Source: an uncultured archaeon
GTDB taxonomy: Archaea > Nanobdellota > Nanobdellia > Pacearchaeales > GW2011-AR1
DNA: 64,000 nucleotides
Direction: 5' to 3'
Assembly (NCBI GenBank): GCA_902385625.1
Contig: CABMGE010000014.1
Coordinates: 84 to 64,083 of the forward strand
This document shows, in pieces, positions 1 through 64,000 of the stretch. Below the pieces are notes generated by a model. It was not told where the DNA came from, ran no database searches, and saw only the letters and a list, made by a program, of their open reading frames with translations. The translations under genes were made by a program, and so were the position numbers. Numbering within the stretch: position 1 is the first letter of the stretch; each line of letters starts with the position of its first letter.

Positions 1-2212
1 CAGGCCATTCAGATAAACTAATAAAATCCTTATGTCCAAGTTTACTCCAAAGTTCCTCAGAAATATGAGGGCAGAAAGGAGAAATTAATTTCAAGTAACT
101 TTCAAGTTCAGTTTTTCCAACTTTTTCTTCAGAAATAAAAACATCAAAAAGTCCTCGTATTTTAATTACAGCCATATTGTATCTGAACTTTTCAATATCT
201 TCACTAATTTCTTTAATTGCCTTATTTACTTTGCTTTCAACCTTTGGACTTGATTTCCCAATTTTAGCACTTAAATAATAATCAACAAATTTACGAACAA
301 ATTTATGCATGCTTTCAATTCCAGTATCAGACCACATAGAGTCGCTATCAGGAGAAGCAATAGAAACTAAAAATATCCTAAGAGTGTCACAGGAATATTT
401 TTGGATCATATCAAGTGGATCAACTACATTTCCACGCGACTTGCTCATGACAACTCCATCAGCCCCATGAACCATACCCTGATTAAATAAATTAAGAGTA
501 GGTTCAGAAATTTTTGTAAGACCTAAATCCCTTAAAAATTTTGTATAAAATCTTGAATAAATAAGATGCATGCAAGCATGTTCTGCTCCTCCAATATACT
601 GATCCATTGGCATCCAGTAATCGGTCTTTTTAGGATCAAAAATATTTTTGGAATTGTTAGAGTCGCAATATCTAAAAAAATACCAGGAAGAATTAACAAA
701 TGTATCCATAGTATCAGTTTCGCGTCTTGCCTTTGCATTACATTTAGGGCATTTAACCTCTGTAAATTTTTTATTATCAATTAAAGGATTTTTTGAACTT
801 TCAAATTTTATGTTTTCTGGAAGAAGAACTGGTAAATCTTTTTCATGGACAGTTTGAACTCCGCACTTATCACAATAAATCACAGGAATAGGGGTTCCCC
901 AAAATCTCTGTCTTGAAATAAGCCAGTCTCGAAGTTTAAAATTAACAGTTTTTTTACCTAGTTTTTTCTTTTCTAAGTGTTCTGTAATTGCATCTATTGC
1001 TTCCTTATTGCTCCAGTTATTAAATTCTCCTGAATTAACAAGTCTTCCTTCACCAGTATATGCTCTTGACATCTTTTCCGGACTTAGTTCATAACTATCC
1101 GGAGAAATTACCACTTTTATTGGAATCTTATATTTTTTTGCAAACTGAAAGTCACGTTCATCATGCGCAGGTACTGCCATAACCATTCCAGCACCATAAT
1201 CAGCAACAACAAAATTTCCAGTATAAACAGGTATTTTATCTCCAGTCAATGGATTAATTGCATAGCTTCCTGTAAATGCCCCTTCTTTTTCAAGGTCATC
1301 TTCAGATTCATCAGAATCTGAACCTTTTTTCACCATATCTTTTTCAGAAGTAGATTTTATTTTCTTTAAAAAAGATTCAACTTCTTTCTTTTGTTCTTTA
1401 GTCACAAGCTCCATAAGTTTTGGATGCTGAGCAGATACAACCATAAATGTAACCCCATATATTGTATCGGGCCTTGTGGTAAATATTTTCCAGGATTCAT
1501 TGTTTATTTTAAACTCAATCTCAGTTCCAAAGCTTTTTCCAATCCAATTTTTCTGCATTGCCTTTATTCTCTCAGGCCAGTTGACTAGTTTATCAACATC
1601 ATCATAAAGTTCATCTGCATAATCAGTTATCTTAAAAAACCACTGTTCCAAATGTTTTATTTCAACAGGTTCTTTATGCCTCCAACACAGTCCATTTTGC
1701 ACTTGTTCATTTGCAAGAACAGTGTTACAAAGAGGGCACCAATTAACACTCGCACGCTTCTTGTAAGCAAGTCCTTTTTTATACATTTGAAGAAATATCC
1801 ATTGATCCCATTTATAATATTCAGGAGAATGGCTCATAATCATCCTATCCCAATCATAAGTAAGTCCAAGTGATTTCTGTTGTCGAATAAACATTGAAAT
1901 TGCCTCTTCAGTAAACTTCTTTGGATGAGATTTTGCTTTAATTGCTGCATTTTCAGCAGGAAGGCCGAATGAATCAAAGCCCATTGGATGAAGTACATTA
2001 TAACCTTGCATAAGTTTAAACCTCGCACAAATATCTCCAATAGTGTAATTAAAAGCATGACCTATATGAAGGCCAGACCCTGAAGGATATGGATACATTT
2101 CAACAACATAATACTTCTTTTTCTTTTTATCCTCTTTAACATAGAAACATTTAGATTTTTCCCATTTTTTCTGCCATTTCTCTTCTATTTGTTGAAAATT
2201 AATTTCAGCCAT
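1..2212 (-). CDS. leuS: Leucyl-tRNA synthetase, bacterial-type; N-terminal ~737 codons, C-terminus beyond window start
   Basis: Absent from the ORF track because it runs off the edge. Manual translation from ATG 2212-2210 gives MAEINFQQIEEKWQKKW...YPYPSGSGLHIGHAFNYTIGD (HIGH)...PMGFDSFGLPAENAA. VMSKSRGN (KMSKS) lies near 430-455. Only the two ends were translated by hand. No competing ORF in this frame is listed. Confidence 0.9.
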   Translation of the reverse strand, partial: MAEINFQQIEEKWQKKWEKSKCFYVKEDKKKKKYYVVEMYPYPSGSGLHIGHAFNYTIGDICARFKLMQGYNVLHPMGFDSFGLPAENAAIKAKSHPKKFTEEAISMFIRQQKSLGLTYDWDRMIMSHSPEYYKWDQWIFLQMYKKGLAYKKRASVNWCPLCNTVLANEQVQNGLCWRHKEPVEIKHLEQWFFKITDYADELYDDVDKLVNWPERIKAMQKNWIGKSFGTEIEFKINNESWKIFTTRPDTIYGVTFMVVSAQHPKLMELVTKEQKKEVESFLKKIKSTSEKDMVKKGSDSDESEDDLEKEGAFTGSYAINPLTGDKIPVYTGNFVVADYGAGMVMAVPAHDERDFQFAKKYKIPIKVVISPDSYELSPEKMSRAYTGEGRLVNSGEFNNWSNKEAIDAITEHLEKKKLGKKTVNFKLRDWLISRQRFWGTPIPVIYCDKCGVQTVHEKDLPVLLPENIKFESSKNPLIDNKKFTEVKCPKCNAKARRETDTMDTFVNSSWYFFRYCDSNNSKNIFDPKKTDYWMPMDQYIGGAEHACMHLIYSRFYTKFLRDLGLTKISEPTLNLFNQGMVHGADGVVMSKSRGNVVDPLDMIQKYSCDTLRIFLVSIASPDSDSMWSDTGIESMHKFVRKFVDYYLSAKIGKSSPKVESKVNKAIKEISEDIEKFRYNMAVIKIRGLFDVFISEEKVGKTELESYLKLISPFCPHISEELWSKLGHKDFISLSEWP

Positions 2213-2337
2213 ATAAATTATAGAAAACCATTATTTTTAAAGATTGAGTTTAACAATCAACAGATGTGATAAACAATAAAATTCCTACTAGATGTATAAA
2301 TAAAATTAAGTAAAAAGACTTTCAAACACCCCAAAAC

Positions 2338-2344
2338 TTATATA
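2338..2344 (+). promoter_or_regulatory. TATA-like box (TTATATA) 28 nt upstream of endA ATG
   Basis: Position and spacing match the recurring ~-30 A/T box seen before other genes here; implies a leaderless mRNA. Confidence 0.4.
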
Positions 2345-2365
2345 GGATTTTATATATTAATTATA

Positions 2366-2887
2366 ATGAATCAATCAAAATTTCCAATATATCTAACAGG
2401 GGATAGAATCTTCTCAAATTCCGGAAAAGCAATAGAACTACAAAATTCAAAAAATCTTGGAGAAAAAATACAAGGTAAGGTAATTTACTCTATATTTGAA
2501 GCTCTTTATTTAGTTGAAACAGGAAAATCAGAAATTTTTAACATAAAGACAAATAAGCGATTAAAAGAAGAACAAATACTAAATGCATTTTCAAAACATA
2601 GTAAAGAATTTCAAGTACAGTATGCAGTATTTAAAAAACTTAGACAAAAAGGATATGTTGTAAAAACAGGTTCGAAATTTGGTTCAGAATTCAGGGTTTA
2701 TGATAACTCAATGAATAAACATGCAAAATGGCTAATTTATCCAGTCAAGCAATCTGAAAAATCCAATTGGAATGATTTTATCAGCAAAAACAGAATTGCT
2801 CATGGAGCCGGTAAAAAAATTCTTCTTGCAATTGTTGATTCTGAAGAAAATGTAATTTTCTATGAAATAGACTGGATAAAAATATAG
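2366..2887 (+). CDS. endA: tRNA-splicing (intron) endonuclease, short homotetramer-type
   Basis: 173 aa with LRQKGYVVKTGSKFGSEFRVYD...HAKWLIYPV, matching the archaeal EndA catalytic-domain pattern. Confidence 0.8.
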   Translation: MNQSKFPIYLTGDRIFSNSGKAIELQNSKNLGEKIQGKVIYSIFEALYLVETGKSEIFNIKTNKRLKEEQILNAFSKHSKEFQVQYAVFKKLRQKGYVVKTGSKFGSEFRVYDNSMNKHAKWLIYPVKQSEKSNWNDFISKNRIAHGAGKKILLAIVDSEENVIFYEIDWIKI

Positions 2888-2959
2888 TAATTAATTACTC
2901 CTGCTAAATTACCAAAATCAAACCCTTAATTTTATTAACCAATAAATTCTAAAGGTATT

Positions 2960-3982
2960 ATGATAAATACAGAGGTGATTAAATCCAAAATACTGGTCTT
3001 TGTAGAAAGAAACGGTCCCAGTCTTCCAATACAAATAGCAAAAGAACTTGGAATGAATTCTATTTTTACCTCAGCATTCTTATCAGAATTACTAGATAGT
3101 AAAAAAATAAAAACAAGTTCAATAAGAGTTGGAGGAACCTCTCTTTACTTAATTCCAGGCCAGGAAGCACAATTGGAAAGATTCCACAAATATCTTCATC
3201 CAAAAGAAGCAGAAGCATATGAAATGCTCAAAGAAAATAAAATTCTAAAAGACTCTGAACTTGATCCTGCAATAAGAGTGGCTTTGAGGGCAATAAAAGA
3301 TTTTGCATTTAGTTTTAAAAATGATGAGGAAATATATTGGAGATATCTAACAGTACAAGAACCTGAGATAGTGGAAATATTCAATTCAAAAAATAAGAAA
3401 AAAGTGGAAAAGGAAACTGAAATAATCTCGCAAGAGATTTCCCCTATTCAAAAAGTCATACCAGAACCTATACCTGAAGAAGTCAAAAGTTCAGGGGAAG
3501 AATCAGAACCTGAAAAAGAAAAACCAAGACCTCAAAAGAAAAAAATACTAAAAAAAGTAATAGAAGAAGTTGAAATAAAACCTGAAATTATCCCTGAATT
3601 AAAGCCATCTTTGGAATTCCAAAACCCTCTTGCAATAAAGCCTGTTGAAAAACCAAAAAAAGAAAAACCGCGTTCAGATTTTGTGGCAAAAACAATAGTA
3701 TTCCTAAACAAGAATAATTTCAGAATAGTTGAAGAAAGAGAATATAAAGCAAAAGAATATAGCTGCATAGTTGAAATAAATTCAGACCTTGGAAAAATAC
3801 TCTTTTTGACCCAGGCAAAGGACAAAAAAACAGTTTCAGACCTGGAATTGCAAGAACTTCTTTCAAAAGCCCAATCAATACCCCTTCCAGCTCTTTTTCT
3901 TTATACTGGAAGTTTATCCAAAAAAGCTCTTGAATATGAAAAAAAGTACTATTCTATATTAAAAACCAAAAAAATAGAATAA
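2960..3982 (+). CDS. Hypothetical protein: N-terminal winged-helix-like region, Lys/Glu/Pro-rich linker, conserved C-terminal domain
   Basis: 340-aa ORF. N-terminus VFVERNGPSLPIQIAKELGMNSIFTSAFLSELLDSKKI looks wHTH-like. The middle is low complexity (EPEKEKPRPQKKK). No family recognised with certainty. Confidence 0.5.
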   Translation: MINTEVIKSKILVFVERNGPSLPIQIAKELGMNSIFTSAFLSELLDSKKIKTSSIRVGGTSLYLIPGQEAQLERFHKYLHPKEAEAYEMLKENKILKDSELDPAIRVALRAIKDFAFSFKNDEEIYWRYLTVQEPEIVEIFNSKNKKKVEKETEIISQEISPIQKVIPEPIPEEVKSSGEESEPEKEKPRPQKKKILKKVIEEVEIKPEIIPELKPSLEFQNPLAIKPVEKPKKEKPRSDFVAKTIVFLNKNNFRIVEEREYKAKEYSCIVEINSDLGKILFLTQAKDKKTVSDLELQELLSKAQSIPLPALFLYTGSLSKKALEYEKKYYSILKTKKIE

Positions 3983-4095
3983 AATAGCAAAAAGCAGGAT
4001 TATTCCAAAACACAGTAATATTTAAAAGATAAGAACTACTTAATATATAAAGAACTTTTAGTAATTACAGGGAAAGATACAAAGTTTTAAATATA

Positions 4096-4115
4096 TTCAA
4101 AATATGAATTTTGAA
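4096..4115. promoter_or_regulatory. Palindromic motif TTCAAAAT-ATGA-ATTTTGAA upstream of the S17e-Alba operon
   Basis: Perfect 8-nt inverted arms. 19/20 identical to 5108-5127 (upstream of tRNA-Met). Related arms, in swapped order, at 37197-37215 (upstream of S8e). Confidence 0.5.
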
Positions 4116-4137
4116 TGAGATTTAAGTTTAAGATAAA

Positions 4138-4145
4138 TTTAAATA
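4138..4145 (+). promoter_or_regulatory. TATA box TTTAAATA, 30 nt upstream of S17e ATG
   Basis: Same octamer and same spacing as upstream of S8e (37223-37230). Confidence 0.5.
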
Positions 4146-4167
4146 CTCAAAATTTTAGAGCCATATT

Positions 4168-4368
4168 ATGGGAAGAATAAAATCAAAGCTTGTCAAGAGA
4201 ACAGCATTTACACTATTAAAAGAAGAAAACGCATTTACTGATAAGTTTGACAACAATAAAGAACTGCTTAAGGGCCTAACAGACAGTAAAAAAGTAAGAA
4301 ATCAAATCGCAGGATATATAGCAAGAAAGAAAAAAAGTGAAGACAAAGTCAATAAAACAAAAATTTAG
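4168..4368 (+). CDS. rps17e: 30S ribosomal protein S17e (eS17)
   Basis: 66 aa, MGRIKSKLVKRTAFTLL...VRNQIAGYIARKKK, typical eS17 N-terminus and size. Confidence 0.85.
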   Translation: MGRIKSKLVKRTAFTLLKEENAFTDKFDNNKELLKGLTDSKKVRNQIAGYIARKKKSEDKVNKTKI

Positions 4369-4382
4369 TTATCATTCTAAAA

Positions 4383-4706
4383 ATGACAGAAGACGAAAAG
4401 AAAGCCGATGAGCAGAAAGAAAACGAAAAAGACAATATAATTTTTGTAGGAATTAAGCCTTTTATGAATTATGTTACAGGAGTTGTTATGCAATTCAAAA
4501 ATAAAGGGCAAAAAGAAGTCGTTGTTTCTGCAAGAGGAAAATTCACTTCAAAAGCAATAGATATTGCAGAAGTTGCAAGAAGAACATTCCTAAAAGAAGA
4601 AAATATAAAAGTAAGGGATATTAAAATATCAAGCGAACAATTTGAAAACAAAGAAGGAAAAAGAATATTTGTTTCAAGTATTGAAATTTATCTGGTTAAA
4701 GAGTAA
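4383..4706 (+). CDS. albA: DNA/RNA-binding protein Alba
   Basis: 107 aa with NIIFVGIKPFMNYVTGVVMQF...VVVSARGKFTSKAIDIAEVARRTF...VSSIEIYL, the Alba fold signature. Starts 14 nt after S17e. Confidence 0.85.
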   Translation: MTEDEKKADEQKENEKDNIIFVGIKPFMNYVTGVVMQFKNKGQKEVVVSARGKFTSKAIDIAEVARRTFLKEENIKVRDIKISSEQFENKEGKRIFVSSIEIYLVKE

Positions 4707-4743
4707 ATCCCTATAAAATTATTTTTAGCTTAATTTACCAAAA

Positions 4744-5046
4744 TCATTTATTTTTACCTTTTTTCTTGACAAGAATATCAAGTTTCTTATCCATTTCACT
4801 TACAATATTGTAGATCTTTTTTATTCTTCTTTTTTCAATTATACTAAGTATACTTTTAACTATCAAAAAAACAAGATAAACAAGAAATAAAATACCTATG
4901 GCCTTAAAGATTAATATCAAAGACCCTATTTTATCAACAAGTTCAGGAGGAAGATTGCGAAAATTATCAGAAAAATTAGAAATAAGAACTCCTTTTAGCT
5001 CAGATATATTAACTCCACTTAAAACCTCTTTTTCAATACCTACCAT
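4744..5046 (-). CDS. Small hypothetical membrane protein
   Basis: 100-aa ORF with one clear hydrophobic helix (IGSLILIFKAIGILFLVYLVFLIV) and a basic C-terminus. Confidence 0.45.
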   Translation of the reverse strand: MVGIEKEVLSGVNISELKGVLISNFSDNFRNLPPELVDKIGSLILIFKAIGILFLVYLVFLIVKSILSIIEKRRIKKIYNIVSEMDKKLDILVKKKGKNK

Positions 5047-5107
5047 TTTATTACATAAAAATAAAGTGATCCTTACTTTTTAAGGGTTTTGAAAGGTTTT
5101 TTAAAAC

Positions 5108-5127
5108 TTCAAAATGTGAATTTTGAA
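5108..5127. promoter_or_regulatory. Palindromic motif TTCAAAAT-GTGA-ATTTTGAA upstream of tRNA-Met
   Basis: 19/20 identical to 4096-4115. Lies 26 nt upstream of the TATA-like box at 5153-5160. Confidence 0.5.
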
Positions 5128-5152
5128 TGGATTAAAAAATTAATAGGAGATT

Positions 5153-5160
5153 TTTTAAAT
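5153..5160 (+). promoter_or_regulatory. TATA-like box TTTTAAAT ~29 nt upstream of the tRNA-Met 5' end
   Basis: Spacing matches the other promoters in the window. Confidence 0.45.
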
Positions 5161-5182
5161 GATATTCTTTTGATATTTTCAT

Positions 5183-5254
5183 GGCTCCATAGCTTAGTGG
5201 TAGAGCGCGGCTCTCATAAGGCCGAGGTCCCGAGTTCGAGTCTCGGTGGAGCCA
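5183..5254 (+). tRNA. tRNA with CAT anticodon: elongator Met, or Ile2 if C34 is modified
   Basis: Hand-folded cloverleaf: acceptor GGCTCCA/TGGAGCC, D arm GCTT/GAGC, anticodon stem CGGCT/GGCCG, loop CTCATAA, T arm CCGAG-TTCGAGT-CTCGG, discriminator A. G1:C72 argues against an archaeal initiator. Confidence 0.9.
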
Positions 5255-5320
5255 TAAGTTTCTTTAAGTCTATTAAAAATAAAACTTAATCTGTCAAAGA
5301 CTCGGACGAGGGAGAAAGGA

Positions 5321-5344
5321 GAGTTTGAGTCTCGGTGGAGCCAT
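5321..5344 (+). repeat. Direct repeat of the last 24 nt of the tRNA-Met region (23/24 identical to 5232-5255)
   Basis: GAGTTTGAGTCTCGGTGGAGCCAT versus GAGTTCGAGTCTCGGTGGAGCCAT, separated by 65 nt. The copy has no matching 5' T-stem strand, so it is not a tRNA by itself. Confidence 0.85.
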
Positions 5345-5436
5345 GATTTTATTTAATTTAAACAAAGTAATCAAATAAAAATCAATCTCTTTTCACCACA
5401 ACAAACTTTAAAAATAAGCATTCTAATATATTCCTT

Positions 5437-6006
5437 ATGCAAGTGCTAGAAAAAAATAGGGGTGAAATTGAGGCAAAGGCTTCAAGAATGTCAGATTTCT
5501 TAAAGATGGAATATCTTGAAGAAGTCTCAAAAAAATTCTCAGATGTTGAAATACTAAGATATTGCTATTCAGAATTATCAAAATTATATGAAAAAAATAT
5601 AATGTATCCTGAATCAATAAAGTACATTGAAAAGTTCCAGGAAGTATGCATAAGTCAAAGAGAGAAAATGCAAGCTTATACAAGGGAGATAGAGCTTTTA
5701 ATTAAAGGAGGCTATTATGATCGAGTTAACTTTGCCTACAATAAAATTTTGGAAGTTGCAACTCCCAAAGAAATATATGAGATAGAGAATAAAATAATAT
5801 TAATGTATAAATCTGAAGGAGAAAAATTTGAAAAAACAAATAAAAATGCACTTGCCTTAAAGGTTTATGAAAGGCTAGCAAAAGCACCTGCAGTAAAAGA
5901 CCCTGAAAAACAAGAGATAAAAAAGAAGCTTTTAGTTCTTTACAAAAAATTAGGAAAAGTAAGAGAGTCTCTTGAACTTGAAAGAGAGCTTGGAAGATCT
6001 AGATAG
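5437..6006 (+). CDS. Hypothetical protein, helical and possibly TPR-like
   Basis: 189-aa ORF, Lys/Glu-rich with helical-repeat character. No family recognised. Confidence 0.4.
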   Translation: MQVLEKNRGEIEAKASRMSDFLKMEYLEEVSKKFSDVEILRYCYSELSKLYEKNIMYPESIKYIEKFQEVCISQREKMQAYTREIELLIKGGYYDRVNFAYNKILEVATPKEIYEIENKIILMYKSEGEKFEKTNKNALALKVYERLAKAPAVKDPEKQEIKKKLLVLYKKLGKVRESLELERELGRSR

Positions 6007-6095
6007 AATAGTAATACCAAATTCCCTAATTAGAAATGTTTTTAAATGAATTATTTTTAATGAAATAAGTTTGTAAAAGAGTTCTGATAAATAAA

Positions 6096-6824
6096 ATGAA
6101 AGAAAAAAATTATCTTAAAAGAATAGGAACAATTGCAGGAGCAGCACTAGTTGGAATCGGGCTTCTTTATGGAGCTTGTTCTTATTATAATAAAGAAAAT
6201 GCACATATACAGGAAGAAATAGCAAAAGTAAGAACTGGAGAAAAAAAGCCTTTTGACAAAAGAATAAAAGAAGCAAGTCAAATAGAAATTCAAGAAGCAA
6301 TTATGACTATTGGAAAAGAATATGATATATATGTAAATAATGAAAGAGTTGGAGAAGTGGATGGAAAATCATTTAAAATATGGGGAGATGAATTTCAGTT
6401 AAAAACCCTTGATGAAAAATTACTTGCTTCTGAAAAAGAATCTAAAAGAATATTTGCCTGGAATAGGCAAGCAACATTTTATGGTCCCAATGGGAATGTG
6501 ACAGGACATCTTGGAGAAGAAAGATGGAATGATATGTTTACATGGGGTTATGTCTTTCATTTTCATAATGCAGCAGGAACAGAAGTCGGAAAATCTCAAA
6601 AAATAGGAAGAACTGCAGTATTTAACATTAATGATATTTATGATTCAAAAGGAAATATAGAATATAAGATTGAGAAAAAATTTAATATTCTCAGAGATAC
6701 CTATTTAATTACAGTAAAACAAGGAGACAAAGTAATACCCATAGAACAAGCAATTTTACTCACTTGCATAGAAGATGCAATCAAAGACTCACAAACTTCA
6801 AAAGAGAGTAAAAAGAAAAAATAA
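6096..6824 (+). CDS. Hypothetical N-terminally anchored protein
   Basis: 242-aa ORF. N-terminal hydrophobic segment IGTIAGAALVGIGLLYGAC (weakly lipobox-like), then a globular domain. Confidence 0.45.
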   Translation: MKEKNYLKRIGTIAGAALVGIGLLYGACSYYNKENAHIQEEIAKVRTGEKKPFDKRIKEASQIEIQEAIMTIGKEYDIYVNNERVGEVDGKSFKIWGDEFQLKTLDEKLLASEKESKRIFAWNRQATFYGPNGNVTGHLGEERWNDMFTWGYVFHFHNAAGTEVGKSQKIGRTAVFNINDIYDSKGNIEYKIEKKFNILRDTYLITVKQGDKVIPIEQAILLTCIEDAIKDSQTSKESKKKK

Positions 6825-6836
6825 AAGTTATTTGGC

Positions 6837-7376
6837 TTATTCTTTAAAACTTTCAACCCGATAAAACATAATTTCACAACCCTGCTTCCAGGCATCACAA
6901 GAAAGCCCTGCTTTTCTAGAAAGATTTTCTAAAAATTCAATTTTATTTGGAAGTTCTTCCCAGACCTGGGGAAGAAAAGTTGCAGAGTAAAGTCCTGATT
7001 TAAGAACTATCCCCATTTTATTATCAATCTTATTAATTAAATCATCAGGATCAGTATATTTCAGTTTTAAAGGAATAGAAAGTATAGAAATTTCAATTTT
7101 AATCTTATCGAGTTCATTTTTAGACAAAGAATCAAATCGAGCATCATCAAAAGCAGCATGAATAGAATTATCAATAATATCTTTCCATAATTCCTGACAG
7201 GCTTGCAAACTCCCAATACATCCCCTTAACTTCCCTTTCTCAGTAAGAGTTACAAAACAAGCTTGTTTTTTAGAATATTTTTTCTTAATCTCATCATTAA
7301 CCTTAATTTTTTCTCCATATAAATGAGATTTAATCATATCTCTTGCAAGTTTTAAAAGTTCTTTAGATTTTTCCAT
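6837..7376 (-). CDS. amrA: AMMECR1-domain protein (AmmeMemoRadiSam system protein A)
   Basis: 179 aa with ACFVTLTEKGKLRGCIGSL...DDARFDSL...ISILS...ATFLPQVW, the AMMECR1 signature. Confidence 0.85.
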   Translation of the reverse strand: MEKSKELLKLARDMIKSHLYGEKIKVNDEIKKKYSKKQACFVTLTEKGKLRGCIGSLQACQELWKDIIDNSIHAAFDDARFDSLSKNELDKIKIEISILSIPLKLKYTDPDDLINKIDNKMGIVLKSGLYSATFLPQVWEELPNKIEFLENLSRKAGLSCDAWKQGCEIMFYRVESFKE

Positions 7377-7863
7377 GTTTAATAAATTCTTTAGTTATCT
7401 TAATCTCCTCATTACCCAACTTCTTCCCAATTATAGTATAAAATTTAACTTTTTTTAAATTAGTTGAAATATAGTTAATGGTTTCATTTTTTGTTCTGCC
7501 TAACTCACCACCAACAATTAAAGCTTTTTTAATTCCAAATTTTCCAACATTTTCCAGTAAATTTGCATCATAAATTAATTTTTCTTCAATAGTTTTTGGA
7601 TTCTTAGTATGCCTATTAATGAGTAAAATATCATTTTTAGAGAAACCTAATTTAAAAAAAATTTTATTATTTGAATTAACCCAATCTTTTAAACCATGAA
7701 AATAAATCAATAATCTTAATTTTTCTTCATTAATTTTCTTATAAGGTTTCTTTAACAAAATAATCTTCTTTTTTATTCTGAGTATATGTTTAAAATTATG
7801 CATAGAATCTTTATTATCATTATACAAAGGCATTACAAAATTCGCAATATCTCTCTCTTTCAT
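7363..7863 (-). CDS. Hypothetical protein, degenerate HD-domain-like
   Basis: 166 aa with DSMHNFKHILRI...IYFHGLKD...DANLLENVGKFGI. This resembles the HD phosphohydrolase layout, but HD is replaced by HG. Its 3' end overlaps the amrA start by 14 nt. Confidence 0.4.
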   Translation of the reverse strand: MKERDIANFVMPLYNDNKDSMHNFKHILRIKKKIILLKKPYKKINEEKLRLLIYFHGLKDWVNSNNKIFFKLGFSKNDILLINRHTKNPKTIEEKLIYDANLLENVGKFGIKKALIVGGELGRTKNETINYISTNLKKVKFYTIIGKKLGNEEIKITKEFIKHGKI

Positions 7864-7893
7864 AACAATAATTATCTAAACAAATATATAACT

Positions 7894-8109
7894 TTATCTC
7901 TTATCTCTTATCTTTCCCCAGCCAATATGTTTCCATAATCTTTCATGAACAAAAAACAAAGGAATCTTAATTAAAGTGAAAATAGCACTGAATTGAACAG
8001 AAGTACTAAGATTTCCATAAACAATATAAACTGCAACAGTTACAAGTAAAAAACTAATAAACTCCCAAACCATTCCCTTCACAAAGCTTCTTTCATAAGT
8101 AGATCCCAT
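7894..8109 (-). CDS. Small membrane protein, DUF2061-like
   Basis: 71 aa with RSFVKGMVWEFISFLL...FFVHERLWKHIGWG, resembling the DUF2061 two-helix pattern. Confidence 0.5.
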   Translation of the reverse strand: MGSTYERSFVKGMVWEFISFLLVTVAVYIVYGNLSTSVQFSAIFTLIKIPLFFVHERLWKHIGWGKIRDKR

Positions 8110-8165
8110 ATAAATTACCTCTCTTATTAATTAACTAATAAAATCAATATATAAATATTATCTCC

Positions 8166-9029
8166 CTATATGTTTCCTAGATGAACATTATCAAGATACT
8201 TCCTTCCTATTTTATATGCTTTCTCAAGAGATTCAATAGAAGTTGGGGAGGTTGTAACCATATTATACATAGGAAAAAATCTATTTACATGCCAGGGAAT
8301 TTTTTTGTCTATACTGGAAATAAATTTTGCAATACTTGTAAGCTCTTTTTGAGAATCATTTATCCCAGGTATAACAAGGGTAGTGATCTCAAGATAAATT
8401 CCATTCTCATAACTTTTTTTGATAGTATCTAAAACAGGTTGAAGATTACCTCCGCAGTATTTTATATAATCACGATCATTAAAGCATTTAAGATCAATAT
8501 TCATTGCATCAATATAATCGGCTATAAAGTCAAAACTTTCTTTTGAAAAATATCCATTTGTAACAAGTATATTTTTGAGTCCTTTTTTCCTTGCAAGAAT
8601 TGCGCAATCTTTAACAAACTCGATAAAAATAACAGGTTCATTATATGTATAAGAAATGCTTTTGCATTTTGTCCTTATTGCTTCAGATACAACTTTCTCA
8701 GGAGTCATCTCTTCTCCAGAAATACCTGCTTCTTTTGAATTCTGAGAAAGATCATAATTTTGGCACCAGTCACACTTAAAATTACAACCGACAGTCCCAA
8801 TAGAATAGGTTTTTGTTCCAGGTAAAAAATGGTTTAAAGGTTTTTTCTCAATTGGATCAATTCCAAGTGAAGAAATTTTTCCATAAACTAGAAGTATTAG
8901 TTTTCCAGAAATATTTTTGCGAACTCCGCATATCCCAGATCTTCCTTCAGAAATAATGCACTTATGTGAGCATGCAAGGCATCTGACATTATCCCCTTCT
9001 TTTTTATATAAAACACATTCTTTTATCAT
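8166..9029 (-). CDS. amrS: Radical SAM enzyme of the AmmeMemoRadiSam system (PFL-activase-like)
   Basis: 287 aa. N-terminal Cys cluster CLACSHKC, radical-SAM motif GCNFKCDWCQN, and neighbours encoding AMMECR1 and Memo. Confidence 0.8.
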   Translation of the reverse strand: MIKECVLYKKEGDNVRCLACSHKCIISEGRSGICGVRKNISGKLILLVYGKISSLGIDPIEKKPLNHFLPGTKTYSIGTVGCNFKCDWCQNYDLSQNSKEAGISGEEMTPEKVVSEAIRTKCKSISYTYNEPVIFIEFVKDCAILARKKGLKNILVTNGYFSKESFDFIADYIDAMNIDLKCFNDRDYIKYCGGNLQPVLDTIKKSYENGIYLEITTLVIPGINDSQKELTSIAKFISSIDKKIPWHVNRFFPMYNMVTTSPTSIESLEKAYKIGRKYLDNVHLGNI

Positions 9030-9091
9030 AAAATCATAAAGGAATTAGATTTTAATTAGTTTTTGTTCATAGAGAAATAAATATATATCAA

Positions 9092-9820
9092 TTGATCTTA
9101 CTATTAATCATGTGGTATCCAGAACATAAAGAAGAACTAGAATTATTCATAGAAAATGCTTTCAAAAAAAAGCCAAAGATAAAATCTAAAAAAATTAATG
9201 GTCTAATTGTCCCTCATGCAGGATATGAATATTCAGGAAAAGTTGCAGGAAAAGCATTTTCTCTCTTAAAAAATAAAAAAGTTGACAAAGCAATTATTAT
9301 TGGCCCTTCACACTATGTAAATTTATCAGGGCCAATTACAGCAACCAATGGTGAATGGAAAACCTCCCTTGGAAAAATTGCAATTATCCAATTTCCATCA
9401 CTAGAAGTGATGGACTTACAAGCCGAACACTCAATAAAAAATCAAGTTCCATTTTTACAAAAAATTGGAATAAAAGAGATTATTCCTATAATGATTGGAA
9501 GAATTGAGGACAAGGAAGCAAAAGAGCTTGCAAAAAAAATTGCAAAAATAAATGCAGTCTATATTTTCTCAACAGACTTATCACACTTTTTAACCTATGA
9601 AGAAGCAGTTCAAAAAGATAGATCATCAATTAAAATAATAAAGGAATTGAATGAAACTAATTTTAAATCAATAGATGCCTGTGGTTATTTTCCATTAAGG
9701 GTTTTATTTCATTTATGTAAAATAAAAAAAACTCACCCACATCTAATAGAATATAAAAATTCAGGAGATATTACAGGAGATAAATCAACAGTAGTAGGAT
9801 ATGCTAGTTTTTGGTTTTAA
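9092..9820 (+). CDS. amrB: Memo-like protein (AmmeMemoRadiSam system protein B)
   Basis: 242 aa with LIVPHAGYEYSGKVAGKAF...IIGPSH...STDLSH. The true start may be the Met at 9110. Confidence 0.85.
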   Translation: MILLLIMWYPEHKEELELFIENAFKKKPKIKSKKINGLIVPHAGYEYSGKVAGKAFSLLKNKKVDKAIIIGPSHYVNLSGPITATNGEWKTSLGKIAIIQFPSLEVMDLQAEHSIKNQVPFLQKIGIKEIIPIMIGRIEDKEAKELAKKIAKINAVYIFSTDLSHFLTYEEAVQKDRSSIKIIKELNETNFKSIDACGYFPLRVLFHLCKIKKTHPHLIEYKNSGDITGDKSTVVGYASFWF

Positions 9821-9853
9821 ACTTAAACATTTAAATTAAAAAAATATAACTTT

Positions 9854-10300
9854 CTAATTGTCTTTTGAATCTTCTTCATCGTCGTCTTCGTCTTCTAAAT
9901 CTTCTTCTTCAGAATCATCTTCTATCTGAATCATTTCTAGAATTTCAATTATCTTATCAAGTTTTGCATTAAGTTGATTGAATTGTTGTCCAGATATTCC
10001 TGACTCTGCAGGTCTACTCTGACTTCTTGAGCCAAAATTACCGCCTGAACTTGAATTATCGCTTTTTCTAAAGCAATCACTGCAAAGAACAGGTTTATCT
10101 CCAGTAGGTCTAAAAGGAACTTGACATTCATTACCACATTTATCACAAGTAACATCATGCATTTGGGCAGGCCTTCTGCCACCAAATCCGCCTCTACCGC
10201 CAGAGCTGCCACCAAAGTCTCTTCCTCCAGATCTAGAATGAGATCTACCGCCAGATCTGCCACCAAATCCTCCACGACTGTCTGATCTAAAGTTTCCCAT
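9854..10300 (-). CDS. RGG-rich protein with a CxxC-x17-CxxC zinc-ribbon-like domain and an acidic tail
   Basis: 148 aa: GGFGGRSGGRS...repeats, CDKCGNECQVPFRPTGDKPVLCSDC (exact CxxC-x17-CxxC spacing), and a C-terminal EDDSEEEDLEDEDDDEED run. Confidence 0.6.
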   Translation of the reverse strand: MGNFRSDSRGGFGGRSGGRSHSRSGGRDFGGSSGGRGGFGGRRPAQMHDVTCDKCGNECQVPFRPTGDKPVLCSDCFRKSDNSSSGGNFGSRSQSRPAESGISGQQFNQLNAKLDKIIEILEMIQIEDDSEEEDLEDEDDDEEDSKDN

Positions 10301-10407
10301 ATTTATCTACTAGAAATTAGGTTTATAAGTGTATCTACTGGCCGATTAAATTCAAAAAAGGAAGTTTATTTCCAAAAATCTGCATTTTTTAGAAGGTTTT
10401 GCTAAAT

Positions 10408-10761
10408 TTACACAAGCATCTTAAGCCCATCGCCTGACTTTCTAGGAAGTATGTGCATATGAACATGAGGAACAATTTGTCCAGCAACCTCGCCATTATT
10501 AAAAATAAAGTTAAAACCTTCTGCCTTTCCTTGTTTTACCAAATCAAGGGAAACATTCTTAACAGCATCCATAAGTTCACAGCCAAGACTTGTTGGAGTA
10601 TCAAGAAGAGTTTTAAAGTGATCTTTGGCAATAACAAGTGTATGACCTGGAGTTTTTGGATTAATATCTAAAATAGCAATAAACTTATCATCTTCATAAG
10701 TTTTAGTTGAAGGGATTTCTCCTCGAATAATCTTACAAAATACACAATCTTTATTATCCAT
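10408..10761 (-). CDS. HIT-family (histidine triad) nucleotide hydrolase
   Basis: 117 aa with CVFCKII...GHTLVI...VPHVHMHILPR (HxHxHxx triad). Confidence 0.9.
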   Translation of the reverse strand: MDNKDCVFCKIIRGEIPSTKTYEDDKFIAILDINPKTPGHTLVIAKDHFKTLLDTPTSLGCELMDAVKNVSLDLVKQGKAEGFNFIFNNGEVAGQIVPHVHMHILPRKSGDGLKMLV

Positions 10762-10796
10762 AATTATTAAAAACTTAAGTTATTTATAAGATTTAT

Positions 10797-10867
10797 GGGC
10801 CTATTGTTCAGTGGTAGAATGCTCGGCTGGCAGTCGAGAGGCTCGAGTTCGATTCTCGATAGGTCCA
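10797..10867 (+). tRNA. tRNA-Ala (GGC)
   Basis: Hand-folded: acceptor GGGCCTA/TAGGTCC with the G3:U70 alanine identity pair, anticodon stem CTCGG/TCGAG, loop CTGGCAG, T arm TCGAG-TTCGATT-CTCGA. Confidence 0.9.
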
Positions 10868-10926
10868 TTTTTCTTACCTAATCTTACCACTTTGCGCTAG
10901 ATTAGAATATAGTTCGCCAAAATAAT

Positions 10927-10959
10927 AATTTTTATCTAAATTCACTTTAGATAAAAATT
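10927..10959. other. Perfect 14-bp hairpin (AATTTTTATCTAAA-TTCAC-TTTAGATAAAAATT) 60 nt downstream of tRNA-Ala
   Basis: The arms are exact reverse complements. It overlaps the TTG start proposed for ORF 10958. Confidence 0.5.
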
Positions 10960-11065
10960 GCTATCTTACATCTACAAACTGACGAAATCAAAATTTAAAA
11001 AATTACTACTTAAATTTACAAATACAATTAAAAATTTATATAAAGCACAGGTAAATAAAAATAAA

Positions 11066-11365
11066 ATGGAAACAAGAAATTATAGGCCCCTAAAACTAAA
11101 AATAAGGAGAAATCCAAGATTAACATTAGGCCAGATAGAAGCTCTTTCTGAATCAGAATTATTATTTGGAATTAAAGGGTTAAGAAGACACTGCAAAATA
11201 ACCAGGAATATAGCCCAAGATCTAAAAAAATTAGAATTTGAATATCCAAATAATTCCGAGATTATAAAAAGATATAAAGAAATAAAAGAAGATGCAATAA
11301 ATGAACTTAGGGATTACCTAAATACACTAAGAACAAAATATCAATACAAGGAAAGGGTTAATTAA
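11066..11365 (+). CDS. Hypothetical protein (ORF 10958-11365 trimmed to its first ATG)
   Basis: The track ORF begins at a TTG inside a hairpin. The first ATG (METRNYRPLKL...) is at 11066. No family recognised. Confidence 0.35.
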   Translation: METRNYRPLKLKIRRNPRLTLGQIEALSESELLFGIKGLRRHCKITRNIAQDLKKLEFEYPNNSEIIKRYKEIKEDAINELRDYLNTLRTKYQYKERVN

Positions 11366-11759
11366 AACCTCGAGCAAGTACTTTAACTTTCTCTTCAATC
11401 TCATCAACTCTTTTTCTAATTCCAGGAATATCTGTATCAATACAGTCAGTTATTTTCCACCAAATAATTTCTCCATTAAAGCTATTTTTAAAAAAAGCAG
11501 GATCAACATTATCTGCAACAATTACAAGTAAATCATAATTATTGATTTTACTCGAATCAACTCGTCTCGCAATCCTATCTTTAAGATCATAGCCTTTTTC
11601 CATTAAAACATTTACAACGCTTTCAGGAGTTGGGTGATCTGAGCCAATAAGCCCTGCACTTTCCGCAAGTATTTTTTTGTTTTTATTTAATTGATTAAAA
11701 ATACTCTCTGAAACCTTGCTTCGAAATTTATTATGCTTGCAAATAAAAAGTATTTTCAT
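11358..11759 (-). CDS. Low-molecular-weight phosphotyrosine phosphatase / ArsC-type family
   Basis: 133 aa with N-terminal MKILFICKHNKFRSKVSE, a CX5R(S) P-loop in the canonical position. Confidence 0.8.
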   Translation of the reverse strand: MKILFICKHNKFRSKVSESIFNQLNKNKKILAESAGLIGSDHPTPESVVNVLMEKGYDLKDRIARRVDSSKINNYDLLVIVADNVDPAFFKNSFNGEIIWWKITDCIDTDIPGIRKRVDEIEEKVKVLARGFN

Positions 11760-11760
11760 T

Positions 11761-11976
11761 TCAATTTCTCCAAAGTGTATTTACAAGATATTCATGTTGT
11801 GCTCTTTTTATTTCATAGGAACTAAAGGCATTGCACTGTAATAAAAAAGCTATTTCATGCTCTGCTCCAGAATCTAAAATATCGGAAAGACCATTGACTG
11901 TAATAGAATCAAGGTCTTCTCTTGCCCGATCTTCATAAAATTCCCTCAAAACCTCTGAAATATGGGAAACCACCAT
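11761..11976 (-). CDS. Small hypothetical protein
   Basis: 71-aa ORF ending in TGA 1 nt before the phosphatase ATG (TGAAATG). No family recognised. Confidence 0.35.
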   Translation of the reverse strand: MVVSHISEVLREFYEDRAREDLDSITVNGLSDILDSGAEHEIAFLLQCNAFSSYEIKRAQHEYLVNTLWRN

Positions 11977-12181
11977 GGATAATTCGAGGGATAGAACTAA
12001 TTAAATGTTTTGAATAAATAAGGTAGTAGAATAATATCAATTAATAATAACTTTTTTCATAAGGAGCACTCATTTTTATTCACCTCTCCTAATTTTGAGG
12101 GGGATGAAAAAAATAAGGCAATTATAATCAATTCAAAAAAATAAGAATTAAACGGAGTTTAAGGTAAAAAAATTTACAAAA

Positions 12182-13825
12182 TCAATGATAAAACATCTTG
12201 ACTTTATTCTTTATCTCTTTTTCCAGGGCAAGATTTTTGTTCTTGAATTCCTGTTCCTTGACTTTTATTGCCTGTTTTAACTTTTCTTCAAAATCTTTTT
12301 GAAGAGTAGATTTTATCTCTCCTGCTTTTTTCTTTAAAGCTTCTTCTTGCTCTGCCAAATGTCTTATCTCAAGCCTTTTTTGTTCTTCAAAAGACTTCTT
12401 ATCATTCTTTAATTTCTCTTCAGAAGATAATAACTTCTCTTTTAGATTTTTTTCATTCTCTTCTTGCTGCTTTAACAAATTTTTACATTGAATACGCAAT
12501 TGTTCTTCAAAAGACTTCTTATCATTCTTTAATTTCTCTTCTTTTAATAAAAGTTTTTTTCTTAATTTTTTTTCAGCCGATTCTTCCTGCTTTATGAATT
12601 TTTTTATTTCAGCACGCTCTTCTTTTTCAAATGATTTCTTTTGATTTGTAAGTTCCTCTTTTTTTGAAAGCAAACTTGCCCTTAAAAGATCAATCCTTGT
12701 TTTTTCCTTGCCTAAATCTTTTTCTTTCTCAAGGATATTATTTAATGATTCTTCCTTTTCTTTCTCAATTTGAGAAACTTGCTTTGTAATTCTTTCCTTT
12801 TCCCTAAGCACATCCTTTCTTTTTTTAAGATTTTCATTTAATTTTTCATTTATCTCTGAAGTCTGTGCGAGTTTTTCTTTAAGCTCCTTTTCTTCTTCCT
12901 TTTGTTTTTCACGAAGTCTTAAAACTTCCTTGGCTATTTCCGAATCAAATTTTTTATGAAGATTTGCTTTATGAGAAAGTAGCATTTCTTCAAAATGTTC
13001 CCTTTGGGCATTTTTTTCTTCAAGAACGTCTTTTTCAAAATGCTCCCGGAATGATTTTTCCTTTGAAACAAATTCAGCAGAGAGTTTCTTTTTAAGAATT
13101 GCAAGCTCTTTATCAGAGATTTCATCTTTCTTTGCGATCTCGGCCTTAATCAGGCTGTCAAATTTATCATGAACTTCTCGTTTAAGTTCAGTTTTCACCC
13201 TTTGACTGTATAAGTCATGAAACTGATTTTCAAGCTGGTTATATTTTTCATTAAAAAGTTCTTCCCTTCTTTTAAGGTCTTTATGAAGTTCTTTTTGAAT
13301 TTCAGCTTCTTTATTTTCAACTTCCTCAGAAAGTTTGGCTTTAATATCATTTAAGGAAACATTCATAACATCGTCAAATACTTTTCCAACCCCCATGTTT
13401 ACCTTTTTTAAAACTTCATCTTTTCTTTTTTTCTCACCTTCATGAATCTTAATTTTTTTTCTCATAGATTCAATTTCAAGTTTAAGATGAAGAACCTCTT
13501 TTGAAAGCGGAGCGAATTTCTTGCATTGTTCTGATTTCTTTTCAATTTCCTTCTCCAGACTTTTTATTTTTACATCAGGATTAGAATCCTTTCCAGAGCG
13601 AGTTTTGCTTTTTCCAGAAATCTTTTCCTTTAAAAGTTTGAGTTCATATTCTATTTGAGGAATTTCAGATACATGTTTGAGTTTAGAACGAATAGATGCA
13701 ACTTCAGAGGGAAATTTTTTGTCTGCTTTTAGCAAATCAACCTCTTTTTCAAGCTCCTCAAGTCTTTCAATACCTTTTGCATAAATCTCAAAATCTCTTC
13801 TTATAATTTTATCTGCCATTTTCAC
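12182..13825 (-). CDS. Lys/Glu-rich coiled-coil protein, cytoplasmic, with no signal peptide or TM segment
   Basis: 547 aa, almost entirely K/E/L heptad-like sequence. Contains an internal duplication and starts 35 nt downstream of the giant-gene stop on the same strand. Confidence 0.6.
   Translation of the reverse strand: MKMADKIIRRDFEIYAKGIERLEELEKEVDLLKADKKFPSEVASIRSKLKHVSEIPQIEYELKLLKEKISGKSKTRSGKDSNPDVKIKSLEKEIEKKSEQCKKFAPLSKEVLHLKLEIESMRKKIKIHEGEKKRKDEVLKKVNMGVGKVFDDVMNVSLNDIKAKLSEEVENKEAEIQKELHKDLKRREELFNEKYNQLENQFHDLYSQRVKTELKREVHDKFDSLIKAEIAKKDEISDKELAILKKKLSAEFVSKEKSFREHFEKDVLEEKNAQREHFEEMLLSHKANLHKKFDSEIAKEVLRLREKQKEEEKELKEKLAQTSEINEKLNENLKKRKDVLREKERITKQVSQIEKEKEESLNNILEKEKDLGKEKTRIDLLRASLLSKKEELTNQKKSFEKEERAEIKKFIKQEESAEKKLRKKLLLKEEKLKNDKKSFEEQLRIQCKNLLKQQEENEKNLKEKLLSSEEKLKNDKKSFEEQKRLEIRHLAEQEEALKKKAGEIKSTLQKDFEEKLKQAIKVKEQEFKNKNLALEKEIKNKVKMFYH
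12380..12541 (-). repeat. Intragenic 120-nt-period duplication in the coiled-coil gene
   Basis: The same ~42 nt (TTGTTCTTCAAAAGACTTCTTATCATTCTTTAATTTCTCTTC) starts at 12380 and at 12500. It encodes EEKLKNDKKSFEEQ twice. Confidence 0.85.
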
Positions 13826-13860
13826 CTCTCCTATTTAAAAAGTCATTCTTGTTTTTAAAT

Positions 13861-16800
13861 TTATCTTCTTTTAAGAGAATCAACATCATAGCCCTTTTTC
13901 CTCCATTCTTCAAGCTTGTCCTTTTGAACAGAACTGTTCTTTTCAAGAGAACTGACATCATAACCTTTTCTTCTCCATTCTTCAATCTTATCCTTATCTG
14001 GAATTTTGTTTCGCCCAAGCAAATCAACATCATAGCCCTTTTTCCTCCACAGATTTATCTTCTGGTGTGCATTTCTTGGAGATCTCGGAGCTCTTCTGGA
14101 TATTTTTTTAAGCGCATGTTCAAGATAATTTTTCCTTGCAGGAGCCCCGCCAGAATAATCCTTTTTCATTTTATTGTGCATTATAATGGAAATTCCAATA
14201 ATTGCTAAAGTAACCAGAATAATAAAGAATAAATAAGGCCCAACTACATATTTTACAAAAAACCTTATATTAAATATATAATCGCTTAAAAGAGGTAAAC
14301 TAATTATTCCAAAAAATCCAAGCGCAAATATGACTCCAACTGATACAACTAATAAGTAAAAGACAGCAAGGAAAATCCTATGAGTTAAAATCCATTCTTC
14401 CTCATACTCAAAAAAGTTCCTAATTTTCTTTTTCTCAAGTTTTATTACAATTATTAAAAGTAAAAATATTAATATTAAGAGTAAAGGTATTATATAAAAG
14501 AAAATATTATTCAAAGCCGAGAATACATTCCCATCCTTGTCAATTTCAATTTGCCTATGAGACTCTGCAGAATATTTTTCATAAGTTACAGAGACATAAA
14601 GTTCATATCTTCCAGGAGGTGTATCTTTTGCAATGAATAATTTAGCTTTCTCTGTTTTTTCCTCCATATTTCCAATAAATATAGTATCTTTCCCAGAAGT
14701 CACCCTTTGTCCGTCTTTTTCAAGCCAGAAATCAACAATAACATCATTGTTAATATTTGCCATTCCCTTCAAGAAATAAGTGAAGGTAATAAAATTTCCA
14801 GTACCTATTGTTGAACTTACATCAAGTATTTTTATATCAAAGAGTTTTACACATCTATATTCCCAACAGGACTTTCCATCAGTGCATTGGGAATTATCTG
14901 TGCATTCACGAGTATAACACTTATTTTTAAAGCAATATTCTGTATTTTTGCAGTCTTCATTTTTCAAGCATCCATGAATAGCATTATTCTCAATTGTTTT
15001 ATTTTTTATGCTACTTCCTCCACTACCTCCGCCTCCCAAAACTCCATTAGAATTTTGTACTTCATTATTTGAACTTGCAACAGTGCCCCTTATTGCAGAG
15101 TGCCTCAAATTTTCAACTCTTATAACAGAACCTTCATCAAAGCAACTTAAACTTCCCCTTATAATACCCAAATTATTGCCAATGCAATCAGAAAAATTAG
15201 TTTCATCACTTTCTGTACAACTATCGCTCATTTGCGAAATATCAGTTAAGTCTGAATCTTTTACACATAAGTCAACAAAATCATTATCATTAATGTAAAT
15301 AACCTTGCTATATCCCATTTGCAATTGATCGGATAAATTTACAATTAAAGAGTTGTCAGCTTCTTTAATAACTACTTTATTAAGATCTAATTTTGAAAGT
15401 GAAAAATTATGGGTAAAATTCATAATTTTTTTATCAGAATCAAAAAACGCGATTTCTTGAGTATCATTATAACTGCCATAAGTTGAATTGCCACTTATAG
15501 TAATATTAAGATTATTTACACCTTCTTTAACAACATTTGATTCTCTTCCATAAAGATTATCAATCCTGTCAGAAATATTATCTTCATCAAGATCAGTATA
15601 ATTTAATATTAAAGAATAATTCTCTCCAGCCATTTGATTTCCAACAGAGTCGAAAGCCATACAACTCCAGGTATAATTTCCTTTAGGAAGAGTTAAGGTC
15701 CAGCTAGAAAAGTTACTTTCTCCAGATATCTCCTTTGTTTCATTCAATATAAAACTATTATTGAGTCCATCGGTTATATATAAACTGATATTTTTAAGAT
15801 TCTTATTTTCCATTACTGAACAATTAAAGGTCACATTTGAAATAATTGAAGAGTCATCTGAAAAATTATTAGATGGAAAGTCAAGATTTACAAAAGGAGG
15901 CATTACATCTACAGAAAATCTAACTAAACTATTATTGACATTGCCTGAAGAATCATTTGCATAAACGGTAACATTATGCTGTCCAATTATCCACATTACC
16001 TCTGAAATATTCTTGCAATTTTCAAGAATATTGCCTGTTGAATATCCTTCATCATCATACCAGCAAGAATCAAGATTTATATCTGAAACAGTATAACTAA
16101 CAATTAAAGTACCATTATTTGATTCTAGATTATTTTCAGGAGAAGTTATAGATATTAGAGGAGGAGTTATATCTTTTGTAACTGTTCTGTTTTCTGTGAC
16201 AAATGAATTTCCAGCAAAATCAAATAAATTATAAAACCATTTGTAAACTCCATCAACAAGAGTTACGACAATTCCAACAGTTGTAGTAATAGTCCCAGGA
16301 GAATAATTTACAGTTGTTCTATTGATAAGATCATTTGATGAATTAAAAACATTAAGTGTTGCATTTTTAATTCCTGATTCAGTATCTCCATATTCAGGAG
16401 TAATATCGCTCAGGTTTGCAGTAAAATTTATAGAATTATTTAAATAAGAATTATTTTCAGGTGCAAGGAGAGTTGCATTAGGATTAACTACATCAGTATT
16501 GTTTATAGTATAATACTGATTAGGAGATAAACTTTGTAAACAACTTGTCCCATTGCTATATGCCGTCCAATTATAAATAAATGTATTATTGGCAGAGAAA
16601 GTATAATTTGCACTATAAACGTTTGGACTTACACTTCTGGCATAAATAGATGCTCCATTTATATTTAGAATTACAGTCCCATTAGTATTATTGGCAGTAA
16701 TATTAAAGAATGCAACTCCACTTCCAATCAGAGATGCATTATTTGATGAAAAATTAAAGAATTGTGGGTGACTTGTATCAACGTTAAATATAACACTTGT

Positions 16801-18591
16801 TTGGTTTAAATTACCTGCAGAATCATTTGCATAAGCAATATAATTATAAGTTCCATCTAAAAGCATAAAATCAGTTGAATAATCATAACTCAAATTATTG
16901 CTTCCATTATACCACCATAAAGAAGAAACTTCACTAGTATTTGCGAGTTCAACACTAACAATTGAAGTGTTATATGAAATGTTTAATGGATAAATAAAAC
17001 TAATTCCCGGAGGTGTTCGATCCACTATGAATGTAATATTTCCCTGTGTTGACCAATCATTAGCCCCAAGTGTATTATTACACCAAATATTCCATTGGTA
17101 AGTTCCATCATTTAAATCTTTTGTAAAATAATTAGCTGAATAATTTGCAACATTAGTGGTTGAATTATTTTTACTCCAGACTCCTGCAAAATTACCCCAT
17201 AATTCACAAGTTGAAATTCCATCACTTGCCATTGGAGTGTAGTTGAACTGAACAGTTGAATTTCTATAATACCTGTCTGCAGCAGGAGAATTAAGGCTTA
17301 TTTGAGGTGGAACTGTTTTTATTCCAAAAAGAACTGTCTTTACAGCTAAATTATTAAGAGAATCATTACAATAATAATTAATTGAATATGTTTTGTCAGG
17401 CAAGATCAAAGTATAATTAAAACTTCTATTGAAATTATTTTGCATTGTATAATTATTTGTAGAATTAAGTGCAATCCAACAATAAGAATCTTCATTTGTA
17501 GTTATATTAAAAAATATTATACTTGTAGTATAAGTTTTCTCTTCAGGAATATTAACACTAATAAGTGGAGAAGTTGAATCAATAAAGAAAGTTACATTTG
17601 TTGAATTCAAGTTTCCAACAGAATCATTTGCATAAGCATAAATTATGTTTGTCCCTTCATTAAACAATTTAATAATAGTAATTAAATAGGTTTCATTCCC
17701 AAGTCCACGATTAAACCACAAGTTCTTTCCATCTGAATTAGTTAAAAGATTTATAGATAGATTTCTAGTGCTATAAGATTTATTTATCGGAGAGTTAAAT
17801 GAAATATGTGGAGGAATTGTATCAATTCCAAAGATCCTATATGTGGAATTCAGATTTCCAAAACTATCATTACAGGAAAAAATAATTGTATGACTTCCAT
17901 CAGATAAACCTGAATTTGTAAAGTTAAAATAAGTATTATTTGTTGAAGAAATTGTTATATTTGGATAAAAGTCTAAACTATATCCACACCAGCTAGCATT
18001 TTTGTTTGTGTTAAATGAAAAATTAATTGAATTTATCCTATAAGTAAAATTTAAAGGGGACAAAATGCTAATTGAAGGAGGAATAATATCTCCAACACTT
18101 ACATTATAATTTCTTGGTGCTGAATTATTTAGATTAGTTAAATTTCCATTTCCATAAGCATACCAGGAATAAGTATAATTCTTACTTGAAGTAAAGTTAT
18201 AACTTACATTGTAAACATTTGCAGAAGTATTTGTTGCAATAATATTGGTATTATTAATAACAAACCAAACAGTTCCATTTGTATTGGCCACAGTTGTATT
18301 GAAATATCCTCTTCCAAGTCCTGCCTGTACTCCATTGTTATCGTAATAATTTGAAAAGATTGGATAAATGCTATCTGGAAGTGTTCCATTAATTATTGTA
18401 ACGTTCCAAGAGTTAGTTATATTATTAATACTTCCTTCAGAAGTTTTATTTGCATAAACAAAAAATGTATAATAGTTAAAGTTTCCAGTTGCATCAACTA
18501 ACCAGGTTATTATTTTTGATTCTCCTAAATTCAGAGTGAGATTATATGGATTTGTGGTAGTAGTATAAAATGGAGTTGCACTTGAGTTCAT
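13861..18591 (-). CDS. C-terminal 1576 codons of the giant surface protein: Ig-like modules, Cys-rich stalk, multi-pass membrane anchor, cytosolic repeat tail
   Basis: Same frame as ORF 18736-30228, with no stop between 18592 and 18735. Starts inside a repeated domain (MNSSATPFYTTTTNPYNLTLN) and has no signal peptide. Hydrophobic helices lie near 14180-14500. Confidence 0.8.
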   Translation of the reverse strand: MNSSATPFYTTTTNPYNLTLNLGESKIITWLVDATGNFNYYTFFVYANKTSEGSINNITNSWNVTIINGTLPDSIYPIFSNYYDNNGVQAGLGRGYFNTTVANTNGTVWFVINNTNIIATNTSANVYNVSYNFTSSKNYTYSWYAYGNGNLTNLNNSAPRNYNVSVGDIIPPSISILSPLNFTYRINSINFSFNTNKNASWCGYSLDFYPNITISSTNNTYFNFTNSGLSDGSHTIIFSCNDSFGNLNSTYRIFGIDTIPPHISFNSPINKSYSTRNLSINLLTNSDGKNLWFNRGLGNETYLITIIKLFNEGTNIIYAYANDSVGNLNSTNVTFFIDSTSPLISVNIPEEKTYTTSIIFFNITTNEDSYCWIALNSTNNYTMQNNFNRSFNYTLILPDKTYSINYYCNDSLNNLAVKTVLFGIKTVPPQISLNSPAADRYYRNSTVQFNYTPMASDGISTCELWGNFAGVWSKNNSTTNVANYSANYFTKDLNDGTYQWNIWCNNTLGANDWSTQGNITFIVDRTPPGISFIYPLNISYNTSIVSVELANTSEVSSLWWYNGSNNLSYDYSTDFMLLDGTYNYIAYANDSAGNLNQTSVIFNVDTSHPQFFNFSSNNASLIGSGVAFFNITANNTNGTVILNINGASIYARSVSPNVYSANYTFSANNTFIYNWTAYSNGTSCLQSLSPNQYYTINNTDVVNPNATLLAPENNSYLNNSINFTANLSDITPEYGDTESGIKNATLNVFNSSNDLINRTTVNYSPGTITTTVGIVVTLVDGVYKWFYNLFDFAGNSFVTENRTVTKDITPPLISITSPENNLESNNGTLIVSYTVSDINLDSCWYDDEGYSTGNILENCKNISEVMWIIGQHNVTVYANDSSGNVNNSLVRFSVDVMPPFVNLDFPSNNFSDDSSIISNVTFNCSVMENKNLKNISLYITDGLNNSFILNETKEISGESNFSSWTLTLPKGNYTWSCMAFDSVGNQMAGENYSLILNYTDLDEDNISDRIDNLYGRESNVVKEGVNNLNITISGNSTYGSYNDTQEIAFFDSDKKIMNFTHNFSLSKLDLNKVVIKEADNSLIVNLSDQLQMGYSKVIYINDNDFVDLCVKDSDLTDISQMSDSCTESDETNFSDCIGNNLGIIRGSLSCFDEGSVIRVENLRHSAIRGTVASSNNEVQNSNGVLGGGGSGGSSIKNKTIENNAIHGCLKNEDCKNTEYCFKNKCYTRECTDNSQCTDGKSCWEYRCVKLFDIKILDVSSTIGTGNFITFTYFLKGMANINNDVIVDFWLEKDGQRVTSGKDTIFIGNMEEKTEKAKLFIAKDTPPGRYELYVSVTYEKYSAESHRQIEIDKDGNVFSALNNIFFYIIPLLLILIFLLLIIVIKLEKKKIRNFFEYEEEWILTHRIFLAVFYLLVVSVGVIFALGFFGIISLPLLSDYIFNIRFFVKYVVGPYLFFIILVTLAIIGISIIMHNKMKKDYSGGAPARKNYLEHALKKISRRAPRSPRNAHQKINLWRKKGYDVDLLGRNKIPDKDKIEEWRRKGYDVSSLEKNSSVQKDKLEEWRKKGYDVDSLKRR
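13864..14058 (-). repeat. Three tandem 72-nt (24-aa) repeats encoding (E)EWR(K/R)KGYDV...
   Basis: ATCAACATCATAGCCC at 13879 and 14023, and ACTGACATCATAACC at 13951. Protein: INLWRKKGYDVDLLGRNKIPDKDK / IEEWRRKGYDVSSLEKNSSVQKDK / LEEWRKKGYDVDSLKRR. Confidence 0.9.
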
Positions 18592-18619
18592 TGAAACTGC
18601 TCCGTTTTTTATACTTCCT

Positions 18620-19460
18620 AAAAATGTTATTGTTACATATCCAGGCCCTTTGTTTATTCCGGCACTATTATTCTGATCGATTCCTGAATTATAAGAGCCT
18701 CCTCCGCCCCCATAACCAGAGTCATAAGATCCTCCTCAACCAGAGTATCCTCCGCCTCCGCCTGCTCCTGCACATCCTGTTCCACCTCCGCCCCCAAATC
18801 CCCCTAAAGGAACAAATTCACATGAACCTTCTCCACCAAGACCTCCATTTAAAAAAGATTTTGCAACTTCTGTTGCATCAATAGTTCCACAATCTGTTAT
18901 TCCTCCGTCACTAAAAAATCCAGCACCCTGTCCTGCACAACTTTTAGAACCAGAGTATCCGCAAACACCTGATCCATACCCATTAATCCCTCCAGGACAT
19001 CCAGTCTGACTAGTTCCTCCTGAAGAATTTATAAGTGCATTTGCAAAAATACTGCTTCCTGTATAAGACATTCCCCCGCCGCCACCTGCAATAACTAAGA
19101 TAGATGAATTATCATTATATGGAGACCTGACAACAAAACTTCCACCTCCACCTCCTCCGCCATAATAACCAGTGCCAGAAGGCATCTGTCCAACTAATAT
19201 TTTAATAACTTCTCCCCGATTTAAAGAAAAAGTTCCTTTCATTCTAGATCCATTACCACTTGGATTGAGATTCTTATCTGTTCCAGCAGCACCAAATGCT
19301 TCAATGGTATAAAGTCCTGTTGCAGGAACAGTAAAGTTTTGCGTCCCATTTCCAACTGCAACAAGGCCTTGTAATGTTGTTCCATTATAAAAAAGAGTAC
19401 AATTATTCTGAGTCGGCCCTAAATATCCTGTTGCATTGCAGGTTGTAAAATTATAGATAA
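18620..19460 (-). other. ALK/LTK-like TNF-like + glycine-rich domain, copy 4 (contains the in-frame TGA)
   Basis: IYNFTTCNATGYLGPTQNNC...NGTQNFTVPATGLYTIEAFGAAGTD...ILVGQM...GGGGGGSFVV...LVIAGGGGG...GGFGGGGGTGCAGAGGGGGYSG*GGSY... Confidence 0.7.
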
Positions 19461-22400
19461 TAAAAGGATCAAGTGTAACATTTATCTCTCCACAATTCGC
19501 CCTTGAGCAACTAACATTTACGCTAACATTAAAAAAATTATTTTGAGGAGCGTTTAGATTTGTCAAAGGATAAATTAATTCTAAACCTATTTTTGGAATT
19601 TTTTTAGTAAAAGTGACGCTTGTAAAATTTAAATTTCCAGAAGAATCATTACAATATACAAAAATAGTATTACCATTTTCTATTGTAGATACATTAACAA
19701 AATTAATTCCAGATACAACTATTGAAGAATTCCAAAGTCCTGATGAATTAGAATACCAGCAAGAAGCATTCCCATTATAATCATAATAAGTGTAATTAAT
19801 AGAATTTACTTCAGAGTTATAAGTAATATTTAATGGATAAATTATATTAATTGCAGGAGGAATAATATCTTTAATTGTTACATTTAATTTTGACGTTTGA
19901 TTTCCAATACTCAAGTTTGTTGTAGCATTTGCATAAACATAAAATTCAAATGGATTATTTGGAGTTCCAGTTGCATTAACAAACCAGGCAATAATTATTG
20001 ATTCATTTATATTTAAGGTTAAATTATATGGATTTGTTACATTTGTGTAAAAAGGAGTTTCATTTAAATTCATTGAAACAACTCCCCCTTTTCCACTTGC
20101 ATAAGTAATTAATACATACCCTTGCCCAGTATTTATTCCAGCAGTATTATTTTGATTAATGCCCGAGTTATAAGAACCTCCGCCGCCTCCATAACCTTGT
20201 GCATAAGATCCTCCGCCACCAGAGTATCCTCCGCCTCCGCCTGCACCATAACATCCAACTCCGCCGCCTCCACCAAATCCTCCTAAAGGAATAAATTCAC
20301 AAGAACCTTCTCCACCTGAGCCTCCATTTAAAAAAGATTTTGCAACTTCTGTTGCATCAATAGTTCCACAATCTGTTATTCCCCCATTAGTAAAAAATCC
20401 TGCCCCTTGTCCTGCACAGCTTTTTTGCCCAGAATATCCACAAATACCAGAACCATTCCCACTAGCTCCACCAAGGCAACCAGTCTGACTTGCTCCGCCT
20501 GAATAACCTGCTAGTCCATTTGCATTTACATTATTTCCAGTGTTATATGTTGTTCCCCCGCCACCACCTGCAATAACTAAAATAGATGAATTATCATTAT
20601 ATGGAGACCTGACAACAAAAGTGCCTCCGCCTCCAGCACCGCCATAACTGCTAGATCCATTAGCCATCTGTCCTGCGAGAATTTTAATAACTTCTCCTTT
20701 TGTCAAAGTAAATGTTCCCTTCATTTTTGCTCCATAACCGCATGGATTATGATTAACATCAGTTCCTGCAGCACCTGCTGCTTCGATGATATAAGATCCA
20801 GTTGCAGGAACAGTAAAGTTTTGCGTTCCATTTGAAACTGTTACAATTCCTGCAAGAGATGTCCCCAAATAAGCTAAATTACACTCAGTTTGATTAGGTC
20901 CAATATTTCCCATTTTATTGCAAGTTGTAAAATTATAAACAATAACAGCAGGGTCAAGAGTTACATTTATCTGCCCGCAATTTGAAACACTGCAGCTAAT
21001 GTTAACACTAATATTAAAGAAAATATTCTGAGTCGTGTTTATGTTTGTTGCAGGACTAATCCAATCAAGATTAATTCTTGAAAAAGTTTCAGAAATAATG
21101 GAATTAACTGTTATATTTCTTTTTTCAGTAGAATTAAAGTTTCCATATGCATCTGTTGCAAATGCTTGATAAGTATAATTTCCAGGACTAAGTCCTGTAG
21201 TTGAATTCTTTGATTGATTCAAATATAAATACCATTGCATTGAATTAAATTTCTGTAGATTGCTTGCATATAATTCATAAATCTCTGCAGAACTAAGAGA
21301 CCTGTTCCATATCATAAAATTATCTAAATAACCTGCAAATCTTCCCGCAGTTCCACTGTTTATATCCCCAAGTCTAAATGTTGTCCACGCAAAATTAGAT
21401 GTACCAACTGCCGAACCAGCAGTCTGTTTTACTCCATTCTTAGTCCAATTTATTATTCTATTTGTTCCATCATGTGAATACTGAAAGCAAAGATGTGTCC
21501 ATACTCCAGGAGTTAATCCCATAGATACTTTCGGAGACTGATCCCACCACTCAATGTCCCCTGAATTATAATTTCTTACTACATCAGCTATACCTGGAGC
21601 TGAATCAAATATTCCGCTAGGATTTGCTGAATTAGAATTAACCCAGAAACATATTGTGAATGGAAGTGTTGGTTTAGGCACATTTGTTATTACATAATCA
21701 TCAACTCCATCAAATCCAATTGCATTACCAAATCTTCCAATTGAATAATTGCATCCTGAAATCATATTTGAGCAATTCACAGTAATATTATATTTTGAAA
21801 TGTCTGTTATTTTATTTAAAGCGCTACCTTCACCCAACCCGGAAATATTATCAAAATTCATCATTAAGATCAAAGAATTATCATAAAGACTAAAATTCGT
21901 TCCATTCCAATTATAAATTAATGAATTAAGATTTTGTTCACTAATTGAAACATTAATTATAACAGAAGTATTTGTGGTATTAAAATAATTTATAGGGGTT
22001 GGATCTGAAAAATTAATCCGTGGAGGAATTGTATCAACAGTTAAGGTATGATTTTGAGTTGTGAAACTGTTTCCAGAATTATCAATTATTTTATAGAACC
22101 ACTTATACACTCCATCAACAAGAGTAACAACGATTCCAACAGTAGAAGTTAATGTTCCTTGAGGATAACTTATTGTAGTCTGATTAACAAGACTAGTTTG
22201 ATTCCAAATATTAAGAGTCGCATTTTTAATCCCAAGATTATCAGTTATATTTGCAGTGAAATTATAACTGAAATTACTTGAAATAGTATTGTTTTGGGGA
22301 ACAACTAAAGTTGCATTAGGAAGAGTTGTATCTGAAATAAATGTGACACTACTCGAGTTTACATTGCCTGCTAAATCTTTTATATAAATTCTCCAATTAT

Positions 22401-25400
22401 TTGTGCCTTCTAAACCAGAAATTCCTGTAATATTATTACAGTCAATTAATGAAGAATTAGTTATTCCATTATTAAGAGAGTACCAACAACCATAAACATT
22501 CGCTTCATTGTAACTATAATTAATTGTATAAACTATTGAATTATAATTTGTATTCGCAGGATAAGTTATTGAAATCTGAGGATATACCCGATCAACAATT
22601 AATGAGCGTGAAGTACCAAGAACAAGATTATTCGAATTGTTATCATAACATTCTACATTCCATGAATGAGTTCCTTCTCCAAGAGGTATGATTATAGAAT
22701 AAACAGCCCCACTATTTGGAGAATTAATAGTTGTATTCTCTTCTCCATCCAGTATAAGCGTACAATTTGTCGCAGTACCATTATAATATACAAAAGAAAA
22801 ATTAACGTTATTGTAGTTTAATATGCTTTGATCCACAGGGTTTAGAAGATTAACTGAAAATACAGGAAGATTTCCAAAGACTTGGAAATTAGTTATACTT
22901 GTAGAATTAATATTTCCAGCATTGTCTCTTATAAAAAATCTATAACCATAACTTCCTGTTGTTACGGTTTTTGTTACTGCAATTGAAGCAGAATTTCCAG
23001 AAATAGAAACTTCTGAATCATTAAGCCACGTTCCTGAAATATTTGATGAAAAGATATATCCCCCTAATAAATAATTATCATAAACATTAACAAGGAAACT
23101 TATCTGCTGATTATTATATACAGGGCTGCTGTCAGAAATGGAATTAAATGTAGGGGGATCATTATCGAATTTTACAAAAAATCTATCCGAGGTCCTCAAA
23201 TTATTTGGCAGGGTATTATCCCGAATATATACAGGAACACTTTTTTGCCCTGTATTTGAGTTAACTAGGACAGAAATATTCCAAAATGACCATTGTGCAG
23301 TACTTTTATTCCCCGAAGAAAAAATCATGGTGGTATTTGTAGAACTATTTAATAAACTTAAGTCAACAACAGAATTATTTATTCCTGAACTTACTCCATC
23401 ATCAGATGCATCTGAAGCATTAATTCCAAGGATTATATTCTGTCCGTTTCTAATATAATACTGACCTGCAGGGTAAATAACGGTCAAATCTTTTGAATAA
23501 GGAATACTTCTATCAATATAATAATGAACAGAGTCAGTTGCATTATTTCCTGAAGTATCATATGCAATTGCTCTAAAGTCATAACCTTCTGAAGCATTTG
23601 AAAACAATCTTGTCTGCCAAAGACAGCTATAAACTCCATTTGTGCCTGAATCAACAATGCTAACATTGCAAAGTGTGATGTAATTCATGCTTGAATTTTT
23701 ATACTGGAATAAAACATTGCGAATTCCATTATTATCTGTTGAAAACTCTTGGATTGTAAGATTCCCGTTGACAAAACTATTATTTGCAGGATTTATTATT
23801 AATACACTTGGAGGATTAAAATCTCCCTTGGCAAGTGGCAAGTAATCAGTATTCTTATTTTTGATAGTATATCCAAGATCGCATATCCCATCTGAATTTG
23901 AATCAATGCAGATATCTGAAAAATCACTTGAAGTTGGATTTGTCCAATAGTTTCCACCCATATTTGTTCCATTGATTATGTTTACTAAAGAAATTTTTGT
24001 TATATTCCAATAATTTTCATCAGATGCATCAAGCCGTAAATTAAGAGAATTATTAAGGTAATTATTATAAATCCAGTTTGAGGAGGATTTCCCCTTGACA
24101 GCCATTCCATATTGTTTGCTTCCAGTTATTCTATTGCCTGAAAAATTTGTATTACTCGAAGTGTCAAGATAATATGCAATTGAATTGTTTGTAAAATTAT
24201 TATTTATAGATGAAATATTATTACTGTTAAGGATATATAGTCCATACTCGGAATTATTATTAACTAAACTATTTGTGACTTTTCCTTTTTTTGAAGAATA
24301 AAAATAAATTCCATTATAAAAATTAGTGATAATACAATTTTGTATAGTTAGATTATCTTTTCCATTTATTTCTATCCCAATATCCCCGGGACTTCCATCA
24401 CCAATTAGAATTGAATTATTGCAATCAACAACTATATTATTTGCAAGTATTCTTAGCATATCCTGAGTGGTATTATAATTTCCATAACATAATGTAATAT
24501 TTTGAGCTACATTATAAAATCCAGAGCCTTGTGTAATTTTATTTTGATAAGTAGTTGGATCTGAAAGATTTATACAATTTGATGAAGAGGTATTTGAATT
24601 AGTTGAATTTAAGATTGTAACATTCCAAAAAGAGGTTATGTTACTGATAGTCAAATCTGTTGTTAAATTTGCATAAACAAAAAATGTATAAGTATTTGGA
24701 CTTCCTGTTGAATTAACAAACCAGGTTATCACCTGTGACTGCCCCTGGTTTAAGGTAATATTATACGGATTTGTTGTATTTGTATAAAATGGAGTTGCAC
24801 TAGAATTCATTGAAACAATTCCATCTTTAACAGATCCTGAGAAAGTTATTGTAACATAACCTGCGGATAAAATTGTATTTAGACTATTATTTTGACTTGT
24901 TCCATTGTTAAATGATCCCCCTGCTCCAGCAACTCCACTGCTGTCTGTTCCAGCTCCTCCCGAATATCCGCCTCCAGCACCACTTGCCCCCATATTACAC
25001 CATTCTCCTCCGCTGCCTCCACCAAATCCTCCTGCTCCTCCACTACCACAACTCCCTCCTGCTCCTCCACTACCATTTGTAATAAAAGCATTTCCTCTTC
25101 CAGAAGATGCACTAACAGTTCCATTTCCATAAAATCCTCCTCCCCCAGAGGATCCACTTCCTGCCCCTCCTCCATTTCCATTTATTCCTCCTGTATAAAC
25201 TCCCATTGAACCATTTAGTCCAGAAGTATTTAGAGATGCATTTTGTCCACTTCTCGGATTAGAATTTCCGCCGCCACCTCCACCTCCACCTGCTACAATT
25301 AAAGGAGTATTTTCTGATAATGCAACAAAACTTCCACCTCCACCTCCACCTGCACTATTTGCACTTGTTGTTCCTACCTGTCCCACAATAATTTTAAGTA

Positions 25401-28400
25401 TTTGTCCAGCAGTTAAACTAAATGTTCCAACCATTCGTGCACCCCTTCCTCCCGGATAAGAGGTAGTAGAACCATTTCCTCCAGAAGCTCCAACTGTTTC
25501 AATTATATAAGTTCCAGTAAATGGAACTGTCCAATATTGTGTTCCATTAATAACAGTTACTCCTGTTGCAAGGATTGTACTTGAATAACTCAAATTGCAA
25601 ACACTCTGATTTGGTCCAAACGGTCCCGTAGTATTGCAAGTTGTAAAATTATAAACCGTGGAGGTAGGATCAAGAGTTACATTTATCTGCCCGCAATTTC
25701 CAATTAAACAACTCACATTTACACTCACATTAAAAAATTGATTTTGACTTACATTAATATTATTTAATGGATAAATAATACTGAGTCCTATTCTTGGAAT
25801 CATTTTTGAAAAATTAATTGTTACAGAATTTAAATTTCCAGAACTATCATTGCAATAAACAGTCCATAAATTATTTCCATCACTACTATTAACATTTGTA
25901 AAATTAATTCCAGCATTAAGTATCGAAGAATTCCAAAGTCCAGAAGAATTAGAATACCAACAACTGCCCCCGGAGTTATAATCATAATAAGTATAGTTAA
26001 TTGAATTAACATTATAACTATAAGTAATATTTAATGGATAAGTTATATTAATTATTGGGGAGATAATATCTTTGATTGTTACATTAATTCTTGAAGTCTG
26101 ATTTCCAATACTTGAATTTGTTGTAGCATTTGCATAAACGTAAAATTCAAATGGAATGTTTGGTGTTCCAGTTGCATTAACAAACCAGGTAATAATTCTT
26201 GATTCTCCATTATTTAAAGTCAAATTATACGGATTAGTTGTATTTGTATAAAATGGAGTTACACTTGAATTCATTGAAACTGTTCCTCCTTTGACTGATC
26301 CTGAAAAACTAATTAAAACATATGCGGCACCATAATTACCGGGCATAGAATTATTCTGATTTGTTCCATTATTAACTGATCCTCCTCCACCTCCTCCTGA
26401 ATAAGGTTCACCTCCACCAAATCCTCCTGCTCCACCACCAAATCCTCCTCCTGCTCCTCCTGCATAAGCAACTGCACCACCTCCACCAAATCCTCCATCA
26501 GACGGATAATTTGTATAATTTATTCCACCAAATCCTCCAGAAATAAAAGATGTTCCCATCAAGGTATTTGCACCATTTCCATTGCCAACAGAACCATTTG
26601 TCAAAAGTCCAGCGCCTCCTCCTCCAGGCCAAGTTCCAGTACCGGTTGTTCCTCCGGATCCATTGCATCCAGGAGTACCACTTCCATCATTAGCTGTTGT
26701 TCCGCAAACAGTAAGAGAAGCATTTTTTCCATTTTGCAAACTTCTTCCTCCAACTCCACCGCCTCCGCCTGCAATAACTAAAGGATCATTATTTGACCTG
26801 ACAACAAAAGTTCCTCCGCCACCGCCTCCGCCCCCATCACTCGTTTTATTTCCACCATCCTGTCCAACAAGGATTTTAATAACTTCTCCTTTTTGTAAAA
26901 CAAAGTCTCCAGATAATACTGCTCCTCTTCCAGGACTTTTATCTAAATTCTGAAAAGTATTATTTCCTCCATTAGCACCACGAACCTCTATTCTATAGGT
27001 TCCTGTTGCAGGAACAGTCCAGTTCTGAATTCCATTATTAACAAAAACTTGTCCTTCAAGAGAAGTTCCAAGATAAATAGAATTACATTGAGATTGATTC
27101 GGCCCAAGTCTACCGGTTTTTCCGCAAGTTGTGAAATTATAAAGAGTCAAAGAAGTTGGATCAAGTGTAACATTTACTTGCCCGCAATTTGAATTGAAGC
27201 AACTTATATTAATACCAAAATTAAAAAAATTATTCTGGGTTACATTGATATTTGTTGTCGGAGAAACTAAATCTAAATTAATCTGAGGGGTATTTTCATT
27301 AATTGTAATAGTTCTTTGTTCAGTCAGGTTAAAATTTCCACTATTATCTTTTGCAAAAGCCTGATAAGTATAAGTCCCGTCAGAAAGTCCAGTAGTTGCA
27401 TTTTGTGACTGATTTACATAAAGATACCATTGTGTAAAGTTAAACTTGTTTAGGTTAGAAACATACTGTTCATAGATTTCAGCAGCAGACAGGCTTCTGT
27501 TCCAAACTCTTACTTCGTCAATAGAACCATTAAAATAATCCGAGCAACAACCACCTAAATTGTTGTTTCTCGCACCAACAGTCATACTTTCATTAGGATA
27601 AAATTTAAAGGCAGATTCACTTGTTTGATTCATTAATATTCCATTTAGATAAATTTTTACAACACTGGCATTTCCCACAATAGTTCCATAATACCACTGA
27701 TTTGCTAAAACAGTCCCGACTCCACTGCATGGGCCATCATTTGTAGCACAAAGACCATTACTTGTTACATAAATATATCCTTCATATCCAGAGTTATGTC
27801 TGTCTTTACCTAAAATTGCATTCCAATTACCTTCGATTAGTTTAGGATAAAACCAGAAAGATATTGTTTTTGTCTGATTTCCATCCCCAAAATCAATCGA
27901 ATTGTCACTGCTTAGATTAATATAACTTACACTTGAACGATTAAACCAATATGCTCCTCCATATTTTCCAGATGAGTTCCACTTTGCACCATAAACAGTT
28001 CCATTATTTCCATATTTACTTACATCAACAACATAAGTTGAATTTTCTCCAAGTGAAGTTAAATTATCAAAATTCACCATCAAAACCAATGAACCATCAT
28101 AAATCGTATAATTTGTCGAGTTCCAATTATAAGTAATATTGGCAGGATTCTGTTCAGATATTGTAAAATTTAGCTGGATAGAATTGTTTGAAGAAATTGT
28201 TCCATTTGCAGGGGTTGGTGATGTAAAATTGATTTGAGGAGGAATCATGTCAAGGCCTGAGTTAATAATTATAGTTCTTTTCTCAGTTGAGTTAGAATTT
28301 CCAGAGTTATCAGTTGCAGATGCCTGATAAGTATAAGTCCCGTCAGAAAGTCCAGTAGTTGCATTTTGTGACTGATTTACATAAAGATACCATTGTGTTG

Positions 28401-34991: not shown

Positions 34992-35912
34992 ATGCATATA
35001 AAAATGAAAATACCTATAAAATTTTTAGGAACAAGCAGTGCAATCCCTACCGAAAGTAGAAATCACATATCAATTCTTCTTAGCTATAAATCTGAAAACA
35101 TTTTGATTGATTGCGGAGAAGGAACTCAAAGGCAGTTTAGAAAGGCAAAATTAAATCCAGGACAAATAACAAGGCTCCTAATAACCCACTTTCATGGAGA
35201 TCATGTATTTGGAATTCCAGGATTATTTCATACCCTTGCACTAAACAATTACTCAAAAACTCTTTATATTTATGGTCCAAAAGGAACTAAAAAGTTTATT
35301 GACACTGTATTTAAAACTTTTATTAAAAATAAGAAAATAAAATATGAAGTTAAAGAGGTATTAGGAAAATTTTTTGAAACAGCAGACTTTAAGTTAACTG
35401 CTCTTCCGCTAGATCATGACACTCCCTGCAATGGCTATTTGTTTGAAGAAAAAGATAAATTAAGAATAAATAGAGAAAAGTTAAAAAAATTAAATATTCC
35501 TGAAAAATTTCCAGAACTCGCAAAATTAACCAAGGGACAAAACATAAAAATCAAAGGTAAAAAAATAGACTATAAAACTTTAACTTACAAACAAAAAGGA
35601 AAGAAGATTTCAATCATTCTTGATACAAAGATATGCAATAATGCAAAAAAACTTACAAAAGATTCTGATCTTGCAATAATTGAAGCGACATTTCTCGAGT
35701 CATCTGAAAAAGGAAAAGAACTTGCAGCAGAGTATAAACATTTAACAGCAAGGCAAGCAGCACAAATTGCAAAACAAGGAAATGTAAAACAGCTGGCACT
35801 TACTCATTTTTCACAAAGATATGAAAAAAAAGAAAATCTTATCTTAGAAGAGGCGAAAAAAGTTTTCAAAAATACAATACTTACAAATGATTTTGATACA
35901 TTAGAAATTTAA
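34992..35912 (+). CDS. rnz: Ribonuclease Z (tRNA 3' endonuclease), metallo-beta-lactamase fold
   Basis: KFLGTSSAIPT...NILIDCGEGTQRQ...LITHFHGDHVFGIPGL...LTHFSQRY. The HxHxDH motif is present. Confidence 0.85.
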   Translation: MHIKMKIPIKFLGTSSAIPTESRNHISILLSYKSENILIDCGEGTQRQFRKAKLNPGQITRLLITHFHGDHVFGIPGLFHTLALNNYSKTLYIYGPKGTKKFIDTVFKTFIKNKKIKYEVKEVLGKFFETADFKLTALPLDHDTPCNGYLFEEKDKLRINREKLKKLNIPEKFPELAKLTKGQNIKIKGKKIDYKTLTYKQKGKKISIILDTKICNNAKKLTKDSDLAIIEATFLESSEKGKELAAEYKHLTARQAAQIAKQGNVKQLALTHFSQRYEKKENLILEEAKKVFKNTILTNDFDTLEI

Positions 35913-36550
35913 GCAGCAGATTCAAGCATTATTTTTTTAGACTCAGGTCCTGCAAGGCTCATTAAATGATCATACAATCTTTCCATATCTTGAGAAGATA
36001 TAGGATCTTTTAATAAAAATTCTTTATAAGGTTGGCTTAAAACCCTGATATCATAAGCATTTCCTCTTGAGTTCAATTCCAGCCTGACAGCAAAAAAATA
36101 TTTTGCTTTTTCCTCTGGAAATATACTTTCAAACTCTGCACATGCGCGTTCATACTCCAACACTTCTTTTCTTGTTCTAACTTCTTCTTCAAAATTTTTT
36201 TTAGAAAAGGATTTTTCAGGCATTACAAATTTCATATATTTGCCTATATCCTTATGCATTATATGAATTTGTTCAGGGCTAAATCCTAGTGCTCTGCCTA
36301 AAGAATATCTTTGATAAGATGAAATATTTTCTTCTGCAAACTGCATTTCTAATTTTCTTTTAGCAAGTCCTGCAATTGAACCAGGTTTCTCAGTCATAGG
36401 AATTGGATAAGTTCCATTTATGATCCTGCTATATTGCAAAAAAGCAGGAGAAGCTCCGGAATAAAGAACTGGAAAAGGCTCTTTAAAAGTTAATTTATCT
36501 TTTAATGACCTGATTCTTTCCCTGAACAAGATTTTTTCTTTTGAAGCCAT
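35909..36550 (-). CDS. Hypothetical protein
   Basis: 213-aa ORF that overlaps the rnz stop by 4 nt, convergently. No family recognised. Confidence 0.4.
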   Translation of the reverse strand: MASKEKILFRERIRSLKDKLTFKEPFPVLYSGASPAFLQYSRIINGTYPIPMTEKPGSIAGLAKRKLEMQFAEENISSYQRYSLGRALGFSPEQIHIMHKDIGKYMKFVMPEKSFSKKNFEEEVRTRKEVLEYERACAEFESIFPEEKAKYFFAVRLELNSRGNAYDIRVLSQPYKEFLLKDPISSQDMERLYDHLMSLAGPESKKIMLESAA

Positions 36551-36826
36551 AATAACATTAATTTGATTTAGTTTAAAAATATTTATGAAACAACTAAGTT
36601 AATTTTTGCTTTTTTAGAAAAAATGACTTGAAGACTTAACAGAACAATTAATAATTCTTCTAAAAAGTCTTGCCAATAATTATTAGGTTTAGCTATTAAA
36701 AGATTATAAGTTATTTATTTTTAAATATTGTTGAAATATAAAACTTAATTCTTCGCCCAACTAAATACAAACATTCTAAAGAACTTTTCGACCGTGCTAT
36801 AATCAAAATAGGTCAAAGCTCAATTC

Positions 36827-37072
36827 TTATTTATTAGCCATACTTGCAGGCGAGATAAAGATTATTGTGTCGCCTCTTAAAAAAGTCAACCCAACGCTCC
36901 TTTTACTGTCATTCTCAACTATCTCTTTAGCATTGTCAAGCACAATATTAATGTGTATGTCAAATGCTAACAGAGTTCCGACCATCTGCCTGTTATTTTT
37001 CAGTTGAACTAACACTTCTTTTCCTTTTGCATTGTTCAACACGTCTAGTGGCCTCTCAATTCCGTTAACCAT
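36827..37072 (-). CDS. Sm-like (LSm / SmAP) RNA-binding protein
   Basis: 81 aa with PLDVLNNAKGKEVLVQLKNNRQMVGTLLAFDIHINIVLDNAKE...FLRGDTIIFISP (Sm1 and Sm2 motifs). Confidence 0.85.
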   Translation of the reverse strand: MVNGIERPLDVLNNAKGKEVLVQLKNNRQMVGTLLAFDIHINIVLDNAKEIVENDSKRSVGLTFLRGDTIIFISPASMANK

Positions 37073-37196
37073 AACAAAAAATCAATTAAGAGGTATTTAA
37101 ATCTTTCTAAAAAAGTTTAAAAAACAAGAAAACTCCGATAACAATTACAAAGGTTCAAATCAAAATCTTACAAGAATTAAAAATTCAGTATCGAAA

Positions 37197-37215
37197 ATTT
37201 TGAAACATTCAAAAT
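37197..37215. promoter_or_regulatory. Palindrome ATTTTGAA-ACA-TTCAAAAT upstream of S8e
   Basis: Same 8-nt arms as 4096-4115 and 5108-5127, but in swapped order. Ends 7 nt before the TATA box. Confidence 0.45.
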
Positions 37216-37222
37216 AGAAACC

Positions 37223-37230
37223 TTTAAATA
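37223..37230 (+). promoter_or_regulatory. TATA box TTTAAATA 30 nt upstream of S8e ATG
   Basis: Octamer and spacing are identical to the S17e promoter. Confidence 0.5.
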
Positions 37231-37252
37231 ACAATTTTCTCTTGAAATTCTC

Positions 37253-37621
37253 ATGGCATACGGAAGAAAAATAACTGGAGGAAAATACAAAAAGTTTTCA
37301 AAAAAGAAAAAGTATTCTCTTTCAGGAATACCAAGAAAAGCAAAACTAGGAAAAACAAAAACAAAAATACTAAGAGGTATGGGCGGAAATACTAGAACAG
37401 TTCTTCTTGCTTGCGACTCTGTAAATGTAATTGATCCAAAAACAAAAAAAACAAAAAAAGTCAAAATAAAAAACGTTTTGGAAACACCAGCAGATAAGTT
37501 CCTTGCAAGACAAAATATTCTAGTTAAAGGCGCTTTAATTGAAACAGACCTTGGAAAGGCAAAAATAACTAACAGACCAAGCCAAGAAGGTCAAGTCAAT
37601 GCTATTCTCTTAAAAGAATAA
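37253..37621 (+). CDS. rps8e: 30S ribosomal protein S8e (eS8)
   Basis: 122 aa with MAYGRKITGGKYKKFSKKKKY...VLETPADKFLARQNILVKGALIET, typical archaeal S8e. Confidence 0.85.
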   Translation: MAYGRKITGGKYKKFSKKKKYSLSGIPRKAKLGKTKTKILRGMGGNTRTVLLACDSVNVIDPKTKKTKKVKIKNVLETPADKFLARQNILVKGALIETDLGKAKITNRPSQEGQVNAILLKE

Positions 37622-37692
37622 TTCTTCTCCTCGATAATAGAAAGCTTTATATACTAGAAATGACCCTTTTTATTTATAAACTTTACTAAACG

Positions 37693-37700
37693 TTTATAAA
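37693..37700 (+). promoter_or_regulatory. TATA box TTTATAAA 26 nt upstream of the TFB ATG
   Basis: A/T box at the expected distance for a leaderless transcript. Confidence 0.4.
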
Positions 37701-37718
37701 AGGTTATACGAAATTAAT

Positions 37719-38666
37719 ATGAGTACAAGCGTCAAACGATGTCCTGAATGTGGTGGAATAAATCTTAATTGGGATGAACAAAGAGGAGAAGTTTACTGTA
37801 ACGACTGCGGAACAGTTGTTGAAGAAAAAATGGTAGATTCTTCCCAGGAGTTACAAGGAAGTTTTGAATCAGGAGATAAAAAAGGACGTGGTGGAGCACC
37901 ATTATCAATGCAAAAATTTGATAAAGGACTTACAACAAATGTTGGAGAGATTTCTGATATCTATAAACTCGACGCAGGTTCAACTAGAAAATTCTTAAGA
38001 CTTAAAAAATGGCAAGAAAGAGTTTCAACTTCTATTGAAAGAAATTTAAGGCTTGCAATGACTGAATTAAGACGTGTTGCATCATTCTTAAATCTTCCAG
38101 AAGTTGTAAAAGATGAAGCTTCACGAATATACCAGTTTGTATTGCAAAGAGGACTTGTTCGTGGAAGATCAATGGAGTCAGTAATCGCAGCCTGTATCTA
38201 CGCAGCATGTCGTTCCTATGATATCCCAAGAACACTTGATGAAATTTCAGCTGCATCTGATGTTGAAAGAAAAGAAATAGGAAGAACCTACAGATTCATA
38301 ATAAGAAAGCTAGGAATAAAAGTTACTCCTTCAAGTCCAAAGGATTACATTCATAGATTTGCATCAGTACTAAAACTTTCACCTAAAACACAAAACGAAG
38401 CATTAAAAATACTTAAAAAAGCAGAAGGAAGTGAACTTACAAGTGGAAGAGGTCCTGCAGGAATTGCAGCAGCAGGATTGTATGTTGCAGCTTTACTCAA
38501 CAATGAAAAAAAGACTCAAAGAGAAGTTGCAGATGTTGCAGGAATTACAGAAGTAACTATTCGAAACAGATATAAAGAACTTCTCGAAAAGTTAGAGCTT
38601 GAAGAAAAATTAAAGATCAAAGAAGCAGAGACAAAAGCTGCGAAAAAGAAAGAAAAAGAAGAATAA
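37719..38666 (+). CDS. tfb: Transcription initiation factor IIB (TFB)
   Basis: 315 aa with N-terminal zinc ribbon CPECGG...CNDCG, B-linker and two cyclin folds (SVIAACIYAACRSYDIPRTLDEI...GIAAAGLYVAALL...TQREVADVAGITEVTIRNRYKEL). Confidence 0.95.
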   Translation: MSTSVKRCPECGGINLNWDEQRGEVYCNDCGTVVEEKMVDSSQELQGSFESGDKKGRGGAPLSMQKFDKGLTTNVGEISDIYKLDAGSTRKFLRLKKWQERVSTSIERNLRLAMTELRRVASFLNLPEVVKDEASRIYQFVLQRGLVRGRSMESVIAACIYAACRSYDIPRTLDEISAASDVERKEIGRTYRFIIRKLGIKVTPSSPKDYIHRFASVLKLSPKTQNEALKILKKAEGSELTSGRGPAGIAAAGLYVAALLNNEKKTQREVADVAGITEVTIRNRYKELLEKLELEEKLKIKEAETKAAKKKEKEE

Positions 38667-38680
38667 TTTTTAGATTCAAA

Positions 38681-38959
38681 ATGATAACAATTCAGTTTAA
38701 ATTAGGGATTGCTATGATTATTTTCGGAATTATATTAGTCATTATAAGAAAACCTTATTCAAAATTTATTGCCAAATGTAGAACCAATTTCAGTATAGGA
38801 GGGTGGATAGCAAAAAAAGGAAAATACAATAAGGAATTTTACGATTATGATAGAAAATGGAGGTATGCCACTATTTTTTGGTTGGGAATTTTAGGAATTA
38901 TTGCAGGCATAATTATGATAATAATGAGTTTACTAAATCTACGAATTTTAGGATTATGA
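38681..38959 (+). CDS. Small two-helix membrane protein
   Basis: 92-aa ORF with two hydrophobic helices. Ends in TGA. Confidence 0.4.
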   Translation: MITIQFKLGIAMIIFGIILVIIRKPYSKFIAKCRTNFSIGGWIAKKGKYNKEFYDYDRKWRYATIFWLGILGIIAGIIMIIMSLLNLRILGL

Positions 38960-39039
38960 AAATAATCTCGAAAACAACAAATTAATTAATTCTAAAAATT
39001 AGTTACCTTTTTAACCCCCAAATTTCTAGTTTAATTACT

Positions 39040-39121
39040 GCGGGGATGCCGGAGCGGTCAAACGGGCATGGCTTAGGACCATGTGCTTAGTGCTACATAG
39101 GTTCAAATCCTATTCCCCGCA
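39040..39121 (+). tRNA. tRNA-Leu (TAG), class II with long variable arm
   Basis: Acceptor GCGGGGA/TCCCCGC, anticodon stem CATGG/CCATG, loop CTTAGGA, 13-nt variable arm, T arm ATAGG-TTCAAAT-CCTAT. Confidence 0.9.
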
Positions 39122-39177
39122 TTTAATATTAAGTATTCCAAACATTAAGATTAATCTAAACAAATTATCAAAGAATT

Positions 39178-39504
39178 TTATTTCCTTCGTCTGTCACTTA
39201 GATGCATTTTATGCTCAATCTCAGTGTTAAGTTTTTCAATTATCTTACGAATTCCCTTAACTAAATCTCGCTCAGTTACATTTGCCTCAAAAAATTGTTT
39301 TGAAGATTTTGCTTTTTCAAAACAAAAAAGCCTTGCAGATATCTCAAACTCATTTGTCTTTACTTTGCCATATTTTTTAATATTAATTTCAAGACTAGTT
39401 TCTTCCCCAATTTTTCTTTCCAACTTCTCACAGTCCTTGTTTATAAGATTCTCTACCTCTTCGGTTTTATCTTTCTCATCAAGACCTATTATTTTTATAT
39501 TCAT
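39178..39504 (-). CDS. Possible ribosome hibernation factor (HPF/RaiA, S30AE-like)
   Basis: 108 aa. The alternating pattern MNIKIIGLD...VENLINKDCEKLERKIG...LEINIKKYGK...FEISARL...FEANVTERDLVKGIRKIIEKLNTEIEHKMH resembles the beta-alpha-beta-beta-beta-alpha HPF layout. Assigned by pattern only. Confidence 0.35.
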   Translation of the reverse strand: MNIKIIGLDEKDKTEEVENLINKDCEKLERKIGEETSLEINIKKYGKVKTNEFEISARLFCFEKAKSSKQFFEANVTERDLVKGIRKIIEKLNTEIEHKMHLSDRRRK

Positions 39505-39626
39505 TTTATCCTTTTTATAAGTAAATAATCATTGTAATTTATAAGCTTTGGCTTTTTCAATTATCATCAAATCCAAGCGAGAGCTTTCCATACTCCAAAG
39601 AGCGTGGTTAGATTTTTAGCCTGTAT

Positions 39627-42600
39627 CTATTTTAAACTATTTTCCCAGTAAGTGCAATCAATTTTGTCGTTTACAGTATTAAATGCCCTTGATTTTGTCT
39701 CGCCGTATATAACTAAACCTGCACTGAAGAAATATCCACCCTCAGAGTTCTGCATAACTCGTGTTACAAATAACTTCAAACCATCATTGCAGGATTTTCC
39801 ATCAAGGCTTTTCATAAATGCCTGATTTTTAGCACTTAAATCAGTTCCAGCATCCAATACTAATTTCCAGTCGGGAGAGGTTAGACTTTTTTGAGATGAA
39901 AAATACCACTTTCCATCGTTTTTATCAAAAGTATAAAATAAATTTGATCCAGATGTACCGTCCTGAAACTCAAAAACAAGAGGTCTTGAGTTTAAATTAG
40001 CAGTATTAGAAGTAGTATCAGTTACAGTTGAAGTTGAACCAGTAAACTCAAAACTTTCACTATCAGAAACACTGCTATAATCAGAACTTACAGGAATAGG
40101 AGGAACTCCTGTTGAAACATTTGAATTAGAAGATACATCAAGACGAGGCAAAAGACTCTCTGCAACTTTCCGATAAAGATTTGCCATTAAATACAATGCT
40201 CTTGCCCGATACACATTATTACTTGCAACCTTTGACAATTTATCAAGATCAGTAACAATAGCACTTGTCTTGCTTTGAATAGTTTCTCTTGTATCTGCCT
40301 TTGAAATTGATAAGGAGTTAATAGCACTCTCTGCACTGTTTGAAACAGTCATACTCATTTCATCAGTCCAGAAATTAGCTTCACCCAAAATACTTAAGTC
40401 AACATTTTGTAAAACAGAATTTTTTATATCTGAATTTTTAATTACATTCTTAACTGAATTTGTATCAAGCCAGCATTTTATTGTAGGATCATCACAATAA
40501 CCAACTTGCTTCCATCGATCATATGAAGAGTTTGTATTATCAACCTGTCCATTTGTAAGAACTTTTTTTCCAGGATTTTCACTTGAACAAACCCTTATTA
40601 TTCCCTGATTATATATTTGAGGATTGTTTGCCTGCTCAGCAGAAACCTGTGCATTCAGATTAAATACACTATTTGTAATTCCAGGTGTTCCTGCAACGCA
40701 CTCGCTTTCTGCAGTTATTCCGGTCTTTAATTGATCTTGCGCATAAGTGTCAGACATGCTATTTAATGCATAAGAAGTTGTTACCTTTCCAAAACCGCAT
40801 TCATCTTTTCCATTTACATTTATGCATAACTGCTTATATCCTGAAGGTGCAATAAAGTCTTTTGCCTCATCAGCTGAAGCTCCAATTGCAATATAACCAT
40901 TTGAAACAAGATAAGTTTGACCTGAAACCTGGTTCATATCGGGAATATCTTTAAGGTAAACATTATAATTTGCTCCATAATCATTTCCAGCATAAATATG
41001 ATAATATACTTTGTAATGGGATGTTGGAGGAATAGTTGCAGTAGTCATAACATCTTCGCTAAACCAGGCAGTATATTGCGGAGGACTGTCAGGTTCTATT
41101 AATCTGTTTAATGCCTGTGATGCAGCCTCAGCAAAACCTGCAGAGCTATTCTGGGTAAATAATCTGCAATAGTCAGTGCCTGCAGAATCAAGCGAACGCA
41201 TATTAAATGCCTGCATGGAATTACTTGCATACTGATTATTAAAATAACTAATAGCACCATTCATATTATCCCATGCGCCCTGAACAGTTGTATATTCTCC
41301 ACCGCCTCTTACTCCCTGCCCATACATAGATTGAAGCATGTTAGGAATTATCTGATTTAAAAAAGGAATAGTCTGTTTCCAGAAAAATTCACAAATATAA
41401 ACACTTTTTATTTCATCACAAATTCCAATATTTCTTCCTGTTTTTAGACTCTCATCCAAACAATCTGCAGTAGAATTTAAAATGCTTATATAACTCTCAA
41501 GCCCTGCATGAACTCCTGTAAGGCATATTGGAATAGCAACTCCTTCCCTCATATTAGGAAGACAAAGTGTTAAGCTTCCAATAATTCCAGATTGAAGTAC
41601 ATTATCCACCTTATATTTTCCTCCAAGATCACATCTTGATGCAGGACAAATAACAGGATCACAAACATTGAATAAAACATTACAATCAGTAGGACTCATA
41701 AAATCAGTACATCTTCCTTCTGATCCTCCAAATGACTTTCCAGAACCAAAAGATCTTCCATTAACATTAACTTTAGTCTTTCCATATTGTTTTGCAGCAT
41801 CAATTATTGCTTGCTGTGCTTTTACAACTAGATTTCTTGCATCAGAAGAACTCATTCCAGGAAAGTTTATTTCAGCACCAGTCATAGTATTGTAATATCT
41901 GCAAATATCATCTCCGCTTTTCTTGAATTCAATAAGCCCATTTGGACCTACATTACAAACATAAAAATTAACAGCTCTTCCAGATTCATCATAAGGAACT
42001 CCAAACCCTCCGATAATATAAGTTAATTCAACATACCATCCACCTTCAACATCAAATGGAACCTCTGAAGGAAGCCCCTTAAAAGGAGCTGTCTCAAAAT
42101 ATTTTACAAGCTGCCCCTCTGAATTTGAAATAGTATTGTGATAAGTTTGTGAATTAGTTTCTTTTATTCTATCAAGTCCAGCAAGACTCATATAATTTCT
42201 AACAGATTCAAGTGATTTCCCAGTTACAGGCTTTCCATCAACAGTATAAATTTTTCCATTATTTTTTGTAGTATAGGTTCCACCTTTTTCAGAATTTACA
42301 ACCTCAACTAAAACTTCTTTTCCGGCAACTTCACTATCAGCTTCAAAAGTCTTTGTACCAAAAATCTTTTTACTTGGAATATAAACTCTTACTACGCTTG
42401 AACCAGCATTGAAATTTTTGTAAAGATCATTGCTAGAATCCCCCTTTCCAATTTTCTTGACATCACCTAAGACAAAATTATCTCCTGCAGGATTAAGGGT
42501 GGAAATTCCAAGGCCATATTGTTTTGTATTTTGTTCAGTCTGAGTCTGCACCTTTTTCAAATCATTGTAATTTTTTGCAGAAAGAATTGTTTGTCCAAGT

Positions 42601-45600
42601 TCTTTATCTGCAACACTAGTAAGAACCGAGCTTCCACCTGCATTTTTCATGTTATAATAAGTCATTATATCTCTTCTCTGTTCCTGAGTCATTCCATCCC
42701 ATGAACAAAGTCCATCTTGTCCATTAATTGAAATTGAAGTTTTTTCCTTATCAGGAAGAGATACACTGCCTTTTGCATCCTTGCAAAAACTATCGAATTT
42801 CTTTTTGAATTCTTCTTCAACTTTTTTTGAATCAACTTGACCTTGGAGGTCTAAAATACTTCCAGACTTTACTCCAACCTGTTTTTCAATATCCTGTATT
42901 ATTTTATTTGTACTCTTTATATTATCTGAATAAATCTTAACATCTTTATCAATATCAGAACTTTTATCCAAAAGACACTGCTGCAAACTTTGGTATTTGT
43001 TTTCACTTACAAGTTTTTCGCAAACTTCATTCCATCCTCCAGCACTGGTCATGATAGTGGTTCTTCCCATTGCACCGCCTTCTGCACCCTCCAAAAGATT
43101 ATTAATAGTAAGTGCAGATGAAGCAGCAAAACAAGCAGCTTTCATTGCTGAAACAACAGTCCCTAATTTTTGATTAATGCTTGTCCACTGTTCTATACTG
43201 GCTCTTAAAGCATCAATCATTGCTTTTGTCTGATCAGGAGTTAATTGAATTGATCTTTTTTCAATTTGAATTTTAAAATCAAAATTAGATTCTGCGCGAG
43301 GTCCAAAATCTTTAGGAAGTATTTCTACTTTTGCCTGTTTGTTTAAATTTATACGAACAATTTTAACATTAGTTCCTTCAAACATTGTCTGGCCATTCAT
43401 ATCCAGTCTTTCTGTTTTTGAAACAGGAGAAGATGGAGCTCCTGAAGAATTTGTGCCTGTCCTGTCATATTTTAAAACCACATAATTTTCTTCTATTCCC
43501 TTAACCTGAATTGTCTTTGTTCCACGATCATCTTTTATTGTTTTTATGTCTTCAAGACCCATTGTTTCTTCTTTACCATCAATTAAAAGTAAAGTACTAA
43601 GGTCTGTTCTTGAAGGCTTTTTTAAATTAAGTAATTCAATATAATAAGGTTCATTATTAATTACAATATTTGTTTTTGAATTAGTCAAATCATACTTCAT
43701 GACCATATCCCTCTCACTCATTATTGATTTTGCAATTCCAGAATCAGGATATTTTTGTACAAGTTTATCATAAAATTCAGTTGATTTTGCATTCATTCCA
43801 AATGCTTTTGACATTTTGGCAGCCTCATATAAACCAACAGCTGCATAAGGGTCTTCAGTTGAAATTCTTCTTTCATTTGGATAGAAATCAACAAGGTCCT
43901 GATAAGTATTTGCAGCCTTGTCATAATATTCCTTGGCAAGAGTTTCAGAACCAGTTATGTCTTCAGAAATCCAATCTTTGTCTTTTGCAAAATAGGCCTC
44001 ATCAAGAGAAATTCCAAAAGCCTGTTTTTTCTCAGCAACTACCTGAACTTCAAGATTTTTATCAACAAGAGAATATAATTGTGAATTTAATTTTTTCCTG
44101 TACTGATCTTGAACTGCTTTTTTTATTAAACTGTCAAGATCATTTATTGTTTTTCCACCTGTTCTTGCAATTTTATCAATCGTATCATAAACTTGCTTAT
44201 CTGCAAATTCAATTTGTGTTGAAGAAAAATCATCCCTTATTAAAACAGCATATTTCCGATTATTGGAATCCTGTCCAAGATAAGCGAGATAAATATTTTT
44301 GTCTGGAGAAATCTTATCTCCAAGAGCAAAATCTTTTAGATTCTCATTAATATTAAAACTAGCTTTTCCAGGATTAAGGCTCAGGTCAATTCTCCCATTT
44401 TTTGCAGGACAACTTAAACTTACCTTTCCTCCACCATTAGAAGTTTGCAGATCAATAACTCTGCACTGATTATTTATTATTCTGTCTCCTTTTGAAACCC
44501 AAATTTGTTCATCATTTACCTGAAGTAATGCACTATCTACAGGAGCACCTATTCTATCAAGCCTGATATTCATTCCAGCAGCACAATAAAATCCATTTAG
44601 ATAAATATCTTTTGAAGTCTCTCCTTCCATCAAAGTTATTGTAGACTGCTTGGTATTTGCATCTCCATAAACCGAAATAGTTGCCCTATCAGATTCAATT
44701 GCATCTGCACGAAGATATGCTTTTCCATTCCAAAATGAATAACCTTTGTAACCTGAGGCCCATTCACCGTCATTAATTTCAGATAAATAAAAATTAGAAT
44801 TTCCAATTCCATATGCCCCAGAACTGTCATATTCCATTACAGCCGTGATATTTCCAGAAATTATATCAGGCATATCTTTCTCAGCAGGAATACTTGATAA
44901 AACAACAACCATATACCCCATATCAGTATTGACAGGAGAACTTGTAAATGCATTATTTATTCCATTATTAGTTTGAAGTGCAGACCGAGCAGGAAAATAA
45001 CTTATTCCAGAAATTCCTTTTGGATATTGACCTTTAAAACTAATGCTTCTAACTTTAGTTACATCAATTAAAGGATTTGCTTTTATTGTCATTACCTTAC
45101 AAAAAACAGGAACATTTTGCTCTTCAAGCAAATCACTTCTAACAATTGCAGGACTGCATCCACCAGGAACTATTTGGAGTATAACATCTTTTCTTTCCAT
45201 ACAATTTTGAGTATTATAATTACTCCAAAGACTACTTGCAGAAAGATATTGACTTCCTCCATAACTTGAAGAAGTAAATTGCGGATTTGATGAAGAACCA
45301 TATAATGTATATCCTGCATAATTACTTGAACCATATGCACTATTATAACCATAAGTGTTATAATTTGTATTTATTCCACTAGATCCATATGCTCCATTAT
45401 AGCCAATACCAGTATTATATCCTGTGTTGTATCCAGTATTATAATTTGAAACATATTGGCCATTTACATAATTTCGATTATAATTTCCATTGTAATAAGA
45501 AGAATAAGGATCATAATTATAGTTATATCCATAAGGGCTAGATCCTGTGTTGTATCCAGTATTATAACCTGTATTGTAACCCATACCAGTATTATATCCA

Positions 45601-45758
45601 CTAGTACCGTAACTACTTCCATAGTTAGTATAACTAGGACCATAATAAGAGCTATCAGTATAAGATAAAACTAAATTTATGCCTAAAATAAAAAGCATAA
45701 ATGTAAATAAGAAAATTCCACTTCTTTTATAATTCCTTTTAATTTTCATTTTATTCAA
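39627..45758 (-). CDS. Giant (2043 aa) secreted protein of unknown family
   Basis: N-terminal hydrophobic signal (KRSGIFLFTFMLFILGINLVLS), ~150-aa Tyr/Asn/Gly-rich low-complexity region, one TPR-like stretch (EYYDKAANTYQDLVDFYP...FYDKLVQKYPDSGIAKS) and a Cys-rich region near the C-terminal third. No C-terminal TM. Confidence 0.8.
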   Translation of the reverse strand: MNKMKIKRNYKRSGIFLFTFMLFILGINLVLSYTDSSYYGPSYTNYGSSYGTSGYNTGMGYNTGYNTGYNTGSSPYGYNYNYDPYSSYYNGNYNRNYVNGQYVSNYNTGYNTGYNTGIGYNGAYGSSGINTNYNTYGYNSAYGSSNYAGYTLYGSSSNPQFTSSSYGGSQYLSASSLWSNYNTQNCMERKDVILQIVPGGCSPAIVRSDLLEEQNVPVFCKVMTIKANPLIDVTKVRSISFKGQYPKGISGISYFPARSALQTNNGINNAFTSSPVNTDMGYMVVVLSSIPAEKDMPDIISGNITAVMEYDSSGAYGIGNSNFYLSEINDGEWASGYKGYSFWNGKAYLRADAIESDRATISVYGDANTKQSTITLMEGETSKDIYLNGFYCAAGMNIRLDRIGAPVDSALLQVNDEQIWVSKGDRIINNQCRVIDLQTSNGGGKVSLSCPAKNGRIDLSLNPGKASFNINENLKDFALGDKISPDKNIYLAYLGQDSNNRKYAVLIRDDFSSTQIEFADKQVYDTIDKIARTGGKTINDLDSLIKKAVQDQYRKKLNSQLYSLVDKNLEVQVVAEKKQAFGISLDEAYFAKDKDWISEDITGSETLAKEYYDKAANTYQDLVDFYPNERRISTEDPYAAVGLYEAAKMSKAFGMNAKSTEFYDKLVQKYPDSGIAKSIMSERDMVMKYDLTNSKTNIVINNEPYYIELLNLKKPSRTDLSTLLLIDGKEETMGLEDIKTIKDDRGTKTIQVKGIEENYVVLKYDRTGTNSSGAPSSPVSKTERLDMNGQTMFEGTNVKIVRINLNKQAKVEILPKDFGPRAESNFDFKIQIEKRSIQLTPDQTKAMIDALRASIEQWTSINQKLGTVVSAMKAACFAASSALTINNLLEGAEGGAMGRTTIMTSAGGWNEVCEKLVSENKYQSLQQCLLDKSSDIDKDVKIYSDNIKSTNKIIQDIEKQVGVKSGSILDLQGQVDSKKVEEEFKKKFDSFCKDAKGSVSLPDKEKTSISINGQDGLCSWDGMTQEQRRDIMTYYNMKNAGGSSVLTSVADKELGQTILSAKNYNDLKKVQTQTEQNTKQYGLGISTLNPAGDNFVLGDVKKIGKGDSSNDLYKNFNAGSSVVRVYIPSKKIFGTKTFEADSEVAGKEVLVEVVNSEKGGTYTTKNNGKIYTVDGKPVTGKSLESVRNYMSLAGLDRIKETNSQTYHNTISNSEGQLVKYFETAPFKGLPSEVPFDVEGGWYVELTYIIGGFGVPYDESGRAVNFYVCNVGPNGLIEFKKSGDDICRYYNTMTGAEINFPGMSSSDARNLVVKAQQAIIDAAKQYGKTKVNVNGRSFGSGKSFGGSEGRCTDFMSPTDCNVLFNVCDPVICPASRCDLGGKYKVDNVLQSGIIGSLTLCLPNMREGVAIPICLTGVHAGLESYISILNSTADCLDESLKTGRNIGICDEIKSVYICEFFWKQTIPFLNQIIPNMLQSMYGQGVRGGGEYTTVQGAWDNMNGAISYFNNQYASNSMQAFNMRSLDSAGTDYCRLFTQNSSAGFAEAASQALNRLIEPDSPPQYTAWFSEDVMTTATIPPTSHYKVYYHIYAGNDYGANYNVYLKDIPDMNQVSGQTYLVSNGYIAIGASADEAKDFIAPSGYKQLCINVNGKDECGFGKVTTSYALNSMSDTYAQDQLKTGITAESECVAGTPGITNSVFNLNAQVSAEQANNPQIYNQGIIRVCSSENPGKKVLTNGQVDNTNSSYDRWKQVGYCDDPTIKCWLDTNSVKNVIKNSDIKNSVLQNVDLSILGEANFWTDEMSMTVSNSAESAINSLSISKADTRETIQSKTSAIVTDLDKLSKVASNNVYRARALYLMANLYRKVAESLLPRLDVSSNSNVSTGVPPIPVSSDYSSVSDSESFEFTGSTSTVTDTTSNTANLNSRPLVFEFQDGTSGSNLFYTFDKNDGKWYFSSQKSLTSPDWKLVLDAGTDLSAKNQAFMKSLDGKSCNDGLKLFVTRVMQNSEGGYFFSAGLVIYGETKSRAFNTVNDKIDCTYWENSLK
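45200..45665 (-). repeat. Low-complexity coding repeats (YNTG / GYN / SSY units)
   Basis: Protein SYYGPSYTNYGSSYGTSGYNTGMGYNTGYNTGYNTGSSPYGYNYNYDPYSSYYNGNYNRNY...GYNTGYNTGIGYNGAYGSSGINTNYNTYGYNSAYGSSNYAGY. Confidence 0.85.
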
Positions 45759-47622
45759 ATTTTATATTAAGTCCACTTGTCTCAATTTTATTATAATTTA
45801 TCTGTAGATCCTCGATTTTTGCAGGCCTTCCAAATTTCTCAGGACTAATTATTATACTCTTTGCACCTTGAAGTTCAGATTCAGCAATATAATACTTTTC
45901 TTTTCCTCCGCCTGAAACAGCAGAACTAATCACCTGATCAGGAACAGTCATATCAAAACATTTTCTTTCGGTAGCACCAAAAATTCCAGAGATACCTGAA
46001 CTAGGAGCATCAACACATTTTTGAGTTGTACTTCCCTTTAAATTAAAATTTGTATTTGAATAGATATAAGCTTTTATTTCATACTGGCCTTCAGTTAATT
46101 CAATTTGTTTTTGATCTGGATAAGAAACACTTATAGAGTCAGTTCCATTTTCTTTCATAAAATTAATAATTGCACGATCATCACTAGAAAGTCCTTCAAC
46201 TGAAAGAGCGAGTTTATATTTTTTGTCAAGAATAATCTGAACAACTCCAGGATTTATGCTTGAAACAATTTGTTTTTTTGCAGTGTAACCCTGGGCAGTT
46301 GCAATTATAAATCCATTTGAACATTGTGGGAATGGAGCAGTTAAACTTGCTTCTCCACTTTTAATCAAGGTTTTTCCAATTCCACAAGAAGTATCAAAAC
46401 ACTTAAAATTAATATTTGCTTCAACAGGATTTAGATTACTATTAAAAGTATAAACAGTCATATTAGTGAGTTTATATTTACAAAGTTCAGGAACAACATC
46501 AATAAGTCCCTGGCCACTGGTATAATTTCTCGGCTGATTTTGGTGAATAAAAACCACCATAGGAAACTGAAATATTTCATCATTATAATATAATTGAACT
46601 AAAACAGGATACCCGAGATCATAAACAAAATGATAAGTAGTATAGCAAAAACCAAGCATCCCCATTCCCTCTTGCATCCCAACAGGATCAGCCTTTAAAA
46701 ATCCAGAATCCGATGGACTAATCTCCATTTTTGTAGGCCAAACTCTTGAATAAAGGAAATTCACATTTGCACTAACCTTTTCTCCAACATCCTGCACAAA
46801 ATATTTATTTTCCTCTTTTGAGAGTTTATAATAAGTTCCCTTAAGTTTTATTGCACCAGTATTTGCTTCAAGAGCATTCATCAAATTCTCTCTTACCTCA
46901 TCAACACTCCAAATTTTAGGACTGCAAGAAATCTCAGTTCCGTCAACAGGAGCATAAAGTCTCAGTGCATCAATTCCATAATTCTCTAAAAAAGAACTTT
47001 GTTTTTCATGATTATAAATCTTCAATGCAAGATTATAGAATTTTCCAAGATTAGAATTTACATCTCGCGTGTGAGTTTTAGCAGTCCAGGTAGTATTACC
47101 AAAAACAATTTCAATATCCTGTTTTACATTAACTCCAATAGAATTATCATTTACAATACTGTCTACTTCTTTTACATCACCGAGATTTACAACAAATCCT
47201 TGCTGTATAAATCTATCAAAATTGCAACTATTGATGTTTTTTTTAATATAATCATTTAATTGAACTTGCATTCTTTCTTTAGTTGGAACTTGCTCTTTTA
47301 TAACTCCATTTCCAGAAATATAATACCAATAAGGTATTCCCATTCCAAGAAAATTTAACTGTGATGAAAAAGGCATATACTCACTTCCAGGAGAGAAATT
47401 AGGGTTCTCAATATATCCTCCAGTTTGGCCTAAAATCAAAGCCCCTTCTTTTGCAGTATTATCCATGCAGTTTAAATAATAAGAATAAACAGGTTCAATA
47501 TCTCTCGGAATACTCGAGCTATTATTTCCCCTAAGTACAAAATAGGCTATAAGCCCAACAATAATTACAATCGCAATTATAATAAAAATAGTTACCTGTG
47601 ACTTTTTATGCAATCCCCTCAT
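45751..47622 (-). CDS. Membrane-anchored protein of unknown family, possibly with a class III (pilin-like) signal peptide
   Basis: The track ORF starts at a GTG (47691). I prefer the ATG at 47622, which is preceded by GAGGAG. N-terminus MRGLHKKSQVTIFIIIAIVIIVGLIAYFVL. Its stop overlaps the start of the 2043-aa gene by 8 nt. Confidence 0.7.
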   Translation of the reverse strand: MRGLHKKSQVTIFIIIAIVIIVGLIAYFVLRGNNSSSIPRDIEPVYSYYLNCMDNTAKEGALILGQTGGYIENPNFSPGSEYMPFSSQLNFLGMGIPYWYYISGNGVIKEQVPTKERMQVQLNDYIKKNINSCNFDRFIQQGFVVNLGDVKEVDSIVNDNSIGVNVKQDIEIVFGNTTWTAKTHTRDVNSNLGKFYNLALKIYNHEKQSSFLENYGIDALRLYAPVDGTEISCSPKIWSVDEVRENLMNALEANTGAIKLKGTYYKLSKEENKYFVQDVGEKVSANVNFLYSRVWPTKMEISPSDSGFLKADPVGMQEGMGMLGFCYTTYHFVYDLGYPVLVQLYYNDEIFQFPMVVFIHQNQPRNYTSGQGLIDVVPELCKYKLTNMTVYTFNSNLNPVEANINFKCFDTSCGIGKTLIKSGEASLTAPFPQCSNGFIIATAQGYTAKKQIVSSINPGVVQIILDKKYKLALSVEGLSSDDRAIINFMKENGTDSISVSYPDQKQIELTEGQYEIKAYIYSNTNFNLKGSTTQKCVDAPSSGISGIFGATERKCFDMTVPDQVISSAVSGGGKEKYYIAESELQGAKSIIISPEKFGRPAKIEDLQINYNKIETSGLNIKFE

Positions 47623-47809
47623 TTTTTCTCCTCTTTTACCTATCACTAAAATAATAAAACACCATATATAAAGATTATCAAACAAGAACACAAGTCAGGA
47701 TATTTTCCCTAAAATTGCATATCCTACCAATTCAAGTATTTCCCTAAGTTTATGTATAGAATTAATACTTAGAGTAGGAGGAATACTTGAGATCCCCATT
47801 AGAAAAATA

Positions 47810-47880
47810 TGGACCCACCAAGGATTGAACTTGGGATCTATCCACGTCAAGGATATGGTTTGCCACTAGCCTATGGGTCC
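47810..47880 (-). tRNA. tRNA-Val (GAC)
   Basis: Reverse complement folds as: acceptor GGACCCA/TGGGTCC, anticodon stem TATCC/GGATA, loop TTGACGT, T arm CCAAG-TTCAATC-CTTGG, discriminator A. The D stem has one C:A mismatch. Confidence 0.85.
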
Positions 47881-48016
47881 ATTTATTCACAAACTTTGTT
47901 TGTGAATCTAACCCAGAGGTTACGTTTGCAGTTTGTTTGCCACTATGTAAAACTCCTTTTAAAAAGGAGTTTAACAGACAGAGATTTTAGATAAAATCTC
48001 TGTAGCCTATGGGTCC
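47881..48016 (-). repeat. 136-nt leader containing duplicated fragments of the tRNA-Val 5' end, interrupted by four hairpins
   Basis: 48016-48003 equals tRNA nt 1-14, and 47945-47935 equals tRNA nt 13-23. Hairpins lie at 47979-48002, 47950-47972, 47909-47922 and 47885-47907. Confidence 0.85.
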
Positions 48017-48042
48017 AATATAAAACTACACTTCTTAAGTCA

Positions 48043-48049
48043 ATTTAAA
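48043..48049 (-). promoter_or_regulatory. TATA-like TTTAAAT (minus strand) ~30 nt upstream of the duplicated tRNA-Val 5' fragment
   Basis: No comparable A/T box lies ~30 nt upstream of the intact tRNA 5' end at 47880. Confidence 0.4.
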
Positions 48050-48061
48050 TTTATCTAAATT

Positions 48062-48373
48062 CTAAACTTTTCTCCGGCTCTTCTTCCCGCCCAAAACCTG
48101 CCCCCAATTAGGATCAATATATTTTATATCTAATTGATTTTTGTCAATTCTTGCAAGATGACACAGATTTTCAAAAAATCCTTTTGGAAGAAGTCTTCTT
48201 TGAGTATAATAATTTTTAAGAGTGCAGTAAGGAATATCAAAACCAAATTGCAATATTCCTCGAACAGAAATACAGTTTAACTGGCCTACAACTAAATCCA
48301 AGAACTTTCTTTGTTCTCCTTTGGGAAATAAAACCCGTTGTTCATTAGATAACTGCGACACCATACTAAGCAA
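48062..48373 (-). CDS. Hypothetical 103-aa protein
   Basis: ORF with a possible HTH-like stretch (ISVRGILQFGFDIPYCTLKNYYTQRRLLP) ending ...NWGQVLGGKKSRRKV. No confident family. Confidence 0.35.
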   Translation of the reverse strand: MLSMVSQLSNEQRVLFPKGEQRKFLDLVVGQLNCISVRGILQFGFDIPYCTLKNYYTQRRLLPKGFFENLCHLARIDKNQLDIKYIDPNWGQVLGGKKSRRKV

Positions 48374-48427
48374 AAGTTTAAAAACCTATTTAAATCTAAT
48401 CTTTTATCAAAATAAAGAATAATAAAA

Positions 48428-48736
48428 ATGAAACTACCTAAAGCAACAAAAAGATTTTGCCCATACTGTAAAAAAAGAACAGATCAGAAGATAGAATTAG
48501 TTTCAACAGGATTCAAAAGAGGAACACTTGCAAGAGGATCTCTCTCAAGAGTAAAGAAAAGAGGAAAAAACAGAGGAATGGGTAACAAAGGAAAATATTC
48601 TAGAAAAGCAATAAAATCATGGAAAAGAAAAACCAAGACAACAATGAGAAGAGTTCTTCTTTATACTTGCAAAGATTGTAAAAAATCTAAACTTTCAAAA
48701 CACTCAAGAAGAGTATCTAAAATAGTACAAGAATAA
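48428..48736 (+). CDS. rpl44e: 50S ribosomal protein L44e (eL42)
   Basis: 102 aa, very basic, with the CPYC...CKDC zinc-ribbon pair and N-terminal MKLPKATKRFCPYCKK. Confidence 0.8.
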   Translation: MKLPKATKRFCPYCKKRTDQKIELVSTGFKRGTLARGSLSRVKKRGKNRGMGNKGKYSRKAIKSWKRKTKTTMRRVLLYTCKDCKKSKLSKHSRRVSKIVQE

Positions 48737-48737
48737 A

Positions 48738-49550
48738 ATGGCAGCACAAAAACAAACAAAAGTAATAACCAGAAGAAGAAAATTTATTGATGTAGAAATT
48801 CCAGTAATAAGATCAAAAATAGAGTTAATTGGAAATACTGCAAAAGAACTTGAGAACAGAACAATAAAACTTGATTTGACAAGACAATTAAAGGGAAAAA
48901 GCGTCGATACAATTCTGAAAGTAAGAATGGAAAATGATAAGCCAGTTGCACATCCAATCAAAATAAAACTTATGCCTTATTTTATAAGAAGAATGATAAG
49001 AAAAAGAATAAGTTATGTTGAAGACTCATTCACAACTCCTTCTCAGGAAAGTATGTTGATAATAAAACCATTCTTAATAACAAGAAACAAGGTTTCAAAG
49101 GCAATAAGAAAAACATTAAGAAATAAATGCAAAAACTGGATTGAAGATTATATCGCAGAAAAGAAAGATTCAGAAATATTCTCAGAAATACTTTCAAACA
49201 GAATGCAAAAACCTCTTTCATTATATTTGAAAAAAACTTATCCTCTTTCACTATGTGAAATAAGAGTATTAGAAATTGTAAGGCCGCTCAGACCTGAAGA
49301 AGTTCCAAAAATAAAAGAAAAGCCAAAGAAAGAAGAAAAAGTTGAAGAAGAATTCATAGACCAAATGAAAGAAATAGAAGAAGAAATGATTAAAAAAGCA
49401 GAACAGGAAATTAAAAATACTCAGGAAAAAGCAACAAATGTGGAATCTTCAGATTCAGCAGAATCTGAACTTGTTCAACCATCAGAATCCACTAAAAAGC
49501 CAAAGAAAGAAAGAAAAACAAAAAAGAAATCAGAAGAAAAAGAGGAGTAA
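48738..49550 (+). CDS. rps3ae: 30S ribosomal protein S3Ae (eS1) with a Lys/Glu-rich C-terminal extension
   Basis: RRKFIDVEIPV...ELENRTIKLDLT...YFIRRMIRKRISYVED...NKVSKAIRKTLR...YPLSLCEIRVLEI fits the eS1 layout. Starts 1 nt after the L44e stop. Confidence 0.75.
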   Translation: MAAQKQTKVITRRRKFIDVEIPVIRSKIELIGNTAKELENRTIKLDLTRQLKGKSVDTILKVRMENDKPVAHPIKIKLMPYFIRRMIRKRISYVEDSFTTPSQESMLIIKPFLITRNKVSKAIRKTLRNKCKNWIEDYIAEKKDSEIFSEILSNRMQKPLSLYLKKTYPLSLCEIRVLEIVRPLRPEEVPKIKEKPKKEEKVEEEFIDQMKEIEEEMIKKAEQEIKNTQEKATNVESSDSAESELVQPSESTKKPKKERKTKKKSEEKEE

Positions 49551-49552
49551 AA

Positions 49553-50047
49553 ATGGCAATCGAACAAACACTAGTTCTGATAAAACCTGATGGAGTGCAA
49601 AGAGGACTTGTTGGAGAAGTAATAAGAAGATTTGAGCAAAGAGGCTTAAAAATTTCAGCCCTTAAAATGGTTCAAGCTGATGAAGAAACTTCTAAAAAAC
49701 ATTATACAGACGATATTTCAAAAAGAAGAGGAGAGCATGTAAGAAAACAGCTCATAGACTTCTTCAAAACAGGACCTGTTGTGGCAATGGTAATCGAAGG
49801 AGTAGATGCAATAGAAAATGTAAGAAAATTATGCGGAGCAACAGAATCAAAGGCAGCACTTCCAGGAACAATTAGGGGAGATTTTTCACATGTAAGTTAT
49901 TCTCATGCAGATGAAAAGAAAATAGTTGTAAAAAATATAATCCATGCTTCATCAAGTAAGGAAGATGCAAAAACTGAAATCTCAGTATGGTTTAACAAAG
50001 AGGAAATTCACACTTATAAAAGATCAGATGAAGAACATGTCTGGTAA
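49553..50047 (+). CDS. ndk: Nucleoside diphosphate kinase
   Basis: EQTLVLIKPDGVQRGLVGEVIRRFEQRGLKI...GTIRGDF...NIIHASSS (active-site His). Confidence 0.95.
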   Translation: MAIEQTLVLIKPDGVQRGLVGEVIRRFEQRGLKISALKMVQADEETSKKHYTDDISKRRGEHVRKQLIDFFKTGPVVAMVIEGVDAIENVRKLCGATESKAALPGTIRGDFSHVSYSHADEKKIVVKNIIHASSSKEDAKTEISVWFNKEEIHTYKRSDEEHVW

Positions 50048-50198
50048 ATAAATATTAGACCTTAGAAAAGTATTCTCCCAAGATTTCAGGATTATGATTA
50101 TATTCTCTTCGATAAATTTTAAAGTTAATTTAAAATTTATAGCTAAATTATCTTGCGAAACTCCTAATAAGTTGAGCAATTAATAAGAGCCAAAATAC

Positions 50199-50206
50199 TT
50201 TTAAAC
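50199..50206 (+). promoter_or_regulatory. TATA-like TTTTAAAC ~29 nt upstream of tRNA-Thr
   Basis: Spacing matches the other tRNA and mRNA promoters in the window. Confidence 0.4.
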
Positions 50207-50228
50207 CCAATTTATCTATCTAATTTAT

Positions 50229-50301
50229 GCCTCCATAGCTCAGTTGGTAGAGCGGCAGTTTTGTAAACTGTAGGTCGTCGGTTCGAATCCGGCTGGAGGC
50301 T
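50229..50301 (+). tRNA. tRNA-Thr (TGT)
   Basis: Acceptor GCCTCCA/TGGAGGC, D arm GCTC/GAGC, anticodon stem GCAGT/ACTGT, loop TTTGTAA, T arm GTCGG-TTCGAAT-CCGGC, discriminator U. Confidence 0.9.
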
Positions 50302-50305
50302 TTTT

Positions 50306-50330
50306 ATAATATTTGCAAAGCAAATATTAT
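50306..50330 (+). terminator. Perfect 11-bp hairpin (ATAATATTTGC-AAA-GCAAATATTAT) followed by a T run, 4 nt after tRNA-Thr
   Basis: The arms are exact reverse complements, and TTTTT follows immediately. Confidence 0.45.
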
Positions 50331-50452
50331 TTTTATTCTCAAATCAGGATTCAAAGTTCTAGATTTCGGTTAGAAGTGTTCAAAAACTTTTATGGTTTTT
50401 AAAACAGACAAAAATTTAGAATAAATTTTGAGTTCCGGCTGGAAGAGTTTTT

Positions 50453-50992
50453 CTAACTGCAAATAAGATCACATGAAAAACTGCAGTCATTACAACTGGA
50501 AAAACAAACCATTGGACTTTTAGAATTCGCTCCAAGAGTCTCTTCTCCATTTGAATTTTTTAGAATTGGAACAGCTTCAACACCAGTAATATTTAAAGAA
50601 ACATCCATTCCTGCTTGTGAAAAAATTATATCAACTCTTTTTACTCCTCCGCTATAATCTGGAAGAATATTTGAATCATTGACAACATAAGAATAACTCT
50701 TGCCACTATTGTCTTTTATATTATATTTAATTCCGATCAAACTATTTTCCTCAAAAATCTCTTTTACAAAAGTCCTTATATGTTTGTCTCCTGCATTTCC
50801 ACAAATCACAGAGTTTGAATCAAATTCTATTCTTGTATTGTTCAATTGAGAAGACAGAGAAGAATCAGGATTTGGAGAATTACTGCTAAGCATAAAATAA
50901 AGATTTATTATAATTGCAATTAAAACGATTAGTATACCTGCCATTAAAATTATAAGAATTAATCTTGAATTTGCTTTTTTTGAATTTATCAT
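50453..50992 (-). CDS. Small membrane protein with a C-terminal Cys cluster (cassette partner, copy B)
   Basis: 179 aa with an N-terminal TM and C-terminus CFSSCNDCSFSCDLICS. Paralogous to 54455-54985. Its start overlaps the upstream stop (ATGA). Confidence 0.7.
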   Translation of the reverse strand: MINSKKANSRLILIILMAGILIVLIAIIINLYFMLSSNSPNPDSSLSSQLNNTRIEFDSNSVICGNAGDKHIRTFVKEIFEENSLIGIKYNIKDNSGKSYSYVVNDSNILPDYSGGVKRVDIIFSQAGMDVSLNITGVEAVPILKNSNGEETLGANSKSPMVCFSSCNDCSFSCDLICS

Positions 50993-53900
50993 TTTCTTCT
51001 TTTTGAATTTATAGTTTTCCTAGATTTAATATGTTTCTTTTTATTCTTAGATCTTATGTAAATGTAATAAACAGCTGCGATTATAACTATTACTTCCATA
51101 AAATTAATAATACTAAAAAATCCAAGTTGACTTCCTTCACTGCAAGCTGCAGGCAAAGGACTTCTAACAATTCCACCGCTACAAACTCCGCTCAAGCATT
51201 TTTTTCCAGTAGAGCAAGCATCATCAGGACAAGGAGTATTATCAGGTTTATTTGCAATTACGCAGTTGTTGCTTACACAATTAGGCTGTTTACAAGGGTC
51301 AGTAGTTGTAAGCCCTGAACAATCAGCAGCAGTAGTACATGCAACAAATGGACAATCAATGTCCGCAGTAGCTCCACTATGACTACAAACTCCAGGACAA
51401 CAACCATCACTAACCAGAGGATTGCAAGTATTTATGCCAATGTCTAAAGGACATGTTGAATTACTTGTTCCATCGCATATCTCTTGAACATCGCATGAGT
51501 TAACACTATCTTTAGGTCTGCAAATTGTTGTAGTTGAATTCAAATCAGCAGGACAAGCCATTGAAGCTCCGTTACAAGTTTCATTCTTTCCGCAAATAGA
51601 ATTTCCATCAGCACGGCAAACAGTAGTAGCAGGCAAAGGAACACATGCACCAGTAGAATTACACTGACTACAAGTTCCATATCTTAATGCACATTGAGGA
51701 TTGGAATTGCATTCAATAATAAGAGTGCTTAAAGTAGAACTGCTAATACTCTGAGTCCCAAATTTGGATAAACAACAGGAAGCATTAGCAACAATAGGAT
51801 CAGGAGGTAAAACTAAACTGCAGTTATTTGATTTATTAGTGAGTATATTTCCAGCAGGACAACTAAAATTAGCAGTATTACCAATCCAATTAACAAAAGT
51901 GCATCCATTTCCAGCATTGATACAGTTTATTCTAGATCCATAATTGCATTTAACATTATAAGCAGATCCTGTAGAATTAAAAGCATATGAATCAGCAGAA
52001 CTAGAAACCAAAGAAGCACAACCAACACAACTATTTGTAACAGGATCGCAGTTAGTTCCTGCTGCAATACAATCAGTTATTTTATTTTCTGTAGTTGTAT
52101 TAGTACAAGTGCTAGAACTTGTTCCAGCATTATTACATGTAAAAGTTGTATAATTTCTATATAAATTTCCATCGGTCTTACAAAATGGATTTCCGATTAA
52201 ACCATCTGTTCCACAATCAGTATTGGAATTACAACGAACACAAACTCCTAAAGAACAAATTGGTTGACTTGGAGAAGAACATGGACTACTTGCACCCCAT
52301 TCAAGACAGGAATCAGCATCATAATTACCGCAAGTTTCAACATTATTTCCACTACATCTTTTTTGCCCAGAAGTAGTACAATCATTAGTACAGCTTAAAA
52401 CGCACTGGCCATTAGCAGGATTACAATTATATCCAGGAGAACAAGTCCCACAGCCATTAGGATTTCCACAACCATCATCACCACAAACTTTTCCCTTGCA
52501 AGAAGATTCAAAAGCCTGAATTTCCATTAGATTTCTCCAATCCCACCCGCCATTAATAAATGCATAAATTTTGCTGACTCCGACAATAGGCGTAGTAAAA
52601 CTTTCATTCACCCAACTCGTGCCACTACAAGAGTAACTTGAAGTTCTTATATCAGTTCCAGCACTGTTTTGAAAATGAACAACTCCAAAATTACCCTTAC
52701 TTCCACCACAAGCAATAGAATATTTGGAAATATCATAATTTCCACCTAAATTAATAGTAGCACTTGAATCAGCTGATTGCAATGAATTCCATATTTCATC
52801 AAACAATCCATTAGTAATAAGAGAAGGACTTCCAGAACCAACAGGACTAGTTGTTACAGATTTTCCAAGAGCAATATTTCCAGAAACACAAACATTTGGA
52901 CAAGCAGGTCCACAAGGTAGCGTTCCTCCACAACCATCAGTCCAAGTTCCGCAACTTTTCCCAAGACTTGCACATGTTGCAGCATTACAACTTGGAGGAG
53001 GAGTAATAGTATCTCCACAATCATAAACACCAGGATTTGCTCCTCGATAAGGTACAGTATCAACAGCGCAAATAGTAGAAAGTTTTCCACCCCTGCAAAC
53101 AACAGCAAAATCATAATATCCAGTCATACTTCGATAATACCATGTTCCATCAAAATTAGCACCACCACGATATTTACAATAAGGAGCATCACCAGGTTCA
53201 GGAAGACTTGCAAAATCAACAGCTCCTGCAAAATTATCACAAGTATACATCCCATAATTAAGCCCTAAATTACCTGAGTATCTGGTGATATCAGCATCAA
53301 CGCAAAAACCAACCATTTTATTATTTCTGCAAACAACTGAAAAATCATTTCCACCATCCTGATCCCAAAAACCTCTTTGCCCATTAAAAAGTGAATTATC
53401 CCACTCCTTGCATAATGGAAGATTGCCTATATTTGCACCATACTCAACACCCCCATAAGTATCACAACTATGAAAATTTTTAATATCATAAGTAACATCA
53501 GTATTAACACAAAAAGTATCAAGTTTATTCCTGCATACTGCTCCAAAAAAACTATCACTAGGATCAGCAGTATAATCATTTTGATCACTATCCCCATAAT
53601 TAAACCAAGTTCCATCTACTAAATTAAAAGGAGGATTATTCCCATTAGTATTAGCTCTGCAGTAAGTTGTAATCGAAGAAGGTGATAAACTGCATTGACC
53701 TGTTGCGAAATTGCATGATTGACCTGAATCACAACCTCCTCCAACATTTCCGCAAAATCCATTGCATCCATTGCTTCCACATTGTTTGCCAGAACAGCTA
53801 GGAGCACATTGATAGTTTACAGCAAAATTATCAAAAATACCAGAACCAACACAACTACCACTTCCATAAAAAGTGATTGTAATATCTGAAGTTGAAACAG

Positions 53901-54414
53901 GTGAACTTGAACCAGCAATAGTAACCCCATCTGATTGATAAACTGTTAGAGTAGAACCAGTTCTTTTTATTCTAAATATTCCTGATGAAAAAAAGTTAGA
54001 AGAATATGATGCAACATTATTATTAATCCTTGCAATAAATGCCTCACCAGATCTTTGTGAACTATCAACATATTTTTCAATGGAAGCGCTAATTCCAGCA
54101 CCAGATACACTCATTCCAATAGAAGAACTAGATCCAGAACCACAACCTTGTCCTCCAATACTTATGCTAGAATAACTAACCTGCAAATCAAAATCACCAT
54201 TCATAACAAATTTAGAAGTGATTCCTCGAGTTATACCATCTATAGGGTGTGTTATTTTAACTCCTCCTGAAACAGAAGAAGCATCAGGGCTTACTGTCCA
54301 TAAATTAGAATCTATACCAGTGTCGAAATTATTATTAATTGTTATTGAACTAACAAAAACTACGTTAAATAAAACTAGTACTAAAAAAATACAAACACTT
54401 TTTCCTCTTTTCAT
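50989..54414 (-). CDS. Cys-rich surface protein (1141 aa): ConA-like head, 3 internal repeats, discoidin domain, Cys-rich stalk, C-terminal TM anchor
   Basis: Signal peptide MKRGKSVCIFLVLVLFNVVFVSS. Repeats ..VCRN(K/N)..(F/I)CV(N/D)(T/A)D... appear three times. C-terminal half is ~70% identical by eye to 55038-57707. Tail LGFFSIINFMEVIVIIAAVYYIYIRSKNKKKH. Confidence 0.8.
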   Translation of the reverse strand: MKRGKSVCIFLVLVLFNVVFVSSITINNNFDTGIDSNLWTVSPDASSVSGGVKITHPIDGITRGITSKFVMNGDFDLQVSYSSISIGGQGCGSGSSSSIGMSVSGAGISASIEKYVDSSQRSGEAFIARINNNVASYSSNFFSSGIFRIKRTGSTLTVYQSDGVTIAGSSSPVSTSDITITFYGSGSCVGSGIFDNFAVNYQCAPSCSGKQCGSNGCNGFCGNVGGGCDSGQSCNFATGQCSLSPSSITTYCRANTNGNNPPFNLVDGTWFNYGDSDQNDYTADPSDSFFGAVCRNKLDTFCVNTDVTYDIKNFHSCDTYGGVEYGANIGNLPLCKEWDNSLFNGQRGFWDQDGGNDFSVVCRNNKMVGFCVDADITRYSGNLGLNYGMYTCDNFAGAVDFASLPEPGDAPYCKYRGGANFDGTWYYRSMTGYYDFAVVCRGGKLSTICAVDTVPYRGANPGVYDCGDTITPPPSCNAATCASLGKSCGTWTDGCGGTLPCGPACPNVCVSGNIALGKSVTTSPVGSGSPSLITNGLFDEIWNSLQSADSSATINLGGNYDISKYSIACGGSKGNFGVVHFQNSAGTDIRTSSYSCSGTSWVNESFTTPIVGVSKIYAFINGGWDWRNLMEIQAFESSCKGKVCGDDGCGNPNGCGTCSPGYNCNPANGQCVLSCTNDCTTSGQKRCSGNNVETCGNYDADSCLEWGASSPCSSPSQPICSLGVCVRCNSNTDCGTDGLIGNPFCKTDGNLYRNYTTFTCNNAGTSSSTCTNTTTENKITDCIAAGTNCDPVTNSCVGCASLVSSSADSYAFNSTGSAYNVKCNYGSRINCINAGNGCTFVNWIGNTANFSCPAGNILTNKSNNCSLVLPPDPIVANASCCLSKFGTQSISSSTLSTLIIECNSNPQCALRYGTCSQCNSTGACVPLPATTVCRADGNSICGKNETCNGASMACPADLNSTTTICRPKDSVNSCDVQEICDGTSNSTCPLDIGINTCNPLVSDGCCPGVCSHSGATADIDCPFVACTTAADCSGLTTTDPCKQPNCVSNNCVIANKPDNTPCPDDACSTGKKCLSGVCSGGIVRSPLPAACSEGSQLGFFSIINFMEVIVIIAAVYYIYIRSKNKKKHIKSRKTINSKRRK
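52503..52900 (-). other. Discoidin / F5-F8 type C-like (galactose-binding-like) domain
   Basis: NIALGKSVTTSPVGSGSPSLITNGLFDEIW...SATINLGGNYDISKYSI...WRNLMEIQAFES. Confidence 0.6.
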
Positions 54415-54454
54415 TATTAATTAATCAAGGGTTACCTATTTAAAAGAGTTGCTA

Positions 54455-54985
54455 TTAAGGAGAATTAGTGCATATAAAATCACATGAAAGACTGCACTCA
54501 TCACAACTAGAGTAACAAACATCAATAATTTGAGAATTTTTTATAAAAACTTGCTTTCCATCAGAATCCTTAATTAAAAGAAAAACATCAAGAGAAGTAA
54601 TATCAGAAGAAGGATTTATTCCTGCAGAAAGATAATCAATATCAATTCTTTTTGTCCCGCCAGTAGAGTCTGGAAGTATTGAAGAATCATTATTAATATA
54701 AGAATAAATTTTACCATTACTATCCTTTAAAATAAACTTAATTCCAACTAAGTCCTGAGTTGGAGAAATTTCTTTAACAAAAGACCTTATATGTCGGTTG
54801 TTTCCTTCCCCACATATAATAGCTTTTGAATTAAATTCCACTAAATTATTATTTACAGAAGAGACTTTATCACTGTATAGGGTTTTAGAGATAAAATAAA
54901 TATTTCCAATTATAAATAACATTATTCCAATGCATAACAAAGAGAGAATTATAACTTCCCTTGATTTAAAATCTAGTTTAATCAT
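54455..54985 (-). CDS. Small membrane protein with a C-terminal Cys cluster (cassette partner, copy A)
   Basis: Start trimmed to MIKLDFKSREVIILSLLCIG by analogy with its paralog. C-terminus CYSSCDECSLSCDFICTNSP. Confidence 0.7.
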   Translation of the reverse strand: MIKLDFKSREVIILSLLCIGIMLFIIGNIYFISKTLYSDKVSSVNNNLVEFNSKAIICGEGNNRHIRSFVKEISPTQDLVGIKFILKDSNGKIYSYINNDSSILPDSTGGTKRIDIDYLSAGINPSSDITSLDVFLLIKDSDGKQVFIKNSQIIDVCYSSCDECSLSCDFICTNSP

Positions 54986-55037
54986 CTTATAAACTTCCAC
55001 CTCACAAAACAAGAGCATAATTGCTTTTTTAAAATTT

Positions 55038-57707
55038 TCATATTTTTTTACCTCTATATTTTCTATGTTTCTTTTTAATTCTATGGTTTAAATAAATAAA
55101 ATATATGATCATGATTACAAAAACAACTTCAATAACATTGGTTAAGCTAAAAAATCCAAGAGGAGTTCCCTGAGTGCAAGATGCAGGCAAAGGACTTCTA
55201 AGAGTTCCACCAGCACAAACACCACTTGAACAAGTTTTTCCAGTAGAACATGGATCATCTCCACATGGAATCCCGCTAAGATCAACTATACTGCAAGTTC
55301 CTGAATTACAACTAGCTTGTTTACACTTTTCTGCTACAGATGGCTGTGTACAATCAGCAGCAGTAGTACAGACAATCAAAGGACAATCAATATCGGCATT
55401 AGCACCACTATGAGTACATGATCCAGGACAACACAGATCACTAACAAATGAGTTGCATGTAGTTAAACCTAAATCAGCAGGACATGAAAAGTTACTTGTC
55501 CCGTCACATACTTCTTGAACATCACAATAATTGCCACTATCTTTAGGCCTGCAAATTTTAGTAGTTGAATTCATATCTATAGGACAAACCATTGAAGCTC
55601 CATTGCAAGTTTCATTCTTTCCGCAAATAGAATTTCCATCAGCCCTACAAACAGTTGCAGCCGGCAAAGGAACACATGCACCAGTGCTATTACACTTACT
55701 ACATCCCCCATACCTTGAAATACATTGTGAATCAAGTTGACACTCAACAATCTTAGTGCTTTCGATACTATTTGTTTGGGATGAGCAACAACGAGCATCA
55801 GAGCCAGCAAAAATAATCATATTACAAAAATTAGACTTATTAGTCAATATACTTCCAGCAGGGCAACTAAAAAATGCATCAGTTCCAACAAATCCCTGAC
55901 TAGTGCAAGCAAGACCTGCACTAATGCAATTTAATCCAGAAATACCAAAATTACATTTAACAGTATATGTTGATCCACTGCTGTTATAAGCAAAAGCATC
56001 TGCAGAATGAGAAACTAAAGAAGCACAACCAACACAACTTCCTCCAGAACAAGATTGTCCACTAGTGCAGGTTTGATTAAGTGTTAAAATTGTTGAATTT
56101 GTACAAGAACTAGAAGCAGTTCCAGGACTGTTACAAGTAAAAGTAGTATAATTTTGATAAACACTTCCACTCTGGCATATTTTGTTTCCAATCCAGCCAT
56201 TAGTTCCACATTGAGAATTACTACTACATGCAACATTAAAGCATGCTCCCCCGGAACAGACTTGTCCAGGAGTACAAGAACTAGTTATACTCCATTCAAG
56301 GCAAGAATCAGCATCATAATTACCGCAGGTTTCAATACTGTTTCCGTTACATCTTTTTGAACCTGAAACAGTGCAATCATTAGTACAACTTAAAATACAT
56401 TGACCCGTAGCAGGATTACAATCATATCCGGGAGAACAAGTTCCACAGCTTCCCCCACAACCATTATCACCACAAACTTTTCCTTTGCAAGAAGATTCAA
56501 AAGCCTGAACTTCTTGCAGATTTCTCCAATCCCCGCCGCCAGTAATTGAAACATAAATTTTATTCACCCCAAAAATAGGAGTTGTAAAACTTTCATTTAC
56601 AATATTATTATAACAAGAATAATGTGAATGACTAATCTCTGCGCCTGCACTATTTTGAAAATAAACAGTCCCAACATTTCCTCCACCCATACCCACACAA
56701 GCAATGGAATATTTAGAAATATCATAATTTGCACCCAAATTAATAGTAGCGCTTGAATCTGTTGAAGTCTCAGCACTCCACCAGGATCCAAAAAGTCCGT
56801 CTGTAATAAGTGAAGGACTGTTTTTTCCTACCGGACTAGTTGTTGCAGATTTCCCAAGAGCAATATTCCCAGAAACACAAACATTTGGACAAGCACCCCC
56901 GCAATTAATTGTTCCTCCAGAACCATCAACCCAGGTTCCACAACTTTTTCCAAGACTTGCACATGTTGCACGAATAGATCCTATGCACTTTAAAGAATCA
57001 TCACTAGGATTAATATGAGAATAAGACCATGTACCTCCAGAAGGCGTATAAATCCAACTGTTTGAACCAGTATCCCAATAAGTAACACCATATCCGTGAC
57101 ACCAAACATTAGGTTTAAAATCATAAAGAGAAGCATATCCTAGACTTTTACAAAGTTTTTGTCCTGTGACAATATCTCCTGAATATTGATTTTCACTTCC
57201 AAGATAAGGATAAAAACTGCCATAACTTGAATAAGGAACTGAAATTATATCTGCAGGATTTGTTGGATCAAGTGGAGAATAATCTCCGGGAACTCTATCA
57301 CTACAAGTAAGATCATTTAGAGTAGGATTATTTTTACAACCATCATAACCCCAATATCTCATATTGTGTCCGCTTAAAGTAATCCATGTAGAAGAAGGAA
57401 TGTCCCAATAAACAGAATCTGTATCAGCCCCCCAATTACAAACCGCCCAGGGCATATCCATACTTACTGCAAGAGGTTTTGCACCTCCAGTAAGAAGAGA
57501 ACATGCTTTTGTTGCAGTAATATAATCCCCATAAAGATACTTATTGCCATTATTAGTTATAGAAGATAATGCATTTGCAGTGTAATATAAATCATTTTCA
57601 CTAAAATATTGAGTAGCACTATTTACTTGAGGGATGAAACTAATTACAGATAAAAATATTAAAATTACAAATAACAAAGTACAAAAAAAATTTCTCCTCT
57701 TTTTCAT
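55038..57707 (-). CDS. Cys-rich surface protein (889 aa): distinct N-terminal head, discoidin domain, Cys-rich stalk, C-terminal TM anchor
   Basis: Signal peptide MKKRRNFFCTLLFVILIFLSVISFIPQVNSA. From ATCASLGKSCGTW onward it parallels the 1141-aa paralog. Tail PLGFFSLTNVIEVVFVIMIIYFIYLNHRIKKKHRK. Confidence 0.8.
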   Translation of the reverse strand: MKKRRNFFCTLLFVILIFLSVISFIPQVNSATQYFSENDLYYTANALSSITNNGNKYLYGDYITATKACSLLTGGAKPLAVSMDMPWAVCNWGADTDSVYWDIPSSTWITLSGHNMRYWGYDGCKNNPTLNDLTCSDRVPGDYSPLDPTNPADIISVPYSSYGSFYPYLGSENQYSGDIVTGQKLCKSLGYASLYDFKPNVWCHGYGVTYWDTGSNSWIYTPSGGTWSYSHINPSDDSLKCIGSIRATCASLGKSCGTWVDGSGGTINCGGACPNVCVSGNIALGKSATTSPVGKNSPSLITDGLFGSWWSAETSTDSSATINLGANYDISKYSIACVGMGGGNVGTVYFQNSAGAEISHSHYSCYNNIVNESFTTPIFGVNKIYVSITGGGDWRNLQEVQAFESSCKGKVCGDNGCGGSCGTCSPGYDCNPATGQCILSCTNDCTVSGSKRCNGNSIETCGNYDADSCLEWSITSSCTPGQVCSGGACFNVACSSNSQCGTNGWIGNKICQSGSVYQNYTTFTCNSPGTASSSCTNSTILTLNQTCTSGQSCSGGSCVGCASLVSHSADAFAYNSSGSTYTVKCNFGISGLNCISAGLACTSQGFVGTDAFFSCPAGSILTNKSNFCNMIIFAGSDARCCSSQTNSIESTKIVECQLDSQCISRYGGCSKCNSTGACVPLPAATVCRADGNSICGKNETCNGASMVCPIDMNSTTKICRPKDSGNYCDVQEVCDGTSNFSCPADLGLTTCNSFVSDLCCPGSCTHSGANADIDCPLIVCTTAADCTQPSVAEKCKQASCNSGTCSIVDLSGIPCGDDPCSTGKTCSSGVCAGGTLRSPLPASCTQGTPLGFFSLTNVIEVVFVIMIIYFIYLNHRIKKKHRKYRGKKI
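56492..56890 (-). other. Discoidin / F5-F8 type C-like domain
   Basis: NIALGKSATTSPVGKNSPSLITDGLFGSWW...SATINLGANYDISKYSI...WRNLQEVQAFES. Confidence 0.6.
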
Positions 57708-57877
57708 TATATTAAACTTTACCTCGCGAATTGAAAATCATTTAGATTTTCATATAATAATCAGTATTTTCCTATTTAAAATAGTTACCATGGATCAGGA
57801 TAGACTGTGATAAACAAAAAACATTGCAATAAAAACAGAAATAATAAAACATTAGTTAAGAGTTATTTTTCATTTTA

Positions 57878-58441
57878 CTATTCTTCATCAATAGCTTCTG
57901 CTTTTTTATCAATTACTAAAATATTTGCAATTTCTTCTGAAATATTTGCAACATCTCCTTTTTTAAATGGACCGAGCTTATTTCCATCAAGATCTAAAAA
58001 CTCCACTACATCTTCAATAAAGACAACCATCTTATTTTTTGGTTTATGTTCTTCATTATCCATCCCCTTTAGCATTTCATTAATAGTCTTATCAGATCTC
58101 TCAAGAGACTTCATTATTCCTTCAAATGCCTCCTTTTCCACAGCAAGCATATTTTCAAAGTCTCTTTTAGAAATCCCGGTCTCAGCAGCAACAAAAGCAA
58201 GTTCAAGAATCTTTTTCTTGCGTCTAAGCATTAGTTCCTTAAATATTGCAATTGAGTTTTCAAACTGTTTTTTAGTCTTCATAATAGTATCGGAGAAGTC
58301 ATCATCTTTCTTATTTGCAATCTCCTTCTTGTCTTTAAGATATGCAGCAACATCCTTGATAAAGTTTTTAGGAATTGGTTGGAGTTGCTCGCTATATCTC
58401 TCTTTTCTAAGTGCATCATAAAGTTCATTATAAGCGATCAT
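57878..58441 (-). CDS. GINS-family replication protein (Gins51-like)
   Basis: 187 aa. N-terminus YNELYDALRKERYSEQLQPIPKNFIKDVAAYLKDKKE and C-terminal beta-domain GNKLGPFKKGDVANISEEIANILV fit the archaeal GINS layout. Confidence 0.55.
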   Translation of the reverse strand: MIAYNELYDALRKERYSEQLQPIPKNFIKDVAAYLKDKKEIANKKDDDFSDTIMKTKKQFENSIAIFKELMLRRKKKILELAFVAAETGISKRDFENMLAVEKEAFEGIMKSLERSDKTINEMLKGMDNEEHKPKNKMVVFIEDVVEFLDLDGNKLGPFKKGDVANISEEIANILVIDKKAEAIDEE

Positions 58442-58508
58442 ATTTTGTATTTCTCATTATAATAAATTGATTTTGACTTAACTTTTTTAAAAAAAGTTAT
58501 TCCTTGTT

Positions 58509-58533
58509 GAAACTTTCTTAGGATAAGAAAGTT
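58509..58533. other. Perfect 11-bp hairpin (AAACTTTCTTA-GGA-TAAGAAAGTTT) between the phosphatase and GINS genes
   Basis: The arms are exact reverse complements. An A/T palindrome lies adjacent at about 58478-58498. Confidence 0.45.
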
Positions 58534-58637
58534 TGTTTTATTATAAGCTATCATTTTTTATTGCTCTTTTAGCCTAGCTATCTAAAAATAAAAACCCTTT
58601 ATAACTTTTATTGTAATATCAAGAACCACTAAAAAAA

Positions 58638-59216
58638 TTAGGCTTCAATAGTATAATGAAATATTGTATCATAATGAATTGTCCATTTAACTGCTTCATC
58701 TCCGGATTTTTTTTCAAATATTTTTCTAAATAGCCGAATCGAGTTTCCAGATGCAGAAATAGCAACATTAACCTTCTCAGATTTCACAAGTTTTCTTAAA
58801 TCAGAAACAAATGATTTAACTCGAATTTCAACATCTGCAAAAGATTCTCCCCCAGGAGGTCGGTTATTAAATCCCCTATGCCATAAATTAAATTGTTCTT
58901 CACCATATTTCTTAATTATTTCATCATGATGTTTTCCTTCAAGTTTTCCATAACTCCTTTCAATCATCCTTTTATCAGTTATTACTTTTTTACATTCAGG
59001 ATGATATCTCAAAACTTCTTTTAAGGTTTGTTTTGATCTCCCAAGTGAATTATCAAATGCAAAATCAATTTTCTTACCCTTGAGCCCTATTCCTAGAGCT
59101 TTTGCTTGACGAACTCCAAGGGGAGTTAAAGAACTATTCTTCCATCCAGTAAACATCTTATTCTTATTAAAATAAGTCTGCCCATGGCGGAATAAATAAA
59201 TATTATACTTAACCAT
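58638..59216 (-). CDS. Histidine phosphatase family protein (phosphoglycerate-mutase-like)
   Basis: IYLFRHGQTYFNKNKMFTGW (RHG motif)...GESF...SGNSIR. Confidence 0.8.
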   Translation of the reverse strand: MVKYNIYLFRHGQTYFNKNKMFTGWKNSSLTPLGVRQAKALGIGLKGKKIDFAFDNSLGRSKQTLKEVLRYHPECKKVITDKRMIERSYGKLEGKHHDEIIKKYGEEQFNLWHRGFNNRPPGGESFADVEIRVKSFVSDLRKLVKSEKVNVAISASGNSIRLFRKIFEKKSGDEAVKWTIHYDTIFHYTIEA

Positions 59217-59352
59217 TTTACCTCTTCAAAAATATAGAGTATATTAAATTTATAAAACAATCTATTACTAAAGTATAGCAAGAACCATTAATTCCAGACA
59301 AAGCAGATTATTTTAGAAAAACCCTTATAAAGACTGTTTTTCTATTATAACC

Positions 59353-60843
59353 ATGTTTGGATTCTTAAAAGACAAGCTAAAGCAATGGGTAGACAAAGCA
59401 AAAGATAAAATAGGCCCAGCTGAAAGCTCGGAAGAGGTAAAAGAAGAAATTAAAGAAGAAGTAAAAAAAGCTAAATCTGCTGTTCCTAAAAAAGCCAAAG
59501 AAGAAAAGAAAAAAGAAATAAAAGAGAAAAAAGAAAAGGAAAAACCCTCAAAAAAGAAAAAAGATTTAGAAGAGCCTTCAGTTTCAAAAGAAGAAAATGT
59601 AGAATCTCCTGAAGTCACAAATTCAGAACTTATACAGCCAGATGTAGTAAAAGAAGTAAGTAAAGAACAAGAACAAATAAGGGAAATAACAGAAGAACTG
59701 GAAAAAGAAGAAATAACTCCAAAAGAAGCTGTAGAAGAAATTCAAGAAGTTCATGAAAAAACAGAAAAAGAAATAAAAGAGAAAAAATCTCTCCTTGGAA
59801 GATTATTTGGTAAAAAAGAGAGTGTAGAGTCTTCAGTTTCAAAAGAAGAAAATATAGCACCTTTAGAAACTGTTCAAAAGCCAAAAGAAATAGTAGAGGA
59901 AGAAGAAGAAAAAGTTGAATCTTCAAAAGCAGATCTAGAGTCTGAAGAACTTGAACCTGCCACTCAAAAAAAATCTTTTTTTGAAAAAGTAAAATCCTCA
60001 TTTATATATAAAATAACAGAGGAAGACTTTGAATCATTATTTGAGGACTTGGATATGCTTCTCCTAGAAAACAATGTTGCTCTTGAAGTTGTTGAAGATA
60101 TAAAATCTAAACTATCAAAAAAATTAATTGGAAAAGAAATTAAAAAAGATGATCTTGAAAATGAAATAAAAACAGAACTAAAAAATACCTTGAATGAAAT
60201 ATTAATCGATCCTGATGATCCTGTTGAAGCAGTTAAAATGAAAAAAGATAAACCTTTTGTAATACTCTTCTTTGGAATTAACGGAACAGGAAAAACAACT
60301 TCTATTGCAAAGCTTGCATATAAATTAAAACAAAAAAACATCTCAGTTGCACTTGCAGCAGGAGATACTTTTCGGGCAGCATCAATAGAGCAAATCTCAG
60401 AACATGCAAAAAAACTTGAAGTTCCTCTAATAAAGCACGATTATGGCGCAGATCCTTCTGCAGTAGGATTTGATGCAATAAAGTATGCAAAATCCCATGG
60501 AATAGATGTTGTTTTAATTGACACTGCGGGAAGAATGCATACAAAAACAAATCTGATTTCTGAAATGGAAAAGATAGTAAGAGTAACAAACCCTGATTTA
60601 AAGATATTTGTTGCAGAGTCTATTGCAGGAAATGATGCTGTAGAACAAGCAAAAACATTCCATGAAGCAATAGAAATTGATGGTTCAATTTTATCCAAGG
60701 CAGATGTTGATGAAAAAGGCGGAACAATAATATCAGTATCTCATTCAACAAATAAGCCAATATTTTATCTTGGAACAGGCCAGGAATACAAAGATCTAAA
60801 GCTCTTCAATAAACAGGATTACATACAAAGCCTCGGCTTATAA
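59353..60843 (+). CDS. ftsY: Signal recognition particle receptor FtsY with a long Lys/Glu-rich N-terminal region
   Basis: NG domain: VILFFGINGTGKTTSIAKLA...AAGDTFRAASIEQ...LIDTAGRMH...ILSKADVDEKGG...YLGTGQEY. Confidence 0.9.
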   Translation: MFGFLKDKLKQWVDKAKDKIGPAESSEEVKEEIKEEVKKAKSAVPKKAKEEKKKEIKEKKEKEKPSKKKKDLEEPSVSKEENVESPEVTNSELIQPDVVKEVSKEQEQIREITEELEKEEITPKEAVEEIQEVHEKTEKEIKEKKSLLGRLFGKKESVESSVSKEENIAPLETVQKPKEIVEEEEEKVESSKADLESEELEPATQKKSFFEKVKSSFIYKITEEDFESLFEDLDMLLLENNVALEVVEDIKSKLSKKLIGKEIKKDDLENEIKTELKNTLNEILIDPDDPVEAVKMKKDKPFVILFFGINGTGKTTSIAKLAYKLKQKNISVALAAGDTFRAASIEQISEHAKKLEVPLIKHDYGADPSAVGFDAIKYAKSHGIDVVLIDTAGRMHTKTNLISEMEKIVRVTNPDLKIFVAESIAGNDAVEQAKTFHEAIEIDGSILSKADVDEKGGTIISVSHSTNKPIFYLGTGQEYKDLKLFNKQDYIQSLGL

Positions 60844-60934
60844 ACAATTTTTAGCTAAATTTATTTTAGATAAAAATTACAAATTTATCTAGCAAAGCGA
60901 TTTTATTATACTAAAAGTTTAGGATTATAGAAGT

Positions 60935-62668
60935 TTATTTCTTTCTAAATTTAACAAATGCATAGATCATAGCAATTAATACCAAAAATCCTCCTGCAAA
61001 TGAAAGCGGATAATCTCCCAAAGCTCCGATTACAGCACCAGTTAAAGAAGATCTGCCAGTTATCTCAGATTTTGGACTTTCAGTTGGATAAGAATCATTT
61101 CCAGAAGTTTGTTTTTCAGGTTCTGCTTTTACCTCAGTGCATGATTGAACTTCAATTGGTTTTTTTGAATTAGGATCACAAAAATTTTCAGGATAACTAC
61201 AAGTTCTTGTTTGTCTCCCACTATTACATTCTCCCCAAGAACTGCATTTCCATTGTGTTGTACAAGAAGCAGAAGAAAAACCTCCACTGCCCCCTCCACC
61301 GCCTCCGCTACTTTGTGGAGAATCTGGAACTGAAGGTATTATAACATCCTGGGTTCTAACTGAAATATTAAATTCATCAGAATTTCTATCTAAGTTATCA
61401 ACTGCAACTGCATAAAAAATGTAGTAAGTTGAAGGAGAAAGACCTGCATAAGTATAACTAGAAGTCGGACTTAAAACAAGAGTCCAATTTAATTTATTCA
61501 TGCTTAGCAAATATCCTTTAATAATAGAGTTATTTTCAGGTGTAGCTGAAAAATATAATGTCACAGAGTCAGTTGTTGAAGTTGCAGTTAATGAAACAAA
61601 TTTAATAATATTTGTATAGATATTATGAACACATTGATTTCCAGGAGAGATTATCACGCAAAGATCTTCAGTTGAAGAATTTTTATCATCACAATCAAAG
61701 TTTTTAGTGCAAACAGGTGGTTGAATGCATGATGCATTATTGCAAGAGTAACTACAAGTTGAAATTGCCTTTTGATTTGTTTTATTTGAACAAGAGCTAG
61801 TATTAAGTCCAGGATTATTACATGTAAAAGTTAGATAATTTCTTGAGATATTTTTTCCAAGGCAAAAATTATCACCAAAAAATCCATCTGCACCACAATC
61901 AGAATTTTTAGAGCAGATTATAGTCTGGTTAGAATTAGTAACATTAGTCGAATTTGTTGGACTTGTTGAATTAGTCGAGTTAGAAGATGTATTTTCATTT
62001 GAAGTTATTCCGAGTTTAGCATAATCTGCACAATCCTTGAACAAATCTTTAGCATCCTGAGTCCAATAATTTGTTTGAGTTATCCCAAAAAAACAAATAT
62101 TTCCGCTAGAGATATCTCCGGTTGAGAGAGTACTTCCCTTGCCAATAAATGAAATAACATCTCCAAGATCTCCCGAACCAGTATTGTAAGTTTTTGCATA
62201 ACTTAATGTAGACGGGGCTTTACTTGACTTTCCAAGATAATAATAAAAAAGATAATCAGTATAATTATCTTTAACTGAATTATAAACAGTCAGGTTTTTT
62301 CCTTCAAAATCAACTTGCATTGGAATTGTTAAGCTTAATTTGCTGACCCCATTTGTATTTGTAATTCCAAATTTGTTTCCAAAATAATGATTCATAATAA
62401 TTGCATTATAATTTTTAACTGGAATAGGCTGGCTGAAATATTCATCACCAATAAATATTATTTTATAGGAGGATAAATTCTTTGAAATAGAATCTTCAGA
62501 AATATAATCCACATGGAGATCTGATGAAGAAAGTAGATTTACCAGATTTTTATCAATTCTTGCCTTATTTTTATAAATATAGGCTATATCAGAAGCATAA
62601 ACAAATCCAATAACTGAAGTAATTGAAAAAAATATAACTAACAATATGAAAATATTTTTTATAACCAT
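60935..62668 (-). CDS. Secreted Cys-rich protein with an FN3-like domain, Gly run, W/C-rich module and C-terminal TM + basic tail
   Basis: Signal peptide MVIKNIFILLVIFFSITSVIGFVYA. Module CSKNSDCGADGFFGDNFC...RNYLTFTCNNPGLNTSSC is shared with the 889- and 1141-aa proteins. WKCSSWGECNSGRQTRTC. Tail FLVLIAMIYAFVKFRKK. Confidence 0.75.
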   Translation of the reverse strand: MVIKNIFILLVIFFSITSVIGFVYASDIAYIYKNKARIDKNLVNLLSSSDLHVDYISEDSISKNLSSYKIIFIGDEYFSQPIPVKNYNAIIMNHYFGNKFGITNTNGVSKLSLTIPMQVDFEGKNLTVYNSVKDNYTDYLFYYYLGKSSKAPSTLSYAKTYNTGSGDLGDVISFIGKGSTLSTGDISSGNICFFGITQTNYWTQDAKDLFKDCADYAKLGITSNENTSSNSTNSTSPTNSTNVTNSNQTIICSKNSDCGADGFFGDNFCLGKNISRNYLTFTCNNPGLNTSSCSNKTNQKAISTCSYSCNNASCIQPPVCTKNFDCDDKNSSTEDLCVIISPGNQCVHNIYTNIIKFVSLTATSTTDSVTLYFSATPENNSIIKGYLLSMNKLNWTLVLSPTSSYTYAGLSPSTYYIFYAVAVDNLDRNSDEFNISVRTQDVIIPSVPDSPQSSGGGGGGSGGFSSASCTTQWKCSSWGECNSGRQTRTCSYPENFCDPNSKKPIEVQSCTEVKAEPEKQTSGNDSYPTESPKSEITGRSSLTGAVIGALGDYPLSFAGGFLVLIAMIYAFVKFRKK

Positions 62669-62787
62669 CTTTTTTACACAAGATAAAAAATTCAGGAACT
62701 TATAAACTTTTTGGATATGTGAATATAACTATTATCCCTAACCTACCTAACCAAAACTCATAAAAACCCTCTTCTCTTTTATTATAC

Positions 62788-64000
62788 ATGTTAGGTTCAT
62801 TAGGTTCTGCTTTGAAAAAAGGATTTGACAAAATAGCAGGAGCCATATTTTTAGACAAAAAAACAATTGAATTGATTGTAAAAGATCTCCAAAGAGCACT
62901 TATACAAGCAGATGTAAATGTCCATTTGGTAAAGGAACTTGGAGATAAGATTAAAAAAGAAGCTGAAAATGAAAAAGTAAAAGGAATTGAAAAAAAAGAG
63001 CATCTAACCAAAATCTTGCATGATGAAATTCAAAATCTTCTTGGAAATGAAAAGCATGAATTAAAACTTGAAAAAGGAAAAAACAATAAGATAATGCTTT
63101 TAGGATTGTATGGAGCAGGAAAAACAACTTCTTCTTCAAAACTCGCAGCTTACTATGCAAAAAGAGGCTTTAAAGTTGCAATGCTAGGTCTTGATGTACA
63201 TAGGCCTGCTGCACGAGATCAGTTAGAACAGCTAGGAAAGCAGATAAAAATTCCTGTTTTTTTTGAAAGAGAAGAAAAAGATCCTGTAAAAACTTACAAG
63301 AAATTAAAGCCAGAACTTGAAAAATTTGATCTAGTAATAGTAGATACTGCAGGCCGTCATTCCCTTGATAAAGAACTAATTGATGAGATTAAATCCCTAG
63401 AAAAAGAAATTCACCCAGATTATGTTATTTTAACAATACAAGCAGATATTGGACAGGCAGCGAAAAAACAAGCGCATGAATTTCAAGAAGCTTGTAATAT
63501 TAATGGAGTAATAATTACCAGAATGGATTCTACAGCAAAGGCAGGAGGAGCACTCACTGCATGTAATGAGACAAAGGCCCCTGTATTTTTCATAGGAACA
63601 GGTGAAAAGGCAAATGACTTTGAAACCTTTAATCCAAAATCATTTATATCAAGACTTTTAGGACTTGGAGACTTAGACGGTTTGTTAGAAAGAGTGCAAT
63701 CAGCAGTTGACGAATCTTCTCAAAAAAAAGCAAAAGAAAAACTTGAAAAAGGAGAATTTAATTTAAGAGATTTCCAGGAACAATTAAAAAATATGGGCAA
63801 TGTTGGAAGTATGTCCAAAATTATTGAAATGATTCCAGGTCTTGGAAAAGCAAAAATACCTGAAGAACTCCTTGGGAATCAAGAAGGAAAGTTAAAAAAA
63901 TGGCAGCATGCAATTGACTCAATGACTGAAGATGAAATAAATAATCCTGAGATAATTGAAAAACAAACAACAAGAATTGGAAGAATAGCAAAAGGCAGCG
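62788..64000 (+). CDS. srp54: Signal recognition particle protein SRP54, N-terminal ~404 codons (continues past window end)
   Basis: Not in the ORF track because it is edge-truncated. Manual translation from ATG 62788: MLGSLGSALKKGFDKI...IMLLGLYGAGKTTSSSKLA...VDTAGRHS...IITRMDSTAKAGGAL...FIGTGEK, then the start of the M domain. Confidence 0.9.
   Translation, partial: MLGSLGSALKKGFDKIAGAIFLDKKTIELIVKDLQRALIQADVNVHLVKELGDKIKKEAENEKVKGIEKKEHLTKILHDEIQNLLGNEKHELKLEKGKNNKIMLLGLYGAGKTTSSSKLAAYYAKRGFKVAMLGLDVHRPAARDQLEQLGKQIKIPVFFEREEKDPVKTYKKLKPELEKFDLVIVDTAGRHSLDKELIDEIKSLEKEIHPDYVILTIQADIGQAAKKQAHEFQEACNINGVIITRMDSTAKAGGALTACNETKAPVFFIGTGEKANDFETFNPKSFISRLLGLGDLDGLLERVQSAVDESSQKKAKEKLEKGEFNLRDFQEQLKNMGNVGSMSKIIEMIPGLGKAKIPEELLGNQEGKLKKWQHAIDSMTEDEINNPEIIEKQTTRIGRIAKGS

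What the first reader, a model, noticed from the sequence alone, without database searches (positions are those of the whole stretch)
18592..18738. One in-frame TGA splits what is otherwise a single ~5,455-codon (16.4 kb) surface-protein gene
- **Same frame:** ORF 18736-30228 (3830 aa) ends at a TGA at 18738-18736, and ORF 13861-18591 (1576 aa) starts 144 nt (48 codons) further on in the same frame.
- **The gap still reads as protein:** I translated the 48 intervening codons by hand. They are stop-free and read GGSYDSGYGGGGGSYNSGIDQNNSAGINKGPGYVTITFLGSIKNGAVS. This continues glycine-rich domain copy 4 and aligns with copy 3 (GGSYAQGYGGGGGSYNSGINQNNTAGINTGQGYVLITYASGKGGVVS).
- **The stop replaces a glycine:** At the aligned position copy 3 has GGC (...GGGGGYSG-G-GGSY...), where copy 4 has TGA.
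- **The downstream ORF does not look independent:** It begins mid-domain, has no signal peptide, and carries the only membrane anchor.
- **Possible explanations:** a recent nonsense mutation, a strain-variable or consensus error in a highly repetitive region, an on/off switch, or stop-codon readthrough.
Basis: seen in the sequence. Interest (0 to 1): 0.75.

Follow-up and report, generated by a model that had tools for sequence, protein, structure and literature searches.

The report
Nonsense-interrupted giant archaeal surface-protein gene
A 16.4-kb gene for a giant cell-surface protein of a tiny uncultured (DPANN/Woesearchaeota-like) archaeon is cut in two by one TGA stop that replaces an invariant glycine; it looks like a young one-base lesion (a real mutation or a consensus error), not a new way of reading the genetic code.

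Summary
Window 13861-30228 (- strand) is one frame of 5,455 codons with a single internal stop, TGA at 18738-18736.

**What the stop interrupts**
- It lies inside the fourth copy of an ALK/LTK-type TNF-like/glycine-rich (TG) domain.
- It replaces a glycine that is invariant in 32 homologues.
- It cuts off the last two beta-strands of the fold.
- The downstream 'start' ATG is a methionine conserved in all four copies.

**One gene, not two**
- Orthologues in two related archaeal contigs (54-57% identity over more than 1,300 aa) carry the same C-terminal part inside one uninterrupted giant ORF.
- A third orthologue is broken elsewhere, by a 1-nt deletion.

**No sign of recoding**
- TGA is an ordinary terminator in this genome. 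Four other genes end in TGA, each followed by 0-17 junk codons.
- It is 1 TGA against 612 glycine codons in the gene.
- There is no SECIS element, no suppressor tRNA in the window, and no RNA structure specific to the stop site.

**Verdict**
The best reading is a recent GGA->TGA substitution. No second lesion has appeared in the 1,624 downstream codons, which bounds neutral divergence since the event at about 1.2%. Without reads I cannot say whether it is a true allele or a consensus error. The finding is ordinary and of low interest.

The parts
13861..30228 (-). The whole reading frame of the giant surface-protein gene: 5,455 codons plus the terminal TAA, with one internal TGA.
   Evidence: Translation has stops only at codon 3831 and at the end. 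Pfam finds 4 x Laminin_G_3, ALK_LTK_GRD and Big_13. There are 313 N-x-S/T sequons at equal density before and after the stop.
18736..18738 (-). The in-frame TGA, at codon 3831. It replaces an invariant Gly of the GGGGGYSG-G-GGSY motif.
   Evidence: The equivalent Gly (position 251 of copy 3) is invariant in 32 aligned TG domains. It aligns with ALK 'GGGGGYIGG'.
18739..30228 (-). Upstream ORF of 3,830 aa. It has an N-terminal signal peptide or anchor, 4 LamG domains, TG-domain copies 1-3 and most of copy 4.
30139..30228 (-). N-terminal hydrophobic signal peptide or anchor (aa 1-30, MKSKLIPFLILAFVILSIILIYAIPQ...).
   Evidence: Hydropathy scan. An A/T-rich TATA-like box 'acttaaaata' lies about 27 nt upstream of the ATG, as at other genes in the window.
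18592..18735 (-). The 48 'linker' codons between the TGA and the annotated downstream ATG. They encode the C-terminal part of TG-domain copy 4, including its last two beta-strands.
   Evidence: Translation. Gap-free alignment to copy 3. In the copy-3 model the strands at 270-279 and 284-290 lie after the stop-equivalent position 251.
18586..19482 (-). TG (TNF-like + glycine-rich, ALK/LTK-type) domain copy 4 (aa 3583-3881), interrupted by the TGA.
   Evidence: PDB ALK/LTK chains, E 7e-12.
20068..20967 (-). TG domain copy 3 (aa 3088-3387). It is the intact closest paralogue (71% aa identity to copy 4) and has GGC at 20215-20217 where copy 4 has TGA.
   Evidence: AlphaFold model pLDDT 89.6, pTM 0.90. 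Foldseek to ALK/LTK TG domains gives E 1e-16 to 3e-17 and TM 0.64-0.75.
24805..25683 (-). TG domain copy 2 (aa 1516-1808).
   Evidence: Pfam ALK_LTK_GRD best stretch 1571-1809. Alignment.
26269..27174 (-). TG domain copy 1 (aa 1019-1320).
13861..18591 (-). Downstream ORF as annotated in the public record (1,576 aa, VVB78203.1). Its ATG is the Met of the VSMN motif present in all four module copies.
   Evidence: P0121 is 100% identical, 'Uncharacterised protein [uncultured archaeon]', contig 70,031 nt. VSMN is conserved at aa 1317, 1805, 3384 and 3878. There is no properly spaced TATA-like box or strong SD before it.
14167..14526 (-). Three C-terminal transmembrane helices (aa 5235-5354). This is the only membrane anchor apart from the N-terminal signal.
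   Evidence: Hydropathy scan. Conserved in orthologues L001 and L002.
13864..14076 (-). Cytoplasmic tail with three copies of a ..EW[RK][RK]KGYDV.. repeat.
   Evidence: Seen in the translation. The same repeats occur in L001 and L002.

Best explanation
This is one ancestral gene for a giant, heavily N-glycosylated surface protein of about 5,455 aa. The protein has a signal peptide, then LamG, TG (ALK/LTK-type) and Ig-like modules, then three TM helices and a cytoplasmic tail. The host is a DPANN (Woesearchaeota-like) archaeon.

The gene carries a young, one-off nonsense substitution. A glycine codon, most simply GGA (the commonest Gly codon in the gene), became TGA by a single G->T change.

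**Shown:** the single-gene ancestry, the position of the stop inside a domain, the normal terminator role of TGA in this genome, and the lack of any other decay.

**Inferred:**
- The base is a true allele of the sequenced population rather than a consensus error.
- Ribosomes stop at the TGA. The cell would then make a 3,830-aa secreted fragment that lacks its membrane anchor and ends in an incomplete TG domain.
- The downstream 1,624 codons are not translated beyond background readthrough, so the gene is a nascent pseudogene or truncated allele.
For: **One frame, still coding**
- 5,455 codons with one internal stop.
- The downstream part keeps in-frame codon usage and has no stops, against 84-231 in the other frames.

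**The stop sits inside a fold**
- It occupies a Gly present in the three in-gene paralogues and invariant in 32 homologues.
- It lies in the GGGGGY[SI]GG motif of the ALK/LTK glycine-rich domain.
- It is at position ~251 of a ~300-residue fold modelled at pLDDT 89.6, ahead of two core strands.
- That model matches ALK/LTK TG domains at TM 0.64-0.75.

**Simple mutational path**
- GGA makes up 377 of the 612 Gly codons, so one transversion is enough.

**The downstream ORF is not independent**
- Its ATG is the conserved Met of VSMN in all four modules.
- It has no signal peptide.
- It has no properly placed promoter or SD, whereas other genes carry cTTATAAA at about -30.

**Orthologues**
- L001 (Ca. 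Woesearchaeota MAG): 57% identity over 1,335 aa.
- L002: 54% over 1,637 aa, reaching the very C-terminus.
- Both hold this part inside one continuous ORF of at least 3,900 and at least 4,929 aa.

**TGA is a terminator here**
- Four other genes end in TGA, followed by only 0-17 codons before the next stop.
- Giant ORFs in relatives (L013, L024, L038) also end in TGA.

**The lesion is not conserved**
- None of the 79 related loci has a comparable in-frame stop.
- The one other broken orthologue, L080, has a different lesion at a different place: a 1-nt deletion in a T-run.

**The lesion is young**
- 4.9% of possible point substitutions in the downstream part would create a stop. Having none implies fewer than about 60 substitutions (about 1.2% divergence) since the event, at 95%.
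Against: - No reads are available, so a consensus or strain-mixing error cannot be excluded. If it is an error, the gene is simply intact.
- The complete absence of secondary lesions in 4.9 kb also fits a downstream part that is still translated and under selection.
- Only 64 kb of the genome is visible, so a suppressor tRNA elsewhere cannot be ruled out.
- No same-species sequence exists in the searched collections to show the allele state in other samples.
Confidence: 0.55

Rival explanations
1. Sequencing, consensus or strain-mixing artefact. The organism's gene is intact, with a Gly codon at this position. The T at 18738 would be an assembly or polishing error, or a minor allele that entered the consensus.
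For: - Nothing else is wrong with the gene. There is no second stop or frameshift in 16.4 kb, and it is collinear with orthologues to the last residue.
- The lesion is a single base.
- The source is an uncultured-archaeon metagenome contig.
- A related assembly (L080) has a homopolymer-length frameshift, typical of assembly error, in its orthologue. So lesions in these giant genes do occur in such assemblies.
Against: - Substitution errors in a consensus are rare.
- A chimeric join of the paralogous copies cannot create TGA, because copy 3 has GGC there and no copy has TGA.
- Local repeats are short (longest exact run 62 nt) and the copies differ by 7-30%, so collapse is unlikely.
Confidence: 0.3
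2. Functional stop-codon readthrough or local recoding. A fraction of ribosomes would decode this UGA through a near-cognate or suppressor tRNA (Gly, Trp, Cys or Arg). That would give both a shed 3,830-aa form and a membrane-anchored 5,455-aa form.
For: - The downstream 1,624 codons are perfectly intact.
- UGA is generally the leakiest stop codon (background knowledge).
- The stop stands at a Gly position, as in genetic code 25.
Against: - TGA terminates four other genes in the window and giant ORFs in relatives.
- It is 1 TGA against 612 Gly codons in the gene.
- None of the 7 tRNAs in the window has anticodon UCA.
- No SECIS or other Rfam element is found at E<=5.
- The RNA after the stop folds no better than the stop-free paralogue: -38.2 kcal/mol for both, z -2.3 against -2.0.
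- The stop is not conserved in any orthologue or related locus.
- In archaea only Sec and Pyl stop-codon recoding have been demonstrated (PMC8211752). UGA=Gly is known only in two bacterial lineages (PMC8629427).
Confidence: 0.06
3. Reversible on/off state of a variable surface antigen. The stop would be created or repaired by gene conversion between the paralogous TG-domain copies.
For: - Copies 3 and 4 show mosaic identity. A tract of 85-93% identity, including a 62-nt exact run, ends next to the stop; the surrounding sequence is about 70% identical. This suggests past intragenic conversion.
- Surface proteins of host-dependent cells are typical targets of variation (background knowledge).
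Against: - There is no simple-sequence repeat, homopolymer or inverted repeat at the site.
- A point substitution is not a recognised high-frequency switch.
- No population data are available.
Confidence: 0.04
4. Two genuine, separately expressed genes: a secreted 3,830-aa protein and a 1,576-aa membrane protein, as annotated in the public record.
For: - The depositors annotated the 1,576-aa ORF as a separate protein (VVB78203.1).
- A weak GGAG lies 8 nt before the ATG at 18591.
Against: - The boundary falls inside a single protein fold.
- The 48 codons between the stop and the ATG still encode that fold.
- The ATG is a conserved internal Met, and the GGAG comes from Gly codons that are also present in the other copies.
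- The downstream product would have about 1,350 extracellular-type, sequon-rich residues and no signal peptide.
- Orthologues have one ORF.
Confidence: 0.03

Closest known systems
Nonsense-disrupted genes (nascent pseudogenes), and split ORFs of long genes in metagenome-assembled genomes
   Same: - A single in-frame stop sits where homologues have a sense codon, and it is reachable by one base change.
- The annotation pipeline calls two ORFs, the second from the next internal ATG.
- A related assembly (L080) shows the same kind of accident in its orthologue, in the form of a frameshift.
   Different: No further decay is visible in 4.9 kb downstream. The lesion is therefore either very young (under about 1.2% neutral divergence) or not real.
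Giant LamG/Ig-rich surface proteins of DPANN archaea (for example the nanohaloarchaeal giant 'SPEARE' proteins; PMC10266531)
   Same: - Size of thousands of residues.
- N-terminal Sec-type signal, LamG and Ig-like modules, and a membrane anchor.
- Found in a small-genome DPANN archaeon.
- Presumed role in attachment to a host cell (presumed from the literature, not tested here).
   Different: - This protein carries four ALK/LTK-type TG domains.
- It has no VirB4-like ATPase region.
- It is anchored by three C-terminal TM helices followed by a repeat-bearing cytoplasmic tail.
- It has no detectable sequence relation to SPEARE beyond the shared domain types.
ALK/LTK TNF-like + glycine-rich (TG) domain, Pfam PF12810 (PDB 7LRZ, 7NX1, 7N00 and others)
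   Same: - Pfam hit of 48.7 bits against a cut-off of 24.5.
- PDB sequence hits at E ~1e-11, including the GGGGGY[IS]GG motif.
- The model of copy 3 superposes on ALK/LTK TG domains at TM 0.64-0.75 over the whole domain.
   Different: Here the domain is a repeated module in an archaeal surface protein rather than the ligand-binding region of an animal receptor kinase. Prokaryotic members of PF12810 are already numerous in databases.
Genetic code 25 (UGA = Gly) of Gracilibacteria and Absconditabacteria
   Same: A UGA stands at a conserved glycine position in a low-GC genome of a small-celled uncultured organism.
   Different: - It is a single instance (1 against 612 Gly codons).
- UGA is used as a terminator in the same window.
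- The organism is an archaeon (TFB, Alba, EndA, S3Ae).
- Relatives show nothing similar.

Membership tests
Nonsense-disrupted gene / nascent pseudogene | An in-frame stop at a position where paralogues and homologues have a sense codon. | tested here: met
   Gly in 3 paralogous copies and invariant in 32 homologues.
Nonsense-disrupted gene / nascent pseudogene | Orthologues encode the two halves as one ORF. | tested here: met
   L001 and L002 have continuous ORFs of at least 3,900 and at least 4,929 aa covering the downstream part at 54-57% identity.
Nonsense-disrupted gene / nascent pseudogene | The stop allele is real and fixed in the population. | not testable with these tools
   No reads are available. 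No same-species sequence was found: 0 hits for the exact DNA pattern, and the 90% protein cluster has one member.
Nonsense-disrupted gene / nascent pseudogene | Secondary decay (further stops or frameshifts) downstream. | tested here: not met
   There are 0 further stops in 1,624 codons and the sequence is collinear to the C-terminus of L002. This bounds the age at under about 1.2% divergence.
Genetic code 25 (UGA=Gly) | UGA is not used as a terminator. | tested here: not met
   Four genes end in TGA, followed by 0-17 codons of junk. Giant ORFs in relatives also end in TGA.
Genetic code 25 (UGA=Gly) | Many in-frame UGA codons at Gly positions across genes. | tested here: not met
   One TGA against 612 Gly codons in this gene. 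No other long ORF in the window is split by TGA. No such split in 79 related loci.
Genetic code 25 (UGA=Gly) | A tRNA-Gly with anticodon UCA. | tested here: inconclusive
   None among the 7 tRNAs of the window, but only 64 kb of the genome is visible.
Selenoprotein gene (UGA=Sec) | A SECIS element. | tested here: not met
   Rfam scans find tRNAs only at the gathering thresholds. Nothing relevant appears at E<=5 over 13000-19500.
Selenoprotein gene (UGA=Sec) | The UGA aligns with Cys or Sec in homologues. | tested here: not met
   It aligns with an invariant Gly.
Programmed stop-codon readthrough | The stop and its context are conserved in orthologues. | tested here: not met
   No orthologue or related locus has a stop there.
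Programmed stop-codon readthrough | A stimulatory RNA structure or context specific to the site. | tested here: not met
   The MFE is -38.2 kcal/mol (z -2.3) after the stop. The stop-free paralogue gives -38.2 kcal/mol (z -2.0).
Programmed stop-codon readthrough | An extended protein product is detected. | not testable with these tools
   This needs proteomics or ribosome profiling of the source community.
Phase-variable contingency gene | A simple-sequence tract, or an invertible or shufflable element, at the switch site. | tested here: not met
   The site reads GGT TGA GGA GGA, with no homopolymer or repeat tract.
ALK/LTK TG domain (PF12810) | Profile match above the curated cut-off, plus the fold. 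| tested here: met
   48.7 bits against a cut-off of 24.5. PDB sequence hits at E 7e-12. Model pLDDT 89.6, Foldseek E 3e-17, TM up to 0.75.
Giant DPANN surface protein | Archaeal DPANN host, signal peptide, LamG/Ig modules and a membrane anchor. | tested here: met
   Archaeal markers TFB, Alba, EndA and S3Ae. Best relatives are labelled Woesearchaeota, Pacearchaeota or Nanoarchaeota. Domains; hydropathy.

The most novel reading that the evidence does not exclude
The UGA is real, fixed and partly read through, by a near-cognate or dedicated tRNA. One gene would then yield a shed 3,830-aa adhesin and a membrane-anchored 5,455-aa form. This would be the first non-Sec, non-Pyl stop-codon readthrough documented in an archaeon. 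It would also explain why 1,624 downstream codons show no decay.
Probability: 0.05. Interest if true: 0.7.

Novelty: already known. Interest (0 to 1): 0.18.

Why it matters
The practical value is for annotation. The two database ORFs, one of them VVB78203.1, should be treated as one interrupted gene. The 1,576-aa 'protein' starting at an internal Met is an artefact of ORF calling.

If the stop is a true allele, this DPANN population carries a truncated, unanchored form of its largest surface protein. That could bear on host attachment, but it is an ordinary loss-of-function event.

Only if the stop proved to be read through would it matter for archaeal translation, where no such case is established. 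Nothing found here points that way.

Tried and rejected
- **Genome-wide UGA=Gly (code 25) or UGA=Trp: rejected.** TGA terminates four other genes cleanly, and the host is an archaeon.
- **Selenocysteine: rejected.** The aligned residue is an invariant Gly and there is no SECIS.
- **A spliced element (BHB intron or intein) containing the stop: rejected.** The alignment to paralogue copy 3 has no gaps for 351 nt around the stop. Removing any segment would delete conserved residues.
- **A termination-reinitiation or out-of-frame restart at the GGAGGA-TCTT-ATG just after the stop: rejected.** That ATG is out of frame, opens only a short ORF, and the same sequence exists in stop-free copy 3.
- **A second split giant gene at 45751/45758: rejected.** The downstream gene has its own ATG (45749) and signal peptide right after the upstream TAA.
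- **A misassembly chimera of the repeats as the source of the TGA: rejected.** No copy contains TGA.

**Dead ends**
- Exact-protein look-ups for four window proteins found no contig.
- The strain-level DNA pattern found nothing in metagenome contigs.
- The source genome is not in genome contigs.
- The tRNA scan of 60 related loci was uninformative, with one tRNA-Met only.
- The giant-gene preprint and the Haloquadratum halomucin paper contain no precedent for stop-interrupted giant genes.

Full report
**1. The observation**

The - strand at 18760-18700 reads ...GGC GGA GGA TAC TCT GGT TGA GGA GGA TCT TAT GAC..., which places TGA at 18738-18736. The ORF listing returns 18736..30228 (3,830 aa) and 13861..18591 (1,576 aa) in the same frame. 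Translating 13861-30228 gives 5,455 codons with a single internal stop at codon 3831.

This is far beyond chance:
- The 1,624 codons after the TGA contain no stop, while the other five frames of the same DNA contain 84-231.
- Downstream codon usage matches the upstream part with cosine 0.958, against about 0.52 out of frame.

**2. The gene and its host**

The window is archaeal. It encodes tRNA-intron endonuclease, Alba, TFB and ribosomal protein S3Ae, and its GC content is about 31%. The closest relatives of the big protein are labelled Woesearchaeota, Pacearchaeota or Nanoarchaeota, that is DPANN. The public record is an 'uncultured archaeon' contig of 70,031 nt, in which the downstream ORF is annotated as a separate 1,576-aa protein, VVB78203.1.

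The protein has these features:
- An N-terminal hydrophobic signal (aa 1-30).
- Four Laminin_G_3 domains and Big_13/Ig-like modules.
- Four copies of an ALK/LTK-type glycine-rich domain (Pfam PF12810, 48.7 bits against a cut-off of 24.5).
- 313 N-x-S/T sequons, at equal density on both sides of the stop.
- Three TM helices, found only at aa 5235-5354.

Giant LamG-rich anchored surface proteins are a known feature of DPANN archaea and are thought to mediate host attachment (PMC10266531).

**3. Where the stop sits**

The four glycine-rich modules align well, and copies 3 and 4 are 71% identical. All three other copies have Gly where copy 4 has the stop. Homologues from other organisms read GGGGGYSGGGGSY at this point. 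In an alignment of 32 such domains the equivalent glycine, position 251 of copy 3, is invariant.

Sequence search of the PDB hits the ALK and LTK glycine-rich domain structures (E 7e-12), and the stop falls in the ALK motif GGGGGYIGG. An AlphaFold model of the intact copy 3 is confident (pLDDT 89.6, pTM 0.90). It places two long beta-strands, 270-279 and 284-290, after the stop-equivalent residue. The model matches ALK/LTK TG domains over its whole length (Foldseek E 3e-17, TM 0.64-0.75).

The stop therefore lies inside one fold. The 48 'linker' codons encode the end of that fold.

**4. The downstream ORF is not an independent gene**

- Its ATG is the Met of a VSMN motif present after every one of the four modules.
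- It has no signal peptide, although it encodes about 1,350 sequon-rich, extracellular-type residues.
- Genes in this window typically carry cTTATAAA about 30 nt before the ATG, which suggests leaderless transcripts. The ATG at 18591 has only a mis-spaced A/T run and a GGAG, and both arise from the coding sequence.

**5. Orthologues**

- **L001** (Ca. Woesearchaeota MAG contig) aligns at 57% identity over 1,335 residues with window aa 3857-5173. This lies within a single frame that runs off the contig end and is broken only by a run of N.
- **L002** (JGI metagenome contig) has one open frame of at least 4,929 aa. Its last 1,623 residues align with window aa 3841-5454 at 54%, right up to the TM helices and tail repeats.
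- **L080**, a third orthologue, is annotated as two genes, but there the break is a 1-nt deletion in a T-run inside a different domain.
- Across all 79 related loci, no other long ORF is split by an in-frame stop inside a domain. Every same-frame neighbour pair was an ordinary gene boundary.

The ancestral state is therefore one gene, and the window's stop is specific to its lineage. Lesions in this gene family occur at scattered places and are of different kinds.

**6. Recoding is not supported**

- Four other genes in the window end in TGA, and each is followed by only 0-17 codons before another stop. Giant ORFs in relatives also end in TGA.
- The gene has 612 Gly codons (GGA 377) and one TGA.
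- None of the seven tRNAs in the window has anticodon UCA.
- Rfam finds only tRNAs at the gathering thresholds, and nothing relevant at E<=5 around the site.
- The RNA downstream of the stop folds no better than the equivalent stretch of the stop-free copy 3: -38.2 kcal/mol in both, z -2.3 against -2.0.
- In the literature, UGA=Gly is confined to Gracilibacteria and Absconditabacteria (PMC8629427). Demonstrated archaeal stop-codon recoding is limited to Sec and Pyl (PMC8211752).

**7. Real mutation or error?**

- GGA->TGA needs one G->T change.
- Copies 3 and 4 are 70-93% identical at DNA level, with a longest exact run of 62 nt. Neither carries TGA, so a repeat-induced chimera cannot have produced it.
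- 4.9% of possible point substitutions in the downstream part would create a stop. The absence of a second one means fewer than about 60 substitutions (about 1.2% divergence) have accumulated since the event (95% bound). The lesion is either very recent or not real.
- No same-species sequence exists in the collections. The exact-pattern scan gave 0 hits, the protein cluster has a single member, and the exact look-ups were empty. The allele state therefore cannot be checked here.

**8. Verdict**

- About 0.55: a real, recent nonsense allele. It would give a truncated, unanchored 3,830-aa product.
- About 0.30: a consensus or strain-mixing error.
- Together about 0.15: readthrough, a conversion-based switch, or two true genes.

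The finding is a correct and careful observation of an ordinary event. Its main value is to correct the annotation. The module architecture of the protein, recorded under 'noticed in passing', is more unusual than the stop codon.

Noticed in passing
window 13864-14076 (-); L001 ~11700-12028; L002 ~14560-14788: The cytoplasmic tail after the three C-terminal TM helices carries three copies of a ~20-aa repeat, ..K[IL]xEW[RK][RK]KGYDV..L. The repeat is conserved in both orthologues (ADWKKKGYDV, DEWRRKGYDV). It may be a docking motif; its function is unknown.
   Followed up: no
window 18586-19600 (-) compared with L001 ~6700-7200 and L002 ~9400-9900: There is a module swap inside a conserved scaffold. 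The frame N.NVTQN.FFNVSVNVSC..NCG.INVTLDP-[insert]-G.VSMNSSATPFYTNTTNPYNLTLN holds an ALK/LTK TG domain in the window (four times). At the orthologous position L001 and L002 carry a different insert that is not glycine-rich. This suggests cassette-like exchange of binding domains.
   Followed up: partly
L080 ~9960-9990: The orthologous giant gene in ENA contig k141_1103250 is split into two called genes (3,453+ aa and 2,179 aa). The cause is a 1-nt deletion in a T-run: AATTTTCTCTAA where AATTTTTCTCTA would restore ...ATNFSLNTYNVS.... It is either an assembly error or a second independent disruption.
   Followed up: partly
window 18740-18975 and 20219-20454 (-): TG-domain copies 3 and 4 have mosaic DNA identity. 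A tract of 85-93% identity, including a 62-nt exact run at 18903-18842, lies in a background of about 70% and ends next to the TGA. This is suggestive of intragenic gene conversion.
   Followed up: partly
window 6837-9820: AMMECR1 (6837-7376 -), a radical-SAM enzyme (8166-9029 -) and a Memo-like protein (9092-9820 +) are clustered. This is the AmmeMemoRadiSam trio.
   Followed up: no
window 39627-47691 (-) and 50989-57707 (-): Four more large ORFs (2,040, 646, 1,141 and 889 aa) have no significant Pfam match above the curated cut-offs. The 2,040-aa one begins with a signal-peptide-like sequence. They may be further surface proteins specific to this lineage.
   Followed up: partly
window, upstream of most ATG starts (for example 10762-10800, 59315-59352): A cTTATAAA box sits about 30 nt upstream of many start codons and SD motifs are few. 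This suggests mostly leaderless transcripts in this archaeon.
   Followed up: no
Homologous-protein output: No listed hit is longer than about 2,800 aa, and the giant ORFs of L001 and L002 did not appear. Very long orthologues seem to be invisible to that protein search and had to be found through DNA-level locus scans.
   Followed up: no

What the first reader, a model, noticed from the sequence alone, without database searches (positions are those of the whole stretch)
18620..27150. Four tandem copies of an ALK/LTK-type TNF-like + polyglycine domain in an archaeal giant surface protein
- **What recurs:** Four ~280-aa segments (26300-27150, 24845-25660, 20100-20940, 18620-19460) share one ordered motif set:
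  - (Y)NFTTC(G/N)xxGxxGPxQxxC,
  - NG(I/T)Q(N/Y)(W/F)TVP(A/F)TGxYxIExxGAxGG,
  - (I/L)(L/I)(V/A)GQ,
  - a run of 6-8 Gly followed by (T/S)FVV,
  - L(V/I)(I/V)AGGGGG,
  - further Gly runs including GGFGGGGGxGCxGAGGGGGYSGG.
- **What it resembles:** From memory, this order and wording match the ligand-binding TNF-like plus glycine-rich region of the metazoan receptor kinases ALK and LTK. It also matches the uncharacterised microbial 'glycine rich protein' family (Pfam Gly_rich, PF12810), whose Gly runs form polyglycine-II helices in the ALK structures.
- **Why it matters:** Four copies on one archaeal adhesin-like protein, each preceded by a small Cys-containing beta-module, is an unusual deployment of a domain whose only known function is cytokine binding in animals.
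Basis: partly seen in the sequence, partly recalled or inferred. Interest (0 to 1): 0.8.

Follow-up and report, generated by a model that had tools for sequence, protein, structure and literature searches.

The report
ALK-like glycine-rich heads on archaeal adhesin
A giant surface protein of a tiny symbiotic-type (DPANN) archaeon carries four copies of the same TNF-like plus glycine-rich module that human ALK uses to bind its ligand. The module turns out to be widespread in microbes and viruses, so this is a well-supported but fairly ordinary new member of a known family.

Summary
One minus-strand gene (30228..13861, 5,455 codons) contains exactly four ~290-aa copies. Each scores 282-304 bits against an HMM built from 111 unrelated homologues.

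The homology claim also holds:
- Pfam PF12810 is matched.
- A profile of the copies hits ALK and LTK chains in the PDB at E = 1e-24.
- An AlphaFold model (core pLDDT >90) matches only ALK/LTK TG structures (E down to 8e-17, TM up to 0.72).

The claim of unusual deployment fails. The family has more than 8,600 representative clusters in bacteria, archaea, cnidarians and viruses. Giant proteins with five or six copies exist. Woese-, Pace- and Nanoarchaeota genomes encode close relatives. Phage tail fibres use a TNF-like plus glycine-rich tip for receptor binding.

New points:
- Copy 4 is cut by an in-frame TGA (18736-18738), which replaces a Gly codon and splits the gene into two ORFs.
- The "small Cys module" is half of a CARDB/macroglobulin-like β-sandwich, and each copy is inserted into it.
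- Relatives have this host domain uninterrupted, or carrying NIDO-like or MAM-like inserts.

Most likely function: multivalent binding heads on a glycosylated, membrane-anchored adhesin.

The parts
13861..30228 (-). One gene of 5,455 codons for a giant surface protein. It is called as two ORFs (30228..18736 and 18591..13861) because of one in-frame TGA.
   Evidence: Translation is continuous in one frame. The metagenomic relative P0145 (5,484 aa) is collinear on both sides of the break.
18736..18738 (-). In-frame TGA (codon 3831) inside TG copy 4, at a position where copy 3 has Gly (GGC).
   Evidence: TGA ends 5 of the 33 ORFs checked, this one included; in the other four the downstream frame is full of stops.
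26269..27165 (-). TG (TNF-like + glycine-rich) copy 1, aa 1022-1320.
   Evidence: 293.5 bits against the family HMM. Matches PF12810.
24805..25677 (-). TG copy 2, aa 1518-1808.
   Evidence: 282.5 bits. It is the best Pfam stretch, at aa 1571-1809.
20068..20961 (-). TG copy 3, aa 3090-3387.
   Evidence: 304.1 bits. The AF2 model has core pLDDT >90. Foldseek matches ALK/LTK TG structures.
18586..19479 (-). TG copy 4, aa 3584-3881, interrupted by the TGA.
   Evidence: 301.9 bits with the stop read as Gly. It is 82% identical to copy 3 in the Gly-rich part.
27157..27288 (-). Host β-sandwich 1, N-terminal half (aa 981-1024; motif ..SC....CG.(I/V)NVTLDP).
   Evidence: Matches the N-terminal part of the 123-position host-domain HMM (positions 2-52 here; up to 70 in the other units).
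26062..26289 (-). Host β-sandwich 1, C-terminal half (aa 1314-1389; TPFYTN..NPYNLTL...).
   Evidence: Matches host-domain HMM positions 46-121.
25666..25797 (-). Host β-sandwich 2, N-terminal half (aa 1478-1521).
24598..24825 (-). Host β-sandwich 2, C-terminal half (aa 1802-1877).
20950..21081 (-). Host β-sandwich 3, N-terminal half (aa 3050-3093).
   Evidence: The two halves fused in silico fold as one CARDB/MG-like sandwich.
19864..20088 (-). Host β-sandwich 3, C-terminal half (aa 3381-3455).
19465..19596 (-). Host β-sandwich 4, N-terminal half (aa 3545-3588).
18382..18606 (-). Host β-sandwich 4, C-terminal half (aa 3875-3949). It lies downstream of the TGA and overlaps the start of the second called ORF.
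   Evidence: The second ORF starts mid-domain at MNSSATPFYT.
29332..29892 (-). LamG-like jellyroll 1 (aa 113-299).
   Evidence: PF13385 matches at E = 9e-76 with 4 stretches. The self-comparison defines the repeat boundaries.
28390..28929 (-). LamG-like jellyroll 2 (aa 434-613).
27427..27978 (-). LamG-like jellyroll 3 (aa 751-934).
21232..21744 (-). LamG-like jellyroll 4 (aa 2829-2999). It opens the duplicated block LamG-TG-Ig-TG.
23932..24510 (-). NosD-like right-handed β-helix (aa 1907-2099), between the two TG pairs.
   Evidence: PF05048 at E = 2.3e-24 and PF13229 at 8.2e-13 when the segment is scanned alone.
30154..30228 (-). N-terminal hydrophobic signal or anchor (aa 1-25).
   Evidence: Hydropathy scan.
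14179..14502 (-). Three C-terminal transmembrane-like segments (aa 5243-5350).
   Evidence: Hydropathy scan.
13864..14076 (-). Basic tail with three W(R/K)(R/K)KGYDV repeats (aa 5394, 5418, 5442).

Best explanation
**What it is.** The region is one 5,455-codon gene for a heavily N-glycosylated cell-surface protein of a DPANN-type archaeon, with relatives in Woese-, Pace- and Nanoarchaeota. The protein has an N-terminal signal and three C-terminal membrane helices. Between them lies a long chain of LamG-like jellyrolls, Ig-like domains and a NosD-like β-helix.

**The four modules.** Four TG modules are true homologues of the ligand-binding module of ALK and LTK. Each has a TNF-like β-sandwich whose loops build a glycine-rich, presumably polyglycine-II, block. 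Each TG module is inserted into a loop of a small CARDB/macroglobulin-like β-sandwich, so it projects sideways from the stalk as a 'head'.

**How it most likely works (inferred).** The rigid Gly-rich block and TNF-like sandwich present variable connecting loops that bind a partner on another cell or on a polymer surface. Four heads plus four LamG lectin-like domains would give multivalent attachment. This resembles phage tail-fibre tips built from the same kind of module.

**Shown versus inferred.**
- Shown: homology, copy number, nesting and topology.
- Inferred: the binding function and the identity of the ligand.

**The TGA.** The TGA inside copy 4 is most simply a very recent nonsense change or a sequence error. 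It is not a recoding event.
For: **Homology**
- PF12810 matches.
- The PDB profile search gives ALK at E = 1.6e-24 and LTK at 4.5e-23. The FTTCG..GP.GPTQ.QC signature is aligned residue by residue.
- The AF2 model has mean pLDDT 80.7, with the core above 90.
- The top 21 Foldseek PDB hits are all ALK/LTK TG structures (E 8e-17 to 3e-8, TM by target up to 0.72). TNF-family proteins are among the weak matches that follow, at E of about 0.7-2.
- There are exactly four copies, at 282-304 bits each.

**Nesting in a host domain**
- The host-domain HMM matches only as two halves around each TG copy.
- Uninterrupted host domains exist in relatives: P0127 aa 697-814 and two in P0243.
- The fused halves fold as one β-sandwich (pLDDT 72.7). 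It matches complement MG domains (TM by query 0.6-0.71) and the Pyrococcus CARDB domain 3idu (TM by target 0.71) over its whole length.
- In relatives the same host domain holds NIDO-like (E = 1.4e-5) or InhA-like MAM (E = 4e-11) inserts.
- In the collinear relative P0145, the positions equivalent to copies 3 and 4 hold NIDO-like modules.

**Surface location**
- The protein has an N-terminal signal or anchor and three C-terminal TM segments.
- It has 313 N-x-S/T sequons against 139 expected from composition.

**Binding role by analogy**
- Homologues sit on secreted or surface proteins with T9SS, PEP-CTERM, cadherin, PKD and fn3 partners.
- Phage Pam3 gp24 uses a TNF-like plus Gly-rich tip for host recognition (PMC9608196).
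- Large LamG, N-glycosylated proteins are proposed as attachment systems in nanohaloarchaea, a DPANN group (PMC7443923).

**Archaeal host**
- The window encodes endA, TFIIB and S3ae.
Against: - No ligand, expression data or host association is known for this organism. The binding role rests on analogy and domain company only.
- As sequenced, the gene is interrupted. The 3,830-aa product would lack the membrane anchor and have a truncated fourth head.
It is inferred from the Foldseek alignment to solved TG domains.
- The β-sandwich model of the host domain comes from an artificial fusion with only four sequences, and its confidence is moderate.
- Copy 1 alone scores below Pfam's cut-off (16.7 bits), although it scores 293 bits against the deeper family HMM.
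Confidence: 0.6

Rival explanations
1. The TG modules are structural rather than ligand-binding. They would act as rigid glycine-lattice blocks that stiffen or space the stalk. Alternatively they could mediate self-association of the protein into a surface coat.
For: - The Gly-rich core is highly conserved (invariant Gly columns).
- In ALK and LTK the TG module also makes receptor-receptor contacts in the ligand complexes (own knowledge; the 2:1 and 2:2 complexes 9g5i, 7nwz and 7nx0 are listed).
- The protein is very long and repetitive.
Against: - The same host-domain slot carries NIDO-like or MAM-like modules in relatives. That fits exchangeable binding heads better than a fixed structural element.
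- The heads are inserted laterally into a loop rather than placed in series with the stalk.
- Phage counterparts use the module for receptor recognition.
Confidence: 0.2
2. The gene is a pseudogene, or a strain-level null allele, so the four copies have no current function. The TGA is a real nonsense mutation.
For: - An in-frame TGA sits at codon 3831, where the paralogue has Gly.
- TGA is a working stop in other genes of the window.
- The downstream ORF has no signal peptide and starts in the middle of a domain.
Against: - The 1,624 codons after the TGA remain open in the same frame. They are 40-66% identical to the intact relative P0145 along their whole length. Any inactivation is therefore very recent.
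- A base-call or assembly error cannot be excluded, because copies 3 and 4 share exact DNA runs of 60-67 nt.
Confidence: 0.15
3. It works like ALK. The TG heads would capture a small secreted protein ligand, and ligand-driven dimerisation would be signalled across the membrane to the repeat-bearing cytoplasmic tail.
For: - It shares the TG module with ALK and LTK.
- It has transmembrane segments followed by a conserved-looking 3x WRKKGYDV tail.
Against: - No kinase or any other signalling domain was detected.
- The heads lie up to about 4,200 residues from the membrane.
- No EGF-like module follows the TG module.
- ALKAL ligands are known only in vertebrates (own knowledge).
Confidence: 0.04
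4. The resemblance is a composition artefact: glycine-rich low-complexity sequence that matches a glycine-rich Pfam model by chance.
For: - The copies are 27-29% Gly.
- Pfam scores for single copies are modest, with a best E-value of 2e-6 and copy 1 at 0.0074.
Against: - The best-aligned part is the non-glycine N-terminal 105 residues (77.6 bits to ALK, with bias 0.6).
- The structure search returns only TG domains.
- Each copy scores about 290 bits against the family HMM.
Confidence: 0.01

Closest known systems
TG supradomain (TNF-like + glycine-rich domain) of the metazoan receptor kinases ALK and LTK (PDB 7nx1, 7n00, 7lrz, 7lir; Pfam PF12810 ALK_LTK_GRD)
   Same: - It has the same ordered motifs, including FTTCG..G..GP.Q.QC.
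- It has the same predicted fold, with Foldseek E down to 8e-17 and TM by target up to 0.72.
- The sequence-profile E-value is 1e-24.
   Different: - It has no kinase, EGF-like, MAM or LDLa context.
- There are four copies per chain.
- Each copy is nested inside a CARDB/MG-like β-sandwich.
- Copies 3 and 4 carry extra Cys in the connecting loops.
- The ligand is unknown. ALKAL cytokines are vertebrate proteins (own knowledge).
Bacterial 'glycine rich domain-containing proteins' (PF12810) on T9SS, PEP-CTERM or pilin-like secreted proteins, for example Flavobacteriia MEI8192486.1
   Same: - It belongs to the same domain family, at 40-56% identity over the matched parts.
- Members are often multi-copy in giant surface proteins alongside Ig-like, PKD or cadherin modules.
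   Different: - The sorting signals differ: bacterial proteins use T9SS or PEP-CTERM, whereas this protein has C-terminal TM helices.
- The host-domain insertion was seen only in a subset of hits; those that carry a taxon name are DPANN or unspecified archaea. It was not examined systematically in bacteria.
- No bacterial member has a known function.
Phage receptor-binding tips with glycine-rich lattices: cyanophage Pam3 tail fibre gp24 (TNF-like + glycine-rich domain) and Salmonella phage S16 gp38
   Same: - They combine a TNF-like sandwich with a Gly-rich lattice.
- Pam3 gp24 is reported as structurally similar to C. elegans ALK, with variable distal loops proposed to bind the host receptor (PMC9608196).
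- 62 viral predicted structures match the model of copy 3.
   Different: - Phage tips are trimeric and terminal on a helical shaft, and they need a chaperone.
- Here the module is a monomeric lateral insertion in a cellular protein.
- Pam3 gp24 did not appear among the top PDB hits.
Giant LamG/ConA-like, N-glycosylated surface proteins of DPANN archaea, proposed as host-attachment systems (PMC7443923; CARDB-containing surface proteins of Mia14, PMC5498576)
   Same: - It has four LamG-like jellyrolls.
- It has 313 glycosylation sequons.
- It shares the giant size, the membrane anchoring and the DPANN-like genome context.
   Different: - TG heads were not mentioned in the passages of those papers that I read.
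- The association of this organism with a host is not known.

Membership tests
Pfam PF12810 (ALK_LTK_GRD) / TG supradomain | Significant match to the family profile | tested here: met
   - The whole protein scores 48.7 bits against a cut-off of 24.5.
- All four copies match at E <= 0.1, with the best at 2e-6. Copy 1 alone scores 16.7 bits, below the cut-off.
- Each copy scores 282-304 bits against an HMM of 111 non-window homologues.
Pfam PF12810 (ALK_LTK_GRD) / TG supradomain | N-terminal TNF-like strand signature FTTCG..G..GP.Q.QC with its two Cys, followed by NG.Q.W.VP..G.Y.I..GA.GG | tested here: met
   The signature is present in all four copies. It aligns residue by residue to human ALK at 77.6 bits with low bias.
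Pfam PF12810 (ALK_LTK_GRD) / TG supradomain | Fold: TNF-like β-sandwich intertwined with a glycine-rich block | tested here: met
   - The AF2 model has core pLDDT >90.
- All 21 significant Foldseek PDB hits are ALK/LTK TG structures, with 320-358 aligned columns and TM by target 0.47-0.72.
- TNF-family proteins are among the weak matches that follow (E about 0.7-2).
Pfam PF12810 (ALK_LTK_GRD) / TG supradomain | Polyglycine-II backbone geometry and hexagonal packing of the Gly segments | not testable with these tools
DSSP shows no α or β structure over residues about 180-320 despite pLDDT >90, which is compatible with this geometry but is not a test.
ALK/LTK receptor tyrosine kinases | Intracellular tyrosine kinase domain | tested here: not met
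   No kinase family appears in Pfam scans of the whole protein or its segments. The tail has only 3x WRKKGYDV repeats.
ALK/LTK receptor tyrosine kinases | Membrane-proximal EGF-like module directly after the TG module | tested here: not met
   Each TG copy is followed by the C-terminal half of its host β-sandwich. No EGF family was reported in the Pfam scans.
ALK/LTK receptor tyrosine kinases | Binding of ALKAL-type cytokine | not testable with these tools
   This needs binding experiments. Conservation of the ALK ligand-contact residues was not analysed.
Phage TNF-like + glycine-rich receptor-binding tips (Pam3 gp24 type) | TNF-like + Gly-rich fold shared with phage virion proteins | tested here: inconclusive
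   - 62 BFVD matches have E <= 1e-3, including cyanophage virion structural proteins.
- TM scores are mostly low (0.15-0.5).
- Pam3 gp24 is not among the top 50 PDB hits.
Phage TNF-like + glycine-rich receptor-binding tips (Pam3 gp24 type) | Terminal position on a trimeric helical shaft, with a dedicated chaperone | tested here: not met
   The module is internal and nested in a β-sandwich. The model shows no helical shaft.
DPANN giant LamG-type adhesins | LamG/ConA-like jellyroll domains in a very large secreted protein | tested here: met
   PF13385 matches at E = 9e-76 with 4 stretches. The protein is 5,455 aa long.
DPANN giant LamG-type adhesins | Dense N-glycosylation sequons; signal peptide and membrane anchoring | tested here: met
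   There are 313 sequons against 139 expected. An N-terminal hydrophobic segment and three C-terminal TM-like segments were found with a simple hydropathy scan, not a dedicated predictor.
DPANN giant LamG-type adhesins | Role in attachment to a host cell | not testable with these tools
   This needs cultivation or imaging. It is only proposed in the literature for nanohaloarchaea (PMC7443923).

The most novel reading that the evidence does not exclude
**Proposal.** The CARDB/MG-like β-sandwich acts as a 'cassette holder'. DPANN archaea exchange whole binding heads (TG, NIDO-like, MAM-like, Cys-rich) at fixed loop positions of otherwise collinear giant adhesins. The exchange would occur by recombination at the conserved ...NCGEINVTLDP / G.VS.N..TPFYT boundaries. 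This would retarget attachment much as phages swap tail-fibre tips.

**Support so far.**
- The window protein has TG heads at the third and fourth host-domain positions, where its collinear relative P0145 has NIDO-like heads.
- Copies 3 and 4 show signs of recent conversion.

**Broader corollary.** The ligand-binding module of animal ALK and LTK may descend from such microbial or viral adhesion heads.
Probability: 0.3. Interest if true: 0.55.

Novelty: new member of a known kind. Interest (0 to 1): 0.38.

Why it matters
- **Origin of the ALK module.** The ligand-binding module of the oncogenic receptors ALK and LTK is not an animal invention. It belongs to a very large microbial and viral family of surface 'heads', none of which has been studied in a cellular microbe.
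- **An experimental target.** The archaeal proteins offer compact host::TG units of about 400 aa. These could be expressed to learn what the fold binds outside animals.
- **DPANN biology.** The nested-cassette layout suggests how giant adhesins diversify their specificity. This bears on how these tiny archaea recognise partners.
- **Limits.** None of this overturns current knowledge. The family, its Pfam link to ALK and its presence in prokaryotes are already in the databases.

Tried and rejected
**TGA recoding rejected**
- I considered TGA read as Gly (as in genetic code 25), selenocysteine, or programmed read-through.
- Recoding of TGA to Gly (code 25) is rejected. TGA ends 5 of the 33 ORFs checked, this one included. 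The other four are followed by stop-rich sequence.
- The 3,830 codons upstream of this TGA contain no other in-frame TGA.
- Rfam found only tRNAs and no SECIS-like element, which argues against selenocysteine. Programmed read-through was not tested and is not excluded.

**Searches for the source genome or the same allele found nothing**
- An exact look-up of the window's TFIIB protein found nothing on record.
- A single-protein scan of genome contigs gave 0 confirmed loci.
- An exact DNA pattern around the TGA gave 0 hits in metagenome contigs.

**Sequence tests on the host-domain fusion were uninformative**
- Pfam gave nothing significant, with Big_7 best at E = 0.062.
- The PDB sequence profile gave only an S-layer protein at E = 3.4.
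- The word-indexed protein search with the host-domain profile returned one fragment and missed the known giant relatives.

**Other dead ends**
It was therefore run with the four window sequences only.
- Literature searches for prokaryotic ALK-like domains or PF12810 gave only a fungal genome paper, and the original ALK structure paper was not held.
- A neighbour-joining tree of 60 TG domains is star-like and has no support values. I use it only to note two things: copies 3 and 4 are sisters, and copy 1 groups with one TG copy each of P0126 and P0145 (the P0145 copy is its collinear counterpart).


Full report
**1. The gene.**
- The finding lies in a minus-strand ORF, 30228..18736 (3,830 aa). 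It is followed by a second ORF, 18591..13861 (1,576 aa).
- Translating across the junction shows that both are in one frame, separated by a single TGA at 18738-18736. The local sequence reads ...GGGGGYSG*GGSYDSGYGGGGGSYNSG..., where the paralogous copy 3 reads ...GGGGGYSGGGGSYAQGYGGGGGSYNSG....
- At the DNA level copy 3 has GGC and copy 4 has TGA at this codon.
- The second ORF begins in the middle of a conserved domain (MNSSATPFYT...) and has no signal peptide.
- The true unit is therefore one gene of 5,455 codons.
- TGA ends 5 of the 33 ORFs checked in the window, this one included. The other four are followed by frames full of stops. A change of genetic code is excluded.
- The 1,624 codons downstream of the TGA are still open. 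They are 40-66% identical to an uninterrupted 5,484-aa metagenomic relative, P0145.
- The interruption is thus either very recent or an error. Copies 3 and 4 share exact DNA runs of 60-67 nt, which could mislead an assembler or promote gene conversion.

**2. The organism.**
- The window encodes tRNA-intron endonuclease, TFIIB, ribosomal protein S3ae, FtsY and RNase Z.
- It has about 31% G+C, and most of the ten ORFs scanned have no Pfam match.
- The nearest named relatives of the giant protein come from Candidatus Woesearchaeota, Candidatus Pacearchaeota and Nanoarchaeota assemblies.
- I conclude that the host is a DPANN-type archaeon. The source genome itself was not found in the collections searched.

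**3. The observation.**
- NFTTC occurs four times, at aa 1031, 1527, 3099 and 3593. Each is followed by the Q(N/Y)(W/F)TVP motif and Gly runs, and each copy ends shortly before a TPFYT motif.
- The four copies align over about 300 columns with 68% mean column identity.
- An HMM built only from 111 homologues found elsewhere detects exactly four full-length domains, at 293.5, 282.5, 304.1 and 301.9 bits.

**4. Homology to ALK and LTK.**
- Pfam reports PF12810 (ALK_LTK_GRD) for the whole protein at E = 1.3e-12. The score is 48.7 bits against a cut-off of 24.5.
- All four copies match individually. The best E-value is 2e-6, and copy 1 is sub-threshold at 16.7 bits.
- A profile of the four copies searched against all PDB sequences returns only ALK, LTK and the C. 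elegans ALK homologue SCD-2, at E = 1.6e-24, 4.5e-23 and 1e-11.
- The strongest stretch of that match is the non-glycine N-terminal 105 residues (77.6 bits, bias 0.6). It includes FTTCG-SGPHGPTQAQC aligned to NFTTCNKTGKLGPNQSEC. This rules out a composition artefact.
- An AlphaFold2 model of aa 3042-3472, built with a 114-sequence alignment, has mean pLDDT 80.7 and pTM 0.77. Blocks covering residues 60-330 are mostly above 90.
- Foldseek against the PDB gives 21 significant hits, all of them TG domains of ALK, LTK or SCD-2. E-values run from 7.9e-17 to 3e-8, with 320-358 aligned columns and TM by target up to 0.72 for the LTK TG domain 7nx1. The weaker matches that follow (E 0.3 or more) include TNF, CD40L and EDA.
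- I could not inspect backbone angles, so the polyglycine-II geometry is inferred rather than measured.

**5. How unusual is it?** It is not unusual.
- A full HMMER scan of 1.84 billion representative proteins finds 8,693 with E <= 1e-3, 5,654 with E <= 1e-10 and 1,809 with E <= 1e-30.
- The top of that list is dominated by giant proteins with two to eight matched stretches each. Examples are P0121 (2,429 aa), P0122, P0123 (3,708 aa, a Flavobacteriia 'glycine-rich protein' with T9SS relatives), P0124 and P0125.
- A domain extraction shows five or six full-length copies in each of these.
- The word-indexed search adds named members. These come from Verrucomicrobiota, Bacteroidetes, Psychroflexus ('glycine rich domain-containing protein'), Myxococcota, Pseudomonadales and soft and stony corals. 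Their Pfam partners are typical of secreted proteins: T9SS tail, PEP-CTERM, N-methyl pilin motif, cadherin, PKD and fn3.
- A pattern scan of species-representative genomes finds the archaeal type in at least a dozen assemblies labelled as DPANN lineages, unspecified archaea or (doubtfully) Methanosarcinales, and also in Bacteroidota.
- The model also matches 62 viral predicted structures. These include cyanophage virion structural proteins and giant-virus 'glycine-rich domain-containing' proteins.
- The literature describes a cyanophage tail fibre, Pam3 gp24. Its TNF-like plus glycine-rich tip is structurally similar to C. elegans ALK and is proposed to recognise the host receptor (PMC9608196).
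- Phage S16 gp38 is another glycine-lattice adhesin tip (PMC13243192).
- Cytokine binding in animals is therefore not the only context in which this architecture is known.

**6. The flanks: a split host domain.**
- Each copy is preceded by about 45 conserved residues (I.L..I.P..N.N..QN.FFN.S.N.SC...NCG.INVTLDP). It is followed by about 75 more (G.VSMNSS.TPFYTN.TNPYNLTLN.GES..I.WFVNATG......F.VYAN.T....N.TS..NVTI).
- An HMM of the two flanks joined together (123 positions, built from 24 joined-flank units of the window protein and its relatives) matches the window protein only as N-halves and C-halves bracketing each TG copy.
- In relatives the same HMM matches three uninterrupted domains: P0127 aa 697-814 (E = 2.9e-31) and two in P0243. 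There NCGEINVTL is followed after a short loop by the NP.N(V/L)TL strand.
- Across 47 split host domains, insert lengths cluster at about 150-220 and 265-300 residues.
- The shorter inserts are other modules. P0145 carries a NIDO-like insert (PF06119, E = 1.4e-5). P0216 carries an InhA-like MAM insert (PF20773, E = 4e-11). P0127 carries a Cys-rich module.
- An AlphaFold2 model of the copy-3 flanks fused in silico gives a nine-strand β-sandwich, using four sequences, with pLDDT 72.7 and pTM 0.69. The only low-confidence stretch is at the fusion point.
- That model matches complement C3/C4/C5 macroglobulin domains over its full length (TM by query 0.6-0.71). It also matches the Pyrococcus CARDB domain 3idu (TM by target 0.71) and an adhesin CLIPPER domain.
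- The 'small Cys-containing beta-module' is therefore half of a host β-sandwich, and the TG module is a nested insertion in one of its loops.
- The confidence of that model is moderate. The uninterrupted natural versions are the stronger evidence.

**7. Architecture and history.**
- From the N terminus the protein has a signal or anchor (aa 1-25), then three Ig-LamG units.
- These are followed by host::TG1, an Ig domain and host::TG2, then a NosD-like β-helix (aa 1907-2099, E = 2.3e-24).
- Next come Ig-like repeats and a fourth LamG, then host::TG3, an Ig domain and host::TG4, then about 1,100 residues of Ig-like repeats (Big_13, Big_3_2).
- The C-terminal end has a Cys-rich stretch, three TM segments and a basic tail with three W(R/K)(R/K)KGYDV repeats.
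- Residues about 900-1880 and about 2965-3957 are a segmental duplication, LamG-TG-Ig-TG.
- P0145 is collinear with the window protein over aa 848-2760 and 3870-5454. At the positions equivalent to TG3 and TG4 it has NIDO-like heads in the same host domain.
- Copies 3 and 4 are 82% identical in the Gly-rich part, against 44-50% for the other pairs.
- Head replacement or conversion at fixed positions has therefore happened in this lineage.

**8. Function.**
- Nothing here tests function directly.
- The topology is a signal, 313 N-x-S/T sequons against 139 expected, and a C-terminal membrane anchor. This places the TG heads outside the cell on a very long stalk.
- They are accompanied by LamG lectin-like domains. 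Large N-glycosylated proteins with such domains are proposed to form host-specific attachment systems in nanohaloarchaea, a DPANN group (PMC7443923).
- Three observations point the same way. The heads are exchangeable. Homologues sit on secreted bacterial proteins. Phage tips of the same kind bind receptors.
- The best-supported mechanism is multivalent binding by laterally displayed TG heads. I put this at about 0.6.
- A purely structural or self-association role comes next, at about 0.2.
- An ALK-like signalling receptor is unlikely, because there is no kinase or other signalling domain and the heads are thousands of residues from the membrane.
- Whether this particular allele is functional depends on the TGA.

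**9. Verdict.**
- The claimed rarity is not. This is a new archaeal member of a known, very widespread family.
- It has two additions worth recording: the interrupted reading frame, and the nested, exchangeable-head architecture shared with DPANN relatives.

Noticed in passing
window 18736-18738 (minus strand): An in-frame TGA replaces a Gly codon inside TG copy 4 and splits a 5,455-codon gene into two called ORFs. TGA is an ordinary stop elsewhere in the window.
   Followed up: yes
window 18586-19479 vs 20068-20961: Copies 3 and 4 share exact DNA runs of about 60-67 nt and are 82% identical in the Gly-rich part at protein level. Other copy pairs are 44-50% identical there. This suggests recent duplication or gene conversion, and it also carries a risk of assembly error.
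   Followed up: partly
window 23932-24510 (aa 1907-2099): A NosD-like right-handed β-helix (PF05048, E = 2.3e-24) was found only when the segment was scanned alone. The whole-protein Pfam scan did not list it.
   Followed up: partly
window 13864-14076 (aa 5385-5455): After three TM segments, the cytoplasmic tail carries three W(R/K)(R/K)KGYDV repeats spaced 24 residues apart. No family was assigned.
   Followed up: no
window about 14848-14970 (aa about 5086-5127): A cysteine-rich stretch (CLKNEDCKNTEYCFKNKCYTRECTDNSQCTDGKSCWEYRC) lies just outside the membrane anchor. It has no Pfam match.
   Followed up: no
window 39627-45758, 45751-47691, 50989-54414, 55038-57707 (minus strand): Four further large ORFs (2,043, 646, 1,141 and 889 aa) have no Pfam family at E <= 1e-4. 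They may be additional lineage-specific proteins.
   Followed up: no
window 8166-9029 (-) and 9092-9820 (+): A divergent gene pair encodes an AmmeMemoRadiSam system: a radical SAM enzyme (E = 1.6e-85) and protein B/MEMO1-like (E = 2.3e-59).
   Followed up: no
relatives P0127 aa 697-814; P0243 aa 1983-2098 and 2875-2989; P0145 aa 3270-3476 and 3685-3891; P0216 aa 3065-3244: In relatives the host β-sandwich occurs uninterrupted, or with NIDO-like or InhA-like MAM inserts in place of TG. Across 47 host domains, insert lengths cluster at about 150-220 and 265-300 aa.
   Followed up: yes
loci L003, L005, L006, L013, L016: Several assemblies labelled 'uncultured Methanosarcinales archaeon' carry the DPANN-type TG gene at 43-56% identity. 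The taxonomic label of these bins looks doubtful, or the contigs may be contaminants.
   Followed up: no
relatives P0254, P0260, P0286: One source (JGI/IMG) names these giant LamG/TG proteins 'sporulation protein YlmC with PRC-barrel domain'. This appears to be a misannotation.
   Followed up: no

Follow-up and report, generated by a model that had tools for sequence, protein, structure and literature searches.

A two-gene operon was identified on the minus strand of a 64,000-nt window from an uncultured archaeon, occupying 8 kb of a genome of ~1.3 Mb and comprising a membrane protein with a pilin-like signal followed by a very large secreted protein (Table 1). Both reading frames of the preliminary description were recovered, at 45751..47691 (646 aa from GTG) and 39627..45758 (2,043 aa from TTG), and its preference for a gene 1 start at ATG 47622 was borne out, as this codon follows a GAGGAG box and is the start used by the database copy and all homologs. 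The 646-aa form is ruled out because the TATA box TTTATATA is located downstream of GTG 47691. For gene 2 the likelier start is ATG 45749, one base past the upstream TAA; the 8-nt overlap described previously holds solely for the mechanical TTG start, and the coupling proposed with it stands, the gene pair being tightly coupled whichever start the giant uses. Relatives most often join the two genes by a 4-nt overlap, ATGA. A TATA box and a ribosome-binding site belong to the operon itself, whose two genes are translationally coupled. Upstream, the 34-aa ORF at 47799-47695 lacks conservation, an HTH-like ORF of 63 aa occurs only in some distant lineages, and a small RHH regulator gene 5' of the pair is absent here and in close relatives.

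Table 1. Features of the operon, in window coordinates (a slash marks the putative cleavage site)
Feature	Coordinates	Strand	Basis or remark
Archaeal TATA box TTTATATA	47665..47672	(-)	42 nt 5' of ATG; read from sequence
Ribosome-binding box GAGGAG	47628..47633	(-)	precedes ATG 47622
Gene 1: 623-aa pilin-signal ('QVT') membrane protein	45751..47622	(-)	homolog search and alignment
Leader MRGLHKKS, basic, small last residue, putative class III site S8/Q9	47599..47622	(-)	alignment
Invariant Gln and 21-residue uncharged helix QVTIFIIIAIVIIVGLIAYFVL	47533..47598	(-)	alignment
Family-defining alpha/beta N-domain, residues ~36-215	46978..47517	(-)	common to short paralogs
Three C-terminal beta-sandwich domains, residues ~383-623	45754..46476	(-)	AF2 pLDDT mostly 75-90
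Junction TAAaATG: gene 1 stop, one base, gene 2 start	45747..45753	(-)
Gene 2: 2,040-aa secreted giant	39627..45749	(-)	homolog search; single-copy
Sec-type signal peptide, residues 1-29, ...NLVLS/YT	45663..45749	(-)	relatives have AXA-like sites, e.g. V-x-A/Q
Tyr/Asn/Gly/Ser low-complexity spacer, residues ~30-160	45270..45662	(-)	composition, alignment occupancy
Conserved N-terminal domain, 6 invariant Cys, residues 161-520	44190..45269	(-)	alignment
TPR-like helical stretch, residues ~600-680	43710..43952	(-)	weak
Helical bundle and beta domains, residues 800-1200	42150..43352	(-)	AF2 pLDDT ~70-85 mostly
Most conserved Cys-rich core, residues 1200-1770, 19 invariant Cys	40440..42152	(-)	alignment
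Variable C-terminal tail, residues 1881-2040	39630..40109	(-)	one ~110-aa module 'F.FQDG...W.YS'

The class III signal pattern noted previously at the N-terminus of gene 1 was strengthened by conservation at the -1, -2 and +1 positions and in the helix that follows. At position -1, all 119 orthologs and all 113 paralogs aligned (232/232) have A, G or S; the Ser of the window protein is less usual there than Gly or Ala. K or R occupies position -2 in 97/119 orthologs and in ~80% of orthologs and paralogs together. The +1 Gln is invariant and is followed by an uncharged stretch (median 21 residues over orthologs and paralogs), while leader length ranges from 6 to 60 residues among orthologs, or from 4 to 60 when paralogs are included. 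Because the -1 position is restricted, the Gln invariant and the leader length free, these features argue for a processing site rather than a mere anchor. Position +5 is Phe rather than Glu in 115/119 orthologs and 113/113 paralogs. This does not exclude class III membership, given that Sulfolobus and Haloferax do not require the +5 Glu and lack it in their pilins; the +1 Gln itself has been reported for EppA-type class III signals (PMC3875500). All the sequence properties that mark an archaeal class III (prepilin-type) signal with +1 Gln are found at the gene 1 N-terminus. Its helix is the sole transmembrane helix of the 623-aa protein, which has no coiled-coil stalk.

Homolog searches with the small protein returned 1,988 sequences, the best 120 of which are 54-77% identical to it. 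Its N-domain contains invariant residues (C, GG, P, P, C), and no catalytic polar residues are conserved in this domain, which shows no enzyme signature. Neither protein of the operon belongs to any described family or fold, in line with the preliminary description, in which no family was recognised for ~1,700 residues of the giant: Pfam and NCBIfam searches with the small protein gave nothing above cut-off and no pilin or class III family match, those with the giant likewise gave nothing above cut-off (including no PilY1 or DUF2341), and single-sequence and profile searches of the PDB with both proteins found no match. When the AF2 model of the small protein was compared with the PDB by Foldseek, only generic multi-Ig or beta-sandwich chains and a carboxypeptidase regulatory-type domain were returned, with no type IV pilin fold among them.

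The signal peptide, low-complexity head and Cys-rich region previously described for the giant were all present, and behind the Sec signal a low-complexity, flexible spacer leads into a Cys-rich body of ~1,700 residues that is strongly conserved. The giant has 656 homologs; identity among those listed ranges over 39-73%, and most of them are 1,800-2,400 aa long. The head shows an alignment occupancy of only ~0.22-0.25 at residues 41-120, and in relatives its length is 27-175 residues, with S, G, T, N or Y abundant. Nineteen of the 32 cysteines are invariant between residues 1265 and 1759, and the cysteines are presumably disulfide-bonded. AF2 confidence is low exactly in this most conserved core, falling below pLDDT 50 in its centre (~1360-1560) and at residues ~1655-1720, as it also does for the first ~40 residues of the 800-1200 region. 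No fold match at E <= 1e-3 was obtained for the model of residues 800-1880 against PDB and viral models. The earlier suggestion of a TPR-like stretch survives as weak, sub-threshold scores (TPR_6, E 0.36, 12 bits against a cut-off of 26.3; YbgF model, E 0.007; both far below cut-off) and precomputed PF13174 matches in a few relatives, and fails as a significant TPR family assignment; the giant is called a TPR repeat protein in some sources, and a TPR_6 match would cover at most ~80 of its 2,040 residues. Of the tails of the seven longest relatives, five contained no Pfam domain, and for the tail of the window protein the sole match, to Peptidase_S6, stayed below cut-off. Precomputed annotation of the 120 listed relatives includes a single enzyme family, PF00413, which occurs in one protein.

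Synteny of the two genes in relatives, suggested earlier as a check, was borne out: the pair is adjacent in all 71 testable related species genomes, and also in five more distant families of the class. The surrounding order of housekeeping genes (NDK, S3Ae, pair, TFIIB, S8e, LSM) is conserved, and sequence identity within the pair is about 50-60% between genera, the proteins remaining alignable across families. Within the phylum, the giant was identified as a single copy in 65 of 301 genomes, confined to Pacearchaeota/Woesearchaeota-type families having the full-length small protein; these families are f1 (12/13), f2 (1/1), f23 (10/10), f24 (9/9) and f25 (13/14). With the A2 profile, no homology was detected to the 1,500-1,900-aa giants of more distant families. 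A mobile-element origin of the operon was ruled out by its uniform composition and conserved neighbourhood. We place at about an even chance the proposition that the pair is a vertically inherited operon of Pacearchaeota/Woesearchaeota-type (GTDB Nanoarchaeota) archaea which builds a cell-surface complex.

A search with the small protein's N-terminus and first domain revealed a large and previously undescribed family, new here, with 9,270 cluster representatives. This genome alone encodes nine shorter paralogs having the helix and N-domain in common, and the helix is 53% identical among them compared with 25% for the rest of the protein. Each of the nine lies directly 5' of one or two large Sec-signal proteins (505-1,229 aa, starting <=109 nt downstream). 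Assuming a crude rate in which 4.2% of ORFs are large and signal-bearing, the chance of observing 10/10 such cassettes is ~2e-14, and like cassettes are present in other genomes. The giant has no homology to the paralogs' partners, and no motif common to the partners was seen. Members of the gene 1 family are nearly always located directly 5' of genes for large secreted proteins, and the present operon stands at the head of a genome-wide series of such anchor and secreted-partner gene pairs, which probably build the cell surface.

Both components of the processing and assembly machinery for which a search had been suggested, a prepilin peptidase and a type IV pilus ATPase, were found. An A24 peptidase (PF01478, C24:17172-17507, 38.8 bits, above cut-off) is intact with its GGDAKL motif, and a prepilin peptidase is present in 40/41 genomes of the order. 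Type IV filament ATPases and platform proteins are encoded on contigs C10, C18 and C24, the type IV pilus locus on C10 also encoding small canonical pilins with KRG/Q, FKG/Q and KKA/Q sites, whose helices differ from that of the small protein. The A24 peptidase would be expected to cut the small protein between S8 and Q9. Such processing has precedent beyond pilins: PibD is known to act on non-pilin proteins of large size that carry class III signals (PMC4858521), among them the sugar-binding proteins of the Sulfolobus bindosome, and like these the small protein is far larger than a structural pilin (PMC3875500, PMC4858521). The small protein resembles PibD/EppA class III proteins in its short basic leader, small residue, +1 Gln and ~20-residue hydrophobic helix, and in the A24 peptidase encoded by the same genome. 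It differs from them in its +5 Phe and the lack of a pilin or class III profile match, in carrying a new alpha/beta domain and beta-sandwiches with no solute-binding domain, and in the coupling of all family members to genes for secreted partners.

Together, the nine paralog cassettes, the 71/71 adjacency, the site statistics and the peptidase count in favour of a pilin-type anchor or docking subunit which holds a co-translated exoprotein on the cell surface, a reading that we consider evenly poised between true and false. After cleavage, the retained hydrophobic helix would keep the small protein in the membrane or, alternatively, might allow its incorporation, together with the paralogs, into an assembly resembling a type IV filament. 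The ectodomain of the small protein would dock the co-translated giant, which would then stay on the cell rather than diffusing away. The conserved 623 + 2,040 pair may represent the universal module of this display system, and might form a core envelope or cell-contact structure rather than a variable host-specific adhesin. Several observations stand against the anchor reading, namely that the operon is unlinked to type IV filament ATPase or platform genes, that the predicted globular domain has no recognisable pilin fold, that the paralogs' partners lack a common motif to explain docking to a common domain, that the window protein has Ser at -1 and Phe at +5, and that AF2 confidence is low in the giant's most conserved core.

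An alternative is that the pair forms a two-component S-layer similar to SlaA/SlaB of Sulfolobales, with the giant as lattice canopy and the 623-aa protein as membrane stalk. As in that system (PDB 8qox), a very large exported protein and a smaller membrane-anchored beta-sandwich protein are encoded in one operon, and here the pair is near-universal, single-copy and co-transcribed. Foldseek lists SlaB (8qox_B, E 5.5e-6), although with a TM-score of 0.12 and amid generic multi-Ig matches; Pfam, PDB sequence and profile searches detected no SlaA/SlaB homology. Known S-layer families and the PGF-CTERM motif were not found in this genome, and no S-layer protein has been determined for DPANN archaea (bioRxiv 10.1101/2023.10.27.564410); however, S-layer proteins usually diverge past recognition above genus level (same source), whereas conservation of this pair is very high, and much higher than for SlaA/SlaB. 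N-glycosylation sequons are also few by comparison: the giant has 6 over 2,040 residues, the small protein 7. The anchor's pilin-like helix is N-terminal, unlike that of SlaB, which is C-terminal and follows a coiled coil, and the giant is a mixed helical and beta protein with a Cys-rich core rather than a chain of Ig domains. Further, slaA precedes slaB, and the order appears reversed here, with the anchor gene 5' of the large gene. In a codon-bias proxy the two genes rank at the 14th and 31st percentiles compared with the 91st-100th for ribosomal genes, a weak test given that the thermosome ranks at the 64th. Nine paralogous cassettes would not be expected of an S-layer, and we consider this alternative improbable.

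Bacterial minor pilin/PilY1 complexes and the DUF2341 adhesins of archaeal pili provide precedents for tip complexes, and the 623-aa protein could similarly be a modular minor pilin at a type IV pilus tip with the giant as tip adhesin. Type IV pili are known to carry modular pilins and tip adhesins (PMC8179133, PMC4858521). With these, of which Streptococcus sanguinis PilB is an example, the present pair has in common a pilin-type N-terminus joined to a large functional module by fusion or association. Consistent with such a role are the class III-type site, a helix conserved among paralogs far beyond the need of a plain anchor, and the peptidase, ATPases, platform proteins and small pilins of this genome. 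Conversely, no ATPase or platform gene lies beside the pair here or at the relatives' loci examined, leaving no link to pilus biogenesis; the canonical pilins encoded on C10 have different helices; and vWA, lectin, PilY1 and DUF2341 matches are lacking. It would also be unusual for one pilus to have ten different bulky 'pilins' in a genome, every one of them paired with a separate partner. A tip complex seems unlikely to us.

Of similarly low probability is a third alternative, in which the N-terminus is an uncleaved signal-anchor and the small proteins act as private membrane chaperones or foldases for the neighbouring exoprotein, outside the final structure, much as the Lif foldase serves the Pseudomonas lipase encoded next to it. 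Lif/LipB has no homology to the present pair, and the likeness consists in an N-terminally anchored protein adjoining the gene of one secreted client; the one-to-one pairing of family members with secreted proteins of unrelated sequence, some of them with peptidase domains, their tight coupling, which suits a dedicated helper, and the absence of conserved catalytic residues are in keeping with it. Because of the processing-site signature and the three extra beta-sandwich domains of the 623-aa member, which are typical of structural surface proteins, we favour a lasting surface component over a Lif-like foldase, and a chaperone serving unrelated clients would not require a nearly invariant transmembrane helix.

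Returning to the anchor reading, a bolder and rather doubtful extension is that 'QVT' proteins constitute an undescribed surface-display system, in which ~10 subunits per genome with a near-invariant helix co-assemble, possibly through type IV machinery, each presenting its own co-translated giant exoprotein, and the 623 + 2,040 pair forms the core of a host-contact or envelope organelle. Among uncultured archaea, Pacearchaeota and Woesearchaeota rank with the most widespread, and to our knowledge nothing is known of their envelope or of their contact with other cells. With the proteins described here, antibodies, cryo-ET labelling, metaproteomics and cleavage assays can be directed at concrete targets, of which the lineage previously had none. 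With an anchor family of at least 9,000 clusters positioned 5' of large secreted genes in every cassette examined, the cassette pattern suggests a general means by which these archaea retain large exoproteins, proteases among them, at the cell surface.

The giant gene, encoding a 2,040-aa secreted protein, directly follows the small gene, encoding a 623-aa membrane protein with a pilin-like signal (the QVT protein), in 71 of the 71 loci with enough downstream DNA, consistent with the two-gene unit proposed in the preliminary description. These loci derive from an adjacency scan of one genome per species, in which a relative was found in 386 genomes and 80 loci were kept; the junction among relatives is most often a 4-nt ATGA overlap. 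A word-indexed search identified 1,988 homologs of the small protein, the best 120 of which (54-77% identity, 614-676 aa) all come from Pacearchaeota, Woesearchaeota or Nanoarchaeota bins, together with 656 homologs of the giant, which, among the matches listed, show 39-73% identity and in most cases span 1,800-2,400 aa. Two of the 80 kept loci bear bacterial labels, Dojkabacteria (L039, JAFCCB010000019.1) and Bacillota (L089, DATKUW010000047.1); the operon in them is archaeal, with identities of 58% and 44% respectively, and both are most likely mis-binned contigs.

Co-inheritance of the pair is strict. The giant core, a single-copy locus present in 65 of 301 sampled genomes of the phylum, falls in families possessing a full-length small-protein ortholog (f1, 12/13; f2, 1/1; f23, 10/10; f24, 9/9; f25, 13/14), and the two genes are still adjacent in five distant families whose small protein is 29-32% identical. 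Other families of the class carry analogous pairs, in which a protein of 604-680 aa sharing the N-terminus of the small protein precedes a secreted protein of 1,520-1,926 aa with no detectable relation to the window's giant. Conservation of the giant itself extends from residue 160 to 1880 and is strongest at 1200-1770, a segment containing 19 invariant cysteines; its low-complexity head and last ~160 residues are variable. The variable C-terminal end, including the tails of the homologs P0168, P0195 and P0220, is made of a roughly 110-aa module (F.FQDG...Y.Y...W.YS...G..L) that occurs at least once, with about two copies as the most observed, and lacks a Pfam match. Cell-wall-degrading domains did not turn up in this end among the close relatives examined.

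The operon is flanked by NDK and S3Ae on one side and by TFIIB, S8e and LSM on the other, an order retained in relatives at 57-58% identity. Given this housekeeping neighbourhood, the high conservation and the single copy, we see roughly an even chance that the pair forms a core envelope or contact structure. A two-component S-layer, favoured by the universality of the pair and the lack of another S-layer candidate in the genome, appears unlikely, as conservation is unusually high for such a layer, glycosylation sequons are few, the anchor is N-terminal, and a codon proxy, itself a weak test, places both genes among average genes. The share of C-ending two-fold codons in the genome is 0.25-0.40 for ribosomal protein, NDK and TFB genes versus a median of 0.167, which suggests translational selection and might offer a measure of expression.

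The source bin is DPANN archaeal (1.34 Mb, 27 contigs, 88% complete, ~31% G+C), and the window carries its TFIIB, S3Ae and NDK genes. Both minus-strand ORFs were recovered as initially described. The small gene begins at ATG 47622 rather than at the upstream GTG, a start shared by the database copy and all homologs, and the giant most likely begins at ATG 45749, 1 base past the upstream TAA. The 8-nt overlap previously reported for the two ORFs holds only with a mechanically assigned TTG start, and disappears with the likelier ATG. The genes are nonetheless tightly coupled behind one promoter, and the unit ends after two genes because the downstream 108-aa gene has its own TATA-like box. That ORF matches PF02482 (ribosome hibernation factor) below cut-off (E 2.8e-4), and a 112-aa ORF occupies the corresponding place in L011, a relative's locus. 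On the upstream side, a second copy of GGACCCATAGGCTA, the string at the 5' end of the tRNA-Val, lies ~135 nt beyond the first, and hairpins intervene between the two. In some distant lineages a 63-aa HTH-like ORF overlapping the small-gene start (L018) is found in place of the 34-aa ORF. The window has no RHH mini-gene ahead of the operon.

Features of the operon (window positions) and related loci elsewhere in the same genome (G000, by contig)
Feature	Location	Strand	Remark
Small gene	45751-47622	-	623 aa
Giant gene	39627-45749	-	2,040 aa
Giant C-terminal variable end	39630-40109	-	roughly 110-aa module
TATA box	47672-47665	-	TTTATATA; between GTG and ATG candidate starts of small gene
GAGGAG box	47633-47628	-	precedes ATG 47622
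108-aa ORF	39178-39504	-	next gene downstream of giant
34-aa ORF	47695-47799	-	MGISSIPPTLSINSIHKLREILELVGYAILGKIS; between tRNA and operon; not conserved in relatives, probably no gene
tRNA-Val(GAC) and repeat upstream of it	47809-48049	-	tRNA 186 nt upstream of operon
Paralog cassettes (L104-L108)	C15:1-14000, C20:2300-12800, C27:21900-30900, C7:3800-7600, C13:2390-4820		
748-aa partner	C27:21970-24216 (L106:3971-6217)	-	trypsin-like domain
Pilus locus	C10:110077-118057		canonical
Second pilin-like gene cluster	C24:16695-21940		adjoins A24 peptidase

The small protein carries a class III-type site and the giant a Sec signal. Among 119 orthologs and 113 short-paralog family members, position -3 is mostly K or R, -2 is K or R in about 80%, and -1 is always A, G or S; position +1, the Gln by which the motif was located, is always Q, followed by T or S at +3, F at +5 and about 21 uncharged residues after +1. 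The leader ahead of the site has no fixed length, ranging between 4 and 60 residues. As read from these alignments, the combination is the signature of a putative processing site before a hydrophobic helix, which defines a class III signal. EppA-type pilin signals are described as having a short leader ending in Gly and a conserved +1 Gln, and pilins of Sulfolobus and Haloferax lack the +5 Glu (PMC3875500); large non-pilin proteins are also processed by PibD (PMC4858521). Both kinds of machinery proposed for follow-up were located in the genome, namely an A24 prepilin peptidase with a GGDAKL motif, present in 40 of 41 genomes of the order, and several T2SSE-type ATPases. A canonical, complete type IV pilus locus on contig C10 combines one ATPase, two platform proteins and small pilins with sites KRG/Q, FKG/Q, KKA/Q and KKA/V (slash, predicted cleavage position); its layout is five small pilin-like genes, the ATPase, the two platform proteins and two further pilin-like genes. 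The pair is unlinked to these pilus ATPase and platform genes.

A whole-genome scan for the N-terminal motif also identified nine further QVT proteins of 246-350 aa, a family of paralogs whose genes are arranged alike. Their helix is nearly that of the small protein (QVTIFIILAI...) and is 53% identical among paralogs, versus 25% over the rest of the protein. They also have its first extracellular domain, in which C, GG, P, P and C are invariant; three still match the small protein when the helix is left out of the comparison (E 1e-6 to 5e-10). Directly downstream of each paralog gene, in the same orientation and no more than 109 nt away, come one or two genes whose products are Sec-signal proteins of 505-1,229 aa. 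Given that large signal-bearing ORFs make up about 4.2% of all, the chance expectation for 10/10 such cassettes is about 2e-14. We describe here, as new, a family of anchor-plus-partner cassettes, which form arrays on contigs C15, C20 and C27. The partners share no homology with the giant and, for the most part, none with one another, and most lack a Pfam domain; a 748-aa partner has a C-terminal trypsin-like peptidase domain (PF13365, E 3.4e-11), an arrangement kept in its relatives (L111), and other genomes carry the same cassettes, trypsin-domain partners included. An N-domain profile run against 1.84 billion proteins retrieved 9,270 cluster representatives with E <= 1e-3, of which 7,067 also reached E <= 1e-10. 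Among the related proteins with Pfam records, none shows a precomputed family, and every source name listed for them indicates a Pacearchaeota or Nanoarchaeota bin. Because no polar catalytic residues are conserved in the common N-domain, an adaptor role seems likelier for it than an enzymatic one.

For a core envelope or contact structure, the A24 peptidase would remove the leader of the small protein, whose helix may then retain it in the membrane or feed a type IV filament-like assembly with the paralogs, and whose ectodomain would hold the giant, which has no other anchor after removal of its signal peptide. The conserved helix might instead indicate a pilus-tip adhesin complex, although the missing link to pilus genes and the number of cassettes make this improbable. 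It is equally doubtful that the small protein is an uncleaved anchor serving as a private chaperone, a role fitting its one-to-one pairing with a partner but at odds with the N-terminal processing-site signature.

In line with the initial description, neither protein belongs to a recognisable family, with nothing above cut-off in Pfam or NCBIfam and no match in PDB sequence searches using single sequences or profiles of 37-40 homologs. An AlphaFold2 model of giant residues 800-1880 (mean pLDDT 61.6) falls below 50 at about residues 1360-1560, in the middle of the best-conserved region, and had no match at E <= 1e-3 in the PDB or among viral models. The small-protein model (mean pLDDT 74.6) predicts a transmembrane helix at 6-31, a partly uncertain alpha/beta region at 40-360 and three beta-sandwich domains at about 383-623. 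Foldseek searches of the PDB with this model retrieved only generic Ig-like domain chains (TM-score about 0.12), including B. anthracis TIE, PitA, SlaB (8qox_B) and the leptin receptor, and a carboxypeptidase regulatory-type domain.

Follow-up and report, generated by a model that had tools for sequence, protein, structure and literature searches.

What would two adjacent copies of a two-gene unit, each coupling a large cysteine-rich protein to a small membrane protein, do for a tiny DPANN archaeon of the symbiotic type? We analyzed a window of 64,000 nucleotides (the whole stretch of DNA under study) from an uncultured, low-GC member of this group; among named genomes, a Nanoarchaeota MAG is the closest. 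Judging from the predicted protein architectures, the locus most likely specifies a cell-attachment device, and the evidence for this reading and for its alternatives is given below.

A duplicated pair of genes

Four minus-strand ORFs between positions 50453 and 57707 form two consecutive large-plus-small pairs, as a sequence-only reading of the window had described (Table 1). The likely start of small1 is the ATG at 54985, which yields 176 aa; it is preceded by a Shine-Dalgarno-like GAGGTG at 55003-54998, and the alignment of homologues begins at the methionine encoded there. At the second junction the stop of big2 overlaps the start of small2 (ATGA), another point in that reading that we confirmed. 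The pairs are paralogous two-gene operons, and pairwise alignment bore out the proposed duplication at both the protein and the DNA level: big1 aa 247-885 matched big2 aa 479-1132 at 64% identity (E=0, ~650 aa), small1 matched small2 at 48% identity over 132 aa (E 2e-45), and the cassette DNA aligned in eight collinear blocks ~4 kb apart that were 72-90% identical. An identical TATA-box-like 11-mer precedes each large gene, and the copy upstream of big2 may serve as a separate promoter for the second cassette, whose transcript would then be near-leaderless.

Table 1. Features of the duplicated locus, in window coordinates
Feature	Position	Strand	Description	Basis or accession
big1	55038..57707	-	889 aa, 74 Cys; predicted type-I membrane-anchored; signal peptide aa 1-30, TM aa 849-875, then basic tail	ORF, paralogy to big2, TM/Cys counts; NCBI VVB78227.1 'Uncharacterised protein [uncultured archaeon]'
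big1 head	56970..57617	-	aa 31-246, Trp/Tyr-rich, two duplicated halves of ~100 aa each	
big1 CG-rich linker module (TCASLGKSCGTW..GGT..CG) and discoidin/CBM32-like domain	56493..56969	-	aa 247-405	Sub-threshold Pfam and CBM32 PDB matches
big1 disintegrin-loop-like units (two)	55479..55649	-	aa 687-709, 719-743; contain CGKNETCNGASMVCPID and CDVQEVCDGTSNFSCPAD	Unit profile vs PDB
big1 C-terminal anchor	55038..55163	-	End of juxtamembrane ..LGFFS motif, TM with N-x-I-E, basic tail KKKHRKYRGKKI	Homologue alignment
small1	54455..54985 (ORF to 55018)	-	176 aa, predicted signal-anchored β-sandwich, C-terminal tail CYSSCDECSLSCDFIC	
big2	50989..54414	-	1141 aa, 91 Cys; signal peptide aa 1-23, TM aa 1095-1120, then basic tail	ORF, paralogy to big1
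big2 head	52981..54345	-	β-rich region aa 24-204, CG module aa 205-244, three ~75-aa 4-Cys repeats aa 245-478	
big2 CG module and discoidin/CBM32-like domain	52504..52980	-	aa 479-637	
big2 disintegrin-loop-like units (two)	51448..51618	-	aa 933-955, 965-989	
small2	50453..50992	-	179 aa, predicted signal-anchored β-sandwich, C-terminal tail CFSSCNDCSFSCDLIC	NCBI VVB78224.1
TATA-box-like TTTTAAATAGG	57771..57781	-	~69 nt upstream of big1 ATG; putative promoter	Read from sequence
TATA-box-like TTTTAAATAGG, identical 11-mer	54435..54445	-	~26 nt upstream of big2 ATG	Read from sequence
tRNA-Thr(TGT)	50229..50301	+	Conserved downstream boundary of locus	ARAGORN (window, L001, L002, L004, L012)

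Architecture of the large proteins

The large proteins carry a signal peptide, 73-90 ectodomain cysteines (~8% Cys overall), a C-terminal TM, and a basic tail, and the small proteins carry one N-terminal TM. Based on these features, which agree with the earlier proposal of surface proteins, we infer an extracellular topology for both; N-glycosylation sequons showed no enrichment and do not corroborate it. A search of 5.8 billion clusters with big2 found only big2 and big1.

The N-terminal heads of big1 and big2 show no relationship by BLAST (E>6), as had been claimed. The big1 head is an internal duplication whose halves match at E 4e-5; it had no match in Pfam or the PDB, and its AF2 model reached a pLDDT of 36. 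Within the big2 head, the three proposed VCRN-type repeats proved real, the VCR(N/G) copies matching pairwise at E 1e-9 to 2e-4. No significant Pfam match to this head was found, and the suggested ConA-like jelly roll did not hold up, the sole match being a sub-threshold one to DUF1583 (E 0.012).

The domain that follows the head, described earlier as discoidin-like, retains that label at sub-threshold level but not above the curated cut-offs. Pfam F5_F8_type_C and F5_F8_type_C_2 matched the big1 domain at E ~3e-3; F5_F8_type_C scored 17.6-18.5 bits against cut-offs of 27.8-28.2, with matches in 3-4 of 5 domain copies. CBM32 chains from the PDB align over the full domain length at E 0.035-0.2, and these low-scoring alignments are to Clostridium perfringens NagH/NagJ-type CBM32 and a sialidase CBM. 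As a difference from established discoidin/CBM32 domains, every score lies below the curated thresholds, and the AF2 model is of low confidence.

The stalk contains units that are homologous, at the level of sequence profiles, to disintegrin loops of the ADAM/snake-venom type. A profile of 13 stalk units matched only ADAM, SVMP, and disintegrin chains in the PDB, the ADAM/SVMP loops at E 8e-10 to 1e-7. The large proteins of one related locus (L004) score 49.5 and 55.9 bits with Pfam Disintegrin (curated cut-off, 35.1), and those of the window score 16 bits, under the cut-off. [quoted passage not shown] Each L004 large protein has 4 exact matches to this consensus; each window large protein has 2 near-matches (~0.001 expected by chance), both of its units departing from it. 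The units are probably stabilized by Ca2+. They differ from the ADAM/SVMP domain in that most archaeal copies match its C-terminal half only (profile positions 47-75 of the 75-residue domain) and in that the unit is repeated 2-5 times in tandem rather than being single. The archaeal large proteins also have neither a metalloproteinase domain nor an ADAM Cys-rich/HVR domain.

At the C-terminal anchor, FF, N, E, Y, and Y are invariant in the 6 anchored large-protein homologues. This end is tripartite ([GD]FF motif, TM helix, and basic cluster) and, in contrast to the diverging remainder of the stalk, strongly conserved, and in these respects it resembles PGF-CTERM, PEF-CTERM, and PEP-CTERM, the C-terminal sorting signals of archaeosortases and exosortases. 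Unlike such signals, it has a long basic tail (12-25 residues), and none of the known CTERM sorting-domain models in NCBIfam matched it even at E up to 10.

The small protein and its partner

Modeled alone with AF2, small2 (pLDDT 80.9) gave a TM helix (5-36), a disordered linker (37-50), and a β-sandwich (54-165), for which Foldseek returned generic Ig-like folds only. The family is extremely rare, with ~10 sequences among 15 billion. Its C-terminal CxxxCxxCxxxCxxxC motif, singled out in the sequence-only reading, is invariant in 7/7 aligned members, and the six ectodomain cysteines invariant in the family are an even number, enough for three disulfides.

DsbD-alpha is an Ig-fold redox domain, and Erv/Ero1 enzymes have flexible shuttle-cysteine arms. 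By analogy, the small protein might assist the large one with thiol-disulfide chemistry outside the cytoplasm, as a dedicated oxidase, isomerase, or redox shuttle acting through the invariant CxxC in its own Cys tail. This tail is the family's most conserved segment, contains C-[ND]-[DE]-C, and ends a β-sandwich that is flexibly tethered to the membrane, and the small gene always directly follows a gene for a very Cys-rich secreted protein. We consider such a role quite unlikely, however, because the searches run showed neither a thioredoxin fold nor similarity to known oxidoreductases, the six cysteines fit structural disulfides, and 1:1 translational coupling is commoner for structural subunits than for catalysts. 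In a distant relative (see below), moreover, the tail position runs on into ordinary Cys-rich modules.

At least 6 genomes or assemblies yielded a total of 8 cassettes, including two at L004 (1146+189 aa and 963+186 aa, each joined by an ATGA overlap), one at L012 (1121+193 aa), and a further large-plus-small pair at L002. Wherever upstream sequence was present, a large Cys-rich discoidin-type gene directly preceded the small one. ATGA overlaps occur at 5/8 large/small junctions, among them those of L001 and L011, and the small gene is usually translated together with the large gene, to judge from this overlap or a nearby Shine-Dalgarno sequence. The small partner had been described as obligatory, but the cases that bear on this are not independent: all are instances of a single orthologous locus within a narrow clade and thus constitute a single evolutionary observation.

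That dependence would suit a different view, in which the small gene encodes a surface or pilin-like protein independent of the large one and the adjacency reflects inherited operon structure without physical partnership. A weak Pilin_N match (E 0.015) points the same way, as do distant relatives in which a KKSQ start and the hydrophobic helix after it recall archaeal class III signal peptides. We judge this view unlikely. The Pilin_N match scores 16.6 bits against a cut-off of 25.2 and appears in only 2/7 members, and the N-termini (KKA-NSR-L..., FKS-REV...) misfit the class III cleavage motif, with a conserved K/R three residues past the putative cleavage site. Unlike in pilins, ~14 disordered linker residues lie between the helix and the β-sandwich, and gene order, overlap, and duplication of the unit have been kept across lineages whose stalks are 28-30% identical.

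Several observations suggest that the large and small proteins may instead pair physically. The L012 large protein lacks its own TM anchor yet has kept a TM-bearing small partner, as seen in two independent assemblies. A distant homologue of the small protein (hhalign probability 97%, E 9e-11; phmmer E 3e-4) has the TM + β-sandwich module fused N-terminally to Cys-rich and Laminin_G_3 domains, and the adjoining gene fuses this module to MopE-like Cys repeats; in these fusions, as we read them, the module serves as the base, next to the membrane, of a lectin-type surface protein. The small-protein TM has invariant N30 and Y32 at its outer end, and these residues, together with those invariant in the large anchor, would place polar residues in both TM helices within the same membrane leaflet. 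Most large proteins have their own TM, so that a co-anchor is not obviously needed.

The two-component S-layer of Sulfolobales consists of SlaA and SlaB, the latter anchored C-terminally via a coiled coil. The archaeal pair could by analogy build a structural S-layer-like lattice with the small protein as its membrane stalk, as SlaB is for SlaA: both systems are operons of a large outer protein and a small membrane-anchored tether, the unanchored L012 variant resembles that arrangement, and the locus is conserved amid housekeeping genes. The differences make this very unlikely. There is no sequence or fold similarity to SlaA/SlaB, nor any similarity to known S-layer proteins in the searches run, and the small-protein TM is N-terminal, unlike the SlaB anchor. 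Besides having a TM of their own in most cases, the large proteins are highly variable in architecture, and close genomes differ widely in copy number and by whole domains gained or lost, which is unusual for a lattice protein. The window also encodes several other giant surface proteins.

Related loci and a candidate adhesin

The order GINS, cassette(s), tRNA-Thr, NDK, S3Ae is syntenic across a narrow clade of Nanoarchaeota, whose genomes carry one or two cassettes each. Adjacency to tRNA-Thr had been taken as a sign of a diversifying module; it proved common to all related loci, and the locus is, on this gene order, ancestral and not a tRNA-linked insertion. Copy number and domain content do vary, through gain or loss of whole domains, the presence of one or two cassettes, and the one large protein without an anchor, and domain shuffling does occur between genomes. 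The head of cassette 1, in contrast, is conserved between the window and L004 (68-71% aa identity), and divergence between genomes is greatest in the distal stalk (28-30% identical). The picture of a conserved stalk with swapped heads therefore applies within one genome, where it results from duplication, but not between genomes. Flanking housekeeping proteins are 69-89% identical between genomes.

A mobile or actively diversifying cassette beside tRNA-Thr, with heads swapped onto a conserved stalk, is hardly credible on these data. It would draw on the varying domain architecture, on short tRNA-Thr 3'-end-like fragments that several genomes carry in the interval from the small gene to tRNA-Thr, and on the L004 paralogue stalks (84% aa, pS 0.30), which are more alike than their small partners (pS 0.57), suggesting gene conversion. 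The tRNA-like fragments, however, do not bracket the cassettes, the GINS and tRNA-Thr/NDK/S3Ae flanks are the same in all genomes, and it is the cassette-1 head, not the stalk, that is conserved. Viral contigs yielded no relatives, and in the ORF, Pfam, and repeat scans run we noticed no integrase, reverse transcriptase, or template/variable (TR/VR-type) repeats.

We give about even credence to a two-subunit heteromeric surface adhesin in which the small protein is a membrane-proximal co-anchor and the duplication supplies two binding specificities. The large subunit would be a type-I protein with a head, a discoidin/CBM32-like domain, a rigid disulfide-rich stalk, the FF motif, a TM bearing the invariant Asn and Glu, and a basic tail in the cytoplasm. 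The small subunit would be a type-II (N-in/C-out) protein in which a single TM helix leads through a flexible linker to an Ig-like β-sandwich and then a C-terminal knot. The two would assemble at the membrane, the small subunit forming the base or co-anchor and the large one projecting putatively lectin-like heads to bind glycans or proteins on the surface of a partner cell or matrix, with a different specificity for each cassette.

Comparable roles have been proposed for other DPANN proteins. Two reports describe an expansion of LamG lectin-type surface proteins in DPANN, proposed to mediate host interaction (PMC5498576; PMC7414124), and host attachment has been suggested for giant or lectin-domain surface proteins of ARMAN Mia14 (PMC5498576), Undinarchaeota (PMC7414124), and Nanohaloarchaeota (PMC6642349). 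Like those LamG/ConA-type giants, the window proteins are large, secreted or membrane-anchored, lineage-specific, and multidomain, with carbohydrate-binding-type domains, and are likewise expanded in small-genome archaea. Unlike them, they have a lectin-type domain that is discoidin/CBM32-like rather than LamG, an extremely high Cys content (8%), and disintegrin-loop units, and each is strictly paired with a small membrane partner in a two-gene unit, an arrangement of which the available text of PMC5498576 and PMC7414124 makes no mention. Elsewhere, the window also encodes a 3830-aa protein with four Laminin_G_3 domains.

A duplicated two-gene surface-protein cassette

The four ORFs form a genuine two-gene cassette for surface proteins, present in duplicate and specific to its lineage, in a DPANN archaeon of Nanoarchaeota type. 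Each cassette consists of a gene for a large Cys-rich surface protein (big1 or big2) and a gene for its small transmembrane (TM)-bearing partner (small1 or small2), and both VVB78224.1 and VVB78227.1, on a 70-kb contig, carry the NCBI title “Uncharacterised protein [uncultured archaeon].” The cassette falls in the general class of DPANN lectin-type surface proteins, which passages in two papers propose to mediate attachment (PMC5498576; PMC7414124). It stands out from that class in three ways: each large protein has its own small Ig-like membrane partner, whose family is nearly unique; disintegrin-loop units of ADAM type occur in tandem; and the anchor is novel and strongly conserved.

Features of the cassette locus, its surroundings, and related loci (window numbering unless a locus is named)
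Feature	Position (nt)	Strand	Description
big1	55038-57707	minus	889-aa ORF; NCBI VVB78227.1
small1	54455-54985	minus	176 aa; ORF extends to 55018
big2	50989-54414	minus	1141-aa ORF
small2	50453-50992	minus	179-aa ORF; NCBI VVB78224.1
GINS-like gene	57878-58441		One boundary of the four-ORF locus
tRNA-Thr	50229-50301		Opposite boundary of the four-ORF locus
tRNA-Thr 3'-end copies	50434-50447, 50309-50327; L001 ~720-760; L004 ~10575-10595; L012 ~10635-10660, ~10840-10860		Short copies
CheY-like gene	L001 1023-1433; L002 2392-2778; L012 11112-11489		125-136 aa; between tRNA-Thr and NDK
577-aa protein	60935-62668	minus	Signal peptide; C-terminal TM + RKK anchor
3830-aa protein	18736-30228	minus	Four Laminin_G_3 domains (E 9e-76) + Big_13
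646-aa protein	45751-47691	minus	Overlaps the next gene
2043-aa protein	39627-45758	minus	Overlaps the preceding gene
L004 (1.36-Mb contig)			FtsY, His-phosphatase, GINS, 1146+189 aa, 963+186 aa, tRNA-Thr, NDK, S3Ae, L44e
L012 (proteins also on short contig L003)			GINS, 1121+193 aa, tRNA-Thr, CheY-like gene, NDK; single cassette
L002, L001, L011			Large-protein C-terminus with same anchor, then small gene

The start of small1 most likely lies at 54985, 12 nt past a GAGGTG, in agreement with where its homologues begin. The 11-mer TTTTAAATAGG is common to the regions upstream of both large genes (-69 nt of the big1 ATG and -26 nt of the big2 ATG), and we infer that these copies are TATA-type promoters, one for each cassette. 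GC content is slightly higher in the cassette (33-36.5%) than in the AT-rich window as a whole (~31%), and it is also raised in the other giant surface-protein genes of the window; nothing in the composition looks foreign.

The sequence-only reading had described two paralogous gene pairs in which related large proteins carry unrelated heads, and alignment bore this out. Residues 247-885 of big1 and 479-1132 of big2 are 64% identical (E=0), small1 and small2 are 48% identical (E 2e-45), and the cassettes align at the DNA level in eight collinear blocks of 72-90% identity spaced ~4 kb apart. The N-terminal heads of big1 and big2 do not match each other (E>6): that of big1 is an internal duplication whose halves match at E 4e-5, and that of big2 contains the three repeats noted earlier, each with 4 Cys and ~75 aa (pairwise E 1e-9 to 2e-4). 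The reported ATGA overlap of the big2 stop with the small2 start is likewise present.

Equal pS values (0.48) in the stalks and in the small genes of the window fit a single old event that duplicated the entire cassette; dating can only be coarse, because synonymous sites are near saturation (pS 0.5-0.66) between genomes even for housekeeping genes. At the related locus L004, the two paralogues (genes at 3058-6498 and 7113-10004) have stalks that are 84% identical with a pS of 0.30, whereas their small partner genes are much more diverged (57% aa identity, pS 0.57), which suggests later homogenization of the stalks by gene conversion limited to the stalk-coding part. A tree of the small proteins did not resolve orthology between cassette positions.

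Distribution, synteny, and variation between genomes

The small-protein family is extremely rare. A word-indexed search of 5.8 billion clusters returned the query and two others, and an exhaustive HMMER search of 1.84 billion representatives gave four matches, including the query and a distant 438-aa protein. The family occurs in 1 of 185,579 species of a genome collection and at three loci in a metagenome collection; among named genomes, “Nanoarchaeota archaeon isolate DeMMO1_8” is the closest. Both heads remain orphans, because the big1 head alone retrieved no homologues (not even big1) and full-length big2 matched only itself and big1.

All loci with sufficient flanks occupy one syntenic position, pointing to a cassette that is ancestral to a narrow clade and varies in copy number between one and two. 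Adjacency to tRNA-Thr, previously taken as a sign of a diversifying module, instead reflects this conserved synteny. The large and small genes overlap at both junctions in L004, and the ATGA overlap recurs in L001 and L011.

Relative to flanking housekeeping proteins, which are 69-89% identical between the window and L004, the parts of the large proteins diverge unevenly. The heads of big1 and of the first L004 protein share 68-71% identity. For the discoidin-type domains of the window, identity is 58-61% to those of L004 and 68-73% to those of L012, and the distal stalks of the window and L004 are only 28-30% identical, compared to 64% (window) and 84% (L004) for stalks within a genome. The earlier description of a conserved stalk with swapped heads thus holds for the two paralogues within one genome but not between genomes, where it is the big1-type head that is retained and the distal stalk that diverges. 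Domain content also varies: the first L004 protein keeps a big1-type head, but additional CG modules and a β-rich insert take the place of the discoidin domain, and in the L012 large protein (6617-9982; C-terminus also at L003 1-291) the discoidin-type domain occurs twice and the C-terminal domains are PKD-like.

The weakest of the alternatives is that the cassette is mobile or diversifying and sits at a hotspot next to a tRNA. The flanks are conserved, no mobility genes were noticed among the ORFs scanned, the head is conserved, and searches of viral contigs found no relatives of the small protein. Nor does the cassette resemble a diversity-generating retroelement target of the kind represented by the C-type-lectin-fold variable proteins of DPANN: the repeats in 49000-59000 were only collinear paralogous blocks, with no template/variable repeats, and no reverse-transcriptase-like ORF was noticed in the window ORF list or among the Pfam-scanned ORFs.

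In several genomes, the stretch from the stop of the small gene to the true tRNA-Thr holds short copies of the tRNA-Thr 3' end (gcctccagcc(g/t)g on the cassette strand), often with the palindrome ATATTTGCTTTGCAAATAT, which sits just 3' of the tRNA. These copies look like att-type integration remnants or duplicated tRNA trailer/terminator elements, and they do not bracket the cassettes. Beyond the tRNA, the CheY-like gene of three relatives has no recorded Pfam match; the window has only ~180 nt (50047-50229) at this place, and L004 has, instead, a 91-aa DUF4190-like gene between small gene and tRNA.

Modules of the large proteins

Based on inspection and hydropathy, big1 and big2 each begin with a signal peptide, which is followed by a long ectodomain rich in Cys (73-90 residues), and they end in a single TM helix and a basic tail. 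Searches of PDB sequences with the full large proteins and with a head profile gave nothing useful, and an AF2 model of big1 aa 31-408, built from an alignment of window sequences only, had a mean pLDDT of 36, too low for use, reaching 50-73 only in parts of the discoidin-type domain. This domain, which follows the TCASLGKSCGTW linker, is plausibly a discoidin-type carbohydrate-binding module. Its profile gave full-length, low-scoring alignments to CBM32 structures in the PDB (E 0.035-0.2); Pfam PF00754/PF22633 matched 3-4 of 5 copies of the domain at 17.6-20.1 bits, with E between 1e-3 and 4e-3, below the gathering thresholds of 28.2 and 27.8 bits, respectively.

Units that follow the pattern GT-x-CR-x5-7-C(D/G)-x2-E-x-C-x-G-x4-5-CP-x-D occur in the stalk; each window protein has two, each L004 protein has five, and L002 has three. 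A profile built from 13 units, including 4 of the window, matched 34 PDB chains, all of them ADAM, SVMP, or disintegrin chains (E 8e-10 to 4e-2), and the alignment falls on the disintegrin loop, a specific similarity to solved disintegrin loops. The window proteins score below the Pfam Disintegrin (PF00200) gathering threshold of 35.1 bits (big1, 16.4; big2, 16.2); at the orthologous locus, the L004 proteins exceed it (49.5 and 55.9 bits) and L002 scores 31.1.

Ca2+-site III of the Da subdomain has the consensus CD(X)2(E/D)XCXG(X)4C(X)2(D/N) and is described as holding a structural Ca2+ permanently, which makes the arm rigid (PMC4885070). Exact matches to this consensus number four per L004 protein and one in L002. 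Each window protein has two near-matches (chance expectation, ~0.001 per protein): CGKNETCNGASM[VA]CP[IA]D, with Gly in place of the first Asp, and CDVQE[VI]CDGTSN..CP.D, with one residue more. The units, which are related to the disintegrin Da subdomain, are presumably rigid spacer modules, probably stabilized by Ca2+.

The proteins themselves are not ADAM proteins. Unlike in ADAMs, only half of the disintegrin domain is matched, with most matches covering profile positions 47-75 of 75 and no complete D domain (Ds + Da) set between an upstream metalloproteinase and a downstream Cys-rich/HVR domain; the units are in tandem, and Pfam searches found no metalloproteinase family in any large protein examined. 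We found no description of disintegrin-type units in archaea in the literature searched, and a search for cysteine-rich or disintegrin proteins in DPANN or Woesearchaeota gave nothing relevant.

The anchor is the best-conserved part of the large protein across genomes, with FF, N, E, Y, and Y invariant. Neither the complete proteins (E up to 0.1) nor the anchors taken alone (E up to 10) matched an NCBIfam/TIGRFAM CTERM model of the archaeosortase type (PGF-CTERM and relatives), and this strongly conserved anchor appears to be novel.

The 577-aa protein has a ~60-aa Cys module (C..NSDCG.DG..G..C......NY.TFTCNNPG...S.C.N) matching the big1 and big2 stalks at 43-47% identity (E 1e-10), so stalk modules occur in other surface proteins of this genome. 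The 3830-aa protein matches, above the cut-off, the ALK/LTK glycine-rich domain PF12810 (E 1.3e-12), known in animal receptor tyrosine kinases.

The small partner and the case for pairing

An AF2 model of the small protein (7-sequence alignment; pLDDT 80.9) places a helix at 5-36; residues 37-50 form a disordered linker rich in Ser, Asn, and Pro, beyond which a β-sandwich runs up to and ends in the Cys tail. Foldseek returned only generic Ig-like matches (E ~1e-3; TM-scores, 0.3-0.5), among them nanobodies, a Kir cytoplasmic domain, and viral membrane glycoproteins, and Pfam, NCBIfam, and PDB profiles gave no significant match. The helix is flanked by a basic N-terminal side (KKANSR) and an uncharged C-terminal side, as would be expected of an N-in/C-out signal anchor. 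Two residues where the TM helix ends on the outer side, N30 and Y32, are invariant, as are six ectodomain Cys, C64 and the five of the tail. A rival, less likely reading is that the small protein serves as a CxxC-based redox helper for its Cys-rich neighbor.

Another alternative is that the small protein is an unrelated surface or pilin-like protein, merely co-inherited; all large/small co-occurrences represent a single orthologous locus. On the pilin side, the match to archaeal Pilin_N (PF07790) reached 16.6 bits against a threshold of 25.2 (E 0.015) in 2 of 7 members and is due to the hydrophobic helix. The N-termini have a conserved K/R after the putative class III cleavage site (KKA-NSR-LIL, FKS-REV-IIL) rather than a [KR]-[GA] site with the helix directly after it, and the linker of ~14 residues between helix and β-sandwich also speaks against a pilin.

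Cooperation of the large and small proteins is suggested, indirectly, by several observations. The two genes are kept as a unit, usually translationally coupled, and duplicated together. The L012 large protein has lost its C-terminal TM anchor, yet a TM-bearing small partner remains 18 nt downstream; a further alternative is an S-layer-like lattice with the small protein as a SlaB-like anchor. Cooperation is also suggested by fusions in another lineage. In L006 (6297-7613 and 7638-9704) and in L007-L009, adjacent genes have nearly identical N-termini of ~50 residues (KKSQANIITVVIIILVVM.GIVVLYNTVIPLLKSKGGEASL), followed by a β-sandwich module homologous to the small family and then by Cys-rich and Laminin_G_3 parts in one and MopE-like Cys repeats in the other. 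The small TM + β-sandwich module matches this N-terminal module with an hhalign probability of 97% (E 9e-11), and in such fusions it forms the membrane-proximal base of a lectin-type surface protein.

Finally, both TM helices bear invariant polar residues in the outer leaflet, Asn in the small protein and Asn and Glu in the large one. Polar TM residues favor helix-helix association, again consistent with cooperation. Both basic ends, the tail of the large protein and the N-terminus of the small one, would face the cytoplasm, so that the pair would be arranged like a two-TM hairpin split in two; N-glycosylation sequons show no enrichment and hence lend this topology no support.

A more specific proposal, which we consider rather unlikely, is that the two proteins make up an adhesion receptor that is an obligate heterodimer. 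In it, the small Ig-like subunit would bind the large one via the polar residues of both TM helices and via its own Cys knot, and the ectodomain, with its discoidin domain and tandem ADAM-type Ca2+-binding disintegrin units, would be assembled from modules otherwise characteristic of animal cell-adhesion proteins. Cys counts of the large ectodomains, odd in some and even in others, are uninformative on an intermolecular disulfide. If true, such a receptor would be a previously undescribed archaeal adhesion system and would bear on the origin of the disintegrin module, by ancient shared ancestry or interdomain transfer.

DPANN archaea are believed to depend on attachment to other cells for their way of life, and to our knowledge hardly any of the molecules that mediate this attachment have been identified. 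We infer that the cassette functions in attachment; the locus offers a compact, conserved, testable candidate, a lectin-type disulfide-rich protein with a small partner, in two versions that differ by head. If the pairing is real, the small family marks this adhesin class and provides a handle for pull-downs; if not, the locus is one more lineage-specific surface-protein operon.

The overlapping genes for the 646- and 2043-aa proteins form another pair in the window, with no Pfam match for either. The 646-aa protein starts ...KKSQVTIFIIIAIVIIVGLIAYFVL, with KKSQ and a hydrophobic helix as in the distant small-family relatives of L006, and this N-terminus may act as a pilin-like signal of class III. 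L004 has the pair in a syntenic position (623 aa + >2006 aa).
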